Shown here one piece after another: positions 1 through 64,000 of a DNA stretch of 64,000 nucleotides. The notes below the pieces were generated by a model that saw only the letters and a list, made by a program, of their open reading frames with translations, was not told where the DNA came from and did not search any database. Source of the stretch: a candidate division WOR-1 bacterium RIFOXYB2_FULL_45_9. GTDB taxonomy: Bacteria; Margulisbacteria; WOR-1; O2-12-FULL-45-9; XYB2-FULL-48-7. How positions within the stretch are numbered: the stretch's first letter is position 1; every line of letters begins with the position of its first letter. The stretch lies in contig MEUD01000001.1 of the NCBI GenBank assembly GCA_001771575.1, forward strand, positions 991,277 to 1,055,276. The letters run 5' to 3'. Made by a program: the position numbers and the translations under genes.

Positions 1-50
1 ATGTCGATAATTATATGGAAAGAGAACAACAACAAAAAAAGGGGTAAATA

Positions 51-3000
51 ATGGATATTTATGACGGCCCAAATTTAGTCGGTAAATACGAAAACGGGAT
101 GTGCCTGCCGGCCGAAGGAACGTCGCGCTCGCCTTCCAGGATCGCGCCGGAACTCTCCGCTCGCGACTCGCGCCCTCTGCCGCGCAGTGTTGCATCGCAC
201 CAACCTTTAACCCTGGCCGACTTCAATCCATTTAGTATTTTCATTGGCTGTGTCAACCCAGCTGGATCTTCCGCCTGCCAAAGCATTAGCGACGGGATCG
301 GTAGTTTCTCAATGAACATTCCAGATGGGGTCAACCAGTACAATATTCCATCCGGGACGCCGATCACCTTTACGGTCGCGGTCAACGCCGAATGCGTCGA
401 CCCAGGCAAGATCAGCGTCAGCCTGGAGACCGCCAAGGGAAATTTCCCACTGACGCACGCCAGCGGTCTTTTCTCAACCACCCAAAACGCCGACCGGGAT
501 TGGGGAAAACCGCTCAAGCTTGTCGTTCGCGACGGAGAAGGAAAGATCATCTCGTCCCAAAGCTTCAATGATTTTAGCATCAGCGCCCCAGGGTCCACCG
601 GGACCTCCGGCAATTACCAGGCCGGGATCAACACCAGCTACGAAGTCAGCGGCCAATACGCCCGCCGGCCGATCACCCTCTCTCCCAACTGGCTTAGCGA
701 GATCCCTCAAGGGACCCTGCAATACGCCTGGGAGGTCAAAGATCCAAGCGGCAACCCGGTCGCTTTGACGTCCAGCGGGAACAACACCACTTTCACCCCA
801 ATGATCGATGGGACCTATTCCGCGACATTGACGATCACCGGCGAAAAGCTGGAAAAGCCGCTCTCCGTCCAAAAAAGCGATATTATCGTCTATCCTTTCC
901 CGGCACCAACCCTTAAGATCGACGGCAATCTTTATCCCAAGGGAGAGACAACGCAAAGCTATCTCCCGGTCCTGATCCCAAGCGAATACCGACCGGAATT
1001 CGATCCGGAAGATGAAACGGCCGTCTGCTCGTTCCGGCTCTACCACTTTTTCAACGGAGCGCCGGTCGAAGACAAAACCGCCGACCAGCCCTGCCTGGCA
1101 AGCGGCCAGCCCAATCCTTTCAATTTTTCTTTCCCGGAGGTCGCGACCAACACCAATTACTACCTGGAAGTCAAAGCGGTCGGCGGGGACAATTCCTATG
1201 AGATCGCCAGGACGGAAACCATTTCTGTGGCGCCATCAGGCACAACCACCACGGTCACCGGTGATTTCACGGTCGCAACTCCCTATTCGGAACGCCTGGC
1301 TCACCGGCCGATCACCATTAACGCCCAGGTCATTGACGGCGCCGCCAGCTACCGCTGGGAGATCGTCGCCAAAGACAACGTCGCTTATCCAACCCCCATC
1401 CTCATGGAAGAAGGGGCTTCCCCCACCGTCACCCATACCTTTGATGAATCGGGGAAATACGCTATCCGGCTGACCGTCCTTGACGCCAACCAGGCGGTCC
1501 TGGCGACCGTCACCAAAGAAGGGAGCGACGCGCTCGAGATATATCCTTTCCCCGCTCCGCCGGTGGCAGTCAACCTTAACAACAACAACGGGATCTTTGT
1601 CGGCCAACCGATCAACGTCGCCGCCCTGATCGGCCGCGACTGGCCGGAAGATAACGCCGCCCAGGTCGACTGGGCAGTCAGCCAGGATGTTCCCGATCCG
1701 GGCAATCCCGGTCAGACGATCAATATTCCTCTTTATTCCATGTCCGGAAAAAATGTTACCCCCGTCTTTAACAGCTCCGGCACTTTCCGGCTTGATATGA
1801 CCGTCTCCGGGGCTAATGGATCGTACACGGTGACAAAAACCCAGTTCGTCGACGTTTACGCCCTCTACACCGGCGCGCCGCAGGTCTTGATCTCCGGCAA
1901 CCTTGATTACTCTTACAGCCAGGGAGAGACCGCGACCAGCATATCAGGCTGGACCGACTCGACCGACCCTGACGCGAAATATCGCTGGACCATCACGAGG
2001 CCCGACCTGACCACTCAAACGGTCAACAGTAAAGATATCGCTTCATTTAACTTTGCCCAGACCGGCGAATACGCTTTTAAACTGGAAGTTCTCGACGGCA
2101 ATAACATTGTCATCGGGTCCGCTTCCCGGTCGGTCAACGTTTACCCTGGCTCCACCGCAACCCCGGAGTCATCGATCTCCGGCAACCTTCAATATTCCTA
2201 TCACCAGGGAGAATCGGCGGTCAACATCACCGGTTATTCCACCGACAACGACCCGAACAACCAGTACGAGTGGACGATCGTCTCCCCTGATCCAAACGAC
2301 CCGTCACAATTTATTACCACTCCTTACTCCGGTAAAACGATTGCGTCGGTCGATTTCCCGGTCACCGGAGAATATATTTTCACCTTTACGGTCAAAGACG
2401 CCCAGGGGAACATCAAAACAACCGCCGCCAGAAAAGTTAACGTTTACGAAAATACCATCCCCCTGCCGCAAGCCAGCATTGTCGGACCGTTCTCCGGCAA
2501 AATGGGAGAAGAGGTCCCATTTACCGCCGGCATCATCGACGGGACCCAGTACACCTACACCTGGGATTTTGGCGATGGTACTTTCGGCACCGGTCCAACC
2601 CCGACGCCTCACGCTTTCACCAAAGAAGGGACTTACACGGTCAAGCTGATCATGGCCAGGATCGATGATCCAAGCGTTAAGGACGAAGTCACCCAGAAGA
2701 TCACTATCGTCAAACAGTCGGTCAATCCGCCGGCAATTGGCGTCACCATTCCTTACGCGGCTGAAGAAGACACCCCGATCCCGATGAGCATAACTCTCCC
2801 TGACCCGGCCAACTGGGAGGTCACTTGGGACTTTGCCGACGGCAAGCCGGCAGGCGCGGGAACCGACGTCACGCACCAGTTCGATAATCCGGGCAAATAT
2901 CAGGTCGTCGCCAAGGTTAAAAGTTTAATTGATGGGACCGAATACTTTGTTCCTTTCATTATTACTGTTGTGCCGCACGGCTCGCCTGTACCCAACCTGG

Positions 3001-3269
3001 TAATCAACCCGGGATCCGGACCGGCGCCGCTCAATGTCGTTGCCGACGCCGGCAACAGCTACACCAACGCCGCCGGCGGAAGCCTGGTCAACTATGCCTT
3101 TAATTGGGGGGATGGCTCTCCAGTTGAAAGCGGGATCGCCTCCAGCCTGCCGCACACTTTTGCCTGCGGCGGCACCCAGGCCTGTACTTATACCGTAAAG
3201 GTCACCATCGAGGACAATTTCGGCAATAAGTCGGATCTGACCTCGGTCGTCTCGACCTGGCCGATATAA
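51..3269 (+). CDS. Multi-PKD-domain repeat protein (at least 7 PKD-like modules), likely cell-surface
   Basis: Repeated PKD signatures such as 'WDFGDGTFGTGPTPTPHAFTKEGTYTVKL', 'TWDFADGKPAGAG...HQFDNPGKYQV' and 'NWGDGSP...HTF...YTVKV'. ATG preceded by GGGG(T)AAATA. An in-frame stop lies immediately upstream, so the N-terminus is complete. No signal peptide. Confidence 0.75.
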   Translation: MDIYDGPNLVGKYENGMCLPAEGTSRSPSRIAPELSARDSRPLPRSVASHQPLTLADFNPFSIFIGCVNPAGSSACQSISDGIGSFSMNIPDGVNQYNIPSGTPITFTVAVNAECVDPGKISVSLETAKGNFPLTHASGLFSTTQNADRDWGKPLKLVVRDGEGKIISSQSFNDFSISAPGSTGTSGNYQAGINTSYEVSGQYARRPITLSPNWLSEIPQGTLQYAWEVKDPSGNPVALTSSGNNTTFTPMIDGTYSATLTITGEKLEKPLSVQKSDIIVYPFPAPTLKIDGNLYPKGETTQSYLPVLIPSEYRPEFDPEDETAVCSFRLYHFFNGAPVEDKTADQPCLASGQPNPFNFSFPEVATNTNYYLEVKAVGGDNSYEIARTETISVAPSGTTTTVTGDFTVATPYSERLAHRPITINAQVIDGAASYRWEIVAKDNVAYPTPILMEEGASPTVTHTFDESGKYAIRLTVLDANQAVLATVTKEGSDALEIYPFPAPPVAVNLNNNNGIFVGQPINVAALIGRDWPEDNAAQVDWAVSQDVPDPGNPGQTINIPLYSMSGKNVTPVFNSSGTFRLDMTVSGANGSYTVTKTQFVDVYALYTGAPQVLISGNLDYSYSQGETATSISGWTDSTDPDAKYRWTITRPDLTTQTVNSKDIASFNFAQTGEYAFKLEVLDGNNIVIGSASRSVNVYPGSTATPESSISGNLQYSYHQGESAVNITGYSTDNDPNNQYEWTIVSPDPNDPSQFITTPYSGKTIASVDFPVTGEYIFTFTVKDAQGNIKTTAARKVNVYENTIPLPQASIVGPFSGKMGEEVPFTAGIIDGTQYTYTWDFGDGTFGTGPTPTPHAFTKEGTYTVKLIMARIDDPSVKDEVTQKITIVKQSVNPPAIGVTIPYAAEEDTPIPMSITLPDPANWEVTWDFADGKPAGAGTDVTHQFDNPGKYQVVAKVKSLIDGTEYFVPFIITVVPHGSPVPNLVINPGSGPAPLNVVADAGNSYTNAAGGSLVNYAFNWGDGSPVESGIASSLPHTFACGGTQACTYTVKVTIEDNFGNKSDLTSVVSTWPI

Positions 3270-3318
3270 GTGAAATTATTCCGTATAAGTATCGATAATT
3301 GTAAAGCGAGGAGAAAAG

Positions 3319-5805
3319 ATGCAATATAGACCGATCGTCAGAATCGAAAATGGCCAACCGAGGAGAGAGCTCACCGCTCCGCGGCGTCTGCCGCGCGTTA
3401 TCCATCCGGGAGCGGCAAGACCCTCACTTCTCACCCTGGCCGGACTGGAACAATTTGGCCGGCGGGCTTTTGTCCGGGTAACCGACCGGGCCGCAGAAAC
3501 TCTCTTTCCCAACGCTTCTTCCTTCAATGAGCCGGCCATTGCCGGCGCTCCCCAAAAATCCGATCCGTTGAATTCAACCGCTGTTTTCATGGCCGGCAAC
3601 GGCAACGGAACAACCCGAACCGCCATCCAAAAACTTAAACAGACCCTCCCTTCGCAAAGCAACCAACTTACCGACAAAATGAATTCGTTTGGCAAGCGCC
3701 ACGACTCCGTCTTGAGAAGCAGGCTTGGCCTGCTCACCGCGGCCGGTTTAAGCGTCGCCGCCGGCATCGCCTCTTCATATTCGCTGGCCGTCGCGTCCGC
3801 TTTCTCTTTCCTTCCAATTGCCGCCCCGATCTGGGCTCCGGGGGCGATTATCGGCGCCCTCTGCTTTGTCCCATACGCGATTGCCAGAGTAGTCTCATAC
3901 GGCAGGCTCCGGTCGGCTGTCCGCGACATCGCCAAATTCGCTCAAGGAAGAGAAAAGGAGCTGGCCGCCCAGCTCGGCAACGGCAAAAAAGTCGACTATC
4001 TCCTGGACCATCTCCCTCAAGAAGCCCGCGACAAGGTCGCTCAAGAATTGGCCCGACTCAACGGCCGTGCGATCGATGGGAAAGATTCCCTGATCGCCCT
4101 GGAACTGGCCTATGAAGAATTGAACCAGTTATTGTCCCTCCCTGACGCCGATAGAACAGCCAGAGAGACCGAGATCGCCAAATTGATCGAAGAGATTACA
4201 ACCACTTCAAAGGCGCTTGGTCTGGAAATCTCCCCACAGACAAAGGACGCGAGACAGGTCCCGTACCTTATAGTTCCGGCCAACGCCATGGCCAAACAAA
4301 AGATCAAGGCAATGGCCGATCACAAAAATGACAAAGGGCTCCCCGATCCCGAAATCCCGCCAATGATCGAAGGGGGATGCTTTCTGGGACGCGGCGGAAT
4401 GGGTGAAGTATATTTGGTTTTCAATCCTCATGACCAAAAACACTATGCCGTCAAGATCATGCTCCCCGAACACCTGGGCTCCCCGGCCGCGGTCGCCAGT
4501 TTTCAAGAAGAGTACGATATTCAAGAAAGGATCAATCACCCGGCAGTGGTCAACGCTTTCGCTTTTGGCCGATTTGAGAAAAGCGGTAAAAAGAGCTCCG
4601 ACTGCCCATACTTTGTCATGGAATTGATCGAAGGGGTCGACCTGGACGATTACGCCAGAAAACTCGGCCGACCGCTCAACGCGCGGGAAGCGCTCGTCTT
4701 TGTCGCTAAAATATGCGAGGCGATGATCGCGATCACCGGCGAGAGGGTCACCCACCGGGACCTTAAGTTGAGCAATATATTTGTCGTTCTTGAAGGAGCG
4801 GCCAAAAAGATCAAGATCGGCGACTTTGGGCTCCTGGCCAATATCGACCGGAACGACAAATCGGCGACCGGCGTGTTAAAGGGAACGGTCACTTACATGT
4901 CTCCCGAATACCCGTATGAATACGCGAACCTGACCAAAGCCGAAAGGGACGCCAGAAATAACAGCGGAACTCTTTTCCCGACTCTGGTCCTCCATGACGA
5001 GTACGCGGTCGGGGTCATTCTTTATCGTCTTCTAAGGGGAACCCCCCTGGTCTGGGAATACAACGGCCAATTGCTCAAAACCTCCACTGACCTTCTGAAC
5101 CCGGGAAATTCGGTCGATCGGCGAACCGGACGAGCGGTCAAGGAGATCAGCTGGCTGATGGAATATGCCGCTGATTTCAAAGCTTATCGCGAGGCTAAAG
5201 CGGCCGGCGACCAAAACAGAATGGCCGAAATAAAGGCCAAATACTCGCTACTCCCTTTGGGGAGCGACCCTGTCATGCTCGAGATAACCGCCTTGGTCCA
5301 GGAGATCACCTCGATCGATCCGACCGACCGGCCTAAAGATTTTTCCGGTTTGCGCGATCGGGTTATCGCTCTTTTCAACCAGCATTTTCCCGGTGAGACC
5401 ATGGACGATAGCTTGATCCAGGCCGACCTGATCACCAGCTCGGACATTTCCGTAATTGAGGAGCCAAGCAACAGCGGGGAGCCGACCAAGCCGCGGCTCT
5501 CCGGGATCGAGCCGACCCAGGTCGCCAGTGGCGCGATCACTAATCCGCAGATCAGCGGCTTGCCTACTCTCCAGCAATTGACGGAAACTGTCAGAAACGG
5601 CAACCGGCAAGCCCAGCTCGATCTTTGCCGCAATATCGATCAATATATTGAAGACGCGGCAATCGCCAGCCAATTACTGCCTATCCTGCAAGCCTTCATT
5701 AAAACTACGGCAGACCAGGAACTGAAAAAAGCCGGGCGTTCCGCCTACACGTACCTTTCAAATTTTGTTGAAGATGACTTCGATTCTTCAGGAGGAACAG
5801 CATGA
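3319..5805 (+). CDS. Hanks-type Ser/Thr protein kinase with N-terminal TM hairpin and coiled-coil; kinase domain in C-terminal half
   Basis: Gly-rich loop 'GRGGMGEVY', 'YAVKIM' (VAIK), catalytic loop 'HRDLKLSNIF', 'IGDFG', and an APE-like 'MSPEY'. Two hydrophobic helices near aa 130-190. RBS GAGGAG upstream. Confidence 0.85.
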   Translation: MQYRPIVRIENGQPRRELTAPRRLPRVIHPGAARPSLLTLAGLEQFGRRAFVRVTDRAAETLFPNASSFNEPAIAGAPQKSDPLNSTAVFMAGNGNGTTRTAIQKLKQTLPSQSNQLTDKMNSFGKRHDSVLRSRLGLLTAAGLSVAAGIASSYSLAVASAFSFLPIAAPIWAPGAIIGALCFVPYAIARVVSYGRLRSAVRDIAKFAQGREKELAAQLGNGKKVDYLLDHLPQEARDKVAQELARLNGRAIDGKDSLIALELAYEELNQLLSLPDADRTARETEIAKLIEEITTTSKALGLEISPQTKDARQVPYLIVPANAMAKQKIKAMADHKNDKGLPDPEIPPMIEGGCFLGRGGMGEVYLVFNPHDQKHYAVKIMLPEHLGSPAAVASFQEEYDIQERINHPAVVNAFAFGRFEKSGKKSSDCPYFVMELIEGVDLDDYARKLGRPLNAREALVFVAKICEAMIAITGERVTHRDLKLSNIFVVLEGAAKKIKIGDFGLLANIDRNDKSATGVLKGTVTYMSPEYPYEYANLTKAERDARNNSGTLFPTLVLHDEYAVGVILYRLLRGTPLVWEYNGQLLKTSTDLLNPGNSVDRRTGRAVKEISWLMEYAADFKAYREAKAAGDQNRMAEIKAKYSLLPLGSDPVMLEITALVQEITSIDPTDRPKDFSGLRDRVIALFNQHFPGETMDDSLIQADLITSSDISVIEEPSNSGEPTKPRLSGIEPTQVASGAITNPQISGLPTLQQLTETVRNGNRQAQLDLCRNIDQYIEDAAIASQLLPILQAFIKTTADQELKKAGRSAYTYLSNFVEDDFDSSGGTA

Positions 5806-8800
5806 GCCAAGTTACCAGAATAAACACAACCCATCCGTCATTTAACAGGTACCAAAAGAGCGAAAGAACTTTTATCAACATAATCACCAATAAACGAGGA
5901 AATGTTTCGCTTACCGACAGGTTGGAAAGCGCGCAGAAATTATTGACAGCGGTCCAAAAGGGGATCGTCTGCAATGAGCAGGCGATCATTACTGGTCTGA
6001 AGCCGCTTAAAACTCACCCCGAGTTGGGGACTGTTTCCACTCAAATATTGGAAATAATTACTCCGGTCGTGCTACAAACACCTCCCCCGGCGATCAACCC
6101 TCCGGTCGCTACACCAAGCGTGATTATCAATGTTCCCGAGGAAACGGAACCGCCCACGGTCAGGCAAGCGATCACACCTCCAGCTCCGTCGCAAACTCCA
6201 ACCACTCCGCCGGCATCAAAACCGGCCCCGGCGGCTAAACAAACCAGCCGGTCATTAAAAGCGATCAAGTGGGCATTGCTTTTAGCGACCAGCCCAATCT
6301 GGATCCTCCCCTACCTGGCAGTCAAACTAGTGGGACTTCTCACTAAACCAAAAACACCGGAATACGCTTCGACCGTCAAAGGAGCGCTATACACTCCACT
6401 TGAGATCGCTCAAGGTTTGGGGGGATATTGCTCGGTCGGCGGCCGCTCAAACAATGAAGACGCCGCCGCGATCGACGGCCTCTACCTGCGGGTTTTTGAC
6501 GGCATGGGGGGACATAACGGTGGAGAGGTTGCCGCTGACATCGCCGTGCACAAGACCAGACAGGCATATCTTGGCCGTTCACCGCGCGGACCATTTAATG
6601 CGGCCCAGGCTTTGTTTATGGCTGACGAAATGATCAAGCTTCGAGCACAGAACCAGCCGGCCAACGCGGAACCATTGCTCGGCATGGGAGCGGCGGCGGT
6701 TACACTCTTTGTCGAAGGAAACAAAGCCCAGATCGCCTGGGTGGGCGACACCCGGCTCTATCTCCTGCGCGGCGGAGAATTAATCTTGCAAACCGTCGAC
6801 AATCACGAACACACGCTCCAATGGGGTTCAAGCAATGGTGTTTTGCCGCGAATGGTAAATCCAAACGGAGCAATCGCTTATCCGTTTACCCCTGCTGAAA
6901 GCGCCGATTATCATGAATACACCAGAGCGGCTGGCGGCGGAATACTAAACCCGCTGGGACACCTTGTAGGCCCGGAAAATGTCAGCCGCGCGACGATCGA
7001 AATTAAACCAGGTGACACCCTCCTTCTTTCAACCGACGGCCTGCACGGTTTTATCCCTTTTGATGTCCTGCAAGGCCTACTCAAGCATAACGCCCATCTG
7101 CCGGCGGACGAGAGGTCGCGGTTATTGGCCGAAACCGCTCTTGACTACATGAAAGCCGCGGGAAAAGAAGGGGACAACGCCACCGCCATCGTCGCCGACT
7201 TGGTCGCTGATAAAAAAGGGGGCCTGACCTTTAACCCCAAAGTGACAGCCAATAGCAACACTTATCATGCCTCCGGCCAACTTCGCTCAAAGGTCCTGGC
7301 CGGACCGGAATCTATTCACAACTTCTCCTTTTCGGCCGGCACAGTCGTTTACTATGATGAAGCCGGAAAGGCGGACGGGGTCCTGCTCAACACTGGAGTA
7401 AACCTTGACGGCCAAACTTTTCCAGCCGGCACCAGGCTCTGGTTTGACGGCAATGGAGCAATTTCAGCCGCCCGGATCAGCCGGTCCCTCTCCGTCAAAG
7501 GGCTTGATCTCAACGCCGGCTCTTACCTTTTTTACCACGACGGCAATTTGACCGGCGCCGAGCTTTTCGGCCAACACGACATTTTTGGCGTTTCCCACCC
7601 CCACCGGACCATGATATTTTTTGACAATGGAACGGTCAGAGTCAAGCTAAAACTTAACAACGGCGACACCAGGACCGTCAACGGGATCGATTACGGCAAA
7701 AAAAGCGAATTGGTCTATTCGATCTACGGACAATTGACCGAAGCAAGGTTCTTTGGCAGTTTAACTCTATCTCATTTCACCGCCCCGGTCCCACCCAGCA
7801 GTCAGCTCTTTTTCGCCACTAACGGCGACATCGAAAAGATCAGGACCAACGGGCCATTGAGCGTTTTCGGCACCGAATACCCGGCCGGCTCAACGCTTAT
7901 TCTGGATAACGCCAACCAGCGGGTCGCCAGCGTCATCATTGGGGCCGACATGGGAGAGACCAAGGCCGGGGCCCAGCTCTTTGTTAACGGGATCGGAGAA
8001 ACGTCCGCGGTCAAATACAACCAAGAGATAGAGGTCTTAGGGGTAAAGTTCGCGAACGGGGTCGTTCGCAAATGGACAACCGGCAACGAGGTCGTTATCC
8101 CATCAACCGACCTGACGATCGGCAGTTTTATCATCGGTGCCGGAATGGAGCTCGAGCTAAGCCATCGGAACAACACCTTTGCCTTAATCGTACCAAGCGA
8201 CCCATTTAAACTGGCCGACACCGACAACAGGTTCTCCGACCTGCCGGTCGGCTCCCGAATCGAGATCACGGCCGACGGCACGGTTGTTTCCATCACCCCG
8301 GCAGACGACTGGGACGGGATCACCGCCGGCAATACAGTATACCTGAAAAATGACGGCAACTGGGACGCGCTTGAAGTCAACAATCAGCAAAAGATCGGCG
8401 ACACGACCTGGCTGGTTGGATCGGTCCTCTTTTTTAACGGCGATAAGATTATCAACGCCCAGGCAAAGGCCGGGCAGGAGCTTGCCGGAAAATGGCGTTT
8501 AAAACGCGACCGGGAACTGCAATTTAGCCAGGACGGACAGCTATTTATCCCGGCATCTGATTGCGATCTGATCGCGCCAAGCGCGCCGCCCGCTCCAGCC
8601 ACCCCACCGGCTCCAGTGGCCAGGTTTACCCTTGAGCCGGCTTTTGACATCAATGACGTCAAATCCGTCAGAAGTTATCTTCGCTCTCTGGGAGCTCTTG
8701 CTGACATTGAAGGGGAGCTAACCGCCGAAGAAGAGACAATCGTCAACCAGGAAAACGAGCGGCTGGAACAGATCAAACAGCGCTACGGTTCCGATAGCTG

Positions 8801-8858
8801 GATCAATATGCAATGCATCGCCTCCAGGACCAAGATCCTGGAATTATTAATGTCTTAA
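5802..8858 (+). CDS. PP2C-family Ser/Thr phosphatase fused to a roughly 500-aa beta-hairpin (MORN-variant-like) repeat region; one TM helix
   Basis: 'VFDGMGGHNGGEVAA' and 'LLLSTDGLHGF' match PP2C motifs. Repeats follow the pattern 'G.TFPAG..L.FDGNG.I'. The start ATGA overlaps the kinase stop (4-nt overlap). RBS AGGAGG upstream. Confidence 0.8.
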   Translation: MSQVTRINTTHPSFNRYQKSERTFINIITNKRGNVSLTDRLESAQKLLTAVQKGIVCNEQAIITGLKPLKTHPELGTVSTQILEIITPVVLQTPPPAINPPVATPSVIINVPEETEPPTVRQAITPPAPSQTPTTPPASKPAPAAKQTSRSLKAIKWALLLATSPIWILPYLAVKLVGLLTKPKTPEYASTVKGALYTPLEIAQGLGGYCSVGGRSNNEDAAAIDGLYLRVFDGMGGHNGGEVAADIAVHKTRQAYLGRSPRGPFNAAQALFMADEMIKLRAQNQPANAEPLLGMGAAAVTLFVEGNKAQIAWVGDTRLYLLRGGELILQTVDNHEHTLQWGSSNGVLPRMVNPNGAIAYPFTPAESADYHEYTRAAGGGILNPLGHLVGPENVSRATIEIKPGDTLLLSTDGLHGFIPFDVLQGLLKHNAHLPADERSRLLAETALDYMKAAGKEGDNATAIVADLVADKKGGLTFNPKVTANSNTYHASGQLRSKVLAGPESIHNFSFSAGTVVYYDEAGKADGVLLNTGVNLDGQTFPAGTRLWFDGNGAISAARISRSLSVKGLDLNAGSYLFYHDGNLTGAELFGQHDIFGVSHPHRTMIFFDNGTVRVKLKLNNGDTRTVNGIDYGKKSELVYSIYGQLTEARFFGSLTLSHFTAPVPPSSQLFFATNGDIEKIRTNGPLSVFGTEYPAGSTLILDNANQRVASVIIGADMGETKAGAQLFVNGIGETSAVKYNQEIEVLGVKFANGVVRKWTTGNEVVIPSTDLTIGSFIIGAGMELELSHRNNTFALIVPSDPFKLADTDNRFSDLPVGSRIEITADGTVVSITPADDWDGITAGNTVYLKNDGNWDALEVNNQQKIGDTTWLVGSVLFFNGDKIINAQAKAGQELAGKWRLKRDRELQFSQDGQLFIPASDCDLIAPSAPPAPATPPAPVARFTLEPAFDINDVKSVRSYLRSLGALADIEGELTAEEETIVNQENERLEQIKQRYGSDSWINMQCIASRTKILELLMS

Positions 8859-8871
8859 TAAGGGGAGTAAA

Positions 8872-10593
8872 ATGGCAACATTAAAGATCGATCATCATTT
8901 AATCAACGGCATTAGAAGCCGCTTACCAAGCGCCAGGGTCCGGGCTGATCTAAAACCAATTAACGATCGGGTGATCAATCCGGTCCTCAACGGTTCAATA
9001 TCTGTTCCTGATGATGTGAAGGGCGAAGTTGAATCATTGCAAGCGCAGCTTTTGCGCCTTGTTCCTTCTTTGCCAAAAGGAGCTCCCGTTGCCCCAATCG
9101 ATATTGACGCTCTGGTCACACCTGTGCCTGCGCCTTTGCCTCAGCCTTTGCCTCAGCCTTTGCCTTCACCCTCTCCCGCGGTGCCCGATCCCGACGCCGG
9201 CCGGATGTCGGTCTTTACCCAACAATCAGCAATGCAGTTTATCCAGTCTGCCGCCGCCGAGGCCGCCGCCACGACACCAGCTCCAGCTCCTGCCGCGCCA
9301 AAACCAGCTTCCACGCCGGCCGCCTCGCTAGCCGCGGACCTTAGCCAGCAATTGACGGCCGCCCAGACCAAAGTCACCCGGCTCACCTCCGAATTGGAAA
9401 ATGCGCAAGCAAAGCTAAAAAAAGAAGAAGAACGATCCCTCCGCTTGGAGACCAGCTTGGGCGGCCAACGCGAGAGGGTTCGTGAGGTAGAGGGACAACG
9501 CGACAAGGCAAAGGCAAATGTTATAACTCTGGAAAAAGAACTTGCCACCCTGCGCGCCAGCCAACAAGCGGTCGGCAATCTGAACACGGAGCTTCTTGCC
9601 GCCAAAGCGGAACTCAACGCTTTAAAGCTTCAGCACCAAGCGCTAATGATAACCTCGGAGGCTAAAAGTGAAGAATTAACCCAAACATCAAAAGAACTGG
9701 AGGAGCTAAAAAAAGAACATAATGAAAGTGTCCGTCAATTAAACACCAGCCTGGTCGAAATCAAGAAAGAGCTGGAAGCTAAAATGACCCAAGTTGCCGC
9801 TCAAGAGACCAGGATCACCGATCTTCTCCAACAGATCGAAACACTTCAACAAGCGCTGACTGAATCGGCCAAGCCGATTGTGTCTTCTCCTGTTTTAACC
9901 GGTTCTCCGTTTGAGATGATCAAACAAGCGATCACCCTGGCCCTTGGCTCCCTGGCCGGCCAGGCGGAAGAGATCAATAAGTCAATCAGCGAGATCAGCG
10001 CGAATATCACGGCCAAAGAGAGTGAAGCGGCCGACCTCGACCTGCAAGTCGCCGCCCGATTGGCGCAAATGACCCAGGCGAATGGACGCTACCAGGCCAG
10101 GATCGATAACCTGGATTCCGAATTTGCCGCCGCCGCCGACAGTGACGAAGGGATCAAGATCGCCCGACAAACTATAGCCAAACTGACCAATGAACTCTCC
10201 GCCGCCATCGATCCGGCAAACCGGGAAAAGGTCAACGTTCAGCTGACAGCCGCCCAAAAGTTTCTCGCGAAAATGGAAACAGACCTGCGCCGCGAACTTC
10301 GTCTCGGCGGCCGGGAACAGATCTCCGCGGAAATGCAGCGCGACCTGGCTAAGCGCCGACGGGAGATAGATTCCCTGGTCGCCCGAAAAACCAGAGCGGC
10401 AGTGGAGCTGGACAAATCGCTGGCCGCCCGCGAACAGGCCCGGTTGGGGATCACCCCTCTCGTCGGACAACTTAACGAGATCCGTGGTATACTTAAGTCA
10501 GGCGAGCGCCGGGTTTTGGGCTTGCTTGACAGCCTGCCGCTAGCCGTGGACAGTCCCAGCGAGAATCCAGCCGACGATCAAAACAACTCATAA
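8872..10593 (+). CDS. Coiled-coil protein with Pro-rich (PLPQ)n linker
   Basis: Long heptad-like stretch ('ELENAQAKLKKEEERSLRLE...'). Tandem 12-bp coding repeat at about 9127-9170. RBS GGGGAG upstream; 13 nt after the phosphatase stop. Confidence 0.7.
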   Translation: MATLKIDHHLINGIRSRLPSARVRADLKPINDRVINPVLNGSISVPDDVKGEVESLQAQLLRLVPSLPKGAPVAPIDIDALVTPVPAPLPQPLPQPLPSPSPAVPDPDAGRMSVFTQQSAMQFIQSAAAEAAATTPAPAPAAPKPASTPAASLAADLSQQLTAAQTKVTRLTSELENAQAKLKKEEERSLRLETSLGGQRERVREVEGQRDKAKANVITLEKELATLRASQQAVGNLNTELLAAKAELNALKLQHQALMITSEAKSEELTQTSKELEELKKEHNESVRQLNTSLVEIKKELEAKMTQVAAQETRITDLLQQIETLQQALTESAKPIVSSPVLTGSPFEMIKQAITLALGSLAGQAEEINKSISEISANITAKESEAADLDLQVAARLAQMTQANGRYQARIDNLDSEFAAAADSDEGIKIARQTIAKLTNELSAAIDPANREKVNVQLTAAQKFLAKMETDLRRELRLGGREQISAEMQRDLAKRRREIDSLVARKTRAAVELDKSLAAREQARLGITPLVGQLNEIRGILKSGERRVLGLLDSLPLAVDSPSENPADDQNNS

Positions 10594-10691
10594 ATCAACT
10601 GAAATTTCCCCCAGAGGATGTCGATAAATATAAGGAAGGAATAGGAGCGCGCGGCCAATAGGCCTCCCGCCCATTTTACAGGAGGAAAAAA

Positions 10692-11639
10692 ATGATTCAC
10701 AACACAAGACCGGTACATTCAAGGATAACAACTACTTTCACGCCGAGGACCAACCAGCTGGCCGCCCTGCTTCGGACAATGGTCCGTTCGCTCGGCTTTG
10801 TCGGCGGGCTCGGTTTGCTCAACGCCGCTTGCGGTGGAGGGTCTGACGGCCCCACCGGTCTTGAGATCGCCAAAGAAGGGATCGACGCCGGTTCATTCAG
10901 CACTTTCGACGGGGGACGGGCCGATGCTCTCCCCGATGCCATCGCTCAACCGGAAGCCTCTCAAACAGACGCCGTCTCCGAAGAAGTCAAACAAGACCCG
11001 CCGGTCGGCATCCTCGCCCAGTCCGGCTGGCTCTATGTCCCGGCCGAGCAGATCGGCAAAACGGTTTTTGTGACCGCCAACTTCGCTCTCCAGGCCCCAG
11101 ACGGCACCCCAATGATCATCCCTGGGATCCAGAACGCCAAAAAAGTCGTGGTTGAATTTGTCACCGACTCGACCGAACTCCCAAATCTTTACGACGACCC
11201 GATGCGGGCGCCAAACGCCGCTTATCCCTGCGTTCCCGGAGTCTGCAACCTGGCGCTCGACGGCAGCGGCCAATATTTGATAAAATCGGTCCCGGCCAAT
11301 GAGCTTGGCGATATTATCACTCCATTATATTTAACGATGTTCAAAGCGGTTTCCAAGATCTCCAACAACGGCCAGGCCGTGGCGCCGCAGGAATCCCCTT
11401 TCGACCTGGAAACTTCTCCCAACATGGTCGGATCAGCGTGCGAACTGCCGGCTGAACTGACCAACATGGAAGCCGGGACCGCCTATTCCGCGCCGGCCTC
11501 TGTTGTGCTCAACCCCGACTTTTATCTTTCCGGCTCCATGCAGTGGGAAGGAGAGGCCCAGTTCGGCGTCAATACCGAGGGGGTCGCCTACTCCGGATAT
11601 GGTTTTAACGTAAAATTCATTGTAAGGGTGGTGGAGTAA
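10692..11639 (+). CDS. Secreted / probable lipoprotein, hypothetical
   Basis: Strong RBS AGGAGG upstream. Hydrophobic stretch ending 'LLNAAC GGGSDG' (lipobox-like Cys). Ends 5 nt before the next gene. An alternative ATG start lies at 10779. Confidence 0.6.
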   Translation: MIHNTRPVHSRITTTFTPRTNQLAALLRTMVRSLGFVGGLGLLNAACGGGSDGPTGLEIAKEGIDAGSFSTFDGGRADALPDAIAQPEASQTDAVSEEVKQDPPVGILAQSGWLYVPAEQIGKTVFVTANFALQAPDGTPMIIPGIQNAKKVVVEFVTDSTELPNLYDDPMRAPNAAYPCVPGVCNLALDGSGQYLIKSVPANELGDIITPLYLTMFKAVSKISNNGQAVAPQESPFDLETSPNMVGSACELPAELTNMEAGTAYSAPASVVLNPDFYLSGSMQWEGEAQFGVNTEGVAYSGYGFNVKFIVRVVE

Positions 11640-11643
11640 AAAC

Positions 11644-14600
11644 ATGAAAAGCATCAAAAAAGCGGTCTGGACAATTTTCTTGATTTTCGGCTTGGTCACG
11701 CTAGGCAGTGCCTTTGCCGCGGCCGACGCCGTCATTATCCCGTCCAAGAGCGCGGTCAATCCGATCCACCAGACCCTCTACGTTCCAGACAACACGACTT
11801 CACCCGCCCGGATCAGGGTCTATTCTTATAACGGCTCAAGCTGGAACACCACCCCGACCAATATCACTCCAGCCGGGATATTGACCACCGCCAAGATCTA
11901 CGGCCTGACCGTTTCTGAAGACGGCTCTTCCCTTTTTGTTTCGATCAACGACCTGCGCCAATCGCGCGTCAGGATATACGCCCTTACCAGTGGCACACCC
12001 GGCACTTACCAGGACGCCACCTGGGCCAGAGACGGCTCCGGCAACCTGACCGAAGGGGATGCCTCGATCGCCGGTATGGCGGTCCAGGGAGACATGCTCT
12101 ATGTCGCCGACATGAACCTCGGCAGGATCCACTATTTTAAGAAAACTAACGGGACCTGGGCCCATAATGGCGACATTACCGGCGGCCTTTCAGTTTTGGG
12201 CCCGTATTTCGACGTCGCCGTTTCCGCTCCCGAAGCCAACGGCAATTACTCGATCTTTGTCACTAGAAAAAGCAACACATCAGCAAAAGAGCTTTTGGTT
12301 TACCGCTATGAGAGCGGCGCGGTCGTCAATACGCTCAAGACCTCTTTCGACCTGCAGGTCCCAACCTATCTTAAAATCGCCGGCGGCAAGCTCTGCATCG
12401 CCCTCAACGGGACAGACGGCGATGTCAAGATCTATACCATTAGCTCCACTTCCCCTTACCTGACCGAAAAAGCGACGATCTCCAACCCATCGGGGGTCAC
12501 CGCCAACTACGGCTGGAACGGGCTCGATGTCACGCCCGATAACAGTTACCTTTATTATATCCAGGCCCAGAACGCCAATGAAACATCAACCAAGATGTAT
12601 AAAGTTTACCTGCCAAGCGCCAATGGCGCGATCACCGCGCTCAACGTCAACAGCTACACGACCACCAGCAAGTATGACGGCCTGGCGATCTCTCCCGACC
12701 GCCTCCGGCTCGCCACCTCCTACAGCGGCGACGGCACCATCAAACAGTTTGACCTTAACGGCGATCTGGGGAATAGCGGAGCGATCGCCCCTGTCGTCAC
12801 TTCCATCACGCCGACCTCCGCCAACTGGGGGGAATCAAAAGCAGTGGTGATCAAAGGGGAACACTTCCTGGCTACTACCACTGTTTTTCTGGTAAACGGC
12901 ACCGAACATCAAATCTCGGCGCCTGTGGTTGTTTCTCCAACCACCATCAACGCAACGATTGACACAAATTTATTTGTCAATGAAACCAAGACCTATGCTC
13001 TGCGGCTCAAGAACGGGACTTCGCAGAACGATCTGCTTAGCGCTTTCACTATTAATAAGACCAACCAGGCCCCTATCGCTCCAACCGCCTCTGGTTTAAG
13101 CCAAAAGGTCGGCGGCCAAACGCTGGCTTTCGGCGGAAAGACCAACGCGGCATCAATCACCTTTGGGATGAAAATGTCCGATCCCAACAATCCGGACACC
13201 CTGACCCCGCAGACCAATATTGGCGGGGGAAGCTGGGTTTCCGGAACAGCGGTCTCTTACACCGGCACTGAAGTTAACGGCTCGGTAACCGTTGATATTA
13301 GCGGTTATGCCGATGGAAGCTACAACTGGAGCGCCCGGGTCAAAGACGCGGCCAATACCTACAGCAGCGCGACAGCCCCTACTTCCAACCCTGACTTTAT
13401 CATCGACCGGACGCCGCCCAAGGTCAGCTCCACCACCCCGGCCGAAGGGAGCGCCACCGCCGCCCCCAGCACCACCATTAAAATAGTTTTCAACGAAGCG
13501 ATGAAGACCTCGGTTTTCAACGGCGCCGCCGCCGTAGTCAAGATCGGCACCACCGTCATCGCGCACACCGAAAGCTACGACAACGCGACCAACACTTTGA
13601 CCATCACCCCAAGCTCGCCCGGCCTCCCGCCCGGCTCCGCGGTTAAAGTTTCGCTCTACAACAACAGCCAAAACCAGGCGATCGCCGACATCACCGGCAA
13701 CACTCTTGACGGCGACAAAGACGGGGTCAGCGAAGGGTACCCGACCGACGAGTTCAAGCTGAACTTCACTGTCGCCGGGACCAATTCCGCCCCGAATGCT
13801 TTCGACAAGATCTCTCCAACCAACGCGTCGATCCTTTACACCCTCTCCCCGACCCTGACCTGGGAAAACAATGGGGACCCTGACGCCGGAGATTATATCG
13901 ATCACTATATCGTGACGATCAAGAACAACAATACTCAAGTCACCACCGATTACACGGTGGCGGGAACCGAATCATCTTTCCCCACGCCGCTTCTTTCGGT
14001 TTCAAACACCTACTCCTGGCATGTGGCCGCTTTCGATAAATGGGGAGCCTCTTATGACTCGCAACCGTGGTGGTATTTCTCAATCCTTCCGGTCCCGACC
14101 CCGACTATTGACGCCAACGGGGTCAACCCGAATTCGGGCGAGCGGGGCCAAACGCTTAACGTGGAGATCACCGGGACCGGCTTCTACGACCAGACCGCGG
14201 TCTCCTTCAGCGGGACCGGCATCACCGTAAATTCAACCACCTATAACAGCGCGACAAAGGTCACGGCCAATATTTCAATCTCCAGTAGCGCCGCTCTCGG
14301 AGCTGGTGACGTGACCGTCACCAACCCGGGCAAAACACCGGCGACCCTGTCCGGCGCCTTTACCGTCACCGACCTGGTACCGACCCCGACCATCGACTTT
14401 AACGGGGTCAATCCAAATTCCGGTCAGCAGGGCCAAACGCTCAACGTAATTATTACCGGAACCGGATTTATCAGTTCAACCGATGTCGTTTTTAGCGGAA
14501 TGATCAAAGACATCGATGTTAACTCGATCACGGTCAACAGCGCGACCCAGCTTACCGCCAATATCAGCATTATGGGAACGGCGGCCACTACTTTCCGGAA

Positions 14601-16521
14601 CGTCACGGTCACCAACCCTGGTAAAACACCGGCGACCCTGGTCAATGGGTTCAAGGTTGAACCGGCGACCCTGGCGCCAACCATCAAGAGCATCACACCA
14701 GACAGCGCCCTGCAAGGGGAGACCGTTAAAGTCACAATTATTGGCGACAACTTTGAGCCGGGAGCGACCGTCCGTTTGACCAGGCTTTTCCAAACCCCGA
14801 TCAATGGAGGCAAGCTCATTTTTGTTTCCAACAAAGAGATTACCTGTGAGTTCCCGATCCCGGCTCTCGCCTCAACCGGACAATGGAATGTTGAGATCAT
14901 TCAAGGGACCGATAGCGCGGTTTTGACTAATGGTTTTACTATTATTTCATCTTCAACGATCGTCCCGACCGTCACCTCGATCGACCCCAACAACGGGGTC
15001 CAGGGAGAAACGGTCAACATCGTCAACGTCGTCGGGACAAACTTTGTGACCGGCGCGACCGTTAAGCTCTCGTTGAGCGGCCAGCCCGACATCAACGCGA
15101 CCAATGTTACCGTATTCGACAGCTCGCACATCACTTGCCGCTTCCCTCTGCCGCTCGGGGCAATGCTCGGCAAGTGGGACGTCACCGTCACCAACCCAAG
15201 CACCCTCTCCGGCACCCTACTGCAGGGTTTTGAGATCTTCGCGGCGCCGGGAACCGCTCCGGTCATCACCAGCATCACGCCTAACACCGGCAAACTGGGA
15301 GAGACCGTCGCCATTACCAATCTGGCCGGATCAAACTTCCTGAATGGCGCGACCGTTAAGATCGCCAAGACCGGTGAAACACCGATTGACGCGACCGGGG
15401 TCACCGTGATCAGCTCAAACCAGATCACCTGCTTCATTCCGCTTGCCGCGACTACCGTAACCGGCTCCTGGACCGTCATGGTCACCAATCCGGACACCCA
15501 GACCGGACAACTGACCGACGGGTTTAGCGTTACGTCGAGCGAAACCGACCCGGTCACCATTATTAATATTACCCGAGACGGTGACTCGCCCGGTTCGGGA
15601 ATCACTATAACCTGGACTACTGATCCTGCTAATATCGGAGTTGATGTTTACGCACTGACCTGCGCTATCGATCAACCATCAGCCAGCTACACATCGTACT
15701 TCACTACCGAAGCGACTAAGTGGAGCAAGGTCGCCGACAATCTGACCAGCGGAACATACCAGATCCCGAATTTAGTCGGGACCGGCAACGCGATTTACTA
15801 TAAGCTGATCGCTCACAACGCGACCCTGCAAGACAGCGACCTGCTGGCCAATGTTGTTGGAAAATTCGATCTGATCGTCGGACCGTCCGACACGCAACCA
15901 GACAAGTTCTTTGTTTCCCTGCCACTTGAGCCGATCGCTCCCAAAACCAATTCGGTCACCGATCTTTTCGGCAGCCAGGTTGGCGAGGGAGATGGGCTCT
16001 TGATCTTCAACATGAACAAAGACGTTACCTATGGCTCGCTCTATCAAGGCGGCGTTTGGGCCGCATTCCCGGGCGTACCAGCGATCAACAATTTGGCCGC
16101 CGGCCGGGCCTACGGATTCTTGACGCTGGCTGAAAAATACATCACCATTGTCGGTAAAGTGCCAACCGCGCCGACCAACGATCTGTCGCTGGCAGGTGGC
16201 TGGGACAGTGTTAAAGACCAGGCAGCGATTGCCGAATGGATTGGTAATGCTTATCCGACACCGATAAATATGGCTGTGTCCGGTTTGACCAGCGCCACTT
16301 CCATTGGCGATTCCCCTCTCAACGGCGGAACCGCATACCAGTTCAATGCCAACGCCGATCTGATGAACGGGGTTGACGGAATGGCGGTCAACACGACCGG
16401 TGGCTGGGTCAACGCGACGCTTAGCGCACCGGCCATGCTGCAGCTTGTCCCGGGTAAGGGCTATATGCTGAACGAACCGGTTAAACAGTCATTTAACTGG
16501 TCCCAGCCTAAGCCCTACTAA
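11644..16521 (+). CDS. Giant secreted surface protein: signal peptide, beta-propeller-like N-domain, at least 8 IPT/TIG-like Ig repeats, and a C-terminal module shared with the 45.4-57.3 kb paralog family
   Basis: Signal peptide 'MKSIKKAVWTIFLIFGLVTLGSAFA'. Repeats of the form 'P.I.SI.P..G..G.TV.I.G..F..GATV'. C-terminal 'YYKLIAHNA...VGKFDLIV...FVSLPLEPI'. Confidence 0.8.
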   Translation: MKSIKKAVWTIFLIFGLVTLGSAFAAADAVIIPSKSAVNPIHQTLYVPDNTTSPARIRVYSYNGSSWNTTPTNITPAGILTTAKIYGLTVSEDGSSLFVSINDLRQSRVRIYALTSGTPGTYQDATWARDGSGNLTEGDASIAGMAVQGDMLYVADMNLGRIHYFKKTNGTWAHNGDITGGLSVLGPYFDVAVSAPEANGNYSIFVTRKSNTSAKELLVYRYESGAVVNTLKTSFDLQVPTYLKIAGGKLCIALNGTDGDVKIYTISSTSPYLTEKATISNPSGVTANYGWNGLDVTPDNSYLYYIQAQNANETSTKMYKVYLPSANGAITALNVNSYTTTSKYDGLAISPDRLRLATSYSGDGTIKQFDLNGDLGNSGAIAPVVTSITPTSANWGESKAVVIKGEHFLATTTVFLVNGTEHQISAPVVVSPTTINATIDTNLFVNETKTYALRLKNGTSQNDLLSAFTINKTNQAPIAPTASGLSQKVGGQTLAFGGKTNAASITFGMKMSDPNNPDTLTPQTNIGGGSWVSGTAVSYTGTEVNGSVTVDISGYADGSYNWSARVKDAANTYSSATAPTSNPDFIIDRTPPKVSSTTPAEGSATAAPSTTIKIVFNEAMKTSVFNGAAAVVKIGTTVIAHTESYDNATNTLTITPSSPGLPPGSAVKVSLYNNSQNQAIADITGNTLDGDKDGVSEGYPTDEFKLNFTVAGTNSAPNAFDKISPTNASILYTLSPTLTWENNGDPDAGDYIDHYIVTIKNNNTQVTTDYTVAGTESSFPTPLLSVSNTYSWHVAAFDKWGASYDSQPWWYFSILPVPTPTIDANGVNPNSGERGQTLNVEITGTGFYDQTAVSFSGTGITVNSTTYNSATKVTANISISSSAALGAGDVTVTNPGKTPATLSGAFTVTDLVPTPTIDFNGVNPNSGQQGQTLNVIITGTGFISSTDVVFSGMIKDIDVNSITVNSATQLTANISIMGTAATTFRNVTVTNPGKTPATLVNGFKVEPATLAPTIKSITPDSALQGETVKVTIIGDNFEPGATVRLTRLFQTPINGGKLIFVSNKEITCEFPIPALASTGQWNVEIIQGTDSAVLTNGFTIISSSTIVPTVTSIDPNNGVQGETVNIVNVVGTNFVTGATVKLSLSGQPDINATNVTVFDSSHITCRFPLPLGAMLGKWDVTVTNPSTLSGTLLQGFEIFAAPGTAPVITSITPNTGKLGETVAITNLAGSNFLNGATVKIAKTGETPIDATGVTVISSNQITCFIPLAATTVTGSWTVMVTNPDTQTGQLTDGFSVTSSETDPVTIINITRDGDSPGSGITITWTTDPANIGVDVYALTCAIDQPSASYTSYFTTEATKWSKVADNLTSGTYQIPNLVGTGNAIYYKLIAHNATLQDSDLLANVVGKFDLIVGPSDTQPDKFFVSLPLEPIAPKTNSVTDLFGSQVGEGDGLLIFNMNKDVTYGSLYQGGVWAAFPGVPAINNLAAGRAYGFLTLAEKYITIVGKVPTAPTNDLSLAGGWDSVKDQAAIAEWIGNAYPTPINMAVSGLTSATSIGDSPLNGGTAYQFNANADLMNGVDGMAVNTTGGWVNATLSAPAMLQLVPGKGYMLNEPVKQSFNWSQPKPY

Positions 16522-16539
16522 AATAGGAGGAATCATTAA

Positions 16540-19500
16540 ATGATCAAAAAAGTGAAGTCTTTTAAAAAATTGTTGCTTACCCTCCTAGCGGTGACACTAT
16601 TGACTGGGGCGGCTAACGCTTTGGCGGTAACTGTCTCTTGCAACGGCACCAATAGCCCGGCGAACCAAATTTATAACAGCACAGGGATCGGAGGAACGCT
16701 CCTTTCTGCCAGCAAATTCGTGCAAATCATTCAGTCCACCGACACTACTCCTGGCGCACCGGACCCAGCAACCGGCATTCCGGCTGGTGATTCAGTAGCA
16801 TCGACTGGAACCCTAGCTACCGCTGGTAATTTTTCAGCCAGTGTCAACATCACCACTAGCAACCATGTTTACATCCGAGCTTGGGAAACCTGGAACGGAA
16901 CCGGAACACCAACTGGCAAATATGGCACTTCCGAGTTAAAAAACGTCGGTACGGGTTTTACCTATACATTTAAACCGGCAAGTTTCGCGACCACTATTGA
17001 CATGCCGGTTCAAGCGACCCTTACTACCATCGCTCCCAACAGCCGCGGCCAGGGAGCACAGAGCCAAAGCCTGACTTTGACCGGTTCCAACTTCCAGAGC
17101 GGCGCCACCGTTCAGATCAGCGGCAGCGGGATCACCATTAATTCAACGACCGTCAACACCGCGACCCAGATTACGATCAACGTCAACATTGACACGGCCG
17201 CCGCCACTGGCGCCCGCAATGTCACCGTCACCAATCCGAGCGCAGAGGCCAGCAACACGGCCACGTTTACCATTAACGCCGGCCCTTTGGCGACCTCGGC
17301 CAATCCGGCCACCGCGGACCAGGGCTTTACCGGCAATGTCGTCCTGACCGGGACCAACTTCCACAGCGGAGCCTGGGCCGCCACCAACGCCGTTTTCAGC
17401 GGCAGCGGGATCACCGTCAATTCTGTCACTTTCAATAGCGCGACCCAATTAACCGTCAACGTCGCCATCGCCGCCGGAGCAACCGCCGGCGCGCGGACAG
17501 TCACTCTGACCAACCCCGATGACGCCGGTATCTTGACCAGCAGCGCGATTTTAACTATTAATACTGTTTCCACCGCTCCGACCATCACCAGGCTGGAGCA
17601 AACCAGCGCCCCCGGTGTGCCGATCACTTCGGCCAGCATCGGCGATGGTATTTCGATTATCGGTTCTAATTTCGGAGCAACTCAAGGAACCAGCACGATC
17701 GCGATTAACGGCACCGCTGTTACCGCATTTTACTACTGGAGCGCGGGCAAGATCGATATCGCGGTTCCAACCGGGGCAACTTCCGGCAACGTGGTCGTCA
17801 CTGTTAATAGCGTCGCCAGTAACGGGCAACCTTTGACGATCAACAGCGCTCCTCCGGCGCTTAGCGTCTCCACCAACAGTCTCCCCAACGGGACCGTCGG
17901 TGTCACTTTCAATCAAACCTTGCAAGCGTCCGGCGGCACTGCTCCTTACACCTCATGGGCAATTACTGTTGGTTCATTACCAGCCGGTCTGTCGCTCAAC
18001 ACTTCAACCGGAATGATTTCGGGAACGCCGACCACCGCTCAAACAGCTAACTTCACGGTCCAGGTAACCGATTCAGCCGCCATGACGGCAATCAAGGCGC
18101 TCTCGATCGTAATCGATCCGGCGGGGGTTGTAACCAATCCAAACATCTCCGGCATTAACCCGGCGACCGCTTATCTTGGCCAATCCATTATCATTAGCGG
18201 CGCTAACTTTGGCGCCAGCAAAGGGGCCAGCACCGTCTCGATCGGCGGCGTCAGCGCTCTCCCCGCCACCTGGAGCGACACTTCAATTTCCGTCGCAGTT
18301 CCTTCAGGTGTCGCCAGCGGAGCGGCCCAGGTCGTGGTCTCCGTCGCCGGCAAGACCGGCTCCAGCTCAATTTCAGTCGACACCAGCCGGACCTACCTCG
18401 AAGATTTTGAGGGAGGGTGCGTCGGCAACTGGACCATCGATAATAATAGCGACGGCAACCCGGATTCCGGCTACTACGCCTTTGGTACCGGGGTTGACCC
18501 AAATAACAGCACCATTACCGCCAACGGCCCGCAAGCCGAAGCGGCCAAAGAAGGGGCCAGGGGGATGAAGATCAAATACTCCTATACCTCTGATTGGGGC
18601 GGCGGCTGGGGAGCGGCTCTCGCTAACCAAATCAACCTCTCCAGCGCGGACAAGATCAATCTCTACGTCAAATGGGACGGCTCCAGCAACGACGTGAAAA
18701 TCGGCCTCAAAGATGCCGACGGAACTTCGTTTGCCGCTTCCGTCACCAACGCAACCCTGGCCGCCCTTTCGGGATACGGACAGGTTAGCCTTGACAAATC
18801 AAGCTTTGCTTACGACAAAGACGGCAGTGACACCGGCGCCGACGCCAGCTTCGACTGGACCAAGGTCGGAAGCTACAACCTTGTTTACACAACCAAGGGG
18901 ACAACCGCCAACTATCAATATATCGACAGCATTTTCGCGTCGACCGGGAGCACCCCGCCGCCGCCTCCACCTCCGCCAACCGGGGACGAGCCGGTCATCA
19001 CCGCGATCGATCCTGTCATCGGCCCGGCCGGGACCAAGATGACGATCACCGGTTACAACTTTAGGGACAAAGATACCAGCACCACCCGGAAGGTCCAATT
19101 TATCTCGGCCGCCAACGTCATCGTTGAAGCATCAATTATCAGCTGGGAAAGCACCCGGATCGTCCTGACCGTCCCTGCCGCTCTGGGGACCGGAGCCTAC
19201 GACGTCAAAGTCCTGGTTGAGTTCCCGTCAGCCTCTGACCCGAGCATTATCCGGTCGTTCTATTCCAACCCGGCCGCCTTCACCGTCACCGCAACCGCTC
19301 CCCCTCCGGGAACGATCATCGCCTACCCGACACCGTTCAATCCAAACAGCGGCAACCCGCTCAAGGTTGAGTTCGACCCGGGAAGCGCGACCAACATTGG
19401 GGTCTACCTGTTCGACATGACCGCCAAACTGGTCAAACGGGACAACATCTCCGTCGGCCAGTTTACCTGGGACGGCAGAGACACCTACGGCATGCCGGTC

Positions 19501-19587
19501 GGGGACGGGGTCTTCCTGGTCCGGATAGTCAACAACGAGAATCAGAGCCTGATCGCCAAAGGCAAAATCCTCGTCGTCAAGAAGTAA
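16540..19587 (+). CDS. Secreted TIG/Ig-repeat protein with C-terminal FlgD-Ig / T9SS-CTD-like beta-sandwich (cargo 1)
   Basis: Signal peptide 'MIKKVKSFKKLLLTLLAVTLLTGAANA'. IPT/TIG-like repeats. A PPPPPPPP linker. C-terminal 'AYPTPFNPNSGNPLKVEF...GVYLFDMTAKLV...FTWDGRDTYGMPVGDGVFLVRIV...KGKILVVKK'. Confidence 0.8.
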   Translation: MIKKVKSFKKLLLTLLAVTLLTGAANALAVTVSCNGTNSPANQIYNSTGIGGTLLSASKFVQIIQSTDTTPGAPDPATGIPAGDSVASTGTLATAGNFSASVNITTSNHVYIRAWETWNGTGTPTGKYGTSELKNVGTGFTYTFKPASFATTIDMPVQATLTTIAPNSRGQGAQSQSLTLTGSNFQSGATVQISGSGITINSTTVNTATQITINVNIDTAAATGARNVTVTNPSAEASNTATFTINAGPLATSANPATADQGFTGNVVLTGTNFHSGAWAATNAVFSGSGITVNSVTFNSATQLTVNVAIAAGATAGARTVTLTNPDDAGILTSSAILTINTVSTAPTITRLEQTSAPGVPITSASIGDGISIIGSNFGATQGTSTIAINGTAVTAFYYWSAGKIDIAVPTGATSGNVVVTVNSVASNGQPLTINSAPPALSVSTNSLPNGTVGVTFNQTLQASGGTAPYTSWAITVGSLPAGLSLNTSTGMISGTPTTAQTANFTVQVTDSAAMTAIKALSIVIDPAGVVTNPNISGINPATAYLGQSIIISGANFGASKGASTVSIGGVSALPATWSDTSISVAVPSGVASGAAQVVVSVAGKTGSSSISVDTSRTYLEDFEGGCVGNWTIDNNSDGNPDSGYYAFGTGVDPNNSTITANGPQAEAAKEGARGMKIKYSYTSDWGGGWGAALANQINLSSADKINLYVKWDGSSNDVKIGLKDADGTSFAASVTNATLAALSGYGQVSLDKSSFAYDKDGSDTGADASFDWTKVGSYNLVYTTKGTTANYQYIDSIFASTGSTPPPPPPPPTGDEPVITAIDPVIGPAGTKMTITGYNFRDKDTSTTRKVQFISAANVIVEASIISWESTRIVLTVPAALGTGAYDVKVLVEFPSASDPSIIRSFYSNPAAFTVTATAPPPGTIIAYPTPFNPNSGNPLKVEFDPGSATNIGVYLFDMTAKLVKRDNISVGQFTWDGRDTYGMPVGDGVFLVRIVNNENQSLIAKGKILVVKK

Positions 19588-19597
19588 AGGAGAAGCC

Positions 19598-21559
19598 ATG
19601 AAATTCTTTACCAAACTTGACGATATATATACGAGGGGGAAAAGCCAAATGCTAAACATCAAATTGTCGCGTGCTTGTGTCGCTTTCTTATTGCTTACAG
19701 CTTTAAGCTTACAGCTTGTTAGCCCTGCCTTCGCCTCCGGCTACCTCGCTGACCCAATGAGCATCGGCGTCGGCGCCCGCTCTATGGGGATGGGGAAAGC
19801 GTATGTCGGTATGGCTGAAGACGGGGACGCGATTTTTACCAACCCGGCCGGGATCGCCGGCATCAGCTCCGCCAAGCTCTCCAGCATGTACACCAACCTG
19901 ATGGGGGACGTTAATTACACCGTCCTCGGCGGCGCCTTTCCTTATGGCGACAAGTCGGCCATCGGGATCGGGCTGGTCAGCTCACGCGTGGCCGATATTA
20001 CCCTGCGCGACGATACCGGAGCGATCACCGGCTCCAACCTGACCTGGGGGAGCCACGTTTTGTTCGTTTCTTACGGCACCTATTTAAGCGAACTGCCGCT
20101 CAATTTGAATTTGGGCAAAGATGTCGCTGTCGGAGCCAATCTCAAGTATTATAATGTCGGCGGCTCCGGGCTCGACGGGTCCGGCTCCGGTTTTGACGCC
20201 GATCTCTCGGCCCTTTATCCGGCCAATGAATACGCAACCCTCGGCGTCACCCTGCAGAACGCCCTGCCGGCCAGCATCGGGGCCAAGATCACCAAGTCTG
20301 GGAGCGATTACGACTCTATCCCGTCAACCCTTAAGGTCGGCGCCAAAGTCGCCCTGATGGATAAAGAAGGGAAAGGGCTGTTTACCAACAACAGCCGCAA
20401 GCTTTACACCAATGTCGATTACGATTATTATCCGACCAGGACCAGCGTCCCCGGAACTCTTCACGCCGGAATCGAGTTCTGGCCGACCGAAAACCTGGCC
20501 CTGCGGGCCGGTTCCGACAGTTCCGACCTGACCCTGGGGGTCGGTGTCCGGGCTTCCGGCGTCGCTTTCGACTATGCTTATCATCCTTACAGCGGGATCA
20601 CCGAAAACACCTCCCACTATTTCTCGATCAGCTACGTCGGCGACCCGACCAAACGGACCCTCCAGATCTCGGTCGACTCGCCGGCCGACAAAGCGGTCAT
20701 TTATGACGACAACATAAAGGTCTCCGGCAAGGTCAATTTCACCGAAGGGGAAATCGGCCCCACCATCAAAGACGTGACCATTAAGGTCAATGGGGTCAAT
20801 GCCCAGGTCATGCCTGACGGCTCCTTTACCGCCAACTCTCCGGTCAACAAATACGGCAAGAAACTGATCGTCGTGGAGGCAACCACTCCCGCCGGCGACG
20901 GCACGGTCAAAGAACTGCGGCTCGTCCGCCTGACTTCGTTTGCCGACGTTCCTGAAGGGTACTGGGCCAAGATGCCGATCGAAAACAACGCCACCGTCGG
21001 TCTGGTCCAGGGTTATCCGGACGGCAACTTCAAGCCGGCCAGCGCCCTGACCCGGGCCGAGCTCGCCACCCTGCTTGTCAGGGCCAGGGGGATAGAACCC
21101 TCCGCCGGCCGCGCCCGCCAGGTCTTCAAAGACGTCAAGCCTGATTTTTGGGGAGCCAAGTACGTTGAGATCGCCCAGCGCGAAGGACTGATCAAGGGTT
21201 ACCCGGACAAGACCTTCCGACCCAACAACAAGATCAGCAAAGCGGAAGGGATCGCCGTCCTGGTCCGCTTCGACAAGCTCGCTTTAGCGGAAGTCGACGC
21301 CAAACCGTACTGGGACGTCTCCATCCATCATTGGGCGGCCCGCCACATTCAAGCGGCCAAAGACGCCGGGATGCTCAAGTTCGTCGACAACAACAGGCTC
21401 GGTCCCAAACAAGTCTTAGTCCGCGCCCAGGCGGTTGACATGCTGGGTAAAACATCTCTGGCGAGTGGCAAGATCAAAGACCTCTACACCTGGGAAAAAG
21501 GTTTCCAGAAAGAGTTCACTCCAGAAGATCGGCCAAAGATCAGGGCGTCAGTTTACTAA
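19598..21559 (+). CDS. FadL/PorV/PorP-like outer-membrane beta-barrel + Ig-like module + 3x SLH domains (barrel-SLH 1)
   Basis: Signal peptide. N-terminal 'GARSMGMGKAYVGMAEDGDAIFTNPAGIAG' (NPA strand motif of the FadL/PorV/PorP families). About 300 aa of alternating-hydrophobic beta-strand pattern. Three SLH repeats ('FADVPEGYWAKMPIE...', 'FKDVKPDFWGAKYVEIA...', 'YWDVSIHHWAARHIQ...'). An alternative ATG start lies at 19649. Confidence 0.8.
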   Translation: MKFFTKLDDIYTRGKSQMLNIKLSRACVAFLLLTALSLQLVSPAFASGYLADPMSIGVGARSMGMGKAYVGMAEDGDAIFTNPAGIAGISSAKLSSMYTNLMGDVNYTVLGGAFPYGDKSAIGIGLVSSRVADITLRDDTGAITGSNLTWGSHVLFVSYGTYLSELPLNLNLGKDVAVGANLKYYNVGGSGLDGSGSGFDADLSALYPANEYATLGVTLQNALPASIGAKITKSGSDYDSIPSTLKVGAKVALMDKEGKGLFTNNSRKLYTNVDYDYYPTRTSVPGTLHAGIEFWPTENLALRAGSDSSDLTLGVGVRASGVAFDYAYHPYSGITENTSHYFSISYVGDPTKRTLQISVDSPADKAVIYDDNIKVSGKVNFTEGEIGPTIKDVTIKVNGVNAQVMPDGSFTANSPVNKYGKKLIVVEATTPAGDGTVKELRLVRLTSFADVPEGYWAKMPIENNATVGLVQGYPDGNFKPASALTRAELATLLVRARGIEPSAGRARQVFKDVKPDFWGAKYVEIAQREGLIKGYPDKTFRPNNKISKAEGIAVLVRFDKLALAEVDAKPYWDVSIHHWAARHIQAAKDAGMLKFVDNNRLGPKQVLVRAQAVDMLGKTSLASGKIKDLYTWEKGFQKEFTPEDRPKIRASVY

Positions 21560-21580
21560 TGCCTGTAGTCTTGATATAAT
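21552..21580 (+). promoter_or_regulatory. Candidate sigma70-like promoter for the second cassette
   Basis: -35 TTTACT (21552-57), 17-nt spacer, perfect -10 TATAAT (21575-80). It overlaps the stop of the upstream gene. Confidence 0.35.
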
Positions 21581-21595
21581 TGTCGACATAAATAG

Positions 21596-21646
21596 TACCT
21601 CCGAGTGCATAATTAGTTTTATTGGATCCAAGTTTACTCGGAGGTA
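21596..21646 (+). promoter_or_regulatory. 5'UTR hairpin with perfect 11-bp stem that sequesters the Shine-Dalgarno sequence of cargo gene 2
   Basis: 'tacctccgagt' (21596-21606) pairs with 'actcggaggta' (21636-21646). The loop is 29 nt. GGAGG lies inside the 3' arm. The ATG is at 21652. Confidence 0.45.
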
Positions 21647-21651
21647 AGATA

Positions 21652-23343
21652 ATGAAAATTAAAAGATTCCTTGGGACCATGTTAGTTGTCGGGTTATCAC
21701 TGGTCGCTTTTACCGGTATCGCCAATGCCACCGCCGTCACTGTTTCCTGTAGCAACACAAATTCACCAGCCAACCAGATCTATAACAACACCGGCGTCGG
21801 CGGGACCCTTTTACCCTCTGGCCGCTACGTGCAACTCATCCAATCAGCCGATAACACCGCAGGAGCGCCAAACAGCTCCACCGGTCTGCCAGCTGGCGAT
21901 ACGGTCATCTCTTCCGGAACACTCTCTGCCGCAGGCAACTTTACCGGCGCCTGCAATATCACTCAAAGTAATTACATCTACATCCGGGCCTGGGACACCT
22001 GGAACGGGACCGGTACCCCTTCCGGAAACTATGGAACCTCGATCCCAAGTAGTGTCGGCACCGGTTTTGTTTTTACTTATAAACCTGCCAGCTTCGCGAC
22101 CACAACCAGCTTATCCACACCCGCCACTCCGGCAGCATTAAGCGGGCTCAACCCGGACAACGGGACCCAAGGGGTCAGCAATCTGGCGGTCATATTAACT
22201 GGGACCAATATCCAGAATGGCGCCACCGCCACGTTCAGCGGGACCGGGATCACGATCAATTCAACAACTATCAACAGCGCGACCCAGGCAACGGTTAATA
22301 TCAGTATCGCGGCCTCAGCCCCCACAGGAGGTCGGACTGTTTCTTTAACCAATCCGGGCGCTTCAGCCAGCAATACCATCGCTTTTACCGTCAACGCTTC
22401 CGGCGGGGCCAACCACGCTCCAACGGCCAATGATGTCGCCACCTCAACGCCGACCAACACCGCGGTCATCGTCAACTTTAGCGCCAGCGACCCGGACGGC
22501 AATCCCCTGACCTATTCGCTGGTCTCAAGTCCAACCCACGGTAGTTTGGGCGCTATCAGCGGCAACCAGGTCACCTACACGCCGACTGCCGGCTACACCG
22601 GCTCCGACAGCTTCACCTACCGGGCTAATGACGGAACAGCCTACTCCAACGTCGCGACGGTCAACATTACCGTTGGCTCGGCAACGCCGCCGATCCCGCC
22701 AACTCCGGGAACTTCACCGGTCATTACCAACATCTATCGCTTAGGCTCCCTGGCGACCGATCCCAACAGGGCGATGGGCCCCGCGGGGGTCAGGATCATC
22801 GTGGAAGGGACCGGCTTCCGCGACAGCGCGACCAGCGCCAGCCGCGCCCTTGAGTTCACGTCGCTGACCACCTCCTCTCTGACCGAAGGGGTCATTATTA
22901 ACTGGACCGACACGACCATTGAAGCGATCCTGCCGGCCGGCCTGTCAGCCGGGCTCTACGCCGTGGACGTCAAGGTCTCCGCCCCGTCGGCGGCCGATCC
23001 ATCGATCATTACCACCTATGTTTCGACCCCGGCCAACTTCCAGGTCACTTCTTCGGCGGCCGGAGATATCGCTCAGATCTTCCCCAACCCATTCAACCCG
23101 CTGACCGAGCAGGTCAATATTGTCGTCAGCAATACCGGCGGCGCCTCCCGCCTCGGCTATTACATTTACGATATGGCTGCCCAGCTGGTTTACAAAACGA
23201 CTTCCGGCACCAGCCAAATCGCCTGGAACGGGATCGACCAATGGGGCCAGCAGGTAGCAGACGGCGCTTATCTCTTGCGGGTTGTCAACGAAGATACCAA
23301 GAGCTTGCTCGCCAAGGGTAAGATCCTCGCGGTGAAACGGTAA
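21652..23343 (+). CDS. Secreted TIG/Ig protein with cadherin-like module and C-terminal FlgD-Ig/T9SS-CTD-like domain (cargo 2, paralog of 16540..19587)
   Basis: The track ORF starts at TTG 21622. ATG 21652 with GGAGGT upstream gives signal peptide 'MKIKRFLGTMLVVGLSLVAFTGIANA'. N-terminus about 80% identical to cargo 1. 'NHAPTANDVATSTPTNTAVIVNFSASDPDGNPLTYSLV' is cadherin/VCBS-like. C-terminal 'IFPNPFNPLTEQVNIVV...GYYIYDMAAQLV...WNGIDQWGQQVADGAYLLRVV...KGKILAVKR'. Confidence 0.8.
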   Translation: MKIKRFLGTMLVVGLSLVAFTGIANATAVTVSCSNTNSPANQIYNNTGVGGTLLPSGRYVQLIQSADNTAGAPNSSTGLPAGDTVISSGTLSAAGNFTGACNITQSNYIYIRAWDTWNGTGTPSGNYGTSIPSSVGTGFVFTYKPASFATTTSLSTPATPAALSGLNPDNGTQGVSNLAVILTGTNIQNGATATFSGTGITINSTTINSATQATVNISIAASAPTGGRTVSLTNPGASASNTIAFTVNASGGANHAPTANDVATSTPTNTAVIVNFSASDPDGNPLTYSLVSSPTHGSLGAISGNQVTYTPTAGYTGSDSFTYRANDGTAYSNVATVNITVGSATPPIPPTPGTSPVITNIYRLGSLATDPNRAMGPAGVRIIVEGTGFRDSATSASRALEFTSLTTSSLTEGVIINWTDTTIEAILPAGLSAGLYAVDVKVSAPSAADPSIITTYVSTPANFQVTSSAAGDIAQIFPNPFNPLTEQVNIVVSNTGGASRLGYYIYDMAAQLVYKTTSGTSQIAWNGIDQWGQQVADGAYLLRVVNEDTKSLLAKGKILAVKR

Positions 23344-23354
23344 TGGAGGGGCAA

Positions 23355-25265
23355 ATGGAGAATATCATGAAAAACATTAAAAACATCCGGTTACTGACAA
23401 CGGTTTTTGCTTTATTGCTTACAGCTTACAGCTTACAGCTTATTTCCCCTGCCCACGCCTCCAGCTACATCGCCGAACCGACCGGCATCGCCGTCGGGGC
23501 CAGGGCCTTGAGCCTGGGCCGCGCTTATGTCGGTATCGCCGAGAACGGCGAAGCGGTCTTCGCCAACCCGGCCGGCATCGCCCTGATCACCGGTCCCAAG
23601 GTCAGCGCCATGTATTCGTCCGTCATGGGGGACGTGGGCTACAGCGTCTTGAGCGGCGCCTATCCGATCAACGATAAAGCGGCCCTGGGCCTCGGTTTTG
23701 CCAGCGCCAGGCTCTCGGGCATTCCCATTACCGATTCGACCGGCAATGTCCTCGGAACCGGGGGCTGGGGGAACCATGTCCTAACCCTCTCCTACGGCAC
23801 CTTTTTAAGCGCTTTCAATCCCAACTTTAACAAAGATATCCTGCTCGGCGCCAACCTGAAATATGTCAGCGTTGGCGGCGAAGGAACCACCGTTTCGACC
23901 GTCGGCGGGACGGCTCTCAACGCCGATCTTGGGGTCTTATTTCCGGTCAATAACCAGATCATGCTCGGGGGTGTTTTTCAGAATATCCTCGTTGGCAGTA
24001 AGCTCAACACCAGCGGCGGCTCAACCGACGACACTCTCGCCCCGGTTCTGAAGCTCGGTTCGCGCTTCAACCTGATCGGCGAAAGCGACAAGGCTTTCTT
24101 CAGCCATGCCACCCGCAAGCTCTACCTCTCCGTTGACGGCGATATCAACTTAAGCAGTAAAAAACCGTCCGCGCTTTACGCCGGTCTCGAGTTTTGGCCG
24201 GTCGAGAGCCTCGCCCTGCGCGCCGGCGCCGACAACGGCGACCTGACCGCCGGGATCGGCATCCGCTATTCCGGGGTTGAGTTCAACTACGCCTACCACC
24301 CCTATTCCGAGATCAGCGAGAACACCACTCATTACTTTTCGTTCGGTTACCTCGGCGAGGACAAAAAGCGGGAATATAACGTCCTGATCGAAAGCCCGGC
24401 CGACAAATCGATCGTCTATTCCGATAACGTCGCGGTCACCGGACGGATCGAAGGGTTCACCTCCTCCGACGCCGCCAAAAACCTGACCGTCAAGGTCAAC
24501 GACATCAACGCGGTTGTCTCCCCGGACGGTAAATTCCAGGTCAATGTCCCGGTCAACCAGTACGGCAAAAAGCTTTTGGTTGTCAAAGCTTACGATACCG
24601 AAGGAAATGCCGGGGCCAAAGACCTGCGGATCGTCCGCCTGACCTCGTTTGCCGACGTTCCCGAAGGGTACTGGGCCAAGATGCCGATCGAAAACAACGC
24701 CACCGTTGGGCTGGTCCAGGGATATCCTGACGGAAACTTCAAGCCGGAGAGGCCGCTCACCCGGGCCGAACTTGCCACCCTGTTGGTCAGAGCCAAAGGG
24801 ATTGACGTCAAGGACGATCGGGCCCGCCAGGTCTTCAAAGACGTCAAATCAGATTTCTGGGCCGCCAAGTACATTGAGATTGCTCAGCGCGAAGGGCTGG
24901 TCAAAGGTTACCCGGACAAGAGTTTCCGCCCCAATAACAAGATCAGCAAAGCTGAAGGGATCGCGGTTTTGGTCCGCTTCGACAAGCTCCCGCTGGCTGA
25001 AGCCAACGCCAAGCCATACTGGGACGTCCCCGCCTACCACTGGGCCGCCCGCTACATTGAAGCGGCCAAGTCGGCCGGGATGCTCAACTTTGTTTCCGAC
25101 AACCGTTTCAACCCGAAACAAGCGATGCTCCGCTCCCAAACTGTTGAAGTTCTTGGCAAAACTTCGCTGGCCGGCGCCAAGATCAAAGACCTGTATGAGT
25201 GGGAGAAAGGCTTTGCCCCATCAACCATCCAGGAGCGCCCGACGCTGAAGGCATCATTATATTAA
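23355..25265 (+). CDS. FadL/PorV/PorP-like beta-barrel + Ig-like + 3x SLH (barrel-SLH 2, paralog of 19598..21559)
   Basis: The track ORF starts at 23343, overlapping the previous stop. ATG 23355 follows GGAGG; ATG 23367 gives 'MKNIKNIRLLTTVFALLLTA...'. Same NPAG motif: 'GARALSLGRAYVGIAENGEAVFANPAGIA'. The SLH region is about 85% aa and about 93% nt identical to paralog 1. Confidence 0.8.
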   Translation: MENIMKNIKNIRLLTTVFALLLTAYSLQLISPAHASSYIAEPTGIAVGARALSLGRAYVGIAENGEAVFANPAGIALITGPKVSAMYSSVMGDVGYSVLSGAYPINDKAALGLGFASARLSGIPITDSTGNVLGTGGWGNHVLTLSYGTFLSAFNPNFNKDILLGANLKYVSVGGEGTTVSTVGGTALNADLGVLFPVNNQIMLGGVFQNILVGSKLNTSGGSTDDTLAPVLKLGSRFNLIGESDKAFFSHATRKLYLSVDGDINLSSKKPSALYAGLEFWPVESLALRAGADNGDLTAGIGIRYSGVEFNYAYHPYSEISENTTHYFSFGYLGEDKKREYNVLIESPADKSIVYSDNVAVTGRIEGFTSSDAAKNLTVKVNDINAVVSPDGKFQVNVPVNQYGKKLLVVKAYDTEGNAGAKDLRIVRLTSFADVPEGYWAKMPIENNATVGLVQGYPDGNFKPERPLTRAELATLLVRAKGIDVKDDRARQVFKDVKSDFWAAKYIEIAQREGLVKGYPDKSFRPNNKISKAEGIAVLVRFDKLPLAEANAKPYWDVPAYHWAARYIEAAKSAGMLNFVSDNRFNPKQAMLRSQTVEVLGKTSLAGAKIKDLYEWEKGFAPSTIQERPTLKASLY

Positions 25266-25289
25266 GCTTTAAGCTTAAAGCTGTAAGCT
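25263..25289. repeat. Array of 4 AGCTT-type heptamers (TAAGCTT TAAGCTT AAAGCTG TAAGCTA), palindromic, immediately after the gene stop
   Basis: Read directly. Related arrays occur at 19696-19716, 23421-23441 and 45410-45436. Confidence 0.6.
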
Positions 25290-25300
25290 AAAAAAAATAA

Positions 25301-25331
25301 AAGCCCCGGGTAAACCTGGGGCTTTTTTGTT
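25301..25331 (+). terminator. Rho-independent terminator
   Basis: 'agccccggg taaa cctggggct' stem followed by TTTTTTGTTG. Confidence 0.65.
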
Positions 25332-25477
25332 GTCTTTGTCCCACTCTCTGTCCCGCCCTTGCCCGAGCCCTTTGTCCCGCCTTTACTTCCGCCCTTTCCC
25401 CAAATAGCCTGAAATTTTTCCCATGATCCCCCGATAGATACTTGGTAGTTAATTAATATCTTTCAGGAGGAAAAACA

Positions 25478-26170
25478 ATGTCTATTAGAACAAGTTCAAT
25501 TGCTAATCACGCCCGGGTTGTTAATTTTGTCCGTCGGTTCGCCGCTCCGGCCCTTCTTCTGGCGGCTCAAACCGGCTGCGGCGAAAAATCAGCCGCGCCG
25601 ATCGACGCCAGGTGCGTCAATTTGCCGGCCACATCAGCCTGCTCAACCGCCGCCGCGCCGGCCGCGCCAACGGTAAGCGAGACCATTATCGTGACCAAAC
25701 TGGATGGAATTAAAGACCTTGTTCCAACCCTAAACACACCGCTCACCATTGGCCGACCAACCAGCCTGATTTTCTCTTTCCCTCAAGGGACCCAGGTTCC
25801 AACCGATTTTAGATTTTCCGCCCGGCTAATCGCCGCCGACGGCACCTCACCGCTCCCATTGTTTGACCAGAACGTCGGCATATCCGGCAACACCATCACC
25901 ATCCCTAATGTCACCCTTGCCGTCCGACCAGGAACTTACACCATCTCATTGATGGCTTACGACAGGAACAGCAATCTGGACAAGATCTATTCCTTGAACG
26001 ATATTAAACTGGAAGCAGCGGCAAGCGGAGCACAGCCAACCAGCACCAGCACCGTTCGTCCTCCGGTACCGACTTCAACGGGGGCTAAACCGCCCGTCAC
26101 GACAGCCGACCCATGTGCCGGAAAAACTGGCGTATTTCTGTCAGCTTGCAAAAAAGCCCAAGGAAAATAA
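25478..26170 (+). CDS. Secreted/lipoprotein-like protein ending in a Thr/Pro linker + 'DPCAGKTGVFLSACKK' motif
   Basis: AGGAGG RBS. Signal-like 'FAAPALLLAAQTGC'. C-terminal 'PPVTTADPCAGKTGVFLSACKKAQGK'. Confidence 0.65.
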   Translation: MSIRTSSIANHARVVNFVRRFAAPALLLAAQTGCGEKSAAPIDARCVNLPATSACSTAAAPAAPTVSETIIVTKLDGIKDLVPTLNTPLTIGRPTSLIFSFPQGTQVPTDFRFSARLIAADGTSPLPLFDQNVGISGNTITIPNVTLAVRPGTYTISLMAYDRNSNLDKIYSLNDIKLEAAASGAQPTSTSTVRPPVPTSTGAKPPVTTADPCAGKTGVFLSACKKAQGK

Positions 26171-26223
26171 GTTAATTGAAATTTTCCTTAAAATCCATCG
26201 ATATATATAGGGGAGAATAGAAT

Positions 26224-27333
26224 ATGAGCTATACGTCAATAATTAATCGAGTGTCCCGAAGAATAGCCCCGATCGCTTTGTCGGCCGCCGCTCTGCTTGG
26301 CGCCTGCAACAAAGCCGCTCCCAAGAAACACGTTTCCGGACAGCTCCCCAATAGCTCTTACGCCCATATAATGGAAAGCCGCGATCTGCTGGCCCAATCA
26401 ATCTGCGGCGCGAAGGCAACCGATGGGACAACCATCGCCACAGTTCCCAACAACCCACTACTTAACACGATCCTCTCCGTCAACGGCAAACAGGTGACTT
26501 TAGCCGAGGTCGTCGCCGAGTTTGTCATTCGGGAAAGCGACCAGCGGGCCAAATTTATCGCCTTAACACCGGGCAAGCAAGCCGAAGCCATTAAAGCGGT
26601 CGCCTCAAGAATTGATCCTAACAGCGGGATCCTCGCCAAGCTTTCTCCCGAATCCCTTGCCCTGCTCACTCGCTATTGCGAAACCGGCGGGCGCCCAACG
26701 CCAACCGGCTTGATCCCTCACGTTGAAGTTGGCATTACCGACCAAATGATCGAAGAGGCCATTAGCGGCGGCGCGCCGCTGGCCGCGTCGACATCAACGG
26801 CAACGGCCCAGCTTGGACTGCGGAGTTGCGACGCCAACATCCCCTGCTCGACCAACAATATTACGCCTGGGCAAAAAATCACCGTCACCCTTATTCTTAA
26901 TGGCAAGGATCTCCCGATAAGTATTAACGATTATCTCCTTAACATCGGCAACAGCGGATTGGTCGGCATCATTAAAACAATTGAATCTCATAATGCCGGA
27001 TATACGGTCCCAGGCACCGGCCGCACCTTGGCGGCTGACGGGACCGTTTTTACGATCGAATTCACGGCTGACACAAACGTCCGGGAGCCCATCCTCCGAG
27101 CTCTCAAACTCTACGTCAAACAGCAAAACAACCAAATTGCGGTTGCCGACCAGTCGGCCTTTATCAGGGTGCTTCTTCCCAGCGCCCCCGTGGCAACAGC
27201 AACTGTCGCACCACCAACGGCAACAACTCCGCCCCCCCCACCGGCTAAGACCGCGCCACCCGCCACGACAACCGACCCATGTGCCGGAAAAACTGGCGTA
27301 TTCCTGTCAGCTTGCAAAAGAAACCAAAGGTAA
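26224..27333 (+). CDS. Lipoprotein ending in a Pro-rich linker + 'DPCAGKTGVFLSACKR' motif
   Basis: 'IALSAAALLGAC' lipobox-like. C-terminal 'PPPPPAKTAPPATTTDPCAGKTGVFLSACKRNQR'. The last roughly 50 nt are nearly identical to the 3' end of the previous gene. Confidence 0.65.
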   Translation: MSYTSIINRVSRRIAPIALSAAALLGACNKAAPKKHVSGQLPNSSYAHIMESRDLLAQSICGAKATDGTTIATVPNNPLLNTILSVNGKQVTLAEVVAEFVIRESDQRAKFIALTPGKQAEAIKAVASRIDPNSGILAKLSPESLALLTRYCETGGRPTPTGLIPHVEVGITDQMIEEAISGGAPLAASTSTATAQLGLRSCDANIPCSTNNITPGQKITVTLILNGKDLPISINDYLLNIGNSGLVGIIKTIESHNAGYTVPGTGRTLAADGTVFTIEFTADTNVREPILRALKLYVKQQNNQIAVADQSAFIRVLLPSAPVATATVAPPTATTPPPPPAKTAPPATTTDPCAGKTGVFLSACKRNQR

Positions 27334-27345
27334 AAGGAGAAAAAA

Positions 27346-29871
27346 ATGACTACACCGTTAGAAAGGGCCCAGATAAAATCAAGTTTATATTTAATGGACG
27401 TGGTCGGCTACATTGCTAAATCAATGACCGATCTTAACTCGGAATGCGGCGGCACAACCGGCGCCAATTGCGACAACGTCTGGAACGGCGATGATCCGGC
27501 GGCCACTAACATCCCAACATTTCTAAACCCTCATCGGCGGGAATTACGGACCATTTTCCCTGATCTGCCGGTCAATCCAACCCAAGACGACATCGAAAGG
27601 GTCATTCTTAACAGATCGAACACCAACAGCGATCTAAACGATGCTGTCACGAAAATAGAGGCCTCCAGCTTGCCGGTAAGGACCAAGGCGAAATTGACCG
27701 CCGCTCTGCATCTGATTGACGTGGTCGGTTACATCGCCACCGCGATGACCAATTTACCGCAAGAGAGGGAATGCGGCGATTCTTCAGTTAATGGCAAATG
27801 CGATGAAATTTGGAACGGCGATGATCCAGCCCAAAATGTCCCGGGAAGGATTAATCCAAACGCCTTAACTGTTAGGGCCCTGTTTGAAAAAGCAAGGACC
27901 TATCAGCAAGACCAGCTCCCCGATGGCATTGAGAAAGAATACCTAACCGATCCCGCCGGGACCCGCGACCTGGAAGGGGCCCTCTGCATCGTCGATAGCG
28001 CCAGATCGACCTGCCTTACTTTTGACGGCGTCACTCCGGGAGATATTAGGCCGGGGATCGCTAAAACTTTTAGAGTGAACGGGGCGACAAATGTACCGGA
28101 AGGATCAATAGTCCAAATTCTGAACGGCGACACCATTGAAGTCGACAACATTCCACTAAATAATCTTTCATTTTCCGTTACCCTGCCAGCTACCGCGCCA
28201 TTGGGCAAACGAACGGTCAGGATCATCAGCCGCGACACCTATTTTGTCGCGACCAAAGTTGACGCGATTGAGGTCAAATCGCCTGTTTCCGCCTTTTCCG
28301 TCAATCCTGCCTCGGTTCCCGCTGACGGAGCCTCTCACAATTTTACATTAACCAGCACAGCGGCTGGAGAAGATCTGCGCCCGGTACGCAAAGTTCGGAT
28401 CACCGGCAAAGACGGCACCGTCCTGGCCGAGGTTTCGGTCACACCCGCGATGATCTCCTCCGGTAATCGGACCATCACTGTCCCAACGGTTATGCCGCGC
28501 GACTTAAGCAAATACACCAACCCCAGCGCCAATAACTATGGCGCCACGATCACTCTGATAGGGGAAGGAGACCGAGTTCTTTCATCTAATACTTTAGGCG
28601 TCACTCGGGTCGCGGTCAGCACAGGGCTCCCTTCCTGGCGGCGATATATTGGGACCGAAGATACCCCGGGAATGGTCAACCCAAGCCTTAAACTAAACCT
28701 TGGCACTGTCCCCGGAGACAGCGCTCCGGTCACCCTTGGCTCCTATTCCAACTTTGGTCTCGCCCCGGTCGCTCTGGTCCGCGTGGTCGGACCCAACGGG
28801 ATCATCGAAAGCCCGCGCCTGGAAATTGTCGCCCCTCTTCAGGGGACCTTCGCCACCGATTTTGACGGCAACCGCTTTACCGACGCCGGCGCCGGAATCG
28901 GCATCCGCTACGCTATATTCCGCGGCTTACAGCCGGGAGCCTACGTTCTGGCCAGCGGGCGCAAAACTCACGCCGAAGACTCAACCCGCCAGTTCCCGAC
29001 TGGCGACGCGACCAACGCCACTTTTGGCCTCGCCTCCAGCGGCTTTATTGGCGACCGGGCGAGCTACGGGCTCTTCCTGGAACTCGATCGCGGAGCTTTT
29101 ACTCTAAACGATATCGAAGCTTACGGCGGCAATTACGATGGGACCCGCAGAGTTGTCCGAGCCGGCGGCCAGTTCCAATTCAATCCGGTCGGCCAGTTGC
29201 GCGTGACCGCGAGCGGGGCGTTTGCCCTTTGGGGTGAGCAATCTGCCCCCGACACCCTGGCTGGACAAGACTACTATGAAAGAATTGGCGCTCAAGCATT
29301 TGGTTTAAGAGGAGATTTCCCGAGCCACGCCTGGAAACCATACGCCCTGCTCAACATTGGGCGCGAAACCCTGGGAGACGGCGACTACGCGTGGAACACG
29401 GTCGCACTGACCAGTTTTAGCGTCGGAGGTCTTTTCTCATTGGGACGACCGGAAATTTGGGCCGGTCATTTCACGCCAAATCATTATGTTGACGAAAGCA
29501 GAAATTTCCTGCAACTCTCGTATTTCCCTGAATTCGGCGAAAGCCTGCCGGTCCTAGCGCCGCTAGGAGCTCATCTGCAGATCGCCGACAATGGTGGAGG
29601 AGTGACCGGAATGCTCACCTACGATCTGGTCAGAGGGGCGACCTCCTTGTTCTATGGAAGAGAAGTCTACAAAGGACAGAGCCGGGTAGGACCATATTCC
29701 GCTCCGCTTCTGCCAATGGGAACACCGGCCAGGTACCTGACGCCAAACAGCGCCTTGCCATCATTCCAGCGGCCGCTTAACGTCCGCGGAGCCAGTGTCC
29801 CGGCCAGCATTGACGCGTCAGTCAGAGTCGGCACCCCTGCCGCCACTGCGCCTGAAAAAAAAAGCCAGTAG
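27346..29871 (+). CDS. Large hypothetical protein: duplicated Cys-containing N-terminal module, Ig-like middle, beta-rich C-terminal roughly 350 aa; no signal peptide
   Basis: Internal repeat 'L.DVVGYIA.(S/A)MT(D/N)L..E..CG....G.CD..WNGDDPA' occurs twice. RBS AAGGAG. Starts 10 nt after the previous stop. Confidence 0.6.
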   Translation: MTTPLERAQIKSSLYLMDVVGYIAKSMTDLNSECGGTTGANCDNVWNGDDPAATNIPTFLNPHRRELRTIFPDLPVNPTQDDIERVILNRSNTNSDLNDAVTKIEASSLPVRTKAKLTAALHLIDVVGYIATAMTNLPQERECGDSSVNGKCDEIWNGDDPAQNVPGRINPNALTVRALFEKARTYQQDQLPDGIEKEYLTDPAGTRDLEGALCIVDSARSTCLTFDGVTPGDIRPGIAKTFRVNGATNVPEGSIVQILNGDTIEVDNIPLNNLSFSVTLPATAPLGKRTVRIISRDTYFVATKVDAIEVKSPVSAFSVNPASVPADGASHNFTLTSTAAGEDLRPVRKVRITGKDGTVLAEVSVTPAMISSGNRTITVPTVMPRDLSKYTNPSANNYGATITLIGEGDRVLSSNTLGVTRVAVSTGLPSWRRYIGTEDTPGMVNPSLKLNLGTVPGDSAPVTLGSYSNFGLAPVALVRVVGPNGIIESPRLEIVAPLQGTFATDFDGNRFTDAGAGIGIRYAIFRGLQPGAYVLASGRKTHAEDSTRQFPTGDATNATFGLASSGFIGDRASYGLFLELDRGAFTLNDIEAYGGNYDGTRRVVRAGGQFQFNPVGQLRVTASGAFALWGEQSAPDTLAGQDYYERIGAQAFGLRGDFPSHAWKPYALLNIGRETLGDGDYAWNTVALTSFSVGGLFSLGRPEIWAGHFTPNHYVDESRNFLQLSYFPEFGESLPVLAPLGAHLQIADNGGGVTGMLTYDLVRGATSLFYGREVYKGQSRVGPYSAPLLPMGTPARYLTPNSALPSFQRPLNVRGASVPASIDASVRVGTPAATAPEKKSQ

Positions 29872-29936
29872 ATAGGCCGGCTCCCGCGCCAATCAGCACA
29901 AGCGCCCCGGTTAGCCCACTGCCGCCGCGGCCGACC

Positions 29937-30530
29937 ATGCCGCTGGCTATAGCCATTGACCAGAAAGTCAAGTATGTTAACGGCACCGGCCAAGAAGAGA
30001 CTGTTTTCACTATCGCCAGCCGCCCTGGTGAAGAGTTCCTTCGCCTTCGTTTTGCCGGCAGTGACAGACCTCATTTTTACCCTATTACCCAGCGCAATGT
30101 CGGCGCCAATGCCGACGCGGTTGATGTTGACATCAACCAGCCGATCGATGCCGGCTTAGCGACACAAGATGACGGGCCAGTCCTCATCACCCCTCTCCCT
30201 GGCCAAAGCTCTACACAAGAAGTCGGCTACGTCAGTGACCGCCGTAAAAGAGAACGGGCCATTAACTTAGTCAGACAGGCATTAAGCAGGCTGGCCGGCC
30301 GTGGCAATTTAGAGTTGAAGATCGATGTCAACAGAGATGGAAGGTTAACCCTGAAATCGGCAACCATCCCTCACGGCAGTCGATGGCGTAACGAAGACGG
30401 TTCGGAAACGATCCCAACGGCGGAAATCTCAAGATTGCTGAATACAATAACTTTTCCCGAGGATTTGAGAGGAAACGCGGCAAACCCGGTCATTACGTTT
30501 ACCGTGTCAATCACCAAGATCGTCCAATAA
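29937..30530 (+). CDS. Hypothetical protein
   Basis: ORF only. No recognizable motif. Convergent with the next gene. Confidence 0.35.
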   Translation: MPLAIAIDQKVKYVNGTGQEETVFTIASRPGEEFLRLRFAGSDRPHFYPITQRNVGANADAVDVDINQPIDAGLATQDDGPVLITPLPGQSSTQEVGYVSDRRKRERAINLVRQALSRLAGRGNLELKIDVNRDGRLTLKSATIPHGSRWRNEDGSETIPTAEISRLLNTITFPEDLRGNAANPVITFTVSITKIVQ

Positions 30531-30578
30531 TTATGCGGGGCAAGGGCATCAGCCGAACGGCTTGTTCCTGCGTTTGAT

Positions 30579-31682
30579 TTACCGCCGCCGCAGGGCGGCA
30601 AAGGTAGTTTCGTATCGGTTAGAAGCGTTCCAGACGAGAAAACTGTCAACCCCCAGTTCTTTGGCCGCCCTAACCTGTTCCAAGATGTAGTTTGGCCCAT
30701 AATTGGGAGAACGGAGGTTGAATCCCTGGATCCACGGGACCAGGGTCGTCGCTTCACCGGACAAAATATCCAGCGATTTCTTCACTCCCTGGCTCATGAA
30801 ATGATAAGGATAGTTTCCCGGGTTGGCATAACCGTCATAGCCGGCATGAAAATGCGATGGATAGAGCATTGGCGACAGCACATCCAGGTAAGCAGCCATC
30901 TTTTTTAAGTCCTGCCCCAGATTTTTTATATCAACCGGCTGCTGCCAGGCGGCGATCCCAAAAATGTCGACCGCCAGAGAAACATTGTAGCGGTTAAGCC
31001 GCTTTTTTACTCCCGCTAAAAATTCGCAAATGGTATCGACCCGGCTGACCCCTTCTTTCTTGTGCGGGTAATAAGCGTTTTTGGCCCGCCCTTCAGCCGG
31101 GAAGCGGATGTAATCGAACTGGACCTCGTCTACCCCGGAAGCAGCCGCCCGCTCGGCCACCAGCTCATTGTAGAGCCTGACCTCATCGGAGTATGGATCG
31201 CCCCACTTCCCCCCCTTTAGATCGCGGTAATAGTCTCCCCCGGGGAGTTTGATCGCCAGGTCCGGCCTGGTCAAGGCCAGGTGATCGTCCTTAAAGACCA
31301 CCAGCCGGGCAGAGACAATAAAGCCCTGCTCGTGGAGTTTGGCGGTAAGTTCAGAGAGCCAGGGATCGGCAGTCGCGACAGTTTTCTCGGTCAACCCTCT
31401 CTTTTTGAGCAATTCCAGAAGGGGCGGGGTCAGGGCAAATTTAGCATCTACCACGATCGTATTGAGCCCGCAAGCTTTGGCCTGGGCAAGCAAGTGATCG
31501 AGCATTTTTGGGGTCCGTGCGACATACCAGGTAATATATATCCCTTTGTCGGATTTCTTTTTGACCTTCAGCGGGAGGTCGGGGTGGTCGCTACTCACCG
31601 CCGCTCTCTGAAACAATAAGGGAAAAAGCAACAGCAGAGAGATGGCAACGACCGCGCAGACGGCGTACACATACTTCTTCAT
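30579..31682 (-). CDS. Putative glycoside-hydrolase-like TIM-barrel protein (DUF4015/GHL-type), N-terminal signal/anchor
   Basis: 'MKKYVYAVCAVVAISLLLLFPLLF' N-terminus. 'EVQFDYIRFP' and overall similarity to DUF4015-type hypothetical glycosidases (recalled, not searched). Confidence 0.5.
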   Translation of the reverse strand: MKKYVYAVCAVVAISLLLLFPLLFQRAAVSSDHPDLPLKVKKKSDKGIYITWYVARTPKMLDHLLAQAKACGLNTIVVDAKFALTPPLLELLKKRGLTEKTVATADPWLSELTAKLHEQGFIVSARLVVFKDDHLALTRPDLAIKLPGGDYYRDLKGGKWGDPYSDEVRLYNELVAERAAASGVDEVQFDYIRFPAEGRAKNAYYPHKKEGVSRVDTICEFLAGVKKRLNRYNVSLAVDIFGIAAWQQPVDIKNLGQDLKKMAAYLDVLSPMLYPSHFHAGYDGYANPGNYPYHFMSQGVKKSLDILSGEATTLVPWIQGFNLRSPNYGPNYILEQVRAAKELGVDSFLVWNASNRYETTFAALRRR

Positions 31683-31760
31683 GCCAGTATTGTAGCATGA
31701 CGGCGCCCCATTGACGCGGCCCCGGTTTCATGAGAAAATTTCCCCGGAGAGTGATAAATA

Positions 31761-32231
31761 ATGGCAAATCCAATTATCATGGTTGTGGACGACGAGGTTG
31801 ATGTCGCTAACGTTATTTCCGACACTATCAGGGACACCGGCAAATACGAGGTCTTGACCGCCTACTCCGCCAAAGACGCGCTCGACAAACTGAACAAGAA
31901 CAGGAGCTTTCTCGGCCTTGGCGGAAACAAGATCAGGTTGGTCTTCCTGGACATTAAGATGCCGGAAGTCGACGGTCTTCAGCTCCTGGAAAAGATCCGC
32001 AAAGACTACGGCGAAGATATCGGCATCTCGATGCTGACCGCCTGGGAAGACGAGGAAAAATGGGACCGCGCCACCTCCGGCTTTGTCGTCAACTACATCA
32101 AGAAACCGTTCAAAGGCGACGAGCTTATCGCTACCGTCGAAAAGTTTTTTGAAGGGAAAGACACCAGCATGGTCCTGAACACCTTTGAAAAGCACATCGA
32201 GAAACGGGAAGAGTTTAAGAAGAAGGGATAA
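31761..32231 (+). CDS. Single-domain response regulator (CheY-like receiver)
   Basis: 'IIMVVDDEVDV', phospho-acceptor context 'VFLDIKMPEVDG', and 'KKPF' Lys. Confidence 0.85.
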   Translation: MANPIIMVVDDEVDVANVISDTIRDTGKYEVLTAYSAKDALDKLNKNRSFLGLGGNKIRLVFLDIKMPEVDGLQLLEKIRKDYGEDIGISMLTAWEDEEKWDRATSGFVVNYIKKPFKGDELIATVEKFFEGKDTSMVLNTFEKHIEKREEFKKKG

Positions 32232-32290
32232 GCGGCCTAATCACTAACCCTCACCCAAGTTTGAGATAACGCTAGGGCTTCGTTTAACGC

Positions 32291-32318
32291 CCTCTCCCAG
32301 AGGGAGAGGGTTTCTTCC
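32291..32318. terminator. Bidirectional rho-independent terminator between convergent RR and HK genes
   Basis: 'ccctctccc agag ggagaggg' followed by TTTCTTCC. Confidence 0.55.
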
Positions 32319-32323
32319 TGCCC

Positions 32324-34468
32324 CTAAAACGTCAGCCTGAACGTGCTCCCCTTCCCTACTTCGCTGTCGACGGAAATATCACCGTCATGTTCGCGGATTA
32401 TCCGATAAACGATCGACAGTCCCAGCCCCACCCCCTCGTGCCTGGTAGAAAAGAATGGGTCAAAAATCTTCTCTCTCAATTCCGGCGGGACCCCTTTGCC
32501 GGTATCGCTGACCTCGACCACCACCCGGTTGTTCTCCTGGAAAGTCTTCACCATGATCTTCCCCCCCTGGGGCATCGACTCGATCGCGTTCTGGAAGAGG
32601 TTGATAAAAACCTCCTGCAGGGCCTCGGGATCGCCGGAAATTTTGGGGATCTCCATTAGATCTTTTTCCAGCTGGACCTTGCCAAAGGAAATCAGGACCA
32701 AAGAGGCTTCGATCATTTCGTTAAGGTCGACCGGCTTCCTCTCTTTCTTCTTCTCTTTGGCCAAGTCGAGCATCCGGTTGACGATGCCGGAGATCCTATC
32801 GATATGCCGCAGGGTCAGGTCGCGGAAGTTCTTCAGATATTCCAGGTCACGGGACTGATTGGCCAGCCGCTCCGTTTCTCCGCGGATGACGGTCAGGGGA
32901 TTCCTGATCTCGTGAGTCACACCGGCGGTCAGGGTTCCGAGCGAGGCGAGCCGCTGTGAGCGCTCCAGTTGGCGCTCCACCGCTTCCAAGTCGGTCCTGA
33001 TCTTTTCATACGATCGGGTGTGGTCAAGGGCCATGGCCGCCTGGTTGGCCAGGACCTGAAGCAGACGAAGATCTTCGTCGGTGTAGGCGTCTTCAGAGAG
33101 CTTGCGCCCCAGGGCGAAAAAGCCGATCAGCCTGCTCTCCAGGATGCAGGGGACGACCAGCGCTGATTCGATCTCCTTGACGTCAAAGAGGGGCCCTCTT
33201 TTTTTGATCATTTCCGCGATGAACGGAGAGTCGACAGGCACGGCGCAGGTATTCGGCTGGGGGGCGCAGTCGACCCGATCATAGACCAAATAGCAGGTCG
33301 ATTTCATTTCCAGCTCCGAAAAGTGCTCGGGGAGATAGATCTTCGGCTCGGAGATCTCGACGACGTTGTAAAAGGTGCTGTAGAGGACCTTGAGGATCTC
33401 GGTCAACGACATTTTTTCCCCGACCTTGCTTGTCGCGTCGGAGAGCTCACGGTAATAATTGTATTTCCCCCGGAGGAACAATTTATCCGAGGTCGTCTGG
33501 ACAAAGATCCGGAGGTTGTGATGGGTTTGGCCGACAAAGATCCCGTAGATCACCGTCAGGCTCAAAAAGACCCAGCCGATATTCGAACCCACGTAAGCCA
33601 GGTATCCCCAGACCAGGAGAAGATACATCGTGGCGTGAAGGCCGATCGTTATTATTTCGGCAAAAAACCGGCTGATAACGATCGAGATATCAAGAAGGTG
33701 GTGCTTGGTGATCGCGTAAGCGGTAAAAGCGACAAATATTAATGAAAACCATGAGCCCATCCACGCCAAAGAAGCGATTCCCACCAATAAAAGCAGTAAA
33801 TTTGTAATTACAAAACCAAGCACGGAAATAAACGCTCCAACCAAAAAATAAAAGAGGCGCAGTTTTTCTAAATTGTTGGCGTGAAAATAACTCTGCGCCA
33901 AGTTAAACAAAACCAGGCCGATATAAGAGATTATGTAAAAAGCAAAAATGCCATATCCACCACCGGCCAAAGGCGTTCTTGTTCCTTTGTCCAAAATAAT
34001 CCCTTTTATAATAAATGCCGGATCCACCAATATAGCGACGATTAACAACAAGGGGAGAATCAACAAAAGAGCCTTGCTTGTTTGCGTAAAATACGGCTTA
34101 CGCTGGGGAAAAACCATAGTAAACATCATCAAAAAAAAGGTCATTAAAATCGCGGCGATATACACATACCAATCGCACCAAAACAATGTCGTTCTTGGAA
34201 AAGCATTAATTATTATTGACGCTAATAAATTCCAAGAAGCCAAGAATAATAAAAAATGAAAGAAATAAAGATTGATCAGGCTGTGCGAATTATTAATGAC
34301 AATAAAACAACCAAGCAATATTTGCGAGAGAACCAGGTAATAACTAGGCAGATAGATTAAATCTAATTTATAAAAAAAGACAAACACGGTGCCAACAACA
34401 GCGGCAACAATAAACATAGCCAGCATAAGGCTCAGCAACTGCTTATTGATTTCCGGTTTTAAGGCCAT
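32324..34468 (-). CDS. Sensor histidine kinase with multi-TM N-terminal sensor domain
   Basis: About 8 predicted TM helices. HisKA 'GVTHEIRNPLTVIRGE'. HATPase 'DTGKGVPPELREKIFDPFFSTRHEGVGLGLSIV'. Confidence 0.85.
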   Translation of the reverse strand: MALKPEINKQLLSLMLAMFIVAAVVGTVFVFFYKLDLIYLPSYYLVLSQILLGCFIVINNSHSLINLYFFHFLLFLASWNLLASIIINAFPRTTLFWCDWYVYIAAILMTFFLMMFTMVFPQRKPYFTQTSKALLLILPLLLIVAILVDPAFIIKGIILDKGTRTPLAGGGYGIFAFYIISYIGLVLFNLAQSYFHANNLEKLRLFYFLVGAFISVLGFVITNLLLLLVGIASLAWMGSWFSLIFVAFTAYAITKHHLLDISIVISRFFAEIITIGLHATMYLLLVWGYLAYVGSNIGWVFLSLTVIYGIFVGQTHHNLRIFVQTTSDKLFLRGKYNYYRELSDATSKVGEKMSLTEILKVLYSTFYNVVEISEPKIYLPEHFSELEMKSTCYLVYDRVDCAPQPNTCAVPVDSPFIAEMIKKRGPLFDVKEIESALVVPCILESRLIGFFALGRKLSEDAYTDEDLRLLQVLANQAAMALDHTRSYEKIRTDLEAVERQLERSQRLASLGTLTAGVTHEIRNPLTVIRGETERLANQSRDLEYLKNFRDLTLRHIDRISGIVNRMLDLAKEKKKERKPVDLNEMIEASLVLISFGKVQLEKDLMEIPKISGDPEALQEVFINLFQNAIESMPQGGKIMVKTFQENNRVVVEVSDTGKGVPPELREKIFDPFFSTRHEGVGLGLSIVYRIIREHDGDISVDSEVGKGSTFRLTF

Positions 34469-34489
34469 GATCCGGTATTATAACCCGAA

Positions 34490-35281
34490 TTAACGCGGCA
34501 ATCTATCAAAAATAAAGGTGTGATTCTGCCCGGCGTAAGTATAGTAAGGTTCTCTAACGGAAAACGGATAAGGGGAGGCGCGCCGCGCTCCTTCGATGAC
34601 CTCTGCCCATTGCCGGACCGACCAGAAATGGGATTCAATTTTGTAACTGTGTCTTAGAACCAGTTGAAAAGGAAGCAGGAGGGCGTAGTTGTAGACGGCG
34701 CGCGTGGCATGGCCCGCGAGCGCCAAACCGCCGATCACCTGCCCATAGCGGGAAAAATAACGCTCTTTCATGGCCGCCAAATGTTCCTTGAAAATCGCCG
34801 AAGAGCTTGCCGCTTCTTTGGGGTTTGTCATTAAGAAAGAACCGCCGGGCTTTAGCAAACGCATTACTTCAACCAGGGTTTTTTGCGGATCACTGACCAG
34901 ATAGAACGAATTGTTCGCCAAGATCCCGTCAAATGCCCCATCCGGGAAAGGCAGGGTTGTCCCCATGTCTCTTTGCTGAAACGAAACATTATTCAACCCG
35001 CCAAAATCACTCTTTTTACGGGCTCTTTCCAATGCGTAAAGAGAAGTATCAACTCCCAACGCTCCACCATTCGAGCCTAAAAGCCGACCGATTGCTAAGG
35101 TTGAATTGCCGGAACCGCAACCTAGGTCAAGATAATAACCTGAAGGCTTAACAACCATCTGCCTAGCCCCTTCCACTAATAAATGCTTATAAGGTTCCGA
35201 CTGGTTCCGATCGTAAACCTTGAAATAAAGCCGCCAAAAATGCTTATTAAGACTATTAATTATCATCTTTTTAAAGACCAC
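34490..35281 (-). CDS. Class I SAM-dependent methyltransferase (small-molecule type)
   Basis: 'LDLGCGSGNST' motif I and 'LLKPGGSFLM'. Confidence 0.75.
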   Translation of the reverse strand: MVFKKMIINSLNKHFWRLYFKVYDRNQSEPYKHLLVEGARQMVVKPSGYYLDLGCGSGNSTLAIGRLLGSNGGALGVDTSLYALERARKKSDFGGLNNVSFQQRDMGTTLPFPDGAFDGILANNSFYLVSDPQKTLVEVMRLLKPGGSFLMTNPKEAASSSAIFKEHLAAMKERYFSRYGQVIGGLALAGHATRAVYNYALLLPFQLVLRHSYKIESHFWSVRQWAEVIEGARRASPYPFSVREPYYTYAGQNHTFIFDRLPR

Positions 35282-37560
35282 CCAAACATTTTTCGCTTTA
35301 GTCGCCCCAAGGCCAATTCAATCATTGTTTTTAATCCAACCCATAATGTATAATACGCGACCATATGGATGCGGCCATTTTCGCCAACCTTTGTTTTAAG
35401 CATTTCTCTCAATTGGGCATCTTGTTTTTTTCCAAAAACTACAACCCCAGCTTCTTCTTCATCAATAGCTATTCTTCCACCGTAAGCGTTTGTTTCAATA
35501 CCGGAATCATCCGCCTTGCCTTGCGATCCTTGTTCAATAATTAATTTTTGCTCTTCGGTCAATTCTTTTCCATTAATTGTTTTTATTAAAGAAAAGTTAC
35601 TCATCCGGCTAAAATCTTTAATCACTCGTAAACTTTGACTGGTAGCGTAGACTGGAATACCTCTTGTAAGTGCCAGCCAAAACCCTCTAAAAATACCATT
35701 CTCATACCAATACTTATACAACAACCTTCTACCAATCTCATTCGTTATTGCAACTTGCAGTTTTTTCCCTCGGGCAACTTCTCTAATCATGGCCGCTGGA
35801 ATTTTCATGGCAACCACGCGCTTCTTTCCAATGTTTACTTCTATTAGATTAAATGACACAATCCCTAAAATGTCATGTTCATTCCCAGGAAGACCCTCAA
35901 TCAAAACTGTGTATCGTGGATTAACGGTCCTTTCCATCATTGGTTCGTCTTCAAGAGACAAAGACGCGATCATTTCTTCTTTGGTCTTCCCTTCAGCTAT
36001 TTTGGTCTTTTCATAAACCGCTAAAACGGTCTCCCTCATCCAACTGAGAAACCCTCTTAAATGGTCTCTTAATTTTGGATAAGGGTATTCAAATATCCTT
36101 ACTCTTTGACCTTGAATATCTCTAATTTCGCCCTTTTCCAAAACTTCCATTTTTTCTTCCATGGTCAATTGGGGGGCCAGATCGTAACCCGTCCTCTGAC
36201 TTCCATTCACAACCAGAGAGACCACGCTAAAGCCAACCTGGGTCATTTTAATTTTACGACTCCCGGTGTCTTCTTCTTTGGCGATCGAGCGCTCTTCCGC
36301 TTGCCAGACCTCCGTGATCAGCCGCCCGCCGCAGATCTCCGAAATTCGCTGGGCGACCTCCCGCAAGACCATGCTGTGCAGTTTTGAGGCGACGTCCTGG
36401 ATCCGGTTGTTGGCGGAGATCGGCTCCGCAGTCATCAAGGCGGGATATCTTTCCGCTAAAGCCCGGGCCCTTTCGCTGTCAGGAAGGCGGTTGGAGGCGG
36501 TCCAGATCGCCCAGAGGCTGTGCTTCCTCTTCATGACCGGGTCGCCTTCAAAGCGGTGTTCGGCCTGGTCGGAGGTGTAAGGAAAAACACCGTAGACCAA
36601 TTTTCCGGGATTGTCTTCCGGCAAAACGTAAAACTGGTGGTCGGCCTCGATCGAAGCAAGGTCTGTGATCGCCTCTTCGCCGCGTCCCGCGCCATGCAGG
36701 GCCTTTTCCGCCTTCAGATCGACAACCGACAGGGTCCGGCCGTTTTGAACATAGCGGCGCTCCGCCTCGGCGTTTATTTTTCTCAAGTCGATCCATTCAC
36801 CCTGATAGTGCGAATCAGCCTTGTCGCCGTCGCCGCTGCTGATCGCCAAAGTCGCTTTGCCGCTTTCCTTATCGTAGAGATAGACCCGGGAGTTTCCCCA
36901 AAGGATATCCAGGGTCTGCGCCGCCAGATTGACCACTTCATGGAGGGTATAAACCCCCTGAAGGGCCCGGCGGAGGCTCATGACCGAGCCATTGACCTTC
37001 ATCTGGGTCGTTTTGCTCGAGATCCATTCCACCTGATCGACGATCTCGAACCGCTCGGCCGACTGATCCTCGACCAGACGGACCATATTCTCGCTAAGCA
37101 GGTGGTTAAATAAGGCGTGGTGATCGACGGTAAAGCTCCCCATGGAGCAGTAGTTAAAGAATTGTTCGCGGGTAAAGGTCCCATTATCCCGGCGGGTCAG
37201 TTCCCTGATGAGCCGGACCATCCTTTTGGCTTCACCGGTCAAATGCCCGGGGGCAGTGTCGCTCTTGCTCAACGGGACCCGGTTGGTCATCTGGACCTGC
37301 AAATATTGGTAATTCAACATCTCCGGCCTTTCCGGATTGATCCCGGAAGCGGCCAGAGCGGGCGCAAAACCTGGAGAGAAGCAATCGGTATCGATCAAAC
37401 GATCGACGATCGAACTGATCAGATGGTAATAAATCCCTGCCGGGAGATATTTCCACCCCGCCCGATCAGGGAAAGTAACCCTGGCGCCGGTTTTTTGGGC
37501 GGCTAAACGTTCCCGCCCAAAATCGCAATAAGCTCTGCCGAGAGAGGAAATTTTTGCCAT
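35263..37560 (-). CDS. Hypothetical roughly 765-aa protein
   Basis: The track ORF extends to 37650. ATG 37560 (MAKISSLG) has an AAGGA RBS. No recognizable motifs. Overlaps the MTase start by 19 nt. Confidence 0.5.
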   Translation of the reverse strand: MAKISSLGRAYCDFGRERLAAQKTGARVTFPDRAGWKYLPAGIYYHLISSIVDRLIDTDCFSPGFAPALAASGINPERPEMLNYQYLQVQMTNRVPLSKSDTAPGHLTGEAKRMVRLIRELTRRDNGTFTREQFFNYCSMGSFTVDHHALFNHLLSENMVRLVEDQSAERFEIVDQVEWISSKTTQMKVNGSVMSLRRALQGVYTLHEVVNLAAQTLDILWGNSRVYLYDKESGKATLAISSGDGDKADSHYQGEWIDLRKINAEAERRYVQNGRTLSVVDLKAEKALHGAGRGEEAITDLASIEADHQFYVLPEDNPGKLVYGVFPYTSDQAEHRFEGDPVMKRKHSLWAIWTASNRLPDSERARALAERYPALMTAEPISANNRIQDVASKLHSMVLREVAQRISEICGGRLITEVWQAEERSIAKEEDTGSRKIKMTQVGFSVVSLVVNGSQRTGYDLAPQLTMEEKMEVLEKGEIRDIQGQRVRIFEYPYPKLRDHLRGFLSWMRETVLAVYEKTKIAEGKTKEEMIASLSLEDEPMMERTVNPRYTVLIEGLPGNEHDILGIVSFNLIEVNIGKKRVVAMKIPAAMIREVARGKKLQVAITNEIGRRLLYKYWYENGIFRGFWLALTRGIPVYATSQSLRVIKDFSRMSNFSLIKTINGKELTEEQKLIIEQGSQGKADDSGIETNAYGGRIAIDEEEAGVVVFGKKQDAQLREMLKTKVGENGRIHMVAYYTLWVGLKTMIELALGRLKRKMFGWSLKR

Positions 37561-37717
37561 TAAAGAATTCCTTTTTTGTTTTGTGTCGCTTAAGTTATTT
37601 AACCGCAGAATTAATTCCGCAGTTAGACAGGCAATTGAGTCTGTGTCCAACTAATTCTCGATAATTAAAGGGGAAAATTTCACTTAAATTGGGAAAAGTG
37701 AGTGGCAGGTCAGGTAG

Positions 37718-39361
37718 CTAAAAGAGGTTCGGTCTTTGAGGATCGAGCTGGGCTTTCTTTTCGTAAACCTTGGCGGTCAATCCAAGACCGGCAAAATGAC
37801 GCATCGAGAGCTCCGAAACCTCCCCATTTTTAAGCTTATCGCTTAAAAAAGCGTTCCAGCGGAAGACCGAGTCGTCTAAGACCTCCAGGGGAGCGGGGCC
37901 GCACTCATCAAGCTCCAGGGCAAAAAAGTAGCGGGCCGACTGGAATAACTGCTCTTCCTGGGCGGCAGTGTCAGCCAGGACCGGGGCGTTCCAGTCCCAG
38001 AAGTAAAAATTGACCACTTCAGAGTTCAGCCGCTGAAGGTTGACCGAGATCGCGACCGGATGCCGCGGCAGAATGCTCTGGCGAAAATACCTCAAGACCC
38101 CGGTCATGTTCTCAGCCGGCCTGGCCGGGAAATAGAGCCCAATTAAGGCCGGCAAAGAAAGAAGGGCGGGAAGAAGCAGGGCGATCGCTACCCGCTTGAC
38201 TTTGAGGTCGTATTTCTCGATAAAATAAAAGAACGCGGAGGCGGCGATCATAAAGAGAAACGGAGCGATTATATAAATAAACTGTGGAGCTTTGGTGGGA
38301 ACGGTCATGGTCGCCAGGATCAAGACCGTCCAGATAAAGGTGTATAGTTTATTGGTTTTCCAGTAATGGAACGCGGTAAACGGCAGGAACAAGGCCGCCA
38401 CGATCAGCAAGCCGATCCAGGGTGAAAAAGAAAAATTCTCGATGATCGTCCGGGGATAATAAAGCAGGGACGGAACCACTCCAGGGACCGCCTCGCCGCC
38501 GGAATAGCGGAAGATCGCCTGCAGAAAAAGGAGAAACTTGCGGGCGAAGGCGGAAGTAAAGAACCAGGTCCCGGCCACGACAAACAGGACGGTGACAAAG
38601 ATCAGCTTCCGATAAGCCCACCACAAAAAAGCATAGGCCGACCGCTCTCCCTTTTTATTGAGCGCGATCACATCAACAAGGATCGGGCCAAGCTTGGCAA
38701 AAGAAACGACGAGAAAAGCCGGGATCATAAAATAAGCGTACAAATAATTGGTATAGATCGATAAACCGACCAGGACCGCAAGAATAACATAATAGGCGGG
38801 AGACTTGCGGTCTTCGGTGCTGATGTAGAAGTAATACGCGACCAAAAAGATCAGGGCCCCCAAACCTTCCAGGGTGCTCCTGGTCGCGTAACTTATCATA
38901 ATCGGAGAAGACAGGGCGAGCCCCACCGCCATAAGACCGATCAGCGAGCCCGATCTGCGGCTAAGCTGAAGCGACGCCTGGTAGATAAAAAAGAGGGTCA
39001 GGATATAGATCAAGAAACTCAAAAACCGGGCGGAGGCAAAGCTGACACCGAACAGTAAAAAAGTAAGCGAGAGGAACCAGGAATGAAGGAAAGGCCAAAA
39101 CATTTGCCGCTGGGTATCGTACCAAAAAGCACCAAAGTCCAAAGCGGTAATATCTTTATAAAGCCAGAGGCCGTAGATCGCGTGCTGGGCTTCTTCTTTG
39201 GTAAAAGCGTCGCCAAGCAAAATGCCGTTGATAAAAATAATGGAAAGAAAAACAAAGACCGCCAGGAGCGCGACAAGCAGACCCTTTTGAAAAGATGTAA
39301 GCCGCATGTAATGTATTATAAGGTGGTAAACGGCCATGGTCAAGGGCATAATAACTACCAA
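37718..39361 (-). CDS. GT-C family glycosyltransferase-like polytopic membrane protein (ArnT/PMT-like)
   Basis: About 11 TM segments with long loops, an architecture typical of GT-C/ArnT (recalled, not searched). Confidence 0.5.
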   Translation of the reverse strand: MVVIMPLTMAVYHLIIHYMRLTSFQKGLLVALLAVFVFLSIIFINGILLGDAFTKEEAQHAIYGLWLYKDITALDFGAFWYDTQRQMFWPFLHSWFLSLTFLLFGVSFASARFLSFLIYILTLFFIYQASLQLSRRSGSLIGLMAVGLALSSPIMISYATRSTLEGLGALIFLVAYYFYISTEDRKSPAYYVILAVLVGLSIYTNYLYAYFMIPAFLVVSFAKLGPILVDVIALNKKGERSAYAFLWWAYRKLIFVTVLFVVAGTWFFTSAFARKFLLFLQAIFRYSGGEAVPGVVPSLLYYPRTIIENFSFSPWIGLLIVAALFLPFTAFHYWKTNKLYTFIWTVLILATMTVPTKAPQFIYIIAPFLFMIAASAFFYFIEKYDLKVKRVAIALLLPALLSLPALIGLYFPARPAENMTGVLRYFRQSILPRHPVAISVNLQRLNSEVVNFYFWDWNAPVLADTAAQEEQLFQSARYFFALELDECGPAPLEVLDDSVFRWNAFLSDKLKNGEVSELSMRHFAGLGLTAKVYEKKAQLDPQRPNLF

Positions 39362-39454
39362 CCTACAACACGCTCATCCGCCGTTGGCGGATTCGCTACA
39401 ACTAACAACTGATTATTTATAACTACTCATTAGTTGTTGGAGCAGAGCCAAAAT

Positions 39455-39850
39455 GGAGCTGAGGGGAGTCGAACCCCTGTCCGGAAAGGCGATCACGTGA
39501 GCCGCTACGAGCGTAGCCCCTATTTTATTCTCGCTTAAGATTTAACCTGGAACGAGGGATTTCTCAAGCCAGCCGCTTAATGTTTCCCCGCTTGGCTAAC
39601 CGGCGAAGCCGGCGAGTATCCGACATAATTACATCTTGACCCGGCTCTATCGGCGAGGCCGGAAGACGGGCGACTTAAACTAGTTAAGCCGCGACAGCGA
39701 CGGGGCTAAGCACTGAAGTATTAGTCCAGGCCCAAACCACGCCACTTAATGCTTCTTTAACGTTCGCATTTGAACGGCGCCACCTTGATTTACGAGGTGA
39801 GATGACATCCTCGGCTCGCAACTCGCGCGACCACAACTCCCCGTCAAAAC
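39455..39850 (-). ncRNA. ssrA: tmRNA (ssrA)
   Basis: 5' end 'GGGGCTGTAAGGGTTTTGACGGGG' (compare E. coli GGGGCUGAUUCUGGAUUCGACGGG). 3' end '...GGACAGGGGTTCGACTCCCCTCAGCTCCA' (compare E. coli GGGTTCAACTCCCGCCAGCTCCA). The acceptor arms pair. The probable tag ends '...VAVAA*' (GTC GCT GTC GCG GCT TAA). Confidence 0.8.
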
Positions 39851-39861
39851 CCTTACAGCCC

Positions 39862-40338
39862 CTACTCGAAACTTCGCCCTTTGATGGTTTCCTGAAGCAG
39901 TCCCATGAAAGATTCAACCTGCTCTTTGTTCATTCTGGAAAGTGTTTCGGCAAATTCCTGCCAGCTCTCGGCTTCTTCCATCAGATCTTTGTTCTCTTTG
40001 ATCTTATCAATCTCTTCTTCTATCTCCTGCTGGATCCGGCGGTTGACCTCTTCCATCGCCCCCTGGGCGTTGGTCATGCCGGTCTCGGCGATCGCCCTGT
40101 CAATAATGTCTTCAAACTTAAGCTCTTTTTCTTTCGCTTCGGTCGCCAGGACCGCCAAACGGGTGGCGATCGCCTGGGCGTCAAGCTCCGGACCGCGCCC
40201 GATCCCCTGGGGGATAGGCCCTTTGGGTTGAGAGGCCGGTTTTTGCGCCGACTTATCGGTCGATTCTTTTTCCACCGGCTTTGCTTCTTTAGGAGCGATC
40301 GGAGGGGTGAAAGGTTTCTGTCCCGGTATTTCGATCAT
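39862..40338 (-). CDS. Hypothetical Pro/Lys/Glu-rich protein
   Basis: ORF with GGAGATG RBS. Coupled by ATGA overlap to the upstream small ORF. No motif. Confidence 0.45.
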   Translation of the reverse strand: MIEIPGQKPFTPPIAPKEAKPVEKESTDKSAQKPASQPKGPIPQGIGRGPELDAQAIATRLAVLATEAKEKELKFEDIIDRAIAETGMTNAQGAMEEVNRRIQQEIEEEIDKIKENKDLMEEAESWQEFAETLSRMNKEQVESFMGLLQETIKGRSFE

Positions 40339-40583
40339 AACAGCTTCATCTCCTTCAAAGCCATTTTAGAGATCAATTTGGCCAGCTCTTCCGACTTGAC
40401 CTGCTCCGCGGGGGTGAGCGCGCGCTCCTTCATCCCCTTGAACTCGTCCTGGACCAGTTTTGCCGCCTCCTTGTAGAGATCGGAAACCGTGTAAGTTTTA
40501 GCCTGGGTCTTATTAATCACGATTTTTTCCTCGAAAAGCTTTTTCAATTTCTCTTTCAGTTGTTCTACGTCTAATTGCATCAC
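40335..40583 (-). CDS. Small hypothetical protein
   Basis: The ORF overlaps the smpB 3' end by 71 nt. An alternative GTG at 40520 (after 'GAGGAAAAAA') avoids most of that overlap. Confidence 0.35.
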   Translation of the reverse strand: MMQLDVEQLKEKLKKLFEEKIVINKTQAKTYTVSDLYKEAAKLVQDEFKGMKERALTPAEQVKSEELAKLISKMALKEMKLL

Positions 40584-40971
40584 GTTTTTCGTACTTCTTT
40601 TTGGCCTTGGCCACTCCCAGATCGACCTTGGCCCAGTTACCGTCGAAATAAATCTTGAGCGGGACCAGGGTCAATCCTTTTTCGGCCACTTTCCCCATCA
40701 ATTTCACCAGCTCTTGTTTATTAAGCAATAGCTGGCGCGGCCGGAGCGGATCGCTTTTGCTCGCCTGGCCGTACGGGTTGACATGCATACCATATAACAC
40801 TATTTTGCCGTTTTCAACCCGGCCGAAACTGTCCTGGAGGTTGACCCTCCCCAACCGAAGGGATTTTACCTCATTTCCGGTCAAAACTAAACCGGCTTTA
40901 TATACCTCGAGGATAATATAATCAAAACGGGCCTTCCGATTGTCGGATATTACTTTGTAGTATTTTTCCAC
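40513..40971 (-). CDS. smpB: SsrA-binding protein SmpB
   Basis: 'NRKARFDY', 'GLVLTGNEVKSLR' and 'GLTLVPLKIYF...KVDLGVAKAKKKYEKR'. GTG start. Adjacent to ssrA. Confidence 0.9.
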   Translation of the reverse strand: MEKYYKVISDNRKARFDYIILEVYKAGLVLTGNEVKSLRLGRVNLQDSFGRVENGKIVLYGMHVNPYGQASKSDPLRPRQLLLNKQELVKLMGKVAEKGLTLVPLKIYFDGNWAKVDLGVAKAKKKYEKRDAIRRRTTEREIEKAFRGKNRD

Positions 40972-40978
40972 GCCTCAA

Positions 40979-41641
40979 TTATAACAGGTTTTCCAGGCCG
41001 TAGACCAAACCCTTGAGCCCTTTGATCTTGCGGACCGCCATGACTACCCCCGGCATGAACGATTCGCGGGAGAGCGAGTCGTGGCGAATGGTCAGGGTCT
41101 GCCCCAACCCGCCGAAGATCACTTCCTGGTGGGCGACCAGACCGGGGAGCCTGACCGAATGGATCGGGACCTCTTTCCCCATGATATGGCCGGTCTTGAT
41201 CGCGGTGCCGGAGGGCTTGTCCGCTTTCTGTTCATGGTGAAATTCAATGATCTCGGCCTTGGGCATATGCTTGATCGCTTCTTTGGCGAAGAGCATCATC
41301 AGGACGGCGCCGATCGCGAAATTGGGGGCGACCAGGCAGTTGACCTTATGTTTCTCACAAAGGGCCTGGATCTCTTTTTGGTCGTTTTCACTGATGCCGG
41401 TCGTGCCGATCACTCCGTGGGCCCCGCTCTCAAGGATCCGGCGGATATTTTCCATGACCGCCGACGGATGAGTAAAGTCGACCACGACTTCCGCTCCGCT
41501 CTGATTAATTACTTTAGCCAGATCGTCGCCAATATCGGTCTGGGCGACCAATTCCAGGTCGGCTTCGTTCTGAACCGCCCTGACCGCCTCCAGCCCCATT
41601 TTTCCCTTCGCTCCGTTAACGATAACTTTAATTTTTCCCAT
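40979..41641 (-). CDS. dapB: 4-hydroxy-tetrahydrodipicolinate reductase
   Basis: 'VNGAKGKMG', 'IGTTGI' and 'EFHHEQKADKPSGTA'. Confidence 0.9.
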   Translation of the reverse strand: MGKIKVIVNGAKGKMGLEAVRAVQNEADLELVAQTDIGDDLAKVINQSGAEVVVDFTHPSAVMENIRRILESGAHGVIGTTGISENDQKEIQALCEKHKVNCLVAPNFAIGAVLMMLFAKEAIKHMPKAEIIEFHHEQKADKPSGTAIKTGHIMGKEVPIHSVRLPGLVAHQEVIFGGLGQTLTIRHDSLSRESFMPGVVMAVRKIKGLKGLVYGLENLL

Positions 41642-41690
41642 GGCTCACCCCTCTTTTCCTCATCCACCACTCGTTTCACTCGTGGTCCCC

Positions 41691-41777
41691 CTTCTCCACT
41701 TCGTGGAGAAGGCCATTTTTCTAACCCTCTCCATCAAAGATGGAGAGGGGGGACCGTTCCGATACACATCGGAACGG
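41691..41777. repeat. Three consecutive perfect stem-loops in the dut-dapB intergenic region
   Basis: cttctccac/gtggagaag (41691-41711), ccctctccatc/gatggagaggg (41725-41749), ccgttccgat/atcggaacgg (41754-41777). Confidence 0.5.
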
Positions 41778-41788
41778 TGGGTGAGGAT

Positions 41789-42235
41789 TTATAATTTTCC
41801 CGTCGAACCAAAGCCTCCTGCTCCCCGATCGGTCGCCGAAAGCTCCGTGACTTCTTCAAACGCAATCCGCTCATATTTATTGATGATCATCTGGGCGATC
41901 CGGTCCCCCCGCTTGATCACCAGCTCTTGTTTGCTATGGTTCATCAGGATCACTCCTACCTCCCCCCGGTAGTCGGCATCAACAGTTCCGGGGGTGTTGA
42001 GGACGGAAACTCCCTGCTTGAGCGCCAGACCCGACCGGGGTCGCACCTGCGCTTCGTACCCTTCCGGCAGGGCAATGGCCAAACCAGTTGGGACCAGGGT
42101 CCAGGCGCCAGGCGCGATAATCAGTTCCTTCTCCACCGCCGCACAGAGATCCATCCCCGCGGAGTGTTCGCTCATGTATTTCGGCAGAGGCAAACCGGCT
42201 CCATGCGGTAATACCTTGACCTGAACTTTTAACAT
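41789..42235 (-). CDS. dut: dUTP diphosphatase
   Basis: 'SAGMDL', 'RPRSGLALK', '[11 protein letters not shown]' and '[10 protein letters not shown]'. Confidence 0.9.
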
Positions 42236-43488
42236 TTCAACTCCTTGACCGGCAGTTCGTCCAGGTCGCCGATGACGACCAGGGTCAGGTCCTCGTCCCT
42301 AAAATATTGGTTCGCCAAACGGACAATGTCGTCCCTGTCGACTTTGTTGATCGCCTCAAAGATCTCGTCCACCGTCTGGATCCGGTCATGATAGAGCTCG
42401 GAGCGGGCCATAAAACCCATGCGGGAAGAAGACGATTCAAGGCCCAGAACCATCGACCCCTTGATATACTCTTTTGCCCGGGTCAGCTCTTCCCTGGTGA
42501 TCCCCTCTTTTTTCAGATTGGTGAATTGTTCAATGATGAGCTCGATCACATACCCCAGTGTCTCTTTGCCGGTCCCGGCGTAGACGTACGAAAGGCCAAA
42601 ATCACGGAAGGGAGACGAGGCAGTATAGATGGCATAAGCCAAACCCCGCTTCTCCCTGACCTCCTGAAAAAGCCTTGAGCTCATTGTCCCGCCCAAGACA
42701 TTGTCCATCAGTGAATAGGCATACCTATCTTTGTCTCGATGGGAAGGACCTTTGACGCCGAGACAAAGATGGGCCTGTTCGGTCTTCTTCTTTTTAAGAA
42801 AAACGGCCCCTTTGATCTCCGCTTTTGATTCCTGATGCTTGAACTCTCCGCCGGGAAGCCCGTTAAAGAACGGTTTGATGAGCTCCAGCGCGTTATCGGG
42901 GACCGCGCCGGCCAGCGAAACAATAATATTGTTGGGGGCGTAGAGCCGTTTTTGGTAATTTAATATGTCTTCGCGGGAGATCGCCCCGACCGTTTCGTTA
43001 AAACCGATCGTAGGCTTCCCTAAAGGATGTCCATGCAGGATCTTTTCCGCGAACAGGTCATGGATCAGCTCGTCCGGGGTGTCTTCATACATCTTGATCT
43101 CTTCAAGGACAACCCCTTTTTCGGTCTCCATCTCCTTTGGATCAAAAATTGAGTTCAGGAACATGTCTCCCAGCACATCGGCCGCTACTTCAAGGTGTTT
43201 GTCCAGGACAACTGCGTAATACATGGTCACTTCTTTACTGGTATAGGCGTTCATCTTGCCGCCGACCGAATCAAGGGCGTGGGCGATCTGAAAAGCGCTC
43301 CGTTTCGGCGTCCCCTTGAACATCATATGTTCAATAAAGTGAGAGATCCCAGCTTCCCGGTCACTCTCATTCCCAGAACCGGCCCCAACCAAAATCCCCA
43401 TGGCAACTGAACGCATTGAAGGGATCTCTTCGGTTAAAATCCTGACCCCATTAGGCAAAACTGTTTTCTTAGCATTCGGAATAGTCAT
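42229..43488 (-). CDS. M16-family zinc peptidase (pitrilysin/insulinase-like)
   Basis: Inverted zinc motif '[11 protein letters not shown]'. Length and pattern fit the M16B family. Confidence 0.85.
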
Positions 43489-44105
43489 ATTTTGTCCTTA
43501 TACAGCCCATTTTTGATAATATACCCGGCAACCACTTTAGGGACCAGGCGGCCGATCGCCTTATGCTCTTTGATCCGCTGGCGAATATCAGACGCGGAAA
43601 TCGCCTCCTTAAGCTCGATCAGGTTCAATTTGTCCGCCTCCTTTTGCAGGGGAGGGAATTTTATTAGCCGGCGGAAAGACCTGATCTTTGACCCCGGCCG
43701 GGTCCCAATAATAAACTCGCACATTTTAAACAGCTCAAGTGGCTTGCGCCAGGAAAGGACCTCGTTGATCGAATCAAGGCCCATAATATAATAAAGCTTA
43801 GCATTCCGATACTTCTTTTTCAAAGCGACAAAAGTGTCAATGGCGTAAGAATAACCGGGACGGTCAAGCTCGATCCTGGAGAGATAATAATTCTTCCTGC
43901 CGCGGATCGCCATTTTTACCAGGCGGTACCTGCTCTCTTTGTCCAAAACCTCCCCCGGCTTTTTGTGGGGAGGGGTCCCAGACGGGATAAAAACGATCCG
44001 CTCGAGCCGGAACACCTTTTTGGCGGCCGCCGCCAGGGCAAGATGCCCGCGATGGATCGGATTAAAGGTCCCACCCATAATGCCGATCCTCTTTATTTTA
44101 TCCAT
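43485..44105 (-). CDS. nadD: Nicotinate-nucleotide adenylyltransferase
   Basis: 'IGIMGGTFNPIHRGH'. The track ORF starts at TTG 44108; the ATG at 44105 gives MDKIKRIGIMGG. Confidence 0.85.
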   Translation of the reverse strand: MDKIKRIGIMGGTFNPIHRGHLALAAAAKKVFRLERIVFIPSGTPPHKKPGEVLDKESRYRLVKMAIRGRKNYYLSRIELDRPGYSYAIDTFVALKKKYRNAKLYYIMGLDSINEVLSWRKPLELFKMCEFIIGTRPGSKIRSFRRLIKFPPLQKEADKLNLIELKEAISASDIRQRIKEHKAIGRLVPKVVAGYIIKNGLYKDKI

Positions 44106-44151
44106 CAAACCCTATTTTATCCATCAAACCCTATTTTATCCATCAAACCCT
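44093..44151. repeat. About 3.3 tandem copies of a 19-bp unit (tccatcaaaccctatttta) spanning the proA stop to the nadD start
   Basis: Read directly. On the minus strand each copy carries 'TTGATGGATAAAATA'. Confidence 0.7.
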
Positions 44152-45387
44152 GATCTGGCCGCTGCCTTCAATAATATATTTATATGAAGTCAGCTCCGGC
44201 AGGCCCATGGGACCGCGGGCGTGGAGCTTTTGGGTCGAGATCCCGATCTCGGCCCCAAAACCGAACTCAAAACCGTCGGTAAATCTTGTCGAAGCGTTGG
44301 TGTAGACCGCCGCCGCATCGACCTCGGCTCCGAATTTTTTCATCGCACCTTTATCTTTGGTCACGATAGTTTCGGAATGTTTGGTCCCGTATTTGTTAAT
44401 ATGAGCAATCGCTTCGTCCACCCCAGCAACGACCTTGACCGCCAGGACCAAACCAAGAAATTCGGTCCGCCAATCTTCCTCGGTCGCCGCTTTGATCTCC
44501 GGTATGATCCGCCGGGACTTTGGACAACCACGAAGTTCAACGCCGGCCGCCGCAAGCCGCTCTTTGATCGGCGGGAGAAAGACCTCTGCAATCGCCTCGT
44601 CGACCAGCAGGGTCTCGATCGCGTTGCAAACGGACGGGCGGGAGACCTTGGCGTTATAGACGATCTCGGCCGCCATCTTGAGGTCGGCGCTTTTTTCCAC
44701 GTAAGCGTGGCAGTTCCCCTCACCGGTCTCAATGACCGGGACGGTCGAGGTCGACACCACCGTCTGGATCAGGTTTTTCCCGCCGCGCGGGATCAAAACG
44801 TCGACATATTCCCTGGCGCGCATCAGCTCTTCCGCTGACGAGCGGTCGGTATCTTCGATTAATTGGATCGCTCCTTCAGGAATCCCGGCCTCATAGGCGG
44901 CGGCAGTAATAATTCTGGTCAGTTCAACGTTGGTCTTGATGGCGTCAGAGCCGCCCCGCAGAATGACCGCGTTCCCCGCCTTGACGCAAAGGGCGGCGGA
45001 ATCGACGGTGACATTGGGACGCGCTTCGTAAATAATACCGATCACTCCGAGCGGGACCCGGACCTTTTTTATCCTTAACCCGTTTGGCCGCCTCCACTCG
45101 CCAAGGACCTCGCCAATGGGATCGGGAAGCCCTTTAACCATGGTCAACCCATCGGCCATCGCCTTGACCCGTTTGCCATCCAGCGAGAGGCGGTCAAGCA
45201 AGGCTTTTGACAAGTCTTTTTTTGTCCCAGCTTCGAGGTCGAGTGAATTGGCCTGAAGGATGTAATCGGCGTTGGTCATAAGGGCATCGGCTATTTTTTC
45301 GAGGGCGTAATTCTTGATTTTTTCAGGAGTAACGGCTAATTTGCGCGAGGCATTTTTTGCTTTTTTACCAATAACTTCTAATAACAT
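44143..45387 (-). CDS. proA: Gamma-glutamyl phosphate reductase
   Basis: Full-length ProA-like sequence. The track ORF starts at TTG 45411; the ATG at 45387 gives 'MLLEVIGKKAKNASRKLA', which resembles the E. coli ProA N-terminus. Confidence 0.9.
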   Translation of the reverse strand: MLLEVIGKKAKNASRKLAVTPEKIKNYALEKIADALMTNADYILQANSLDLEAGTKKDLSKALLDRLSLDGKRVKAMADGLTMVKGLPDPIGEVLGEWRRPNGLRIKKVRVPLGVIGIIYEARPNVTVDSAALCVKAGNAVILRGGSDAIKTNVELTRIITAAAYEAGIPEGAIQLIEDTDRSSAEELMRAREYVDVLIPRGGKNLIQTVVSTSTVPVIETGEGNCHAYVEKSADLKMAAEIVYNAKVSRPSVCNAIETLLVDEAIAEVFLPPIKERLAAAGVELRGCPKSRRIIPEIKAATEEDWRTEFLGLVLAVKVVAGVDEAIAHINKYGTKHSETIVTKDKGAMKKFGAEVDAAAVYTNASTRFTDGFEFGFGAEIGISTQKLHARGPMGLPELTSYKYIIEGSGQIRV

Positions 45388-45392
45388 GGGGT

Positions 45393-45436
45393 TATTATAG
45401 CATAGGGACAAGCTGTAAGCTTACAGCTTTAAGCTT
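45393..45436. promoter_or_regulatory. proA promoter region: -10 TATAAT on the minus strand, overlapped upstream by a perfect 20-bp palindrome / AGCTT heptamer array
   Basis: Minus strand 'gctTATAATaaccccATG'. Palindrome AAGCTGTAAGCTTACAGCTT at 45410-45429. Confidence 0.4.
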
Positions 45437-45438
45437 TT

Positions 45439-46587
45439 TTAATTAACAATCGTCAGCTTAAACTTGCCGAGGAGCCGACCTTCGTCCCGGGCGACGATGG
45501 TCCCGACATAGATGGCGTTCCCAGCCTTGTATCCCTGGTCGGTAGTTCCATCCCAGGTCACTTTATTTATACCAGCGGAACCACCTTCAGTCGCCGCCGG
45601 GAGAATGAAATGTTTGATCCTGGTCCCATCAACCCCGATAACGTAGATCTCGATATTGGCGTCAGCCGAGAGGCCGTATTGAATGGTAACCGTTCCGTGC
45701 CTGGGGATGCTGTAAGGGCTGGGGAAAGTGAGCGGCGTGCCGACTAAGCGGAGCGGCCCCCCCATGACCTCGACCGTAGCGTATTTGGTCATTGAAGCCT
45801 GGATCCCACCGGAAGCGGCAGTCTTGGCCGATACCGCAAAGGTGTGGAGCCCGTCGGTCAATGGCTCGGTGACCGTGTATTTTAAGCTCAAGGCGCGGAT
45901 CAACTCCGTGGCCGAAGCGAGCGTTTTGCTGGTAACAAAGGAAGCTTCCATCTGATAGGTCTTGGGACTTGTCGATTGCGGGTCCAGGATGATCGTGTAG
46001 TCGCTGACGTTGTCGGAAAGGGTATGCGGCTCATTGACCGACAGGTCAACTTTGATCGTCGGATTAGCTGAAACGATGAACGGATCGCCCTTTTCAACCA
46101 GGGCCGGCTGATAGAGGCGGTTGCCGAACCAGATCTTCATCCCCATTTCGGCGTCGCCTGCCGGCGGTGAGATCCCGCCCCCCAAAACCAATGTTAGGTC
46201 AACCTGATCCCACCCCTTGCCGGAGATAGTGACGTCAGTTGGGTTGGCCCCGTAATTATCAGGCCCTCTTTCGGTGGCAACCTTATAAGTTTTTCCCACG
46301 GTCAGAACCGCCGGCCAGATCGACATGGCGTTGACCATGAACTTGGTGCCGTAAATGGTGGTGGTAACGTAATTTCCACTAACAAGCTCTGCCTCGTTCT
46401 CAAAAAAGTAGACGATCCGGCCGTCAGCCAGAATGTCGGCCCCGGCGCCCGACTTGGCATCCGGGCAATTACCGACCACCCAATAACCGGGGGTCATAAA
46501 CTTGAGCTGTGTCGCAGGCGTTGCCACCTGCGCGAACGCGGCTGAAGTCAAAACCAACAAACCGATTATTAAGGCTAGTCTCTTCAT
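45439..46587 (-). CDS. Secreted paralog-family protein with C-terminal FlgD-Ig/T9SS-CTD-like domain
   Basis: Signal peptide 'MKRLALIIGLLVLTSAAFA'. 'YWVVGN' N-module. C-terminal 'IEIYVIGVDGTRIKHF...VTWDGTTDQGYKAGNAIYVGTIV...KFKLTIVN'. Confidence 0.7.
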   Translation of the reverse strand: MKRLALIIGLLVLTSAAFAQVATPATQLKFMTPGYWVVGNCPDAKSGAGADILADGRIVYFFENEAELVSGNYVTTTIYGTKFMVNAMSIWPAVLTVGKTYKVATERGPDNYGANPTDVTISGKGWDQVDLTLVLGGGISPPAGDAEMGMKIWFGNRLYQPALVEKGDPFIVSANPTIKVDLSVNEPHTLSDNVSDYTIILDPQSTSPKTYQMEASFVTSKTLASATELIRALSLKYTVTEPLTDGLHTFAVSAKTAASGGIQASMTKYATVEVMGGPLRLVGTPLTFPSPYSIPRHGTVTIQYGLSADANIEIYVIGVDGTRIKHFILPAATEGGSAGINKVTWDGTTDQGYKAGNAIYVGTIVARDEGRLLGKFKLTIVN

Positions 46588-46592
46588 ATTTA

Positions 46593-47717
46593 TTATTTGC
46601 TCAAAGTCACACTGCTGTCGGCGCCAACCGAGATATATAACGCCGCTCCGGCGTTAAGCGGGCTGTTAAGGTCATAGCCGGGGGTCTGGAAGGTGACATT
46701 CCCCGATCCGTCAAACGTAGCACCGCCTAACTTCTGGCTGGTCGCGTCCCAAACAGAGATCGCGGTGACGCCGCCGATCGCGGTCACCAGTTTTTGCGTG
46801 CTGTCCACGGCAACCGGCGCCCCGCCGTTGACCGAGATGTTCATTGAACCGCCAAACGGCAAGCCGATCCCGTTGATCCCCGCTTTCAGGACGTAGCTAA
46901 CGGTCCCGCCGCCGGTAAGCCCTCCGGCAAGCGTTGTCCAGTCCTTCACCGTGCTCCAGGGCCCAGATCCATACCAGTTGTTCGCTCTGACCTTAAAATG
47001 GTATGTTCCGGAAGAGAAAGGATTGCTGGTCTTCGGATCATTATCCGGCAGACTAAAACTTGTGCTGGAGATATTAACGACCCGATTAACGTCGTTATCC
47101 GCCGGCTCGGTTTCCGGATCTACCCAGTATTTAACATCGTAAGTAGTCGCCTCGATCTTAGGGGTCCCCATGTCATAAGTAAACGCGATCGACAGTTTCA
47201 ATACCACGTCAGAGGTATAACCCACCCTCTGGTTCGATTCCGACCCGCTGGTAATGACCGGCGCGTTCTTGGGAACATCTGCGAGGAAATCGGTTTTAAA
47301 CTTAACGACATTATACTGGTTGGCCGGTTGAGCGCCGGAAGCGGACGCCATCCCCGCCGATTTACCATAGTAGCTTTTTTGGGTCCGCGGCGGCCCGTCC
47401 CAGCTTCTGATATATACTGTGCCGCCATTTTGGTCCATTTTGTCGTACTGGTGAGTAGTGCCAAAAGTCGTGTAGTTAGGCGTGATGCGTCCCGTCGTCG
47501 CGTTAGGCCCGGGGATTGAACCTGCAAAAAACTCCACGTTCGCGCTGTCAACCGAACCGGGGCCGGAGTAACTCGGGTTAAGCGTTCCGCTCCAAGCGTC
47601 CAAACCATTGAATGGGATCTTCATGATGATACCAGCGCCGAAAGCCTGACTGGAGAGCAAGAGCGCAAGGCAGAGCATCATCACCAACCTTTTTTTAATT
47701 TTACTCAATTTCATCAT
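46593..47717 (-). CDS. Secreted paralog-family protein (FN3-like module)
   Basis: The track ORF starts at 47741, overlapping the upstream gene. ATG 47717/47714 follows AAGGAGG. Signal peptide 'MMKLSKIKKRLVMMLCLALLLSSQAFGA'. Confidence 0.6.
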   Translation of the reverse strand: MMKLSKIKKRLVMMLCLALLLSSQAFGAGIIMKIPFNGLDAWSGTLNPSYSGPGSVDSANVEFFAGSIPGPNATTGRITPNYTTFGTTHQYDKMDQNGGTVYIRSWDGPPRTQKSYYGKSAGMASASGAQPANQYNVVKFKTDFLADVPKNAPVITSGSESNQRVGYTSDVVLKLSIAFTYDMGTPKIEATTYDVKYWVDPETEPADNDVNRVVNISSTSFSLPDNDPKTSNPFSSGTYHFKVRANNWYGSGPWSTVKDWTTLAGGLTGGGTVSYVLKAGINGIGLPFGGSMNISVNGGAPVAVDSTQKLVTAIGGVTAISVWDATSQKLGGATFDGSGNVTFQTPGYDLNSPLNAGAALYISVGADSSVTLSK

Positions 47718-47722
47718 CCTCC

Positions 47723-49126
47723 TTAGAATTTTAACACCCATGGTGTTTTCGCGTTCCCGACGGGAACGTAATAGAACTTGCCATTCGCCAGATTAAACGT
47801 GGCCACCGACAGATCGTTCCAACTGCCGCCGACAAAGGTGGTCAGCGCGAAGGTCTGGCCGGCGGAATCCCACTGATGCAATTGGTCGCCTTCCGTCGGG
47901 ATGATCCCAACTTCCGGCGCGGTCTTTCTTAACGGATACGGATAACCGGTCAGGTTGTATTTGTCGCCAAAATTGACAGTTGGATCGGTGACAAAGCCGC
48001 CCGCGTTTCCAACCATGGTCAGGTATTCATAGCGCGCCGTCGGGCCTTTGACCAGGTAGACGAACATCCCTTCAATGGTCTGGAAGGTATGGGCCGGCCA
48101 GCCGGTGGTCTTGGTCAAAAGCTGGTAACCCTGGCTGGTGTAATCCCAATAATGGATCTGATCGCCGGTCTGCATCTGATCGCCGATAATATTACCCAAA
48201 CTGTAATCGATCGTCCTTAACGGATAACAGATCGCGTTGTATTCGTCGCGCAGTAAAATATTGGTCTTGCCGACCGCCGGAGCGCCGGCAAAAGCGGGAA
48301 GATCATCCGGCGAGCCGCCGGTAACCGTTCCGGCATAGCCTTTATAGTAGACTTCCGGACTGCTGGTCGAGCCGACCGTCCCGACTTGAGCGTTGTGGGT
48401 CAAAGTGTAGGTGGTCGTATTAACCGTAAATGATCCAAAATGCGCCGGGTAGCCCCCCACTAAAGCGTTGCCGTCAAACACCTGGTACCAAACGTTGGGA
48501 ACAAACTCTTTTGAGTACTGCCCCCAGCCATTACCGGTCATTACAAATATTTTTGGATTAGTTCCGCCAAACTTTGCCGGGTCCCAAACCACGTTAATAT
48601 TCGAACCCGGAGCGTCTCCCTCCCTAGAGATTGTCATGCCGGAAAACTCGCCCGAAGGGACCAATCCAGCCCCTTCAACCAGTGTAGTCAGCGCCGCCGC
48701 CAGGTTCTTATAGCCGCTGTCGATGTCGGCCTGGGAAATCGCAATTGGGGTCTCGTTTATCCCCCAGCTCCGCAAAACGCCACCGACGGTAAAGTCCTTC
48801 TTTTGGGCGCCGAAATAATAAGTCGCCTGGGTCAGCGGCGTCAGTCCCAGGTCCTCTAAGGCATTGAGCGAGAAATTGCCGCTGGCGTCGGAGCTGGCGA
48901 CCGCGTAGTCAAAGGTCGGAACAAAGCCATTACTGGGCGCTTTGTAAAAGTAGAGCTTAAAGCCGTCCAGGGCCGGCGGAAGGGAGCTCGCGTCCTTTTG
49001 CAGGGCCCCGTTGACCCAGTAAGCGGCCGGGTAAGGGGTCGGTGACTGGGCGGCGAAAGAGACCGCCCCCGGCAGAAGAACTGCCGCCACCAACACCGCG
49101 AATAATATTTTAACCGACTTTGCCAT
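47723..49126 (-). CDS. Secreted paralog-family protein
   Basis: Signal peptide 'MAKSVKILFAVLVAAVLLPGAVSFA'. 'AYWVNG' and 'YYKGYA...APAVGKTNILL' modules. Confidence 0.7.
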   Translation of the reverse strand: MAKSVKILFAVLVAAVLLPGAVSFAAQSPTPYPAAYWVNGALQKDASSLPPALDGFKLYFYKAPSNGFVPTFDYAVASSDASGNFSLNALEDLGLTPLTQATYYFGAQKKDFTVGGVLRSWGINETPIAISQADIDSGYKNLAAALTTLVEGAGLVPSGEFSGMTISREGDAPGSNINVVWDPAKFGGTNPKIFVMTGNGWGQYSKEFVPNVWYQVFDGNALVGGYPAHFGSFTVNTTTYTLTHNAQVGTVGSTSSPEVYYKGYAGTVTGGSPDDLPAFAGAPAVGKTNILLRDEYNAICYPLRTIDYSLGNIIGDQMQTGDQIHYWDYTSQGYQLLTKTTGWPAHTFQTIEGMFVYLVKGPTARYEYLTMVGNAGGFVTDPTVNFGDKYNLTGYPYPLRKTAPEVGIIPTEGDQLHQWDSAGQTFALTTFVGGSWNDLSVATFNLANGKFYYVPVGNAKTPWVLKF

Positions 49127-49139
49127 TCCTAATTCCCTT

Positions 49140-50321
49140 TTATTTGACCGTTCCAGTCAGCCTGTAAGTAAGCACATTGTCATATTTGACCGTTACCTGG
49201 TAGGAGCGTCCTTTAACCAGCGCGGCGCCGGTTATCGCGGCAACGTTTGCCGCCCCGGTGTATTTGGACGAGGAGTCAATGTTCCCCGCGTTATAAACAA
49301 TTCCGGTCAGGCCGACGTGGGTCTGGGTCGTTTCATCATACCAGCCAAAGACGGTAACTGCGTCGGTATTGGCCGGGTTAACCGCGACGTAGGCGGCATT
49401 GATGCTCTTGATCAAACTGTCGACTGTTGTAACAGAAGCGGCGGTATCGTCGGTCACACCGCTGGCAAAATCAAACGGCAGAGAGATGGTGTTGATGCCG
49501 CTCTTACCAATGGGCTTGGTCAGGTTGTACACAATGGTGATCGGACCGCCGCCGACCGCGGTAACCGTAGAGAAAAGTATGTCGGCCGACCATCTCGCGT
49601 CAAATGTTCCGCCCTTTTCCTTGGTCTGCGCGTTGTAGGCGTAAGCTTTTAACACATAATTTTGTCCCGCCAGAAAGTTTTCCGGATTCAATTGGAAGGT
49701 TACTTTGCCTGGAGCGCCGCTGACATCTCCCTGGGCGACGATCGGGACCTGGCCCGCAAGCCGAACTTCATAATGATATCCGGTCGCGCCGTAATAGCTC
49801 GGCGCGTAATTCCCGGTAAATGGGGCTTCCGCCTTAACTTCCAGCGTAGCGGTAATGATCGGCTTGATGGCAAGGGTAAAACCTATTTGCGACGCCAGCC
49901 CGGACGGCGGCGGCGGCGTGTCGATAATTGTCTGCAACCAGGTATTGACCGTGATATCGACCGGTTCGCCCATGGCTGTATAACCGGCCGATAAACTGAT
50001 AGTTCTGTCCTTGGCGCCGCCTGGGGCGCCGGCGTCGCTGGCCGTTAACCTCAAGGTCGCCGAGCCGGCGTTGGCGTCATTGGCCACGGTGTATGGGCCG
50101 CCCGGAGTAATACTCCCCGCGGTAATATCTCTGGATTCAGTAAAAGGAGTGGAAGAATCGGAGAAAGCAGCTTTTCCCCCGTTGGCTGGAGTTCCCGGGA
50201 CCAGATTGACCGAGTTTGTGACAATAGAGAAAAGCCTGGCCTCCGCCGGAATAACAAACAGACCGATCAGGAAAATTGCCACCACCCAACTTAATTTTTG
50301 TTTTCTTTTCATCATATTCAC
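49140..50321 (-). CDS. Secreted paralog-family protein
   Basis: Signal peptide. 'GINTISLPF' module. Confidence 0.6.
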   Translation of the reverse strand: MNMMKRKQKLSWVVAIFLIGLFVIPAEARLFSIVTNSVNLVPGTPANGGKAAFSDSSTPFTESRDITAGSITPGGPYTVANDANAGSATLRLTASDAGAPGGAKDRTISLSAGYTAMGEPVDITVNTWLQTIIDTPPPPSGLASQIGFTLAIKPIITATLEVKAEAPFTGNYAPSYYGATGYHYEVRLAGQVPIVAQGDVSGAPGKVTFQLNPENFLAGQNYVLKAYAYNAQTKEKGGTFDARWSADILFSTVTAVGGGPITIVYNLTKPIGKSGINTISLPFDFASGVTDDTAASVTTVDSLIKSINAAYVAVNPANTDAVTVFGWYDETTQTHVGLTGIVYNAGNIDSSSKYTGAANVAAITGAALVKGRSYQVTVKYDNVLTYRLTGTVK

Positions 50322-50328
50322 TCCTTCT

Positions 50329-51972
50329 TTATTGATACCCCTGAATTGACGGCGTCAGATTCCAATTTATCGGATTGACCGTTCGGGAACGATAGTAAAG
50401 CGGGGTCGCGTTGATCACATCAACGCCGGTCACCCCCGGCTGGGGAGCCCAGGTCCCGTCGGCCTTCAGGAACGAACAGGTATTAAAGCCATTGTTAAGC
50501 CGTCCATAGACCCGGTCGGCCTGTTCCCAGTTGTCGTTCTTTGTCCCAACGTCAAGCTTGATCAAATTAAGGTCCATTTGTCTCGGATAAGGGATCCCGA
50601 CAACATTCCAGTTTTGGGTGATCGTGTATGCCGATACCGTGTTAAGCGGCTTAACGTTCCCGACGATCGAAAAGACCTTGTCGGCATCGGTCGATTTGGT
50701 CAAGAGATATAAGCCCTGTTGCGGGTCGCTAATCGCCGCGTTCGCTCCGGGGACGGCGACCCAAGAATTGCCGTCGTAATAGCTGACCCGGTTCCAGCCG
50801 CTGTTTTCAAAACTGAAGATCCTAACGGAAGTCGCCGGTTCCGAACCAGGAGTGTACGCCCCCTGCTTGCCTAAGATCAAGTTTGGATCGCCCGGCAGAG
50901 CAAGGAAAGGAGAGTTAAATAAGGTCCATTTTTTGCCACCGGCAACAACCACATTGACCTTGCCGACTGCCGGAGCCGTCGCGAATACTCCGCCCTGGGC
51001 AACCGCCTTATAATATACCTCGGCATAGCCAGCCCCAACCTGTCCCTGATGGGTAATCCCATTAGCCGCTAAAGTAAATTCACCCGTATAAGCCGACTCA
51101 ATCGCGCCATTTTCATATACTTTTACCCAATTAGTTGGAGCATCGGTATAAACCCCAACCCCAGAGCCGGTCAGCATCCAAATTGCCGGGTTGTTAATCA
51201 TAAGAGGAGCCCAGCTAATGGTCGTTGAGGCGTTCAGGCCATCTCCGTCGCGTTCAATGTACAGCCCGGTATCAACAATTCCGCCCCCCTTGAGCGCGAA
51301 GTTGACCCAGGAGACTTTGGTTGGGCTAACAGCAGTGGATTTTGTTGCGGGATCGTAACTTGAGGCAACTGCTGTAACACCATGGTCATTACCGGTATTA
51401 AATGTTTGGCTAAATAAATATACGCCATTGGCGCCAGTAGTGGTAGCCGCGCCGTCCGGCAATTCGGACATACCCGCGCCGGCGATCATTTGTTTGGTCG
51501 CTTCACTGGAAACATATCCGGCGATCATCCCACCGCTGAAATCATTTGGTCCTCCACCGGTCACCAAACTCAAGTCGACATCAATATACCCTTTATCCCA
51601 ATTTACCGAAGCAATCTCGGCGGTCCCCATATTTAAAGGCGGGGTAGAAGATCCCCAATGCCTGACAATTGCCATGATAAATACAGGCTTGCCGTCAACC
51701 TCAAGCCAATTTTCTTTTTGATGAAAATATTTTAATTCATAAATATTGAACTTGAACGTTCCGTCACTATTAACTGTAACCTGAAGATTATTGACAGTGC
51801 TACCGTAATCATTGTTAAACACAATTAATTTTCTGGTATCAGTTGCGGTCCAATTGTTAATTTTCCCATTAACCCAATAGAAAGGCATCGTCGGCGCCTG
51901 CGGGTCGGCCGCGAAGGTAGCGCCGGTTATAGCCGCTACCGCAATCATCATTATGATAAACTTTTTAATCAA
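50329..51972 (-). CDS. Secreted paralog-family protein
   Basis: Signal peptide 'MIKKFIIMMIAVAAITGATFA'. 'FYWVNG' and 'VYYKAVAQGG...APAVGKVNVVV...WTLFNSPFLALP'. Confidence 0.7.
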   Translation of the reverse strand: MIKKFIIMMIAVAAITGATFAADPQAPTMPFYWVNGKINNWTATDTRKLIVFNNDYGSTVNNLQVTVNSDGTFKFNIYELKYFHQKENWLEVDGKPVFIMAIVRHWGSSTPPLNMGTAEIASVNWDKGYIDVDLSLVTGGGPNDFSGGMIAGYVSSEATKQMIAGAGMSELPDGAATTTGANGVYLFSQTFNTGNDHGVTAVASSYDPATKSTAVSPTKVSWVNFALKGGGIVDTGLYIERDGDGLNASTTISWAPLMINNPAIWMLTGSGVGVYTDAPTNWVKVYENGAIESAYTGEFTLAANGITHQGQVGAGYAEVYYKAVAQGGVFATAPAVGKVNVVVAGGKKWTLFNSPFLALPGDPNLILGKQGAYTPGSEPATSVRIFSFENSGWNRVSYYDGNSWVAVPGANAAISDPQQGLYLLTKSTDADKVFSIVGNVKPLNTVSAYTITQNWNVVGIPYPRQMDLNLIKLDVGTKNDNWEQADRVYGRLNNGFNTCSFLKADGTWAPQPGVTGVDVINATPLYYRSRTVNPINWNLTPSIQGYQ

Positions 51973-52069
51973 CCTAATTCTCCTAATTTATCCTCAAACT
52001 CGCTAAGCGTGAGCCACACCTTCCACTCCCCTCTGCCTCTTGCCTTCTCCTATTTACCCAATCCCCACT

Positions 52070-53317
52070 CTACGGACCGTTCTTGATAATAATGGTCGTC
52101 TTTGAACTCGACGGCCACAAATTCGTCGCCGGATCTTTCCCAATATAAACCTGATAGCCGACGTTCGGTTCGAGCTTAAGCGCGATGAGGGCGGCCTTGG
52201 CCGTCCCATCCGGGTCGTTATTCGGGATCATGATGCCGGCATCAACTTGCTGGTTCGGATCCCATTTGCCAAAAGTAGAAATAAATTTCTTGCCAGTATT
52301 TTTTCCTGCTACGATATTCACTACCTTTATTAAATCGTATGCCGTTTCAATTTTGCCCAGGCTATTCCCATCAACGTCCGTAGCAAACCATGTTCCGGTC
52401 ATGGTATTTGCCGGCATCGGCATGGCAAAGAAGTTAAAACCAGATTTATTAGTTACAACTTCAAAGGTTATCGGATATGTAAGCGGACCGCCGCCAAGCG
52501 CCGTCCCTGAATACGCGTAGTCTTTCGGATCGCTCCACTTATCGGCAAAACTATTGCCGTGCATTACCCTAAAAGTATAAATCTTTCCCGGTTTTAATGT
52601 CCCGTCCGGCAGACTAAGAGTTTTGCTCGCCAAATCACCAGGGGCTGTTTTTTTGTCGCTGGTTCCTTTTTCCGTGTATTCCCAGCTCTGCCTGGTAATT
52701 TCACGAACACCCTGCCCCGCTCCAGGCGCGGGCTGGGCGGAATAAACTTTAACCGAACCGCTGGTCGTATCAGGTTGGACCAACCAGGAGAGGGTGGTAT
52801 CAAACTGGGTTATAAACGGAATGAATGGCTCGTCGGCCTGATAAGTCGTGCTAAAAGAAACATTCAGCTTTACTGGCGGCGCCGGCGGATTGGGGACCGA
52901 AACCGCCTGATTGTTATAAAAAGCGCCCTGGATGGGAGCGACTGAATTCCAAACCCTGACATAATAAGCGCCGGCGGGAACTTTATAATAATAATCGAAT
53001 TCCCCTGCCTGGGTAATTCCCAAGTTTTCATTGTCTTTTCCAACCGTCGTATTATCAGAAGTTAACAGCGATTGGCCGGTGGCTAAAAACCCGGAATTGT
53101 TTCTGTCGGGAGGGGCCACAGATCCCTTGATCAACTGAACAAGACTGCCAACTTTGACCAGCGCGCCGGTTTCGGTAGTAACGCTATAACCAGGAAGAGT
53201 TGTGTCGGTCCAGGTAGTGAAAGTCACGCCATTATCTTCAGCCAGCGCCAAGCCTGCGGAGAGAGCGATAAAAAGAAATAATGCCCCTATCCTAATTTTA
53301 ATTTTTCTCCTGTTCAT
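52070..53317 (-). CDS. Secreted paralog-family protein
   Basis: Signal peptide 'MNRRKIKIRIGALFLFIALSAGLALA'. 'YYYKVPAGAYYVRVWN' and 'FNFFAMPMP'. Confidence 0.65.
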   Translation of the reverse strand: MNRRKIKIRIGALFLFIALSAGLALAEDNGVTFTTWTDTTLPGYSVTTETGALVKVGSLVQLIKGSVAPPDRNNSGFLATGQSLLTSDNTTVGKDNENLGITQAGEFDYYYKVPAGAYYVRVWNSVAPIQGAFYNNQAVSVPNPPAPPVKLNVSFSTTYQADEPFIPFITQFDTTLSWLVQPDTTSGSVKVYSAQPAPGAGQGVREITRQSWEYTEKGTSDKKTAPGDLASKTLSLPDGTLKPGKIYTFRVMHGNSFADKWSDPKDYAYSGTALGGGPLTYPITFEVVTNKSGFNFFAMPMPANTMTGTWFATDVDGNSLGKIETAYDLIKVVNIVAGKNTGKKFISTFGKWDPNQQVDAGIMIPNNDPDGTAKAALIALKLEPNVGYQVYIGKDPATNLWPSSSKTTIIIKNGP

Positions 53318-53335
53318 TTAATAAACCTCCTAATT

Positions 53336-54643
53336 TTACTTTAACAAGGGATCAAATTCCCATTGTAATGGACCAACGGCCGCCTTGCTCCGGTTATACC
53401 AGAATCCCCCGGCGGCGTCAAAATCAAACATTGTCGTTCCCGTCCAGGATCCCGACTGCCTGATAAGCTTCAACAGGCTTCGATTATAAAGCTCGTCCCC
53501 ATCCGCACCCCCATAAGCGTTGGTAAATCCCGCGTTGGCGACCGGCCTGGTAACACAAGAGCTATTACCGATCCTAAGGAAGCCGGCCGAAACGGAATAA
53601 ACTACCTTTTGGGTTGGAACATCTCCGACAAACGTCACCTTTTTAGCGGCGCCGATCATATTGACGTAAAATCCTTCGCCAAGATCAATAGCCATTGCTT
53701 TGTTCCAGGCGTTGTTAACGTATATTGCTTTATCAAGGTTTGCTTTATAAACCTCATCACCGGTGGAGCTATTGGGTGTCAATTGGCCGCCGATAACAGC
53801 CGAAATGTCCGCGCCCCCCTGCGAGTTCATCGGCATGGCGACCAGGTTCCACCCCTTATTTAAATCAATATTAAATTTACCGACCGCCCAGGCGGACTCT
53901 AAGATTGAAGCCCCATTATACAGGTCGTCCTTAACCTTATCCTTCCACATCGCCTTGTAATAATATTCGGTCGCTCCGCCGCCAACCTGTTGGGTATGCA
54001 GGTAATCCTTCCCGTTGACATTTTTTACCAAACTGGAAGTTATGTCGACCCAATCGGTTTTCGCATTATCAAACGCTCCGCCGCCGGCAGCTTTATTGAG
54101 CCCGAAGATCTTTGGCGGTTTTTGGTCGGCCGTTAATTCATCATCGTTCCAGGTCAATTTAATGTCGTTGCCGGACCGGGAAATAAACAACTGGACCGCG
54201 CCGGGGAGGGGAAGGACCGGACCCTGATCGTATTCAAGGGTAAAGTCAACAACTTCAAAGCCTTGGCCGGTTATTTTGACCTCTTTGGGGTTGGCGCCGT
54301 ACTTATCAATTGGGTCTTTCGCCACCGCGGCATAATACGTCGCCGTTGGGTCGATCGGCAAAGAAGCGTGGTTGTAAATATTGAGCATATATGACGCCGT
54401 TCCCATTACTGGTTGAACATTGCCATACGGAGCGGTTGAAACATAGGCTCCGGGCAAAACCTTATAAAATACTACTTGTCTGCTCCCCCATACCGTTGAA
54501 GCCGCGGGGTTCGTCGAATGCATCGTTAAGGTTCCCCTAAGCCAGTACATGGCGTTAAATACCGGCGGCGGCTCCACCGCAAAGGCGGGGAGGGCCGCAA
54601 AAGAGGTAAGTAACAGTAATAATATTAAGCTGAACTTCTTCAC
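53336..54643 (-). CDS. Secreted paralog-family protein
   Basis: Signal peptide 'MKKFSLILLLLLTSFAALPAFA'. 'YWLRG', 'YYYKAMW...AWAVGKFNIDL...GWNLVAMPM'. Confidence 0.7.
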   Translation of the reverse strand: MKKFSLILLLLLTSFAALPAFAVEPPPVFNAMYWLRGTLTMHSTNPAASTVWGSRQVVFYKVLPGAYVSTAPYGNVQPVMGTASYMLNIYNHASLPIDPTATYYAAVAKDPIDKYGANPKEVKITGQGFEVVDFTLEYDQGPVLPLPGAVQLFISRSGNDIKLTWNDDELTADQKPPKIFGLNKAAGGGAFDNAKTDWVDITSSLVKNVNGKDYLHTQQVGGGATEYYYKAMWKDKVKDDLYNGASILESAWAVGKFNIDLNKGWNLVAMPMNSQGGADISAVIGGQLTPNSSTGDEVYKANLDKAIYVNNAWNKAMAIDLGEGFYVNMIGAAKKVTFVGDVPTQKVVYSVSAGFLRIGNSSCVTRPVANAGFTNAYGGADGDELYNRSLLKLIRQSGSWTGTTMFDFDAAGGFWYNRSKAAVGPLQWEFDPLLK

Positions 54644-54651
54644 ATTTCTCC

Positions 54652-55968
54652 CTATTTGCCGACTTCCCTGGTCATTTTAAAGTTGACGATGCTCGGCGAT
54701 ACGCTTACTTGATAAACCTTATTTTCCAGGGTTTCTGTCCCGTTCCCGGCGGTACCGACTGAACCTGTCCAAACGCCGCTGGAGATGGTATACCCTTCCA
54801 TTCTCTGGGAGCTATTGACGTCTTTATTCCACCAGCCGACCGATTTTACGGCGGCCCCGCCGGCAAAAGTATTGATCGCGTCAACTAATCCTTTGACCGT
54901 CTTAGCGGTCAGTTCGGTGCTGGTCAAAGTCTCTCCCTGTTTTGTGTAAAAGATCGTCTTGGTCGGATCAAGAGTAAACTCGAATTGGTTGACCCCCAGG
55001 TCGGCGGTCTTGACAAGATTAAGGACCATTGATTCTCCGGCCACGCCGCCCCCCTCGCCTATGACCGCGACCTTGAAGGGGATCGCGGGACTAGGCGTGT
55101 TGCCAAAATAGTTGACCGCCACGACCCTGGCGTAATAAGTCGCATTCGTGTCGCTGAAGAAAGTCTTATCCGGATCGTTGGTTTTATCCAGCGTATAGGA
55201 TGTCTCATCCAGCTGAATTTTATAAGGGGGGTTTTGCGAGAACGTCGCGTCCCCTTTATTAATTTGCAGCATATAAGACTTTAACGTCCCATCCCCCTTG
55301 ACCTGGATATTGCCGTTCGCTCCCGTCGTTCCATCTTTCCACGTGAAAGAGAGTTGCGAAACCTTCGCTTCTGTCCCTTCGGGATAAAGGTCCTTATTGG
55401 TCGACTCGACTTGTTTAATTAAAGTTATATCAGGAGAATACGGTTTGTCGGCCTTGTAAAGGGTAAAACTCGAGAAAGTTAAATCAACCGGGACCGGATC
55501 ACCCGATGACCAAAAAGATTGTGGCGCCGAATTTCCATAATAACCATCAGTAGTCCAGTATCTAACGTAATAATTTGTGCTGATCGAATGATCAAATTGG
55601 TTTTTTACCGCGAACCCGCCGTTCCCGGCGCCGTAACCAGTAAAATCGCCAACTTTCCCCTTAACCGCTTGATTCAATAATGTCGCGTTATTTGGGTCCT
55701 TGAAAATCGCGTAAGCATCAGTCCCGGATAACGCCTGGGTCGAATCATTGGCAACAGCGGTCGGCGGGTTACTTGGGGACCCTTTGATAAACTGGACAAA
55801 ACCGGCACCTTTAGCGATAACGCTGGCGTTATAATTTTTCAGTGTTGAGTCCGGCACGATTATCCCGATGTTTTGCAGGTTCGCGAAAGCGAGTGAAGAA
55901 GAGAGCGCAATAAATACCGCCGCCATCACCACCACCCTTAGAAATCTATTTATTATCATAATTATCAT
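54652..55968 (-). CDS. Secreted paralog-family protein
   Basis: Signal-like N-terminus 'FLRVVVMAAVFIALSSSLAFA'. Beta-rich. Confidence 0.6.
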   Translation of the reverse strand: MIIMIINRFLRVVVMAAVFIALSSSLAFANLQNIGIIVPDSTLKNYNASVIAKGAGFVQFIKGSPSNPPTAVANDSTQALSGTDAYAIFKDPNNATLLNQAVKGKVGDFTGYGAGNGGFAVKNQFDHSISTNYYVRYWTTDGYYGNSAPQSFWSSGDPVPVDLTFSSFTLYKADKPYSPDITLIKQVESTNKDLYPEGTEAKVSQLSFTWKDGTTGANGNIQVKGDGTLKSYMLQINKGDATFSQNPPYKIQLDETSYTLDKTNDPDKTFFSDTNATYYARVVAVNYFGNTPSPAIPFKVAVIGEGGGVAGESMVLNLVKTADLGVNQFEFTLDPTKTIFYTKQGETLTSTELTAKTVKGLVDAINTFAGGAAVKSVGWWNKDVNSSQRMEGYTISSGVWTGSVGTAGNGTETLENKVYQVSVSPSIVNFKMTREVGK

Positions 55969-55976
55969 TTCCTCCC

Positions 55977-57278
55977 TTAATTATCCGAGTATGTTCTTTC
56001 CCAATTTACCGTCGCTGAAGTTTTTTTCAGCGAATAATAGTACCCATTTGGAATATTAAAACCGAAGTCGGCCGGCACCGTCGGGTTGGCCGACAAATAC
56101 CATTTGCCGTCAGACTTCAAGAAAGCATTTTTCATCCCCCAGGAAGCCGGCGAATTCTTTAAATAAATCTCGTCGGCGCTTATCGGATTGGCGCCGGCGG
56201 TCGTGTTCGCGACATTTAATAGGCCCAAAGAATCGAGCGTTTTGTTTTGCGGCCAGACTACGCCAACCGCGTTAAACCCGGTTTTCATGACTATGATCTG
56301 GTTGCTTTGTGAAACATTTCCCACTGCCGTTATTTTGGCGCTGTTCGCTTTTATTGAAACTAAATAGCCTTTATCCCGACCAACAGTAAACGCGGCCGGC
56401 GTATTAACCGATGAAGACAAGTACCAGCTGCCATTGGTTTTTTGGAAAGCGTTGGTCATTCCCCAAGAAGCAGAATCTTGTTTGTAATATATTTCGTCGG
56501 CATTGATCGGACTATCCTGCTTGGTCAATTGTTGTCCGAATACATTCACAAGGGCATCCCCGCCAGTATTATATGTAAAGGGAAGAGAAACCAGGTTATA
56601 TCCTACGGCCAAGCTCATATTAACCTTCCCCACCGCCGGGGCAACCGCAAAACAGGGCTTGCCATTGTAGAGTGGGTCAGGATCGGTACAGATCGTTTGC
56701 GGGGTAACCCCGGCCTGCAAGCCAAAGTAGAACGCTTCGCCATGGTTAGAGAACCCGGACGGCACCACACTGCCGACTTGTTTGTTGTGATATAAAACGC
56801 CGGTCGCGACAGAGCCGGCATTAAACTGTCCGGCAATTGTTGAGTCGGTGTAAAGCTTCCAGGCGGCGGGATCATTTTTCTGGAACTTTCCGGACCCATC
56901 ACCGGTCAAGACATAAATTTGCGCGCCGGGAGCCTTGGTCGCCTCCCAGGTGATTTTGATATTCTCACCATCACGGGAAATATAAAGAGGGACCGTACCC
57001 CAGGGAGCCGTGTCAATCTTTGTCCCTCCGCCAAACAAACCAAAGAGGCCGGGGATAAACGTTATTGTTCCGCCGGCATCGGTCGTTTTGGGGCCCAAGG
57101 CGTCGCCAACCGCATTATATAGTTGGATAGTATTGCCGGTGTCTTGCAGTCTCGGCCCGGCGCCGTTAATGTTATCATACAGGACCGTGGTCCCGTCTTG
57201 AGATTGCAGTTCATCGGCCATGGCCAATCCAGCCATCACCAACAAAATCAAACTAATTAGGGCCCACTTTCTCTTCAT
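55977..57278 (-). CDS. Secreted paralog-family protein
   Basis: The track ORF runs to 57404. The internal ATG 57278 gives signal peptide 'MKRKWALISLILLVMAGLAMA'. 'APAVGKVNMSLAVGYNLVSLPF'. Confidence 0.65.
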   Translation of the reverse strand: MKRKWALISLILLVMAGLAMADELQSQDGTTVLYDNINGAGPRLQDTGNTIQLYNAVGDALGPKTTDAGGTITFIPGLFGLFGGGTKIDTAPWGTVPLYISRDGENIKITWEATKAPGAQIYVLTGDGSGKFQKNDPAAWKLYTDSTIAGQFNAGSVATGVLYHNKQVGSVVPSGFSNHGEAFYFGLQAGVTPQTICTDPDPLYNGKPCFAVAPAVGKVNMSLAVGYNLVSLPFTYNTGGDALVNVFGQQLTKQDSPINADEIYYKQDSASWGMTNAFQKTNGSWYLSSSVNTPAAFTVGRDKGYLVSIKANSAKITAVGNVSQSNQIIVMKTGFNAVGVVWPQNKTLDSLGLLNVANTTAGANPISADEIYLKNSPASWGMKNAFLKSDGKWYLSANPTVPADFGFNIPNGYYYSLKKTSATVNWERTYSDN

Positions 57279-57306
57279 TAATTTAAAAAGCCTTAAATTC
57301 CCTTTT

Positions 57307-57501
57307 TTAACCGACTTTTGCTTCCAGCCGATCAAGCCGCCGGTCCTGCTCCCGGTCCTTGCCGATTGCCAGCATCCGGTCTTCCCGAGCCTTGACCAAC
57401 TCATCCATTACTTTATCGAGAGTCGTCATAATCTCTCGATGGTCATCCTTGGTCGCAAAGACCTCTTTTAATTTTTCAACATCTTTATTGGTTATGGTCA
57501 T
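57307..57501 (-). CDS. Small coiled-coil hypothetical protein (64 aa)
   Basis: ORF with AGGGGA/TAGGG RBS. Highly charged helical sequence. Confidence 0.35.
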   Translation of the reverse strand: MTITNKDVEKLKEVFATKDDHREIMTTLDKVMDELVKAREDRMLAIGKDREQDRRLDRLEAKVG

Positions 57502-57555
57502 TCCCTAATCCCCTAATTACCTAATTTCCCTAGTCACCTAATTACTTAGCATCCT

Positions 57556-60500
57556 CTACTGCAGAGTCACCAGGACCAGGAGTTTTCCTTTTTGTCCAGC
57601 CGGCATTGATTTGAGCGCTTTGCCGATAATCGTCCCCGCCTGGGGGTTGGCCGGCGCTTTCATGGCGTAACCCGGGTTGGCAGAACTGACCAAAAGGTCT
57701 CCCGGCTCGATCGCGCCGCTGGTCGCGTCAACCTTAACGTCATAGCGGCCGGTGTAAACGATCGGCTTACCGTCTTTGAGCTCGTCATTCATCGTCAAGC
57801 CGCCTTCAGTTCCGCGGTAGACGCCGGCAACTTTTGTCGAATTGGCGACATTACAAACTGACATTTGGTCGCTCCCGGAGATCATCATGACGTCACCATC
57901 TTCGGCCGCGCCGGAGACATTGTGCTTTTCGTTCAAGTCAGCAGCCGTAATCGCGGTGTTGGTCCCATAGTATTTCCAAGCGTAAATCCTTCGCCACTTC
58001 AAGCTTGATGTCCCTAAGTAATAACCCGTTGTGTCACCCGTTGAATTAACCTCCGGATAAACATTGCCGTTAAAGGTCGATCCCTGTTTAAATTTCAATT
58101 GAGCAGGGATATTTATGATAAACCCACCAAAGTTCAGTGAATATGCCGCTTTATATTCCATCCAATTAGACAGGTTTTCGGTTGAGTTGGCAAATGTTAC
58201 TTTCGACAAAGAAATGGTCCCGGTTGTGATCTTTGAGGCATCAATGTTAGGGATTGCCGTTGTAGCCAGAGTTCCCGTAACTTTGCTGGCGCTTATGCTG
58301 GCGATCCTGGCGTCAGCCAAGGTCCCGGTCGTGATCTTGGAGGCGTCAAGGTTAGGAATCGCGGTTGTAGATAGAGTCCCAGTAATCTTGCTGGCGCTAA
58401 CGCTCGCGATCCTGGCGTCAGCCAAGGTCCCGGTCGCGATCTTGGAGGCGTCAAGAGCGGGAATATCGGTCGCCGCCAGTGAGCTCTTATAGGCGAGCGA
58501 ACCCAAAGCCGGCTTATTCGCGATGTCGGTCGAATTATAGTCAACCGCGTTCTTGGTCGCCAGCGTTCCTAAACCGGAAATTTTAGAGGTCGACAAAGTC
58601 CCATCCATATCACCCAGCGGCGCCCGGAAAGCACTGATCTTGTGCCAGCTCCCCCCCATCATATCCATATACATTCCGGTCTCACCAAGAGTACCAGAAT
58701 TGACGAAAGCCAACGCGCCGCTACCAGTTGAAGCCGGCAGGTTGGCAACCGAAGCAACCGTCTTAAACGCGCTTGCTCCGGCAATCGCGCCCGCTGCTAA
58801 TTTATCCCCAGTTACTACGCCAGCGCCCAATTGACTTCCGGCCAATGTCCCAGTAATCTTGCTCGCGCTTATACCTGCTAATTGGTTGTCTGTGAATTGA
58901 CCACTGACTTTGCTGGCGCTTAAGCCGGAAATCTGGCTGTCGGCAAACTGGCCGCTGACCTTGCTGGCACTTAAACCAGAAATCTGGCTGTCGGTCAATT
59001 GGCCAACAAGGCTCCCGGCGTTGATGCCGCCGGTTATATCACTTTCGGTTATACTGCTTTTAAAAGCTAACGTGCCCAGGCCATTGCCGGTGATCGCCGA
59101 AACCGCGCCGGAGAGCTTGCTGGTGTTAATGCCAGCCCCAGTCATAATGTCGAGGTTAGATATAGTTCCATCGGCAATCTTGCTGGAAATAACCGAGTTG
59201 TCGGCTAGCTTTGATGAAATAACCGAAAAATCAACTAATTTCGGGCTGGTGACGGAGTTATCAGCCAGCGCCAAACCGGCAACTTCGGTTTTTAAGGCGT
59301 ATTGGGTTAGCACATCTTTTGAAGCAAACGCATTATTTAAGCCTGACAATAACGGATTGGTTGCTTCAGTCATCGGGTTTTGAATAGCCTCCAATAGTGG
59401 GCTGACTACTTTTTGCTTCCAGTCGACCATTTCGTTGTAACCCCATTCTGGTTCAGGCCAAGAGATTGGCGGCCATGGCCCAACGAGTTCTTCCTTCCAA
59501 CCGCCCGGAGGAAACAGGGGTGTGTTTCCAACTCTGGCATAAATCTCTGCCACATTGCTTTGCTTCACGTCAACTCCATTCAATCCTTTATCCTGGCAAT
59601 AATAATAACGATGCTCGTCCGGGCTTGTTCCCGAAACATCAAACAAATTCCTTTCCGAGTTTGCCGGCATATTTACAATTTGGTTATACCAAGAGTCGGA
59701 TTTGATCATATATTCATAGTTTTTACCTGTTAATCTCATCGTCCAATTATATCCAGTGGTCCCCGCCTGGTCACCTGTCGTTCCATCATTGCTATAATAT
59801 TCAAGATCGGCATTATCTTCATAATCATACCCGTCTAATTCGCCAATTTTTACCCATTGCCCCTTCTTTCCAGCAAATGCGCTGGGAGCAACTAAAAATG
59901 AAACATTTTCCGCTTGCGGCGCGTGATTGAATGGCGGGGGGACTGCCGAGACCGCCTTTGCCGCGTTAACAAGCACGTAAGAAATTACGGCACTTTTGTT
60001 TGTCACTTTAACCTTAAAATACCCGTTACCAACCTCTGTCAACACCGCTTTCTCATCATTTTTAGGGGTCATCAGAATTATGGAGTCCGTTTTTACATAA
60101 TCATTGTTAATCTTTAATTGAAACCAACTTGATTCCGCATGGTAGCTTGTTCCCCATAAAACAGTGACACTGTCCAATATTATCCAACCGGCCAGCATAT
60201 TCTTTTTTGGGACTTCGACCGTTCTAATATTAAAGTTATCAACAATGTTTAATGTCCCGCTTAAATTAACTACATCTGATTCCATGCTGATATATCCACC
60301 CGTATGGTTCCTGGAATTTACGGCATTTACAGAATTGATCGAAGAAATTGAGTATGGTGAAGATAATAACGGGGTCTTGTATGATTGCGCATTGTTTTTA
60401 TCGGTTAATAAATAATTCCCCTTATAACTTATTGATAAATAATAATGACTATCAAAATTAGCAGTTATTTTATTCGCGGTTGTCGTTCCAAGCCTTGCCG

Positions 60501-60759
60501 TAAAAAAACCATTCTTGTCAGGATATACTTTAATTGTTTCCTCCCATATCTTTGTCGTGCTAGCAAGGGTCGGCCACAACGCGAAGGTCACATCAACGCC
60601 TAAAGCTGAATCCACGGGTTTGTCGTTTTCTTTTAAAACTCCCTGAACGTTAAAGCTCTTTGTAAGTTCAGCAAACACACACAATTGTAATAGCACAACA
60701 CCAAGCAGTAAAAACAGCCCCAATCTCCCTTTCATAAATACACTCCTTAATTGATTCAT
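57556..60759 (-). CDS. Large secreted repeat protein with tail-fibre-like 18-aa and 34-aa tandem repeats
   Basis: Signal peptide. 'SGLSASKVSGQF.DSQI' x3 and 'DASKITTGTLADARIAS.SASK.TGTL.TTAIPN' x2.4 (102-nt units, about 90% identical). Confidence 0.7.
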   Translation of the reverse strand: MNQLRSVFMKGRLGLFLLLGVVLLQLCVFAELTKSFNVQGVLKENDKPVDSALGVDVTFALWPTLASTTKIWEETIKVYPDKNGFFTARLGTTTANKITANFDSHYYLSISYKGNYLLTDKNNAQSYKTPLLSSPYSISSINSVNAVNSRNHTGGYISMESDVVNLSGTLNIVDNFNIRTVEVPKKNMLAGWIILDSVTVLWGTSYHAESSWFQLKINNDYVKTDSIILMTPKNDEKAVLTEVGNGYFKVKVTNKSAVISYVLVNAAKAVSAVPPPFNHAPQAENVSFLVAPSAFAGKKGQWVKIGELDGYDYEDNADLEYYSNDGTTGDQAGTTGYNWTMRLTGKNYEYMIKSDSWYNQIVNMPANSERNLFDVSGTSPDEHRYYYCQDKGLNGVDVKQSNVAEIYARVGNTPLFPPGGWKEELVGPWPPISWPEPEWGYNEMVDWKQKVVSPLLEAIQNPMTEATNPLLSGLNNAFASKDVLTQYALKTEVAGLALADNSVTSPKLVDFSVISSKLADNSVISSKIADGTISNLDIMTGAGINTSKLSGAVSAITGNGLGTLAFKSSITESDITGGINAGSLVGQLTDSQISGLSASKVSGQFADSQISGLSASKVSGQFTDNQLAGISASKITGTLAGSQLGAGVVTGDKLAAGAIAGASAFKTVASVANLPASTGSGALAFVNSGTLGETGMYMDMMGGSWHKISAFRAPLGDMDGTLSTSKISGLGTLATKNAVDYNSTDIANKPALGSLAYKSSLAATDIPALDASKIATGTLADARIASVSASKITGTLSTTAIPNLDASKITTGTLADARIASISASKVTGTLATTAIPNIDASKITTGTISLSKVTFANSTENLSNWMEYKAAYSLNFGGFIINIPAQLKFKQGSTFNGNVYPEVNSTGDTTGYYLGTSSLKWRRIYAWKYYGTNTAITAADLNEKHNVSGAAEDGDVMMISGSDQMSVCNVANSTKVAGVYRGTEGGLTMNDELKDGKPIVYTGRYDVKVDATSGAIEPGDLLVSSANPGYAMKAPANPQAGTIIGKALKSMPAGQKGKLLVLVTLQ
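58220..58470. repeat. About 2.4 tandem 102-nt coding repeats inside 57556..60759
   Basis: Read directly. A second set of 54-nt repeats lies at about 58895-59020. Confidence 0.6.
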
Positions 60760-60786
60760 TTTATTTATCCTCCTAAATTAATTCTT

Positions 60787-62682
60787 TCAATAACTATCCC
60801 AATTGAGCAGGTCTCGGTTTAGGAGTTCCTGCACAACTTTGGTCCGCTGAAGCATTTCCACCGTCTCGGCGCGGGTCAACTGTTTGTTCGGTTCAAAGCC
60901 GCGCCCTTTCAGGTATTCCAGGATACCGGCGCTGTAAGCTCCCGAGATCCTCTGCGCCGCCCAGTGATTGACCCTGATATCAGGGAATTGATTTAAGTAG
61001 ACCTCTTCCGCGATCCCCGCGAACCGGGCGATCATCAGGAGCCCCTCGGCCCGGGTGATCTTCCCGTTCGGCTTGAAGACGTTCCCAGGGTAGCCTAAGA
61101 CTACTCCCTTCTTGGCCGCTTCGGCGATGAATGGAGCCGCCCAATGCTTGGCCGAGACATCTTTGAAGGCCGCTTTGGCGTCTGCAGTCGGCACCCCGAT
61201 CATTGACTTGATCAGGAGGGAGCACATCTCGGCCCGGGTAATGTTGCCTTCCGGCTTAAAGGTCCCGTCAGGGTAACCGGTGATCACTCCGGCCATCGCC
61301 AGAAGCGAGGTCGGCTTGTCAACCCAGTACCCAATGGGGACATCCGGGAAGGTGACCAGTCGCAAAATGCGCGGCCGCTTCCCGAAGATAAAAGCCTTGT
61401 CGGCGTAAGATTCGATCGAAATGGCGTTCTTACCAATATAGAGGTCGTAGGTCGTGGCAAACATCCCCTTGAGATTGAACTTGACCGGCACCCCATTCGC
61501 CCTTAAACTCTTGACCCGATAGTCAACCACCTCACCCGAAACAGGGACCTGCGCCGCAAAGGTGATCAACTTGTCTTCAGGAGAGAAGAGCTTGAACGCC
61601 TCTTTGGGGATCTCGATCTTGGGGGGCTGGAAAGCGTATGAAAGGGAGAAGAAGCTATTGTCGATGTTAGGCGCTCCTGCAAAGGTGTGGTAAGCGTAAT
61701 CAAAGCGGAAACCGCCGTAGTAGAGCCCGACACCATAGGCCATATCGGAAACGGTCGTTAAGCCTCCGTTTCCGTCGCCGGCTGAATCCTGGTCGATCCC
61801 GGCCCTGATCCCGATATAATCTATTGGTTTCCATTCCGCTCCAAGATGCATTAGCCCCGGGAAATTCTTCATTGTCGGGTGGAGCTCGTAATCGGCCAAT
61901 ATTATTAATTTATTTTCGCCGATTTTATATAAACTGTCTGTTTTACCCAAAAGGTTGACGCTTGTTCCCAGAAAAAAGACCGCCGGATAATATTCCGTGT
62001 GTCCCGAAGCGTAAGTCAGCTTTCCCCCCATCGCGGCGGGCAAAACATTGGTCCCGGTCGCACCGATCTTCAGCCACTTTTGCGGCTTGATCGTTAAACC
62101 AAGATCAAGCTCGTAGCCGCTGGCGTCGCCGCCGACGATACTGTCACCGTAGAGCGCCGCTTTGAACAACTTAACGCTGGCACCGATCGAGATCTTATCG
62201 GCAAAGGGGAGTTTGTCCAACCTAACATAACCCATTTTCTTGAGTTCGTTGGCATAGGAAATGACCATGGCGTTGTTGTAATTCCCCATGACCGGCTGGG
62301 AAGAGTCGACCACGAAGATCGGATCGTCCGGGTCGGAGGCCGCTTCAATGGTGGTGGCAAAAGCGCCGCCGATCGAGGTCCCGGCAAAACCAAAGCCGAT
62401 CACCCCAAAGTCGGTGGCGTAAAGTCCGGAAGCGGAGAGGTAGGAGTATTCATCAAGGAATTTACCGGACATGGAAGAGAGTTGCCACCCTTCAATCCCC
62501 GCCATACCGGCCGGGTTGGAGTACATTGCCCCCGCGTCATCAGACAAGCCTATGTAAGCTTTGCCTAAACCAAGGACCCTGGCGTTAGGAATATAGCGGG
62601 TCGGGTCCTGGGCGACATATTCCGCCAGGGCAACCCCCGCGACTAACAACATTAACACTAATAGAGTTATAACTCTTTTCAT
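60787..62682 (-). CDS. FadL/PorV/PorP-like beta-barrel + 3x SLH (barrel-SLH 3)
   Basis: The track ORF starts at GTG 62697. ATG 62682 gives 'MKRVITLLVLMLLVAGVALA'. 'LGLGKAYIGLSDDAGAMYSNPAGMAG'. Three SLH repeats ('FPDVPIGYWVDK...', 'FKDVSAKHWAAPFI...', 'FPDIRVNHWAAQRI...'). Confidence 0.8.
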   Translation of the reverse strand: MKRVITLLVLMLLVAGVALAEYVAQDPTRYIPNARVLGLGKAYIGLSDDAGAMYSNPAGMAGIEGWQLSSMSGKFLDEYSYLSASGLYATDFGVIGFGFAGTSIGGAFATTIEAASDPDDPIFVVDSSQPVMGNYNNAMVISYANELKKMGYVRLDKLPFADKISIGASVKLFKAALYGDSIVGGDASGYELDLGLTIKPQKWLKIGATGTNVLPAAMGGKLTYASGHTEYYPAVFFLGTSVNLLGKTDSLYKIGENKLIILADYELHPTMKNFPGLMHLGAEWKPIDYIGIRAGIDQDSAGDGNGGLTTVSDMAYGVGLYYGGFRFDYAYHTFAGAPNIDNSFFSLSYAFQPPKIEIPKEAFKLFSPEDKLITFAAQVPVSGEVVDYRVKSLRANGVPVKFNLKGMFATTYDLYIGKNAISIESYADKAFIFGKRPRILRLVTFPDVPIGYWVDKPTSLLAMAGVITGYPDGTFKPEGNITRAEMCSLLIKSMIGVPTADAKAAFKDVSAKHWAAPFIAEAAKKGVVLGYPGNVFKPNGKITRAEGLLMIARFAGIAEEVYLNQFPDIRVNHWAAQRISGAYSAGILEYLKGRGFEPNKQLTRAETVEMLQRTKVVQELLNRDLLNWDSY

Positions 62683-62714
62683 TAATTTACTTACCACTTA
62701 ATACTTGCCGCTTA

Positions 62715-64000
62715 TTATCTAATATGATGCTGGAGCATTGATCCGGGAATGAGCAGGATCGGCGCCTTCGCGATCCTTTTGCCGGTCGCCGGATCGATAA
62801 AAATCGACATCCCGATCTGGGCGGCGCGATCCGGCCGCAAGTCCTGGGTCTGAGCGGTCAGCCTGGCCCGGTCGGCCCGGACGCTGACGTCCATTTTCTT
62901 TGTCCCAAAAGCGCCGGTTTTGCTGAAAGTTTTGCGGTAGATGACCTGTCCGGTCCTGGCCCCGCTGACAATGATCCACTGGATCTGGTCCGGCAAATTC
63001 CCGTTCTTGGTCCAGACCGTGGCGTAGAAGTTCCCTCCACCGTCAATCTCCACCGGAGTAGTGATCGCCCTGGTCTCCTCAACGGCGGTCCCTCCCCCTC
63101 CCCCTTCGGTATAAAGGTCATAGCGGATTATCCCAACATGACCAGCATCGTCTTCGGCGTAAAAGAAGAGGGTGACCGGCCGGCCATCAGTGTTGGGCAA
63201 ATTTGCGTTAAAAATAAAGTTTTCTACGTACGCTTTGAGCGGCGGAACGGTCGAATCGTCAAACCGGATGTAACTGCTTGGGATGTCTTCAATAACGGTG
63301 ACAATGTTTATCCCTTCATTATACCTGGCAACAACCTTCGCCCTGACCGTGCTCGCGTTCAATGAATTGGGCAAAATGGTTGAAATGTCAAAACTGATCC
63401 TCGGGTTGGGGCTGACGGTCGTGGCAGGGGTTTCGGAAAGAAGGGCTTCCGGATAAACATTGCCGTTGATCGAGACCCTGCTGATCGTTACCTCGCCCGA
63501 TCCATTAATAATAGTTAAGGCGTTAATCTCTCTGGTCGCGGTCGAATCGGGATTGGTGACCAGCAGGTCCCTGGTCCCCGCCTCAATGCTCGGATCGATA
63601 AAAATGTTAATCACAATTTTACTTGCGCTTTCGTAAGTCGTTGACCTGACATCAACATCATAATCAAACGAGGTTTCGCCGCTCTTCATAAAGGCCGATG
63701 ACAGGGGACTGCCGCCCGGATACGACGGCATAAAATCGGTCCCGCTGACTTCGATCGTCCCGATCCAGCCGCGATACCTGGTGCTGGGAGTAAGGGCTGT
63801 TACCGTCGGCGAGCGGAGTCGGTAGATCCGTCCGATGTCGCCGCACATATACGCGTAAACCCCGGCCAGTTCACCCGGATAGACCAGCCGGACAAAAATA
63901 TCCTGAATGTTGGTCGCCGGGGTGTAATCATATATCCCCCAGTTGGACCCGCCGTCGGTCGTGTAAGCGGTCACTCCGCTATCCCCCGCGACCCAACCAA
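62715..64000 (-). CDS. Ig/TIG-like surface protein, 5'-truncated by the window edge
   Basis: The reading frame stays open upstream of the first in-window start (GTG 63974) to the window end. No signal peptide is visible. 'VTALTPSTRYRGWIGTIEVSGTDF' is IPT-like. Confidence 0.55.
   Translation of the reverse strand, partial: GWVAGDSGVTAYTTDGGSNWGIYDYTPATNIQDIFVRLVYPGELAGVYAYMCGDIGRIYRLRSPTVTALTPSTRYRGWIGTIEVSGTDFMPSYPGGSPLSSAFMKSGETSFDYDVDVRSTTYESASKIVINIFIDPSIEAGTRDLLVTNPDSTATREINALTIINGSGEVTISRVSINGNVYPEALLSETPATTVSPNPRISFDISTILPNSLNASTVRAKVVARYNEGINIVTVIEDIPSSYIRFDDSTVPPLKAYVENFIFNANLPNTDGRPVTLFFYAEDDAGHVGIIRYDLYTEGGGGGTAVEETRAITTPVEIDGGGNFYATVWTKNGNLPDQIQWIIVSGARTGQVIYRKTFSKTGAFGTKKMDVSVRADRARLTAQTQDLRPDRAAQIGMSIFIDPATGKRIAKAPILLIPGSMLQHHIR

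What the first reader, a model, noticed from the sequence alone, without database searches (positions are those of the whole stretch)
57556..64000. Third cargo/barrel-SLH pair on the opposite strand, flanked by a tail-fibre-like repeat protein
On the minus strand, an Ig/TIG protein (62715->window edge) is followed 17-32 nt later by a third barrel-SLH paralog (60787..62682, same NPAG motif and 3 SLH). It is followed in turn by a 1067-aa secreted repeat protein. Recurrence of the gene pair at an unlinked position and orientation argues that the pairing is functional rather than a duplication artefact.
Basis: partly seen in the sequence, partly recalled or inferred. Interest (0 to 1): 0.6.

Follow-up and report, generated by a model that had tools for sequence, protein, structure and literature searches.

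The report
Wall-tethered PorV-like anchor with cognate cargo
In an uncultured relative of cyanobacteria, a surface protein gene sits directly before a gene for an outer-membrane barrel that resembles the cargo carrier of the Bacteroidota type IX secretion system but carries cell-wall-binding domains; this pairing recurs across the phylum, which suggests a so far undescribed way of fixing proteins to the cell surface.

Summary
The window comes from a Candidatus Margulisbacteria (WOR-1) genome.

- **Barrel gene, 60787..62682 (-).** It encodes a signal peptide, a 14-strand PorV/FadL-type barrel with an NPAG plug motif, an Ig-like spacer and three SLH domains. The model has pLDDT 89.6. Its best solved-structure match is the barrel chain of a substrate-bound T9SS translocon.
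- **Upstream gene, 62715..>64000.** This is the 3' part of a 697-aa secreted protein, recovered in full at 100% identity. It has a Ycf48-like BNR propeller, Ig-like domains and a C-terminal beta-sandwich of about 90 aa.
- **The C-terminal domain.** It escapes Pfam and NCBIfam. Its ortholog profile matches the T9SS-type CTDs of the plus-strand cargos (hhalign 97%, E 9e-11; controls at most 1.1%).
- **Adjacency.** CTD gene followed by barrel gene holds in all 11 orthologous loci and in 28 of 43 barrel genes overall.
- **1067-aa neighbour.** It is a fast-evolving, mosaic, tail-fibre-like secreted repeat protein.

Best reading: a cognate cargo-anchor pair, a fused, SLH-based analogue of PorE-PorP-cargo or PorQ-PorZ anchoring. 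Whether a T9SS translocon exists in this genome was not testable. I rate it a new variant of a known kind.

The parts
62715..64000 (-). 3' 1.28 kb (427 codons) of the cargo gene. The full protein is 697 aa: signal peptide, Ycf48-like BNR beta-propeller, Ig-like domains, C-terminal CTD-like domain.
   Evidence: The ORF is open to the window edge. P0124 (WOR-1 bacterium RIFOXYA12_FULL_52_29) is 100% identical to the fragment and 697 aa long. PSII_BNR scores 40.7 bits, above the cut-off of 27. It is the first gene of the operon; the gene upstream of it is a divergently oriented CCA-adding enzyme gene.
63546..63809 (-). Ig-like 'choice-of-anchor Z' repeat shared with the plus-strand cargos.
   Evidence: NCBIfam NF058597 at E 5.5e-6, 26.4 bits, below its cut-off of 30. 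BLAST gives 27-31% identity to 16540..19587 and 11644..16521.
62742..63008 (-). Divergent CTD-like C-terminal beta-sandwich (fragment residues 331-419), followed by a short conserved tail, GSMLQHHIR.
   Evidence: hhalign 97%, E 9e-11 against canonical CTDs, with controls at most 1.1%. The combined CTD HMM scores E 4e-17, but that HMM includes this sequence. AF2 predicts strands at 323-416 with pLDDT 63-83. There is no direct Pfam or NCBIfam hit.
60787..62682 (-). Barrel-SLH gene (631 aa): PorV-family outer-membrane barrel fused to an Ig-like spacer and three SLH domains.
   Evidence: NCBIfam PorV_fam at E 1e-15, covering profile positions 11-326 of 326. AF2 pLDDT is 89.6. The Foldseek top hit is 8gl6_F, followed by SLH crystal structures and then TodX/FadL. 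More than 120 full-length homologs were found; nearly all those named by a source are Margulisbacteria, Saganbacteria or WOR-1.
61630..62622 (-). Plug helices plus 14-strand beta-barrel (residues 21-351). The NPAG motif lies at 62506-62517.
   Evidence: AF2 secondary structure. N56, P57 and G59 are invariant. Two insertions relative to the paralogs (residues about 108-135 and 298-313) fall in predicted extracellular loops; the loop assignment is my inference from the strand order.
61360..61596 (-). Ig-like spacer domain (residues 363-441), predicted to be periplasmic.
   Evidence: Glucodextran_B at E 1.1e-6, 28.9 bits. AF2 predicts a beta-sandwich.
60814..61350 (-). Three SLH domains (residues 445-623), each with a TRAE motif. 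Predicted to bind pyruvylated wall polymer in the periplasm.
   Evidence: PF00395 at 111.6 bits, three stretches. Foldseek TM 0.74-0.86 to the Sap and SpaA SLH trimers solved with pyruvylated ligands. The TRAE motifs are visible in the sequence.
57556..60759 (-). 1067-aa secreted, mosaic, tail-fibre-like repeat protein.
   Evidence: PHROG tail families at E 2e-8 to 2e-4. R-pyocin fibre 6cl6 at E 0.003 on the LDASKI..G.LA repeat. DNA tandem repeats. Patchy homology to the positional counterparts. Only two homologs in 5.8 billion proteins.
45439..57404 (-). Rest of the co-directional gene row: ten secreted proteins of about 380-550 aa with no Pfam family above its curated cut-off. The last one (45439..46587) is a second CTD protein with no adjacent barrel gene.
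   Evidence: ORFs. Pfam gives no family above its curated cut-off: none for eight, only sub-threshold CarbopepD_reg_2 (16.6 bits) and FlgD_ig (19.4 bits) hits for 50329..51972 and 45439..46587. Paralogy groups. The CTD of 45439..46587 scores E 4e-33 with the seed HMM, of which it is a seed member. The same gene order occurs in L005 and L006.
16540..25265 (+). The two plus-strand cargo/barrel-SLH pairs used for comparison: 16540..19587 + 19598..21559 and 21622..23343 + 23343..25265.
   Evidence: PorV_fam scores 103 and 93 bits, both above the cut-off of 90. The cargo C-termini hit Por_Secre_tail and the C-terminal parts of PorZ and PorU.

Best explanation
This is a cognate cargo-anchor gene pair at the head of a conserved operon for cell-surface proteins in a diderm Margulisbacteria genome.

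Shown here:
- The downstream gene encodes a PorV-family 14-strand outer-membrane barrel fused to an Ig-like domain and three SLH domains.
- The upstream gene encodes a Sec-exported BNR-propeller/Ig protein that ends in a divergent T9SS-type CTD.
- The order CTD gene then barrel gene is conserved and recurrent across the phylum.

Inferred mechanism:
- A 14-strand barrel has both termini in the periplasm, so the Ig-like spacer and the SLH triplet hang in the periplasm.
- There the SLH triplet binds pyruvylated wall polymer, which tethers the barrel and the outer membrane to the cell wall.
- On the outside, the extracellular loops of the barrel hold the CTD of the protein encoded just upstream. 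PorV loops hold type A CTDs in the same way, and PorQ/PorV permanently hold PorZ/PorU.
- The result is a non-covalent surface anchor that runs from the displayed protein through the outer membrane to the wall. It is a single-polypeptide, SLH-based counterpart of the Bacteroidota PorE-PorP-cargo complex.
- Multiple paralogous pairs per genome, and paralog-specific loop insertions, suggest one barrel per cargo class.

Not established: how the cargo crosses the outer membrane, whether through a T9SS-like translocon or otherwise.
For: Barrel identity:
- NCBIfam PorV/PorQ family match over the whole profile.
- AF2 model at pLDDT 89.6 with plug helices, 14 strands, an Ig domain and three SLH domains.
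- The best PDB match is the barrel chain of the substrate-bound T9SS translocon 8gl6 (E 2e-12). The SLH part matches Sap/SpaA SLH trimers solved with pyruvylated ligands.

Cargo CTD:
- hhalign 97%, E 9e-11, with negative controls at most 1.1%.
- The canonical partners hit TIGR04183, PF18962 and the PorZ and PorU CTDs.
- A Lys near the C-terminus (IAK) is retained. A single conserved Lys is the main conserved contact of type A CTDs with PorV (PMC10994853). Positional equivalence was not tested.

Pairing:
- 11 of 11 orthologous loci keep the pair.
- 28 of 43 barrels have a CTD gene directly upstream, and 4 more lie in CTD-barrel-barrel triplets.
- The odds ratio is about 40.
- No terminator-like site lies in the 32-nt and 27-nt gaps.

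Precedent:
- FadL-family barrels PorP/SprF bind their cognate CTD cargos, are encoded next to them, and PorP is tied to peptidoglycan through PorE (PMC9143113).
- SLH-barrel proteins tether the outer membrane in diderm Terrabacteria, including Margulisbacteria (bioRxiv 10.1101/2021.05.31.446380).
Against: - No physical interaction was tested, and no complex prediction was available.
- The window's own CTD is not recognised by any public model. Its homology rests on a transitive profile comparison; the three closest sequences alone give only 39% / E 3e-4.
- The third barrel scores 58 bits, below the NCBIfam cut-off of 90. HMMER finds no PorV in the PDB by sequence.
- The cargo model is poor (pLDDT 57.6) and its fold search returns only generic Ig hits.
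- Eleven of 43 barrels lack a detectable CTD gene upstream. Some have FlhA or an aminotransferase there, and some have the CTD gene downstream instead.
- No T9SS translocon, motor or sortase gene lies in the 64-kb window. In Bacteroidota the CTD binds PorV together with SprA.
Confidence: 0.6

Rival explanations
1. The pair belongs to a complete T9SS. The barrel-SLH proteins act as PorV-type shuttles that collect CTD cargos from a SprA/Sov-like translocon encoded elsewhere in the genome. The CTD is then cleaved by a PorU-like sortase, so the barrel is a carrier and not the final anchor.
For: The barrel is closest in fold to PorV within the translocon complex. The canonical CTDs match type A sorting-domain models and the PorU and PorZ CTDs. 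In Bacteroidota, CTD binding needs SprA as well as PorV.
Against: A barrel fixed to the wall by three SLH domains cannot easily shuttle laterally. A one-to-one gene pairing with several paralogs per genome resembles the PorP/SprF anchor pattern more than a single general PorV. The papers read here describe T9SS as a Bacteroidota system. No paper in the library links it to Margulisbacteria or Saganbacteria. No T9SS core gene is present in the window.
Confidence: 0.2
2. The barrel-SLH protein is simply an outer-membrane-to-wall tether or a FadL-like uptake channel, an OmpM functional analogue. It happens to lie among surface-protein genes, and the upstream C-terminal domain is just another Ig-like module with no specific link to the barrel.
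For: SLH plus beta-barrel is the working definition of OmpM tethers, and these were reported in Margulisbacteria and Saganbacteria. TodX and FadL are also good structural matches. Some barrels have no CTD gene next to them. The family is large: 1139 clusters, and 96 of the top 150 carry SLH.
Against: Adjacency is tight (-32 to +44 nt) and strongly enriched, with an odds ratio of about 40. The domain always sits at the extreme C-terminus. It matches CTD models and not other Ig domains of the same proteins. PorV ranks above FadL/TodX in both sequence and fold searches. A tether role and an anchor role are not mutually exclusive.
Confidence: 0.12
3. The region is a phage-derived or duplicated remnant. 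The 1067-aa protein is a prophage tail fibre, and the cargo/barrel pair is a passive copy of the plus-strand pairs.
For: Weak PHROG tail-fibre hits and an R-pyocin fibre repeat. Peptidase_S74 in one positional counterpart. The three barrels are paralogs.
Against: The fibre protein has a signal peptide and sits in a cellular operon with conserved order. No other phage gene was found among the neighbouring genes scanned against Pfam. The third barrel is only 30-33% identical to the other two, and its cargo has a different N-terminal domain. The pair is conserved across species with 54-86% barrel identity.
Confidence: 0.03

Closest known systems
T9SS PorP/SprF-type B CTD cargo pairs and the PorE-PorP-PG1035 complex (Porphyromonas gingivalis, Flavobacterium johnsoniae; PMC9143113)
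   Same: A CTD-bearing surface protein is encoded next to a dedicated 14-strand FadL-family barrel. That barrel binds the cargo and is tied to the cell wall. There are several cognate pairs per genome.
   Different: Here the barrel belongs to the PorV/PorQ family, not the PorP family. The CTD resembles type A/FlgD_ig. The wall link is three SLH domains fused to the barrel, not a separate PorE lipoprotein. The host is a Terrabacteria phylum. Binding has not been shown.
T9SS carrier PorV, and the attachment-complex pairs PorV-PorU and PorQ-PorZ
   Same: Closest sequence family (NF033709) and closest fold (8gl6_F). PorV loops bind type A CTDs on the outer face. The in-window canonical CTDs match the retained CTDs of PorZ and PorU.
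   Different: PorV has no SLH or Ig extension, is a single general carrier, and works with the SprA translocon. The third barrel falls below the curated family cut-off (58 against 90 bits). No T9SS core was seen in the window.
OmpM/Slp outer-membrane tethers of diderm Terrabacteria (bioRxiv 10.1101/2021.05.31.446380)
   Same: SLH domain(s) and an outer-membrane beta-barrel in one polypeptide, within a phylum reported to use SLH-based tethering. The SLH part matches solved SLH domains by sequence, including SLH-domain entries 8bym and 8bys of about 430 residues.
   Different: The domain order is reversed: barrel first, SLH last. There are three SLH domains and an Ig-like spacer. The barrel is a plugged 14-strand PorV/FadL type, not a porin. 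It is paired with a CTD cargo gene.
Phage and pyocin tail fibres, and bacterial tail-fibre-like trimeric surface fibres with an S74 intramolecular chaperone
   Same: Fibre-type sequence repeats, weak PHROG tail-fibre matches and a mosaic, fast-changing composition. One positional counterpart ends in Peptidase_S74.
   Different: The window protein has a signal peptide and no S74 or any other Pfam domain. It is encoded in a cellular operon.

Membership tests
PorV/PorQ family (NCBIfam NF033709) | Score at or above the curated cut-off (90 bits) over the full-length profile | tested here: inconclusive
   The third barrel scores 58.2 bits, E 1e-15, covering profile positions 11-326 of 326. That is below the cut-off. 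The two in-window paralogs pass at 103.3 and 92.8 bits.
PorV/PorQ family (NCBIfam NF033709) | 14-strand FadL-type outer-membrane barrel with an N-terminal plug | tested here: met
   The AF2 model (pLDDT 89.6) has plug helices and 14 long strands between residues 66 and 351. The Foldseek top hit is 8gl6_F (E 2e-12, TM 0.63 on the target), ahead of TodX and FadL. That chain F is PorV is my inference from its size and fold and from the composition given in PMC10994853.
Type IX secretion system (as a system) | SprA/Sov translocon, PorK/L/M/N motor and ring, and PorU sortase encoded in the same genome | not testable with these tools
   Pfam scans of most of the window's large ORFs, and NCBIfam scans of nine of them, named no T9SS core component for any of them. 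The rest of the genome could not be scanned. No paper in the library links T9SS to this phylum.
T9SS type A C-terminal sorting domain (TIGR04183 / PF18962) | Direct match of the protein's C-terminus to the curated models | tested here: not met
   The window C-terminus has no hit. Among 11 orthologs, none hits Pfam and one hits TIGR04183 at E 0.085.
T9SS type A C-terminal sorting domain (TIGR04183 / PF18962) | Homology to bona fide CTDs by profile-profile comparison, located at the extreme C-terminus, with a beta-sandwich fold | tested here: met
   hhalign gives 97%, E 9e-11 against the canonical set, of which 8 of 13 hit TIGR04183. Controls score at most 1.1%. The domain ends 8 residues before the stop. 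AF2 predicts about seven strands at moderate confidence. The fold search itself was uninformative.
OmpM (SLH-porin outer-membrane tether) | N-terminal SLH followed by a C-terminal porin-type barrel | tested here: not met
   Both an SLH region and a barrel are present, but the order is reversed and the barrel is PorV/FadL-type. It does fit the looser definition 'SLH + beta-barrel' used.
SLH domain (PF00395) | Three SLH repeats with TRAE motifs that fold like SLH trimers binding pyruvylated polymer | tested here: met
   111.6 bits, three stretches. ITRAE, ITRAE and LTRAE are visible in the sequence. TM 0.74-0.86 to 3pyw, 6bt4 and SpaA-SLH. Ligand binding itself was not tested.
Tail fibre with S74 intramolecular chaperone | Peptidase_S74 C-terminal domain and significant similarity to tail-fibre families | tested here: inconclusive
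   The window protein has no Pfam hit. PHROG tail families match at E 2e-8 to 2e-4. The counterpart in L006 has Peptidase_S74 at E 6.8e-16. The counterpart in L005 has no hits.

The most novel reading that the evidence does not exclude
Margulisbacteria, a sister phylum of Cyanobacteria in the Terrabacteria, may use CTD recognition by PorV-family barrels without any T9SS translocon. In this reading each barrel, fused to SLH domains, both tethers the outer membrane to the wall and displays its cognate surface protein. CTD-PorV recognition would then be an anchoring module that is older than, or independent of, type IX secretion, and an 'inverted OmpM' would be a major envelope organiser in this phylum.
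Probability: 0.3. Interest if true: 0.8.

Novelty: new variant of a known kind. Interest (0 to 1): 0.62.

Why it matters
CTD-based sorting and PorV/PorP carriers are treated as a hallmark of Bacteroidota. SLH-based envelope tethering is treated as a hallmark of diderm Terrabacteria. This locus joins the two in one polypeptide and pairs it with a cognate cargo.

- The family is large: at least 1139 clusters at 50% identity, and 96 of the top 150 carry SLH domains.
- It has no Pfam family for its barrel, and no paper in the searched library mentions it.
- If the anchor model holds, it explains how an uncultured phylum builds its cell surface.
- It also provides natural cognate CTD-barrel pairs for studying recognition specificity.
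- It bears on how type IX sorting evolved. If a full T9SS is present instead, that would extend the system's known phylogenetic range.

Tried and rejected
- **Exact look-up of the barrel protein.** Four contigs were found, and all break 180-316 nt upstream of the barrel gene, so they did not give the cargo's 5' end. The 5' end came instead from a homolog search that returned a 100%-identical full-length protein, P0124.
- **Direct Pfam and NCBIfam scans of the third-type C-termini.** No significant hit.
- **HMM built from canonical CTDs only.** The window copy scored E = 2, which is not significant on its own. Orthologs scored 1e-5 to 1e-3.
- **AF2 of the cargo fragment with a 7-sequence alignment.** The model is poor. 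Its Foldseek search returned only generic Ig tandems, with PorU at ranks 7 and 13. I treat this as uninformative.
- **HMMER against PDB sequences with the barrel profile and with a paralog.** Only the SLH regions matched; no PorV was found by sequence.
- **Rfam and promoter/terminator scans.** Nothing specific.
- **Literature searches for PorV with SLH, and for T9SS with Margulisbacteria or Saganbacteria.** Nothing relevant.
- **Prophage origin.** Rejected because of the conserved cellular synteny and the signal peptides.
- **Two-partner-secretion-like translocator role for the barrel.** Rejected because a plugged 14-strand barrel without POTRA domains is unsuited to exporting a folded 70-kDa protein. 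This rests on my own knowledge of these families.

Full report
**1. Observation**

ORF listing and translation confirm the three minus-strand genes at the stated coordinates.
- An ORF is open from the window edge down to its stop at 62715.
- A 631-aa gene follows at 60787..62682. An alternative GTG start lies at 62697, so the gap after the upstream stop is 32 or 17 nt.
- A 1067-aa gene follows at 57556..60759, 27 nt after the barrel stop.

The 631-aa protein has three SLH domains (PF00395, 111.6 bits) and a weak Glucodextran_B-type Ig match. It aligns end to end with the two plus-strand paralogs at 33% identity and shares the NPAG motif with them. In 69 homologs N56, P57 and G59 are invariant.

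The 1067-aa gene contains real DNA tandem repeats of 105 nt and 51 nt.

**2. Organism and the missing 5' end**

Among homologs of the barrel-SLH protein that carry a source name, nearly all are named Candidatus Margulisbacteria/Margulisiibacteriota, Saganbacteria or WOR-1.

Exact look-up of the barrel gene returned only contigs that break 180-316 nt upstream. A search with the upstream protein of the 86%-identical locus L005 then returned P0124. This 697-aa protein from WOR-1 bacterium RIFOXYA12_FULL_52_29 is 100% identical to the window fragment.

The complete cargo has these parts:
- a signal peptide;
- a Ycf48-like BNR propeller (PSII_BNR 40.7 bits);
- an Ig-like 'choice-of-anchor Z' repeat shared with the plus-strand cargos;
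- further beta domains and a C-terminal domain of about 90 aa.

It is the first gene of its row. The gene upstream of it is a divergently oriented CCA-adding enzyme gene.

**3. The barrel**

NCBIfam places residues 32-351 on the whole PorV/PorQ family profile at E 1e-15 and 58 bits. This is below the cut-off of 90. The two paralogs pass at 103 and 93 bits.

AlphaFold2 with 69 homologs gives pLDDT 89.6. The model shows:
- short plug helices that carry the NPAG motif;
- 14 long strands at residues 66-351;
- an Ig-like sandwich at 363-441;
- three SLH units at 455-623.

Foldseek against the PDB gave the following:
- First is chain F of 8gl6, the substrate-bound T9SS translocon (E 2e-12). I take this 367-residue FadL-type barrel to be PorV, from the complex composition in PMC10994853.
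- Next come SLH trimers of Sap and SpaA, solved with pyruvylated ligands (TM 0.74-0.86).
- TodX and FadL follow.

A 14-strand barrel has both ends in the periplasm. The Ig and SLH part should therefore be periplasmic and able to bind wall polymer. This is an inference.

**4. The cargo's C-terminus**

I built two alignments of last-100-residue segments.
- A4 holds 11 third-type orthologs.
- A5 holds 13 other CTD-like ends, taken from the window and from relatives.

The results were:
- A5 members match Por_Secre_tail (6 of 13) and FlgD_ig (7 of 13) in Pfam. In NCBIfam they match TIGR04183 (8 of 13) and the CTDs of PorU and PorZ.
- A4 members match nothing significant.
- Profile against profile, A4 and A5 align over 91 columns with probability 97% and E 9e-11.
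- Three control beta-sandwich domains from the same proteins score at most 1.1%.
- The link is transitive. The window copy plus its two nearest orthologs reach 39% / E 3e-4 against A5. They reach 90.6% against the remaining orthologs, and those orthologs reach 96.8% against A5.
- The AF2 model of the fragment is poor overall (pLDDT 57.6). It does predict a roughly seven-strand sandwich at residues 323-416 with pLDDT 63-83. Its fold search was generic.

**5. Conservation of the pairing**

A genome scan with a barrel-only alignment returned 34 loci. About 28 of these come from Margulisbacteria, Saganbacteria or unclassified MAGs, and the rest are distant SLH-less PorV-like genes in Cloacimonadota and Krumholzibacteriia.

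Ortholog loci L005, L006 and L008-L015 all keep the same order:
- BNR-propeller cargo;
- barrel-SLH;
- a large variable protein;
- several secreted proteins of about 400 aa.

In L009 and L010 a CTD protein of about 380 aa follows further downstream, as does 45439..46587 in the window.

Across all 43 barrel ORFs found in the window and 30 loci, the neighbours were as follows:
- In 28 cases the gene directly upstream on the same strand, at -32 to +44 nt, carries a CTD at its extreme C-terminus.
- Four more are the second barrel of a CTD-barrel-barrel triplet.
- Several 'exceptions' have upstream proteins that end in a CTD-looking domain after a poly-Thr linker, judged by eye.
- True exceptions have FlhA or an aminotransferase upstream, or the CTD gene downstream.

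CTD genes are followed by a barrel in 28 of 48 cases, against 11 of 323 for other genes. Two caveats apply: the CTD HMM was partly seeded from such neighbours, and orthologous operons share ancestry.

**6. The 1067-aa protein**

- It has no Pfam or NCBIfam family.
- It matches PHROG tail-fibre and minor-tail families weakly (E 2e-8 to 2e-4).
- It matches the N-terminal repeat of an R-pyocin tail fibre at E 0.003.
- Its positional counterparts share only pieces with it. The N-terminal 140 aa are shared with L005 and L029, the C-terminal 115 aa with L005, and the middle repeats with L006.
- The L006 counterpart ends in Peptidase_S74 and matches many tail-fibre families strongly.
- Only two homologs exist among 5.8 billion proteins.

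I read it as a secreted, mosaic, fast-evolving fibre protein of cellular use. Prophage origin is unlikely given the signal peptide and the conserved cellular synteny.

**7. Mechanism**

The best-supported model is a cognate anchor. The CTD of the upstream protein is held by the extracellular loops of its barrel, and the barrel is tied to the wall by its SLH domains.

Precedents:
- PorV loops bind type A CTDs (PMC10994853).
- PorP/SprF barrels bind and anchor their adjacent type B cargos, and PorP is tied to peptidoglycan by PorE (PMC9143113).
- SLH-barrel proteins tether the outer membrane in diderm Terrabacteria.

The third barrel carries two insertions relative to its paralogs. These map to predicted extracellular loops, which fits recognition of a divergent CTD. 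This is an inference.

Two things remain unknown: how the cargo crosses the outer membrane, and whether the genome has a T9SS core. No T9SS core component was named for any of the window's ORFs that were scanned, and the genome as a whole could not be scanned.

**8. Novelty**

The barrel-only domain finds 1139 clusters at 50% identity (154 at E 1e-30 or better). Of the top 150, 96 carry SLH domains. The sources call them only 'S-layer homology domain-containing protein'.

No paper in the searched library combines PorV with SLH, or T9SS with this phylum. The parts are known, but the fusion, the host phylum and the one-to-one pairing are not described. I therefore rate it a new variant of a known kind, with moderate to high interest. 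The finding extends the plus-strand pairs and does not stand alone.

Noticed in passing
window 47723..57404 (-) and 11644..16521 (+): Five secreted proteins (47723, 50329, 53336, 55977 and the C-terminus of the 1625-aa 11644 protein) share a module of about 300 aa. It ends in a G[YF][YW]Y...W motif at the extreme C-terminus. No Pfam family above its curated cut-off matches any of them there. It may be a second kind of C-terminal sorting or assembly domain.
   Followed up: partly
window 45439..46587 (-): A 382-aa protein with a clear T9SS-like CTD closes the row of secreted-protein genes, and no barrel gene follows it. Orthologs of about 375-395 aa recur near barrel-SLH genes in many relatives. 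In L030 one lies directly upstream of a barrel.
   Followed up: partly
L001-L004, locus starts: Four independent metagenome assemblies of this exact barrel gene all break 180-316 nt upstream of it, inside the CTD-coding end of the cargo gene. This may reflect strain-level variation there.
   Followed up: no
proteins P0167, P0171, P0235 (relatives of the barrel): Three barrel relatives have no SLH region. In its place they carry a charged Lys/Glu/Pro-rich linker and a C-terminal hydrophobic helix. This may be a different way of tying the barrel to the inner membrane.
   Followed up: no
L020, L022, L028, L034: In these loci two barrel-SLH paralogs lie in tandem behind a single CTD cargo gene. 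In L020 and L028 another CTD gene follows the second barrel.
   Followed up: partly
window 25478..26170 and 26224..27333 (+): Two otherwise unrelated small proteins, with hydrophobic N-terminal segments followed by a Cys, share a nearly identical 18-aa C-terminal motif, DPCAGKTGVFLSACK.
   Followed up: no
window 3319..8858 (+); L006 1..832: A Ser/Thr protein kinase gene and a PP2C phosphatase gene lie upstream of the plus-strand cargo cluster. A Pkinase gene also flanks the related locus L006.
   Followed up: no
window 34001..36000: GC drops to 0.418 here, against about 0.53 on either side. The dip covers a methyltransferase gene and part of a 795-aa ORF with no Pfam hit.
   Followed up: no
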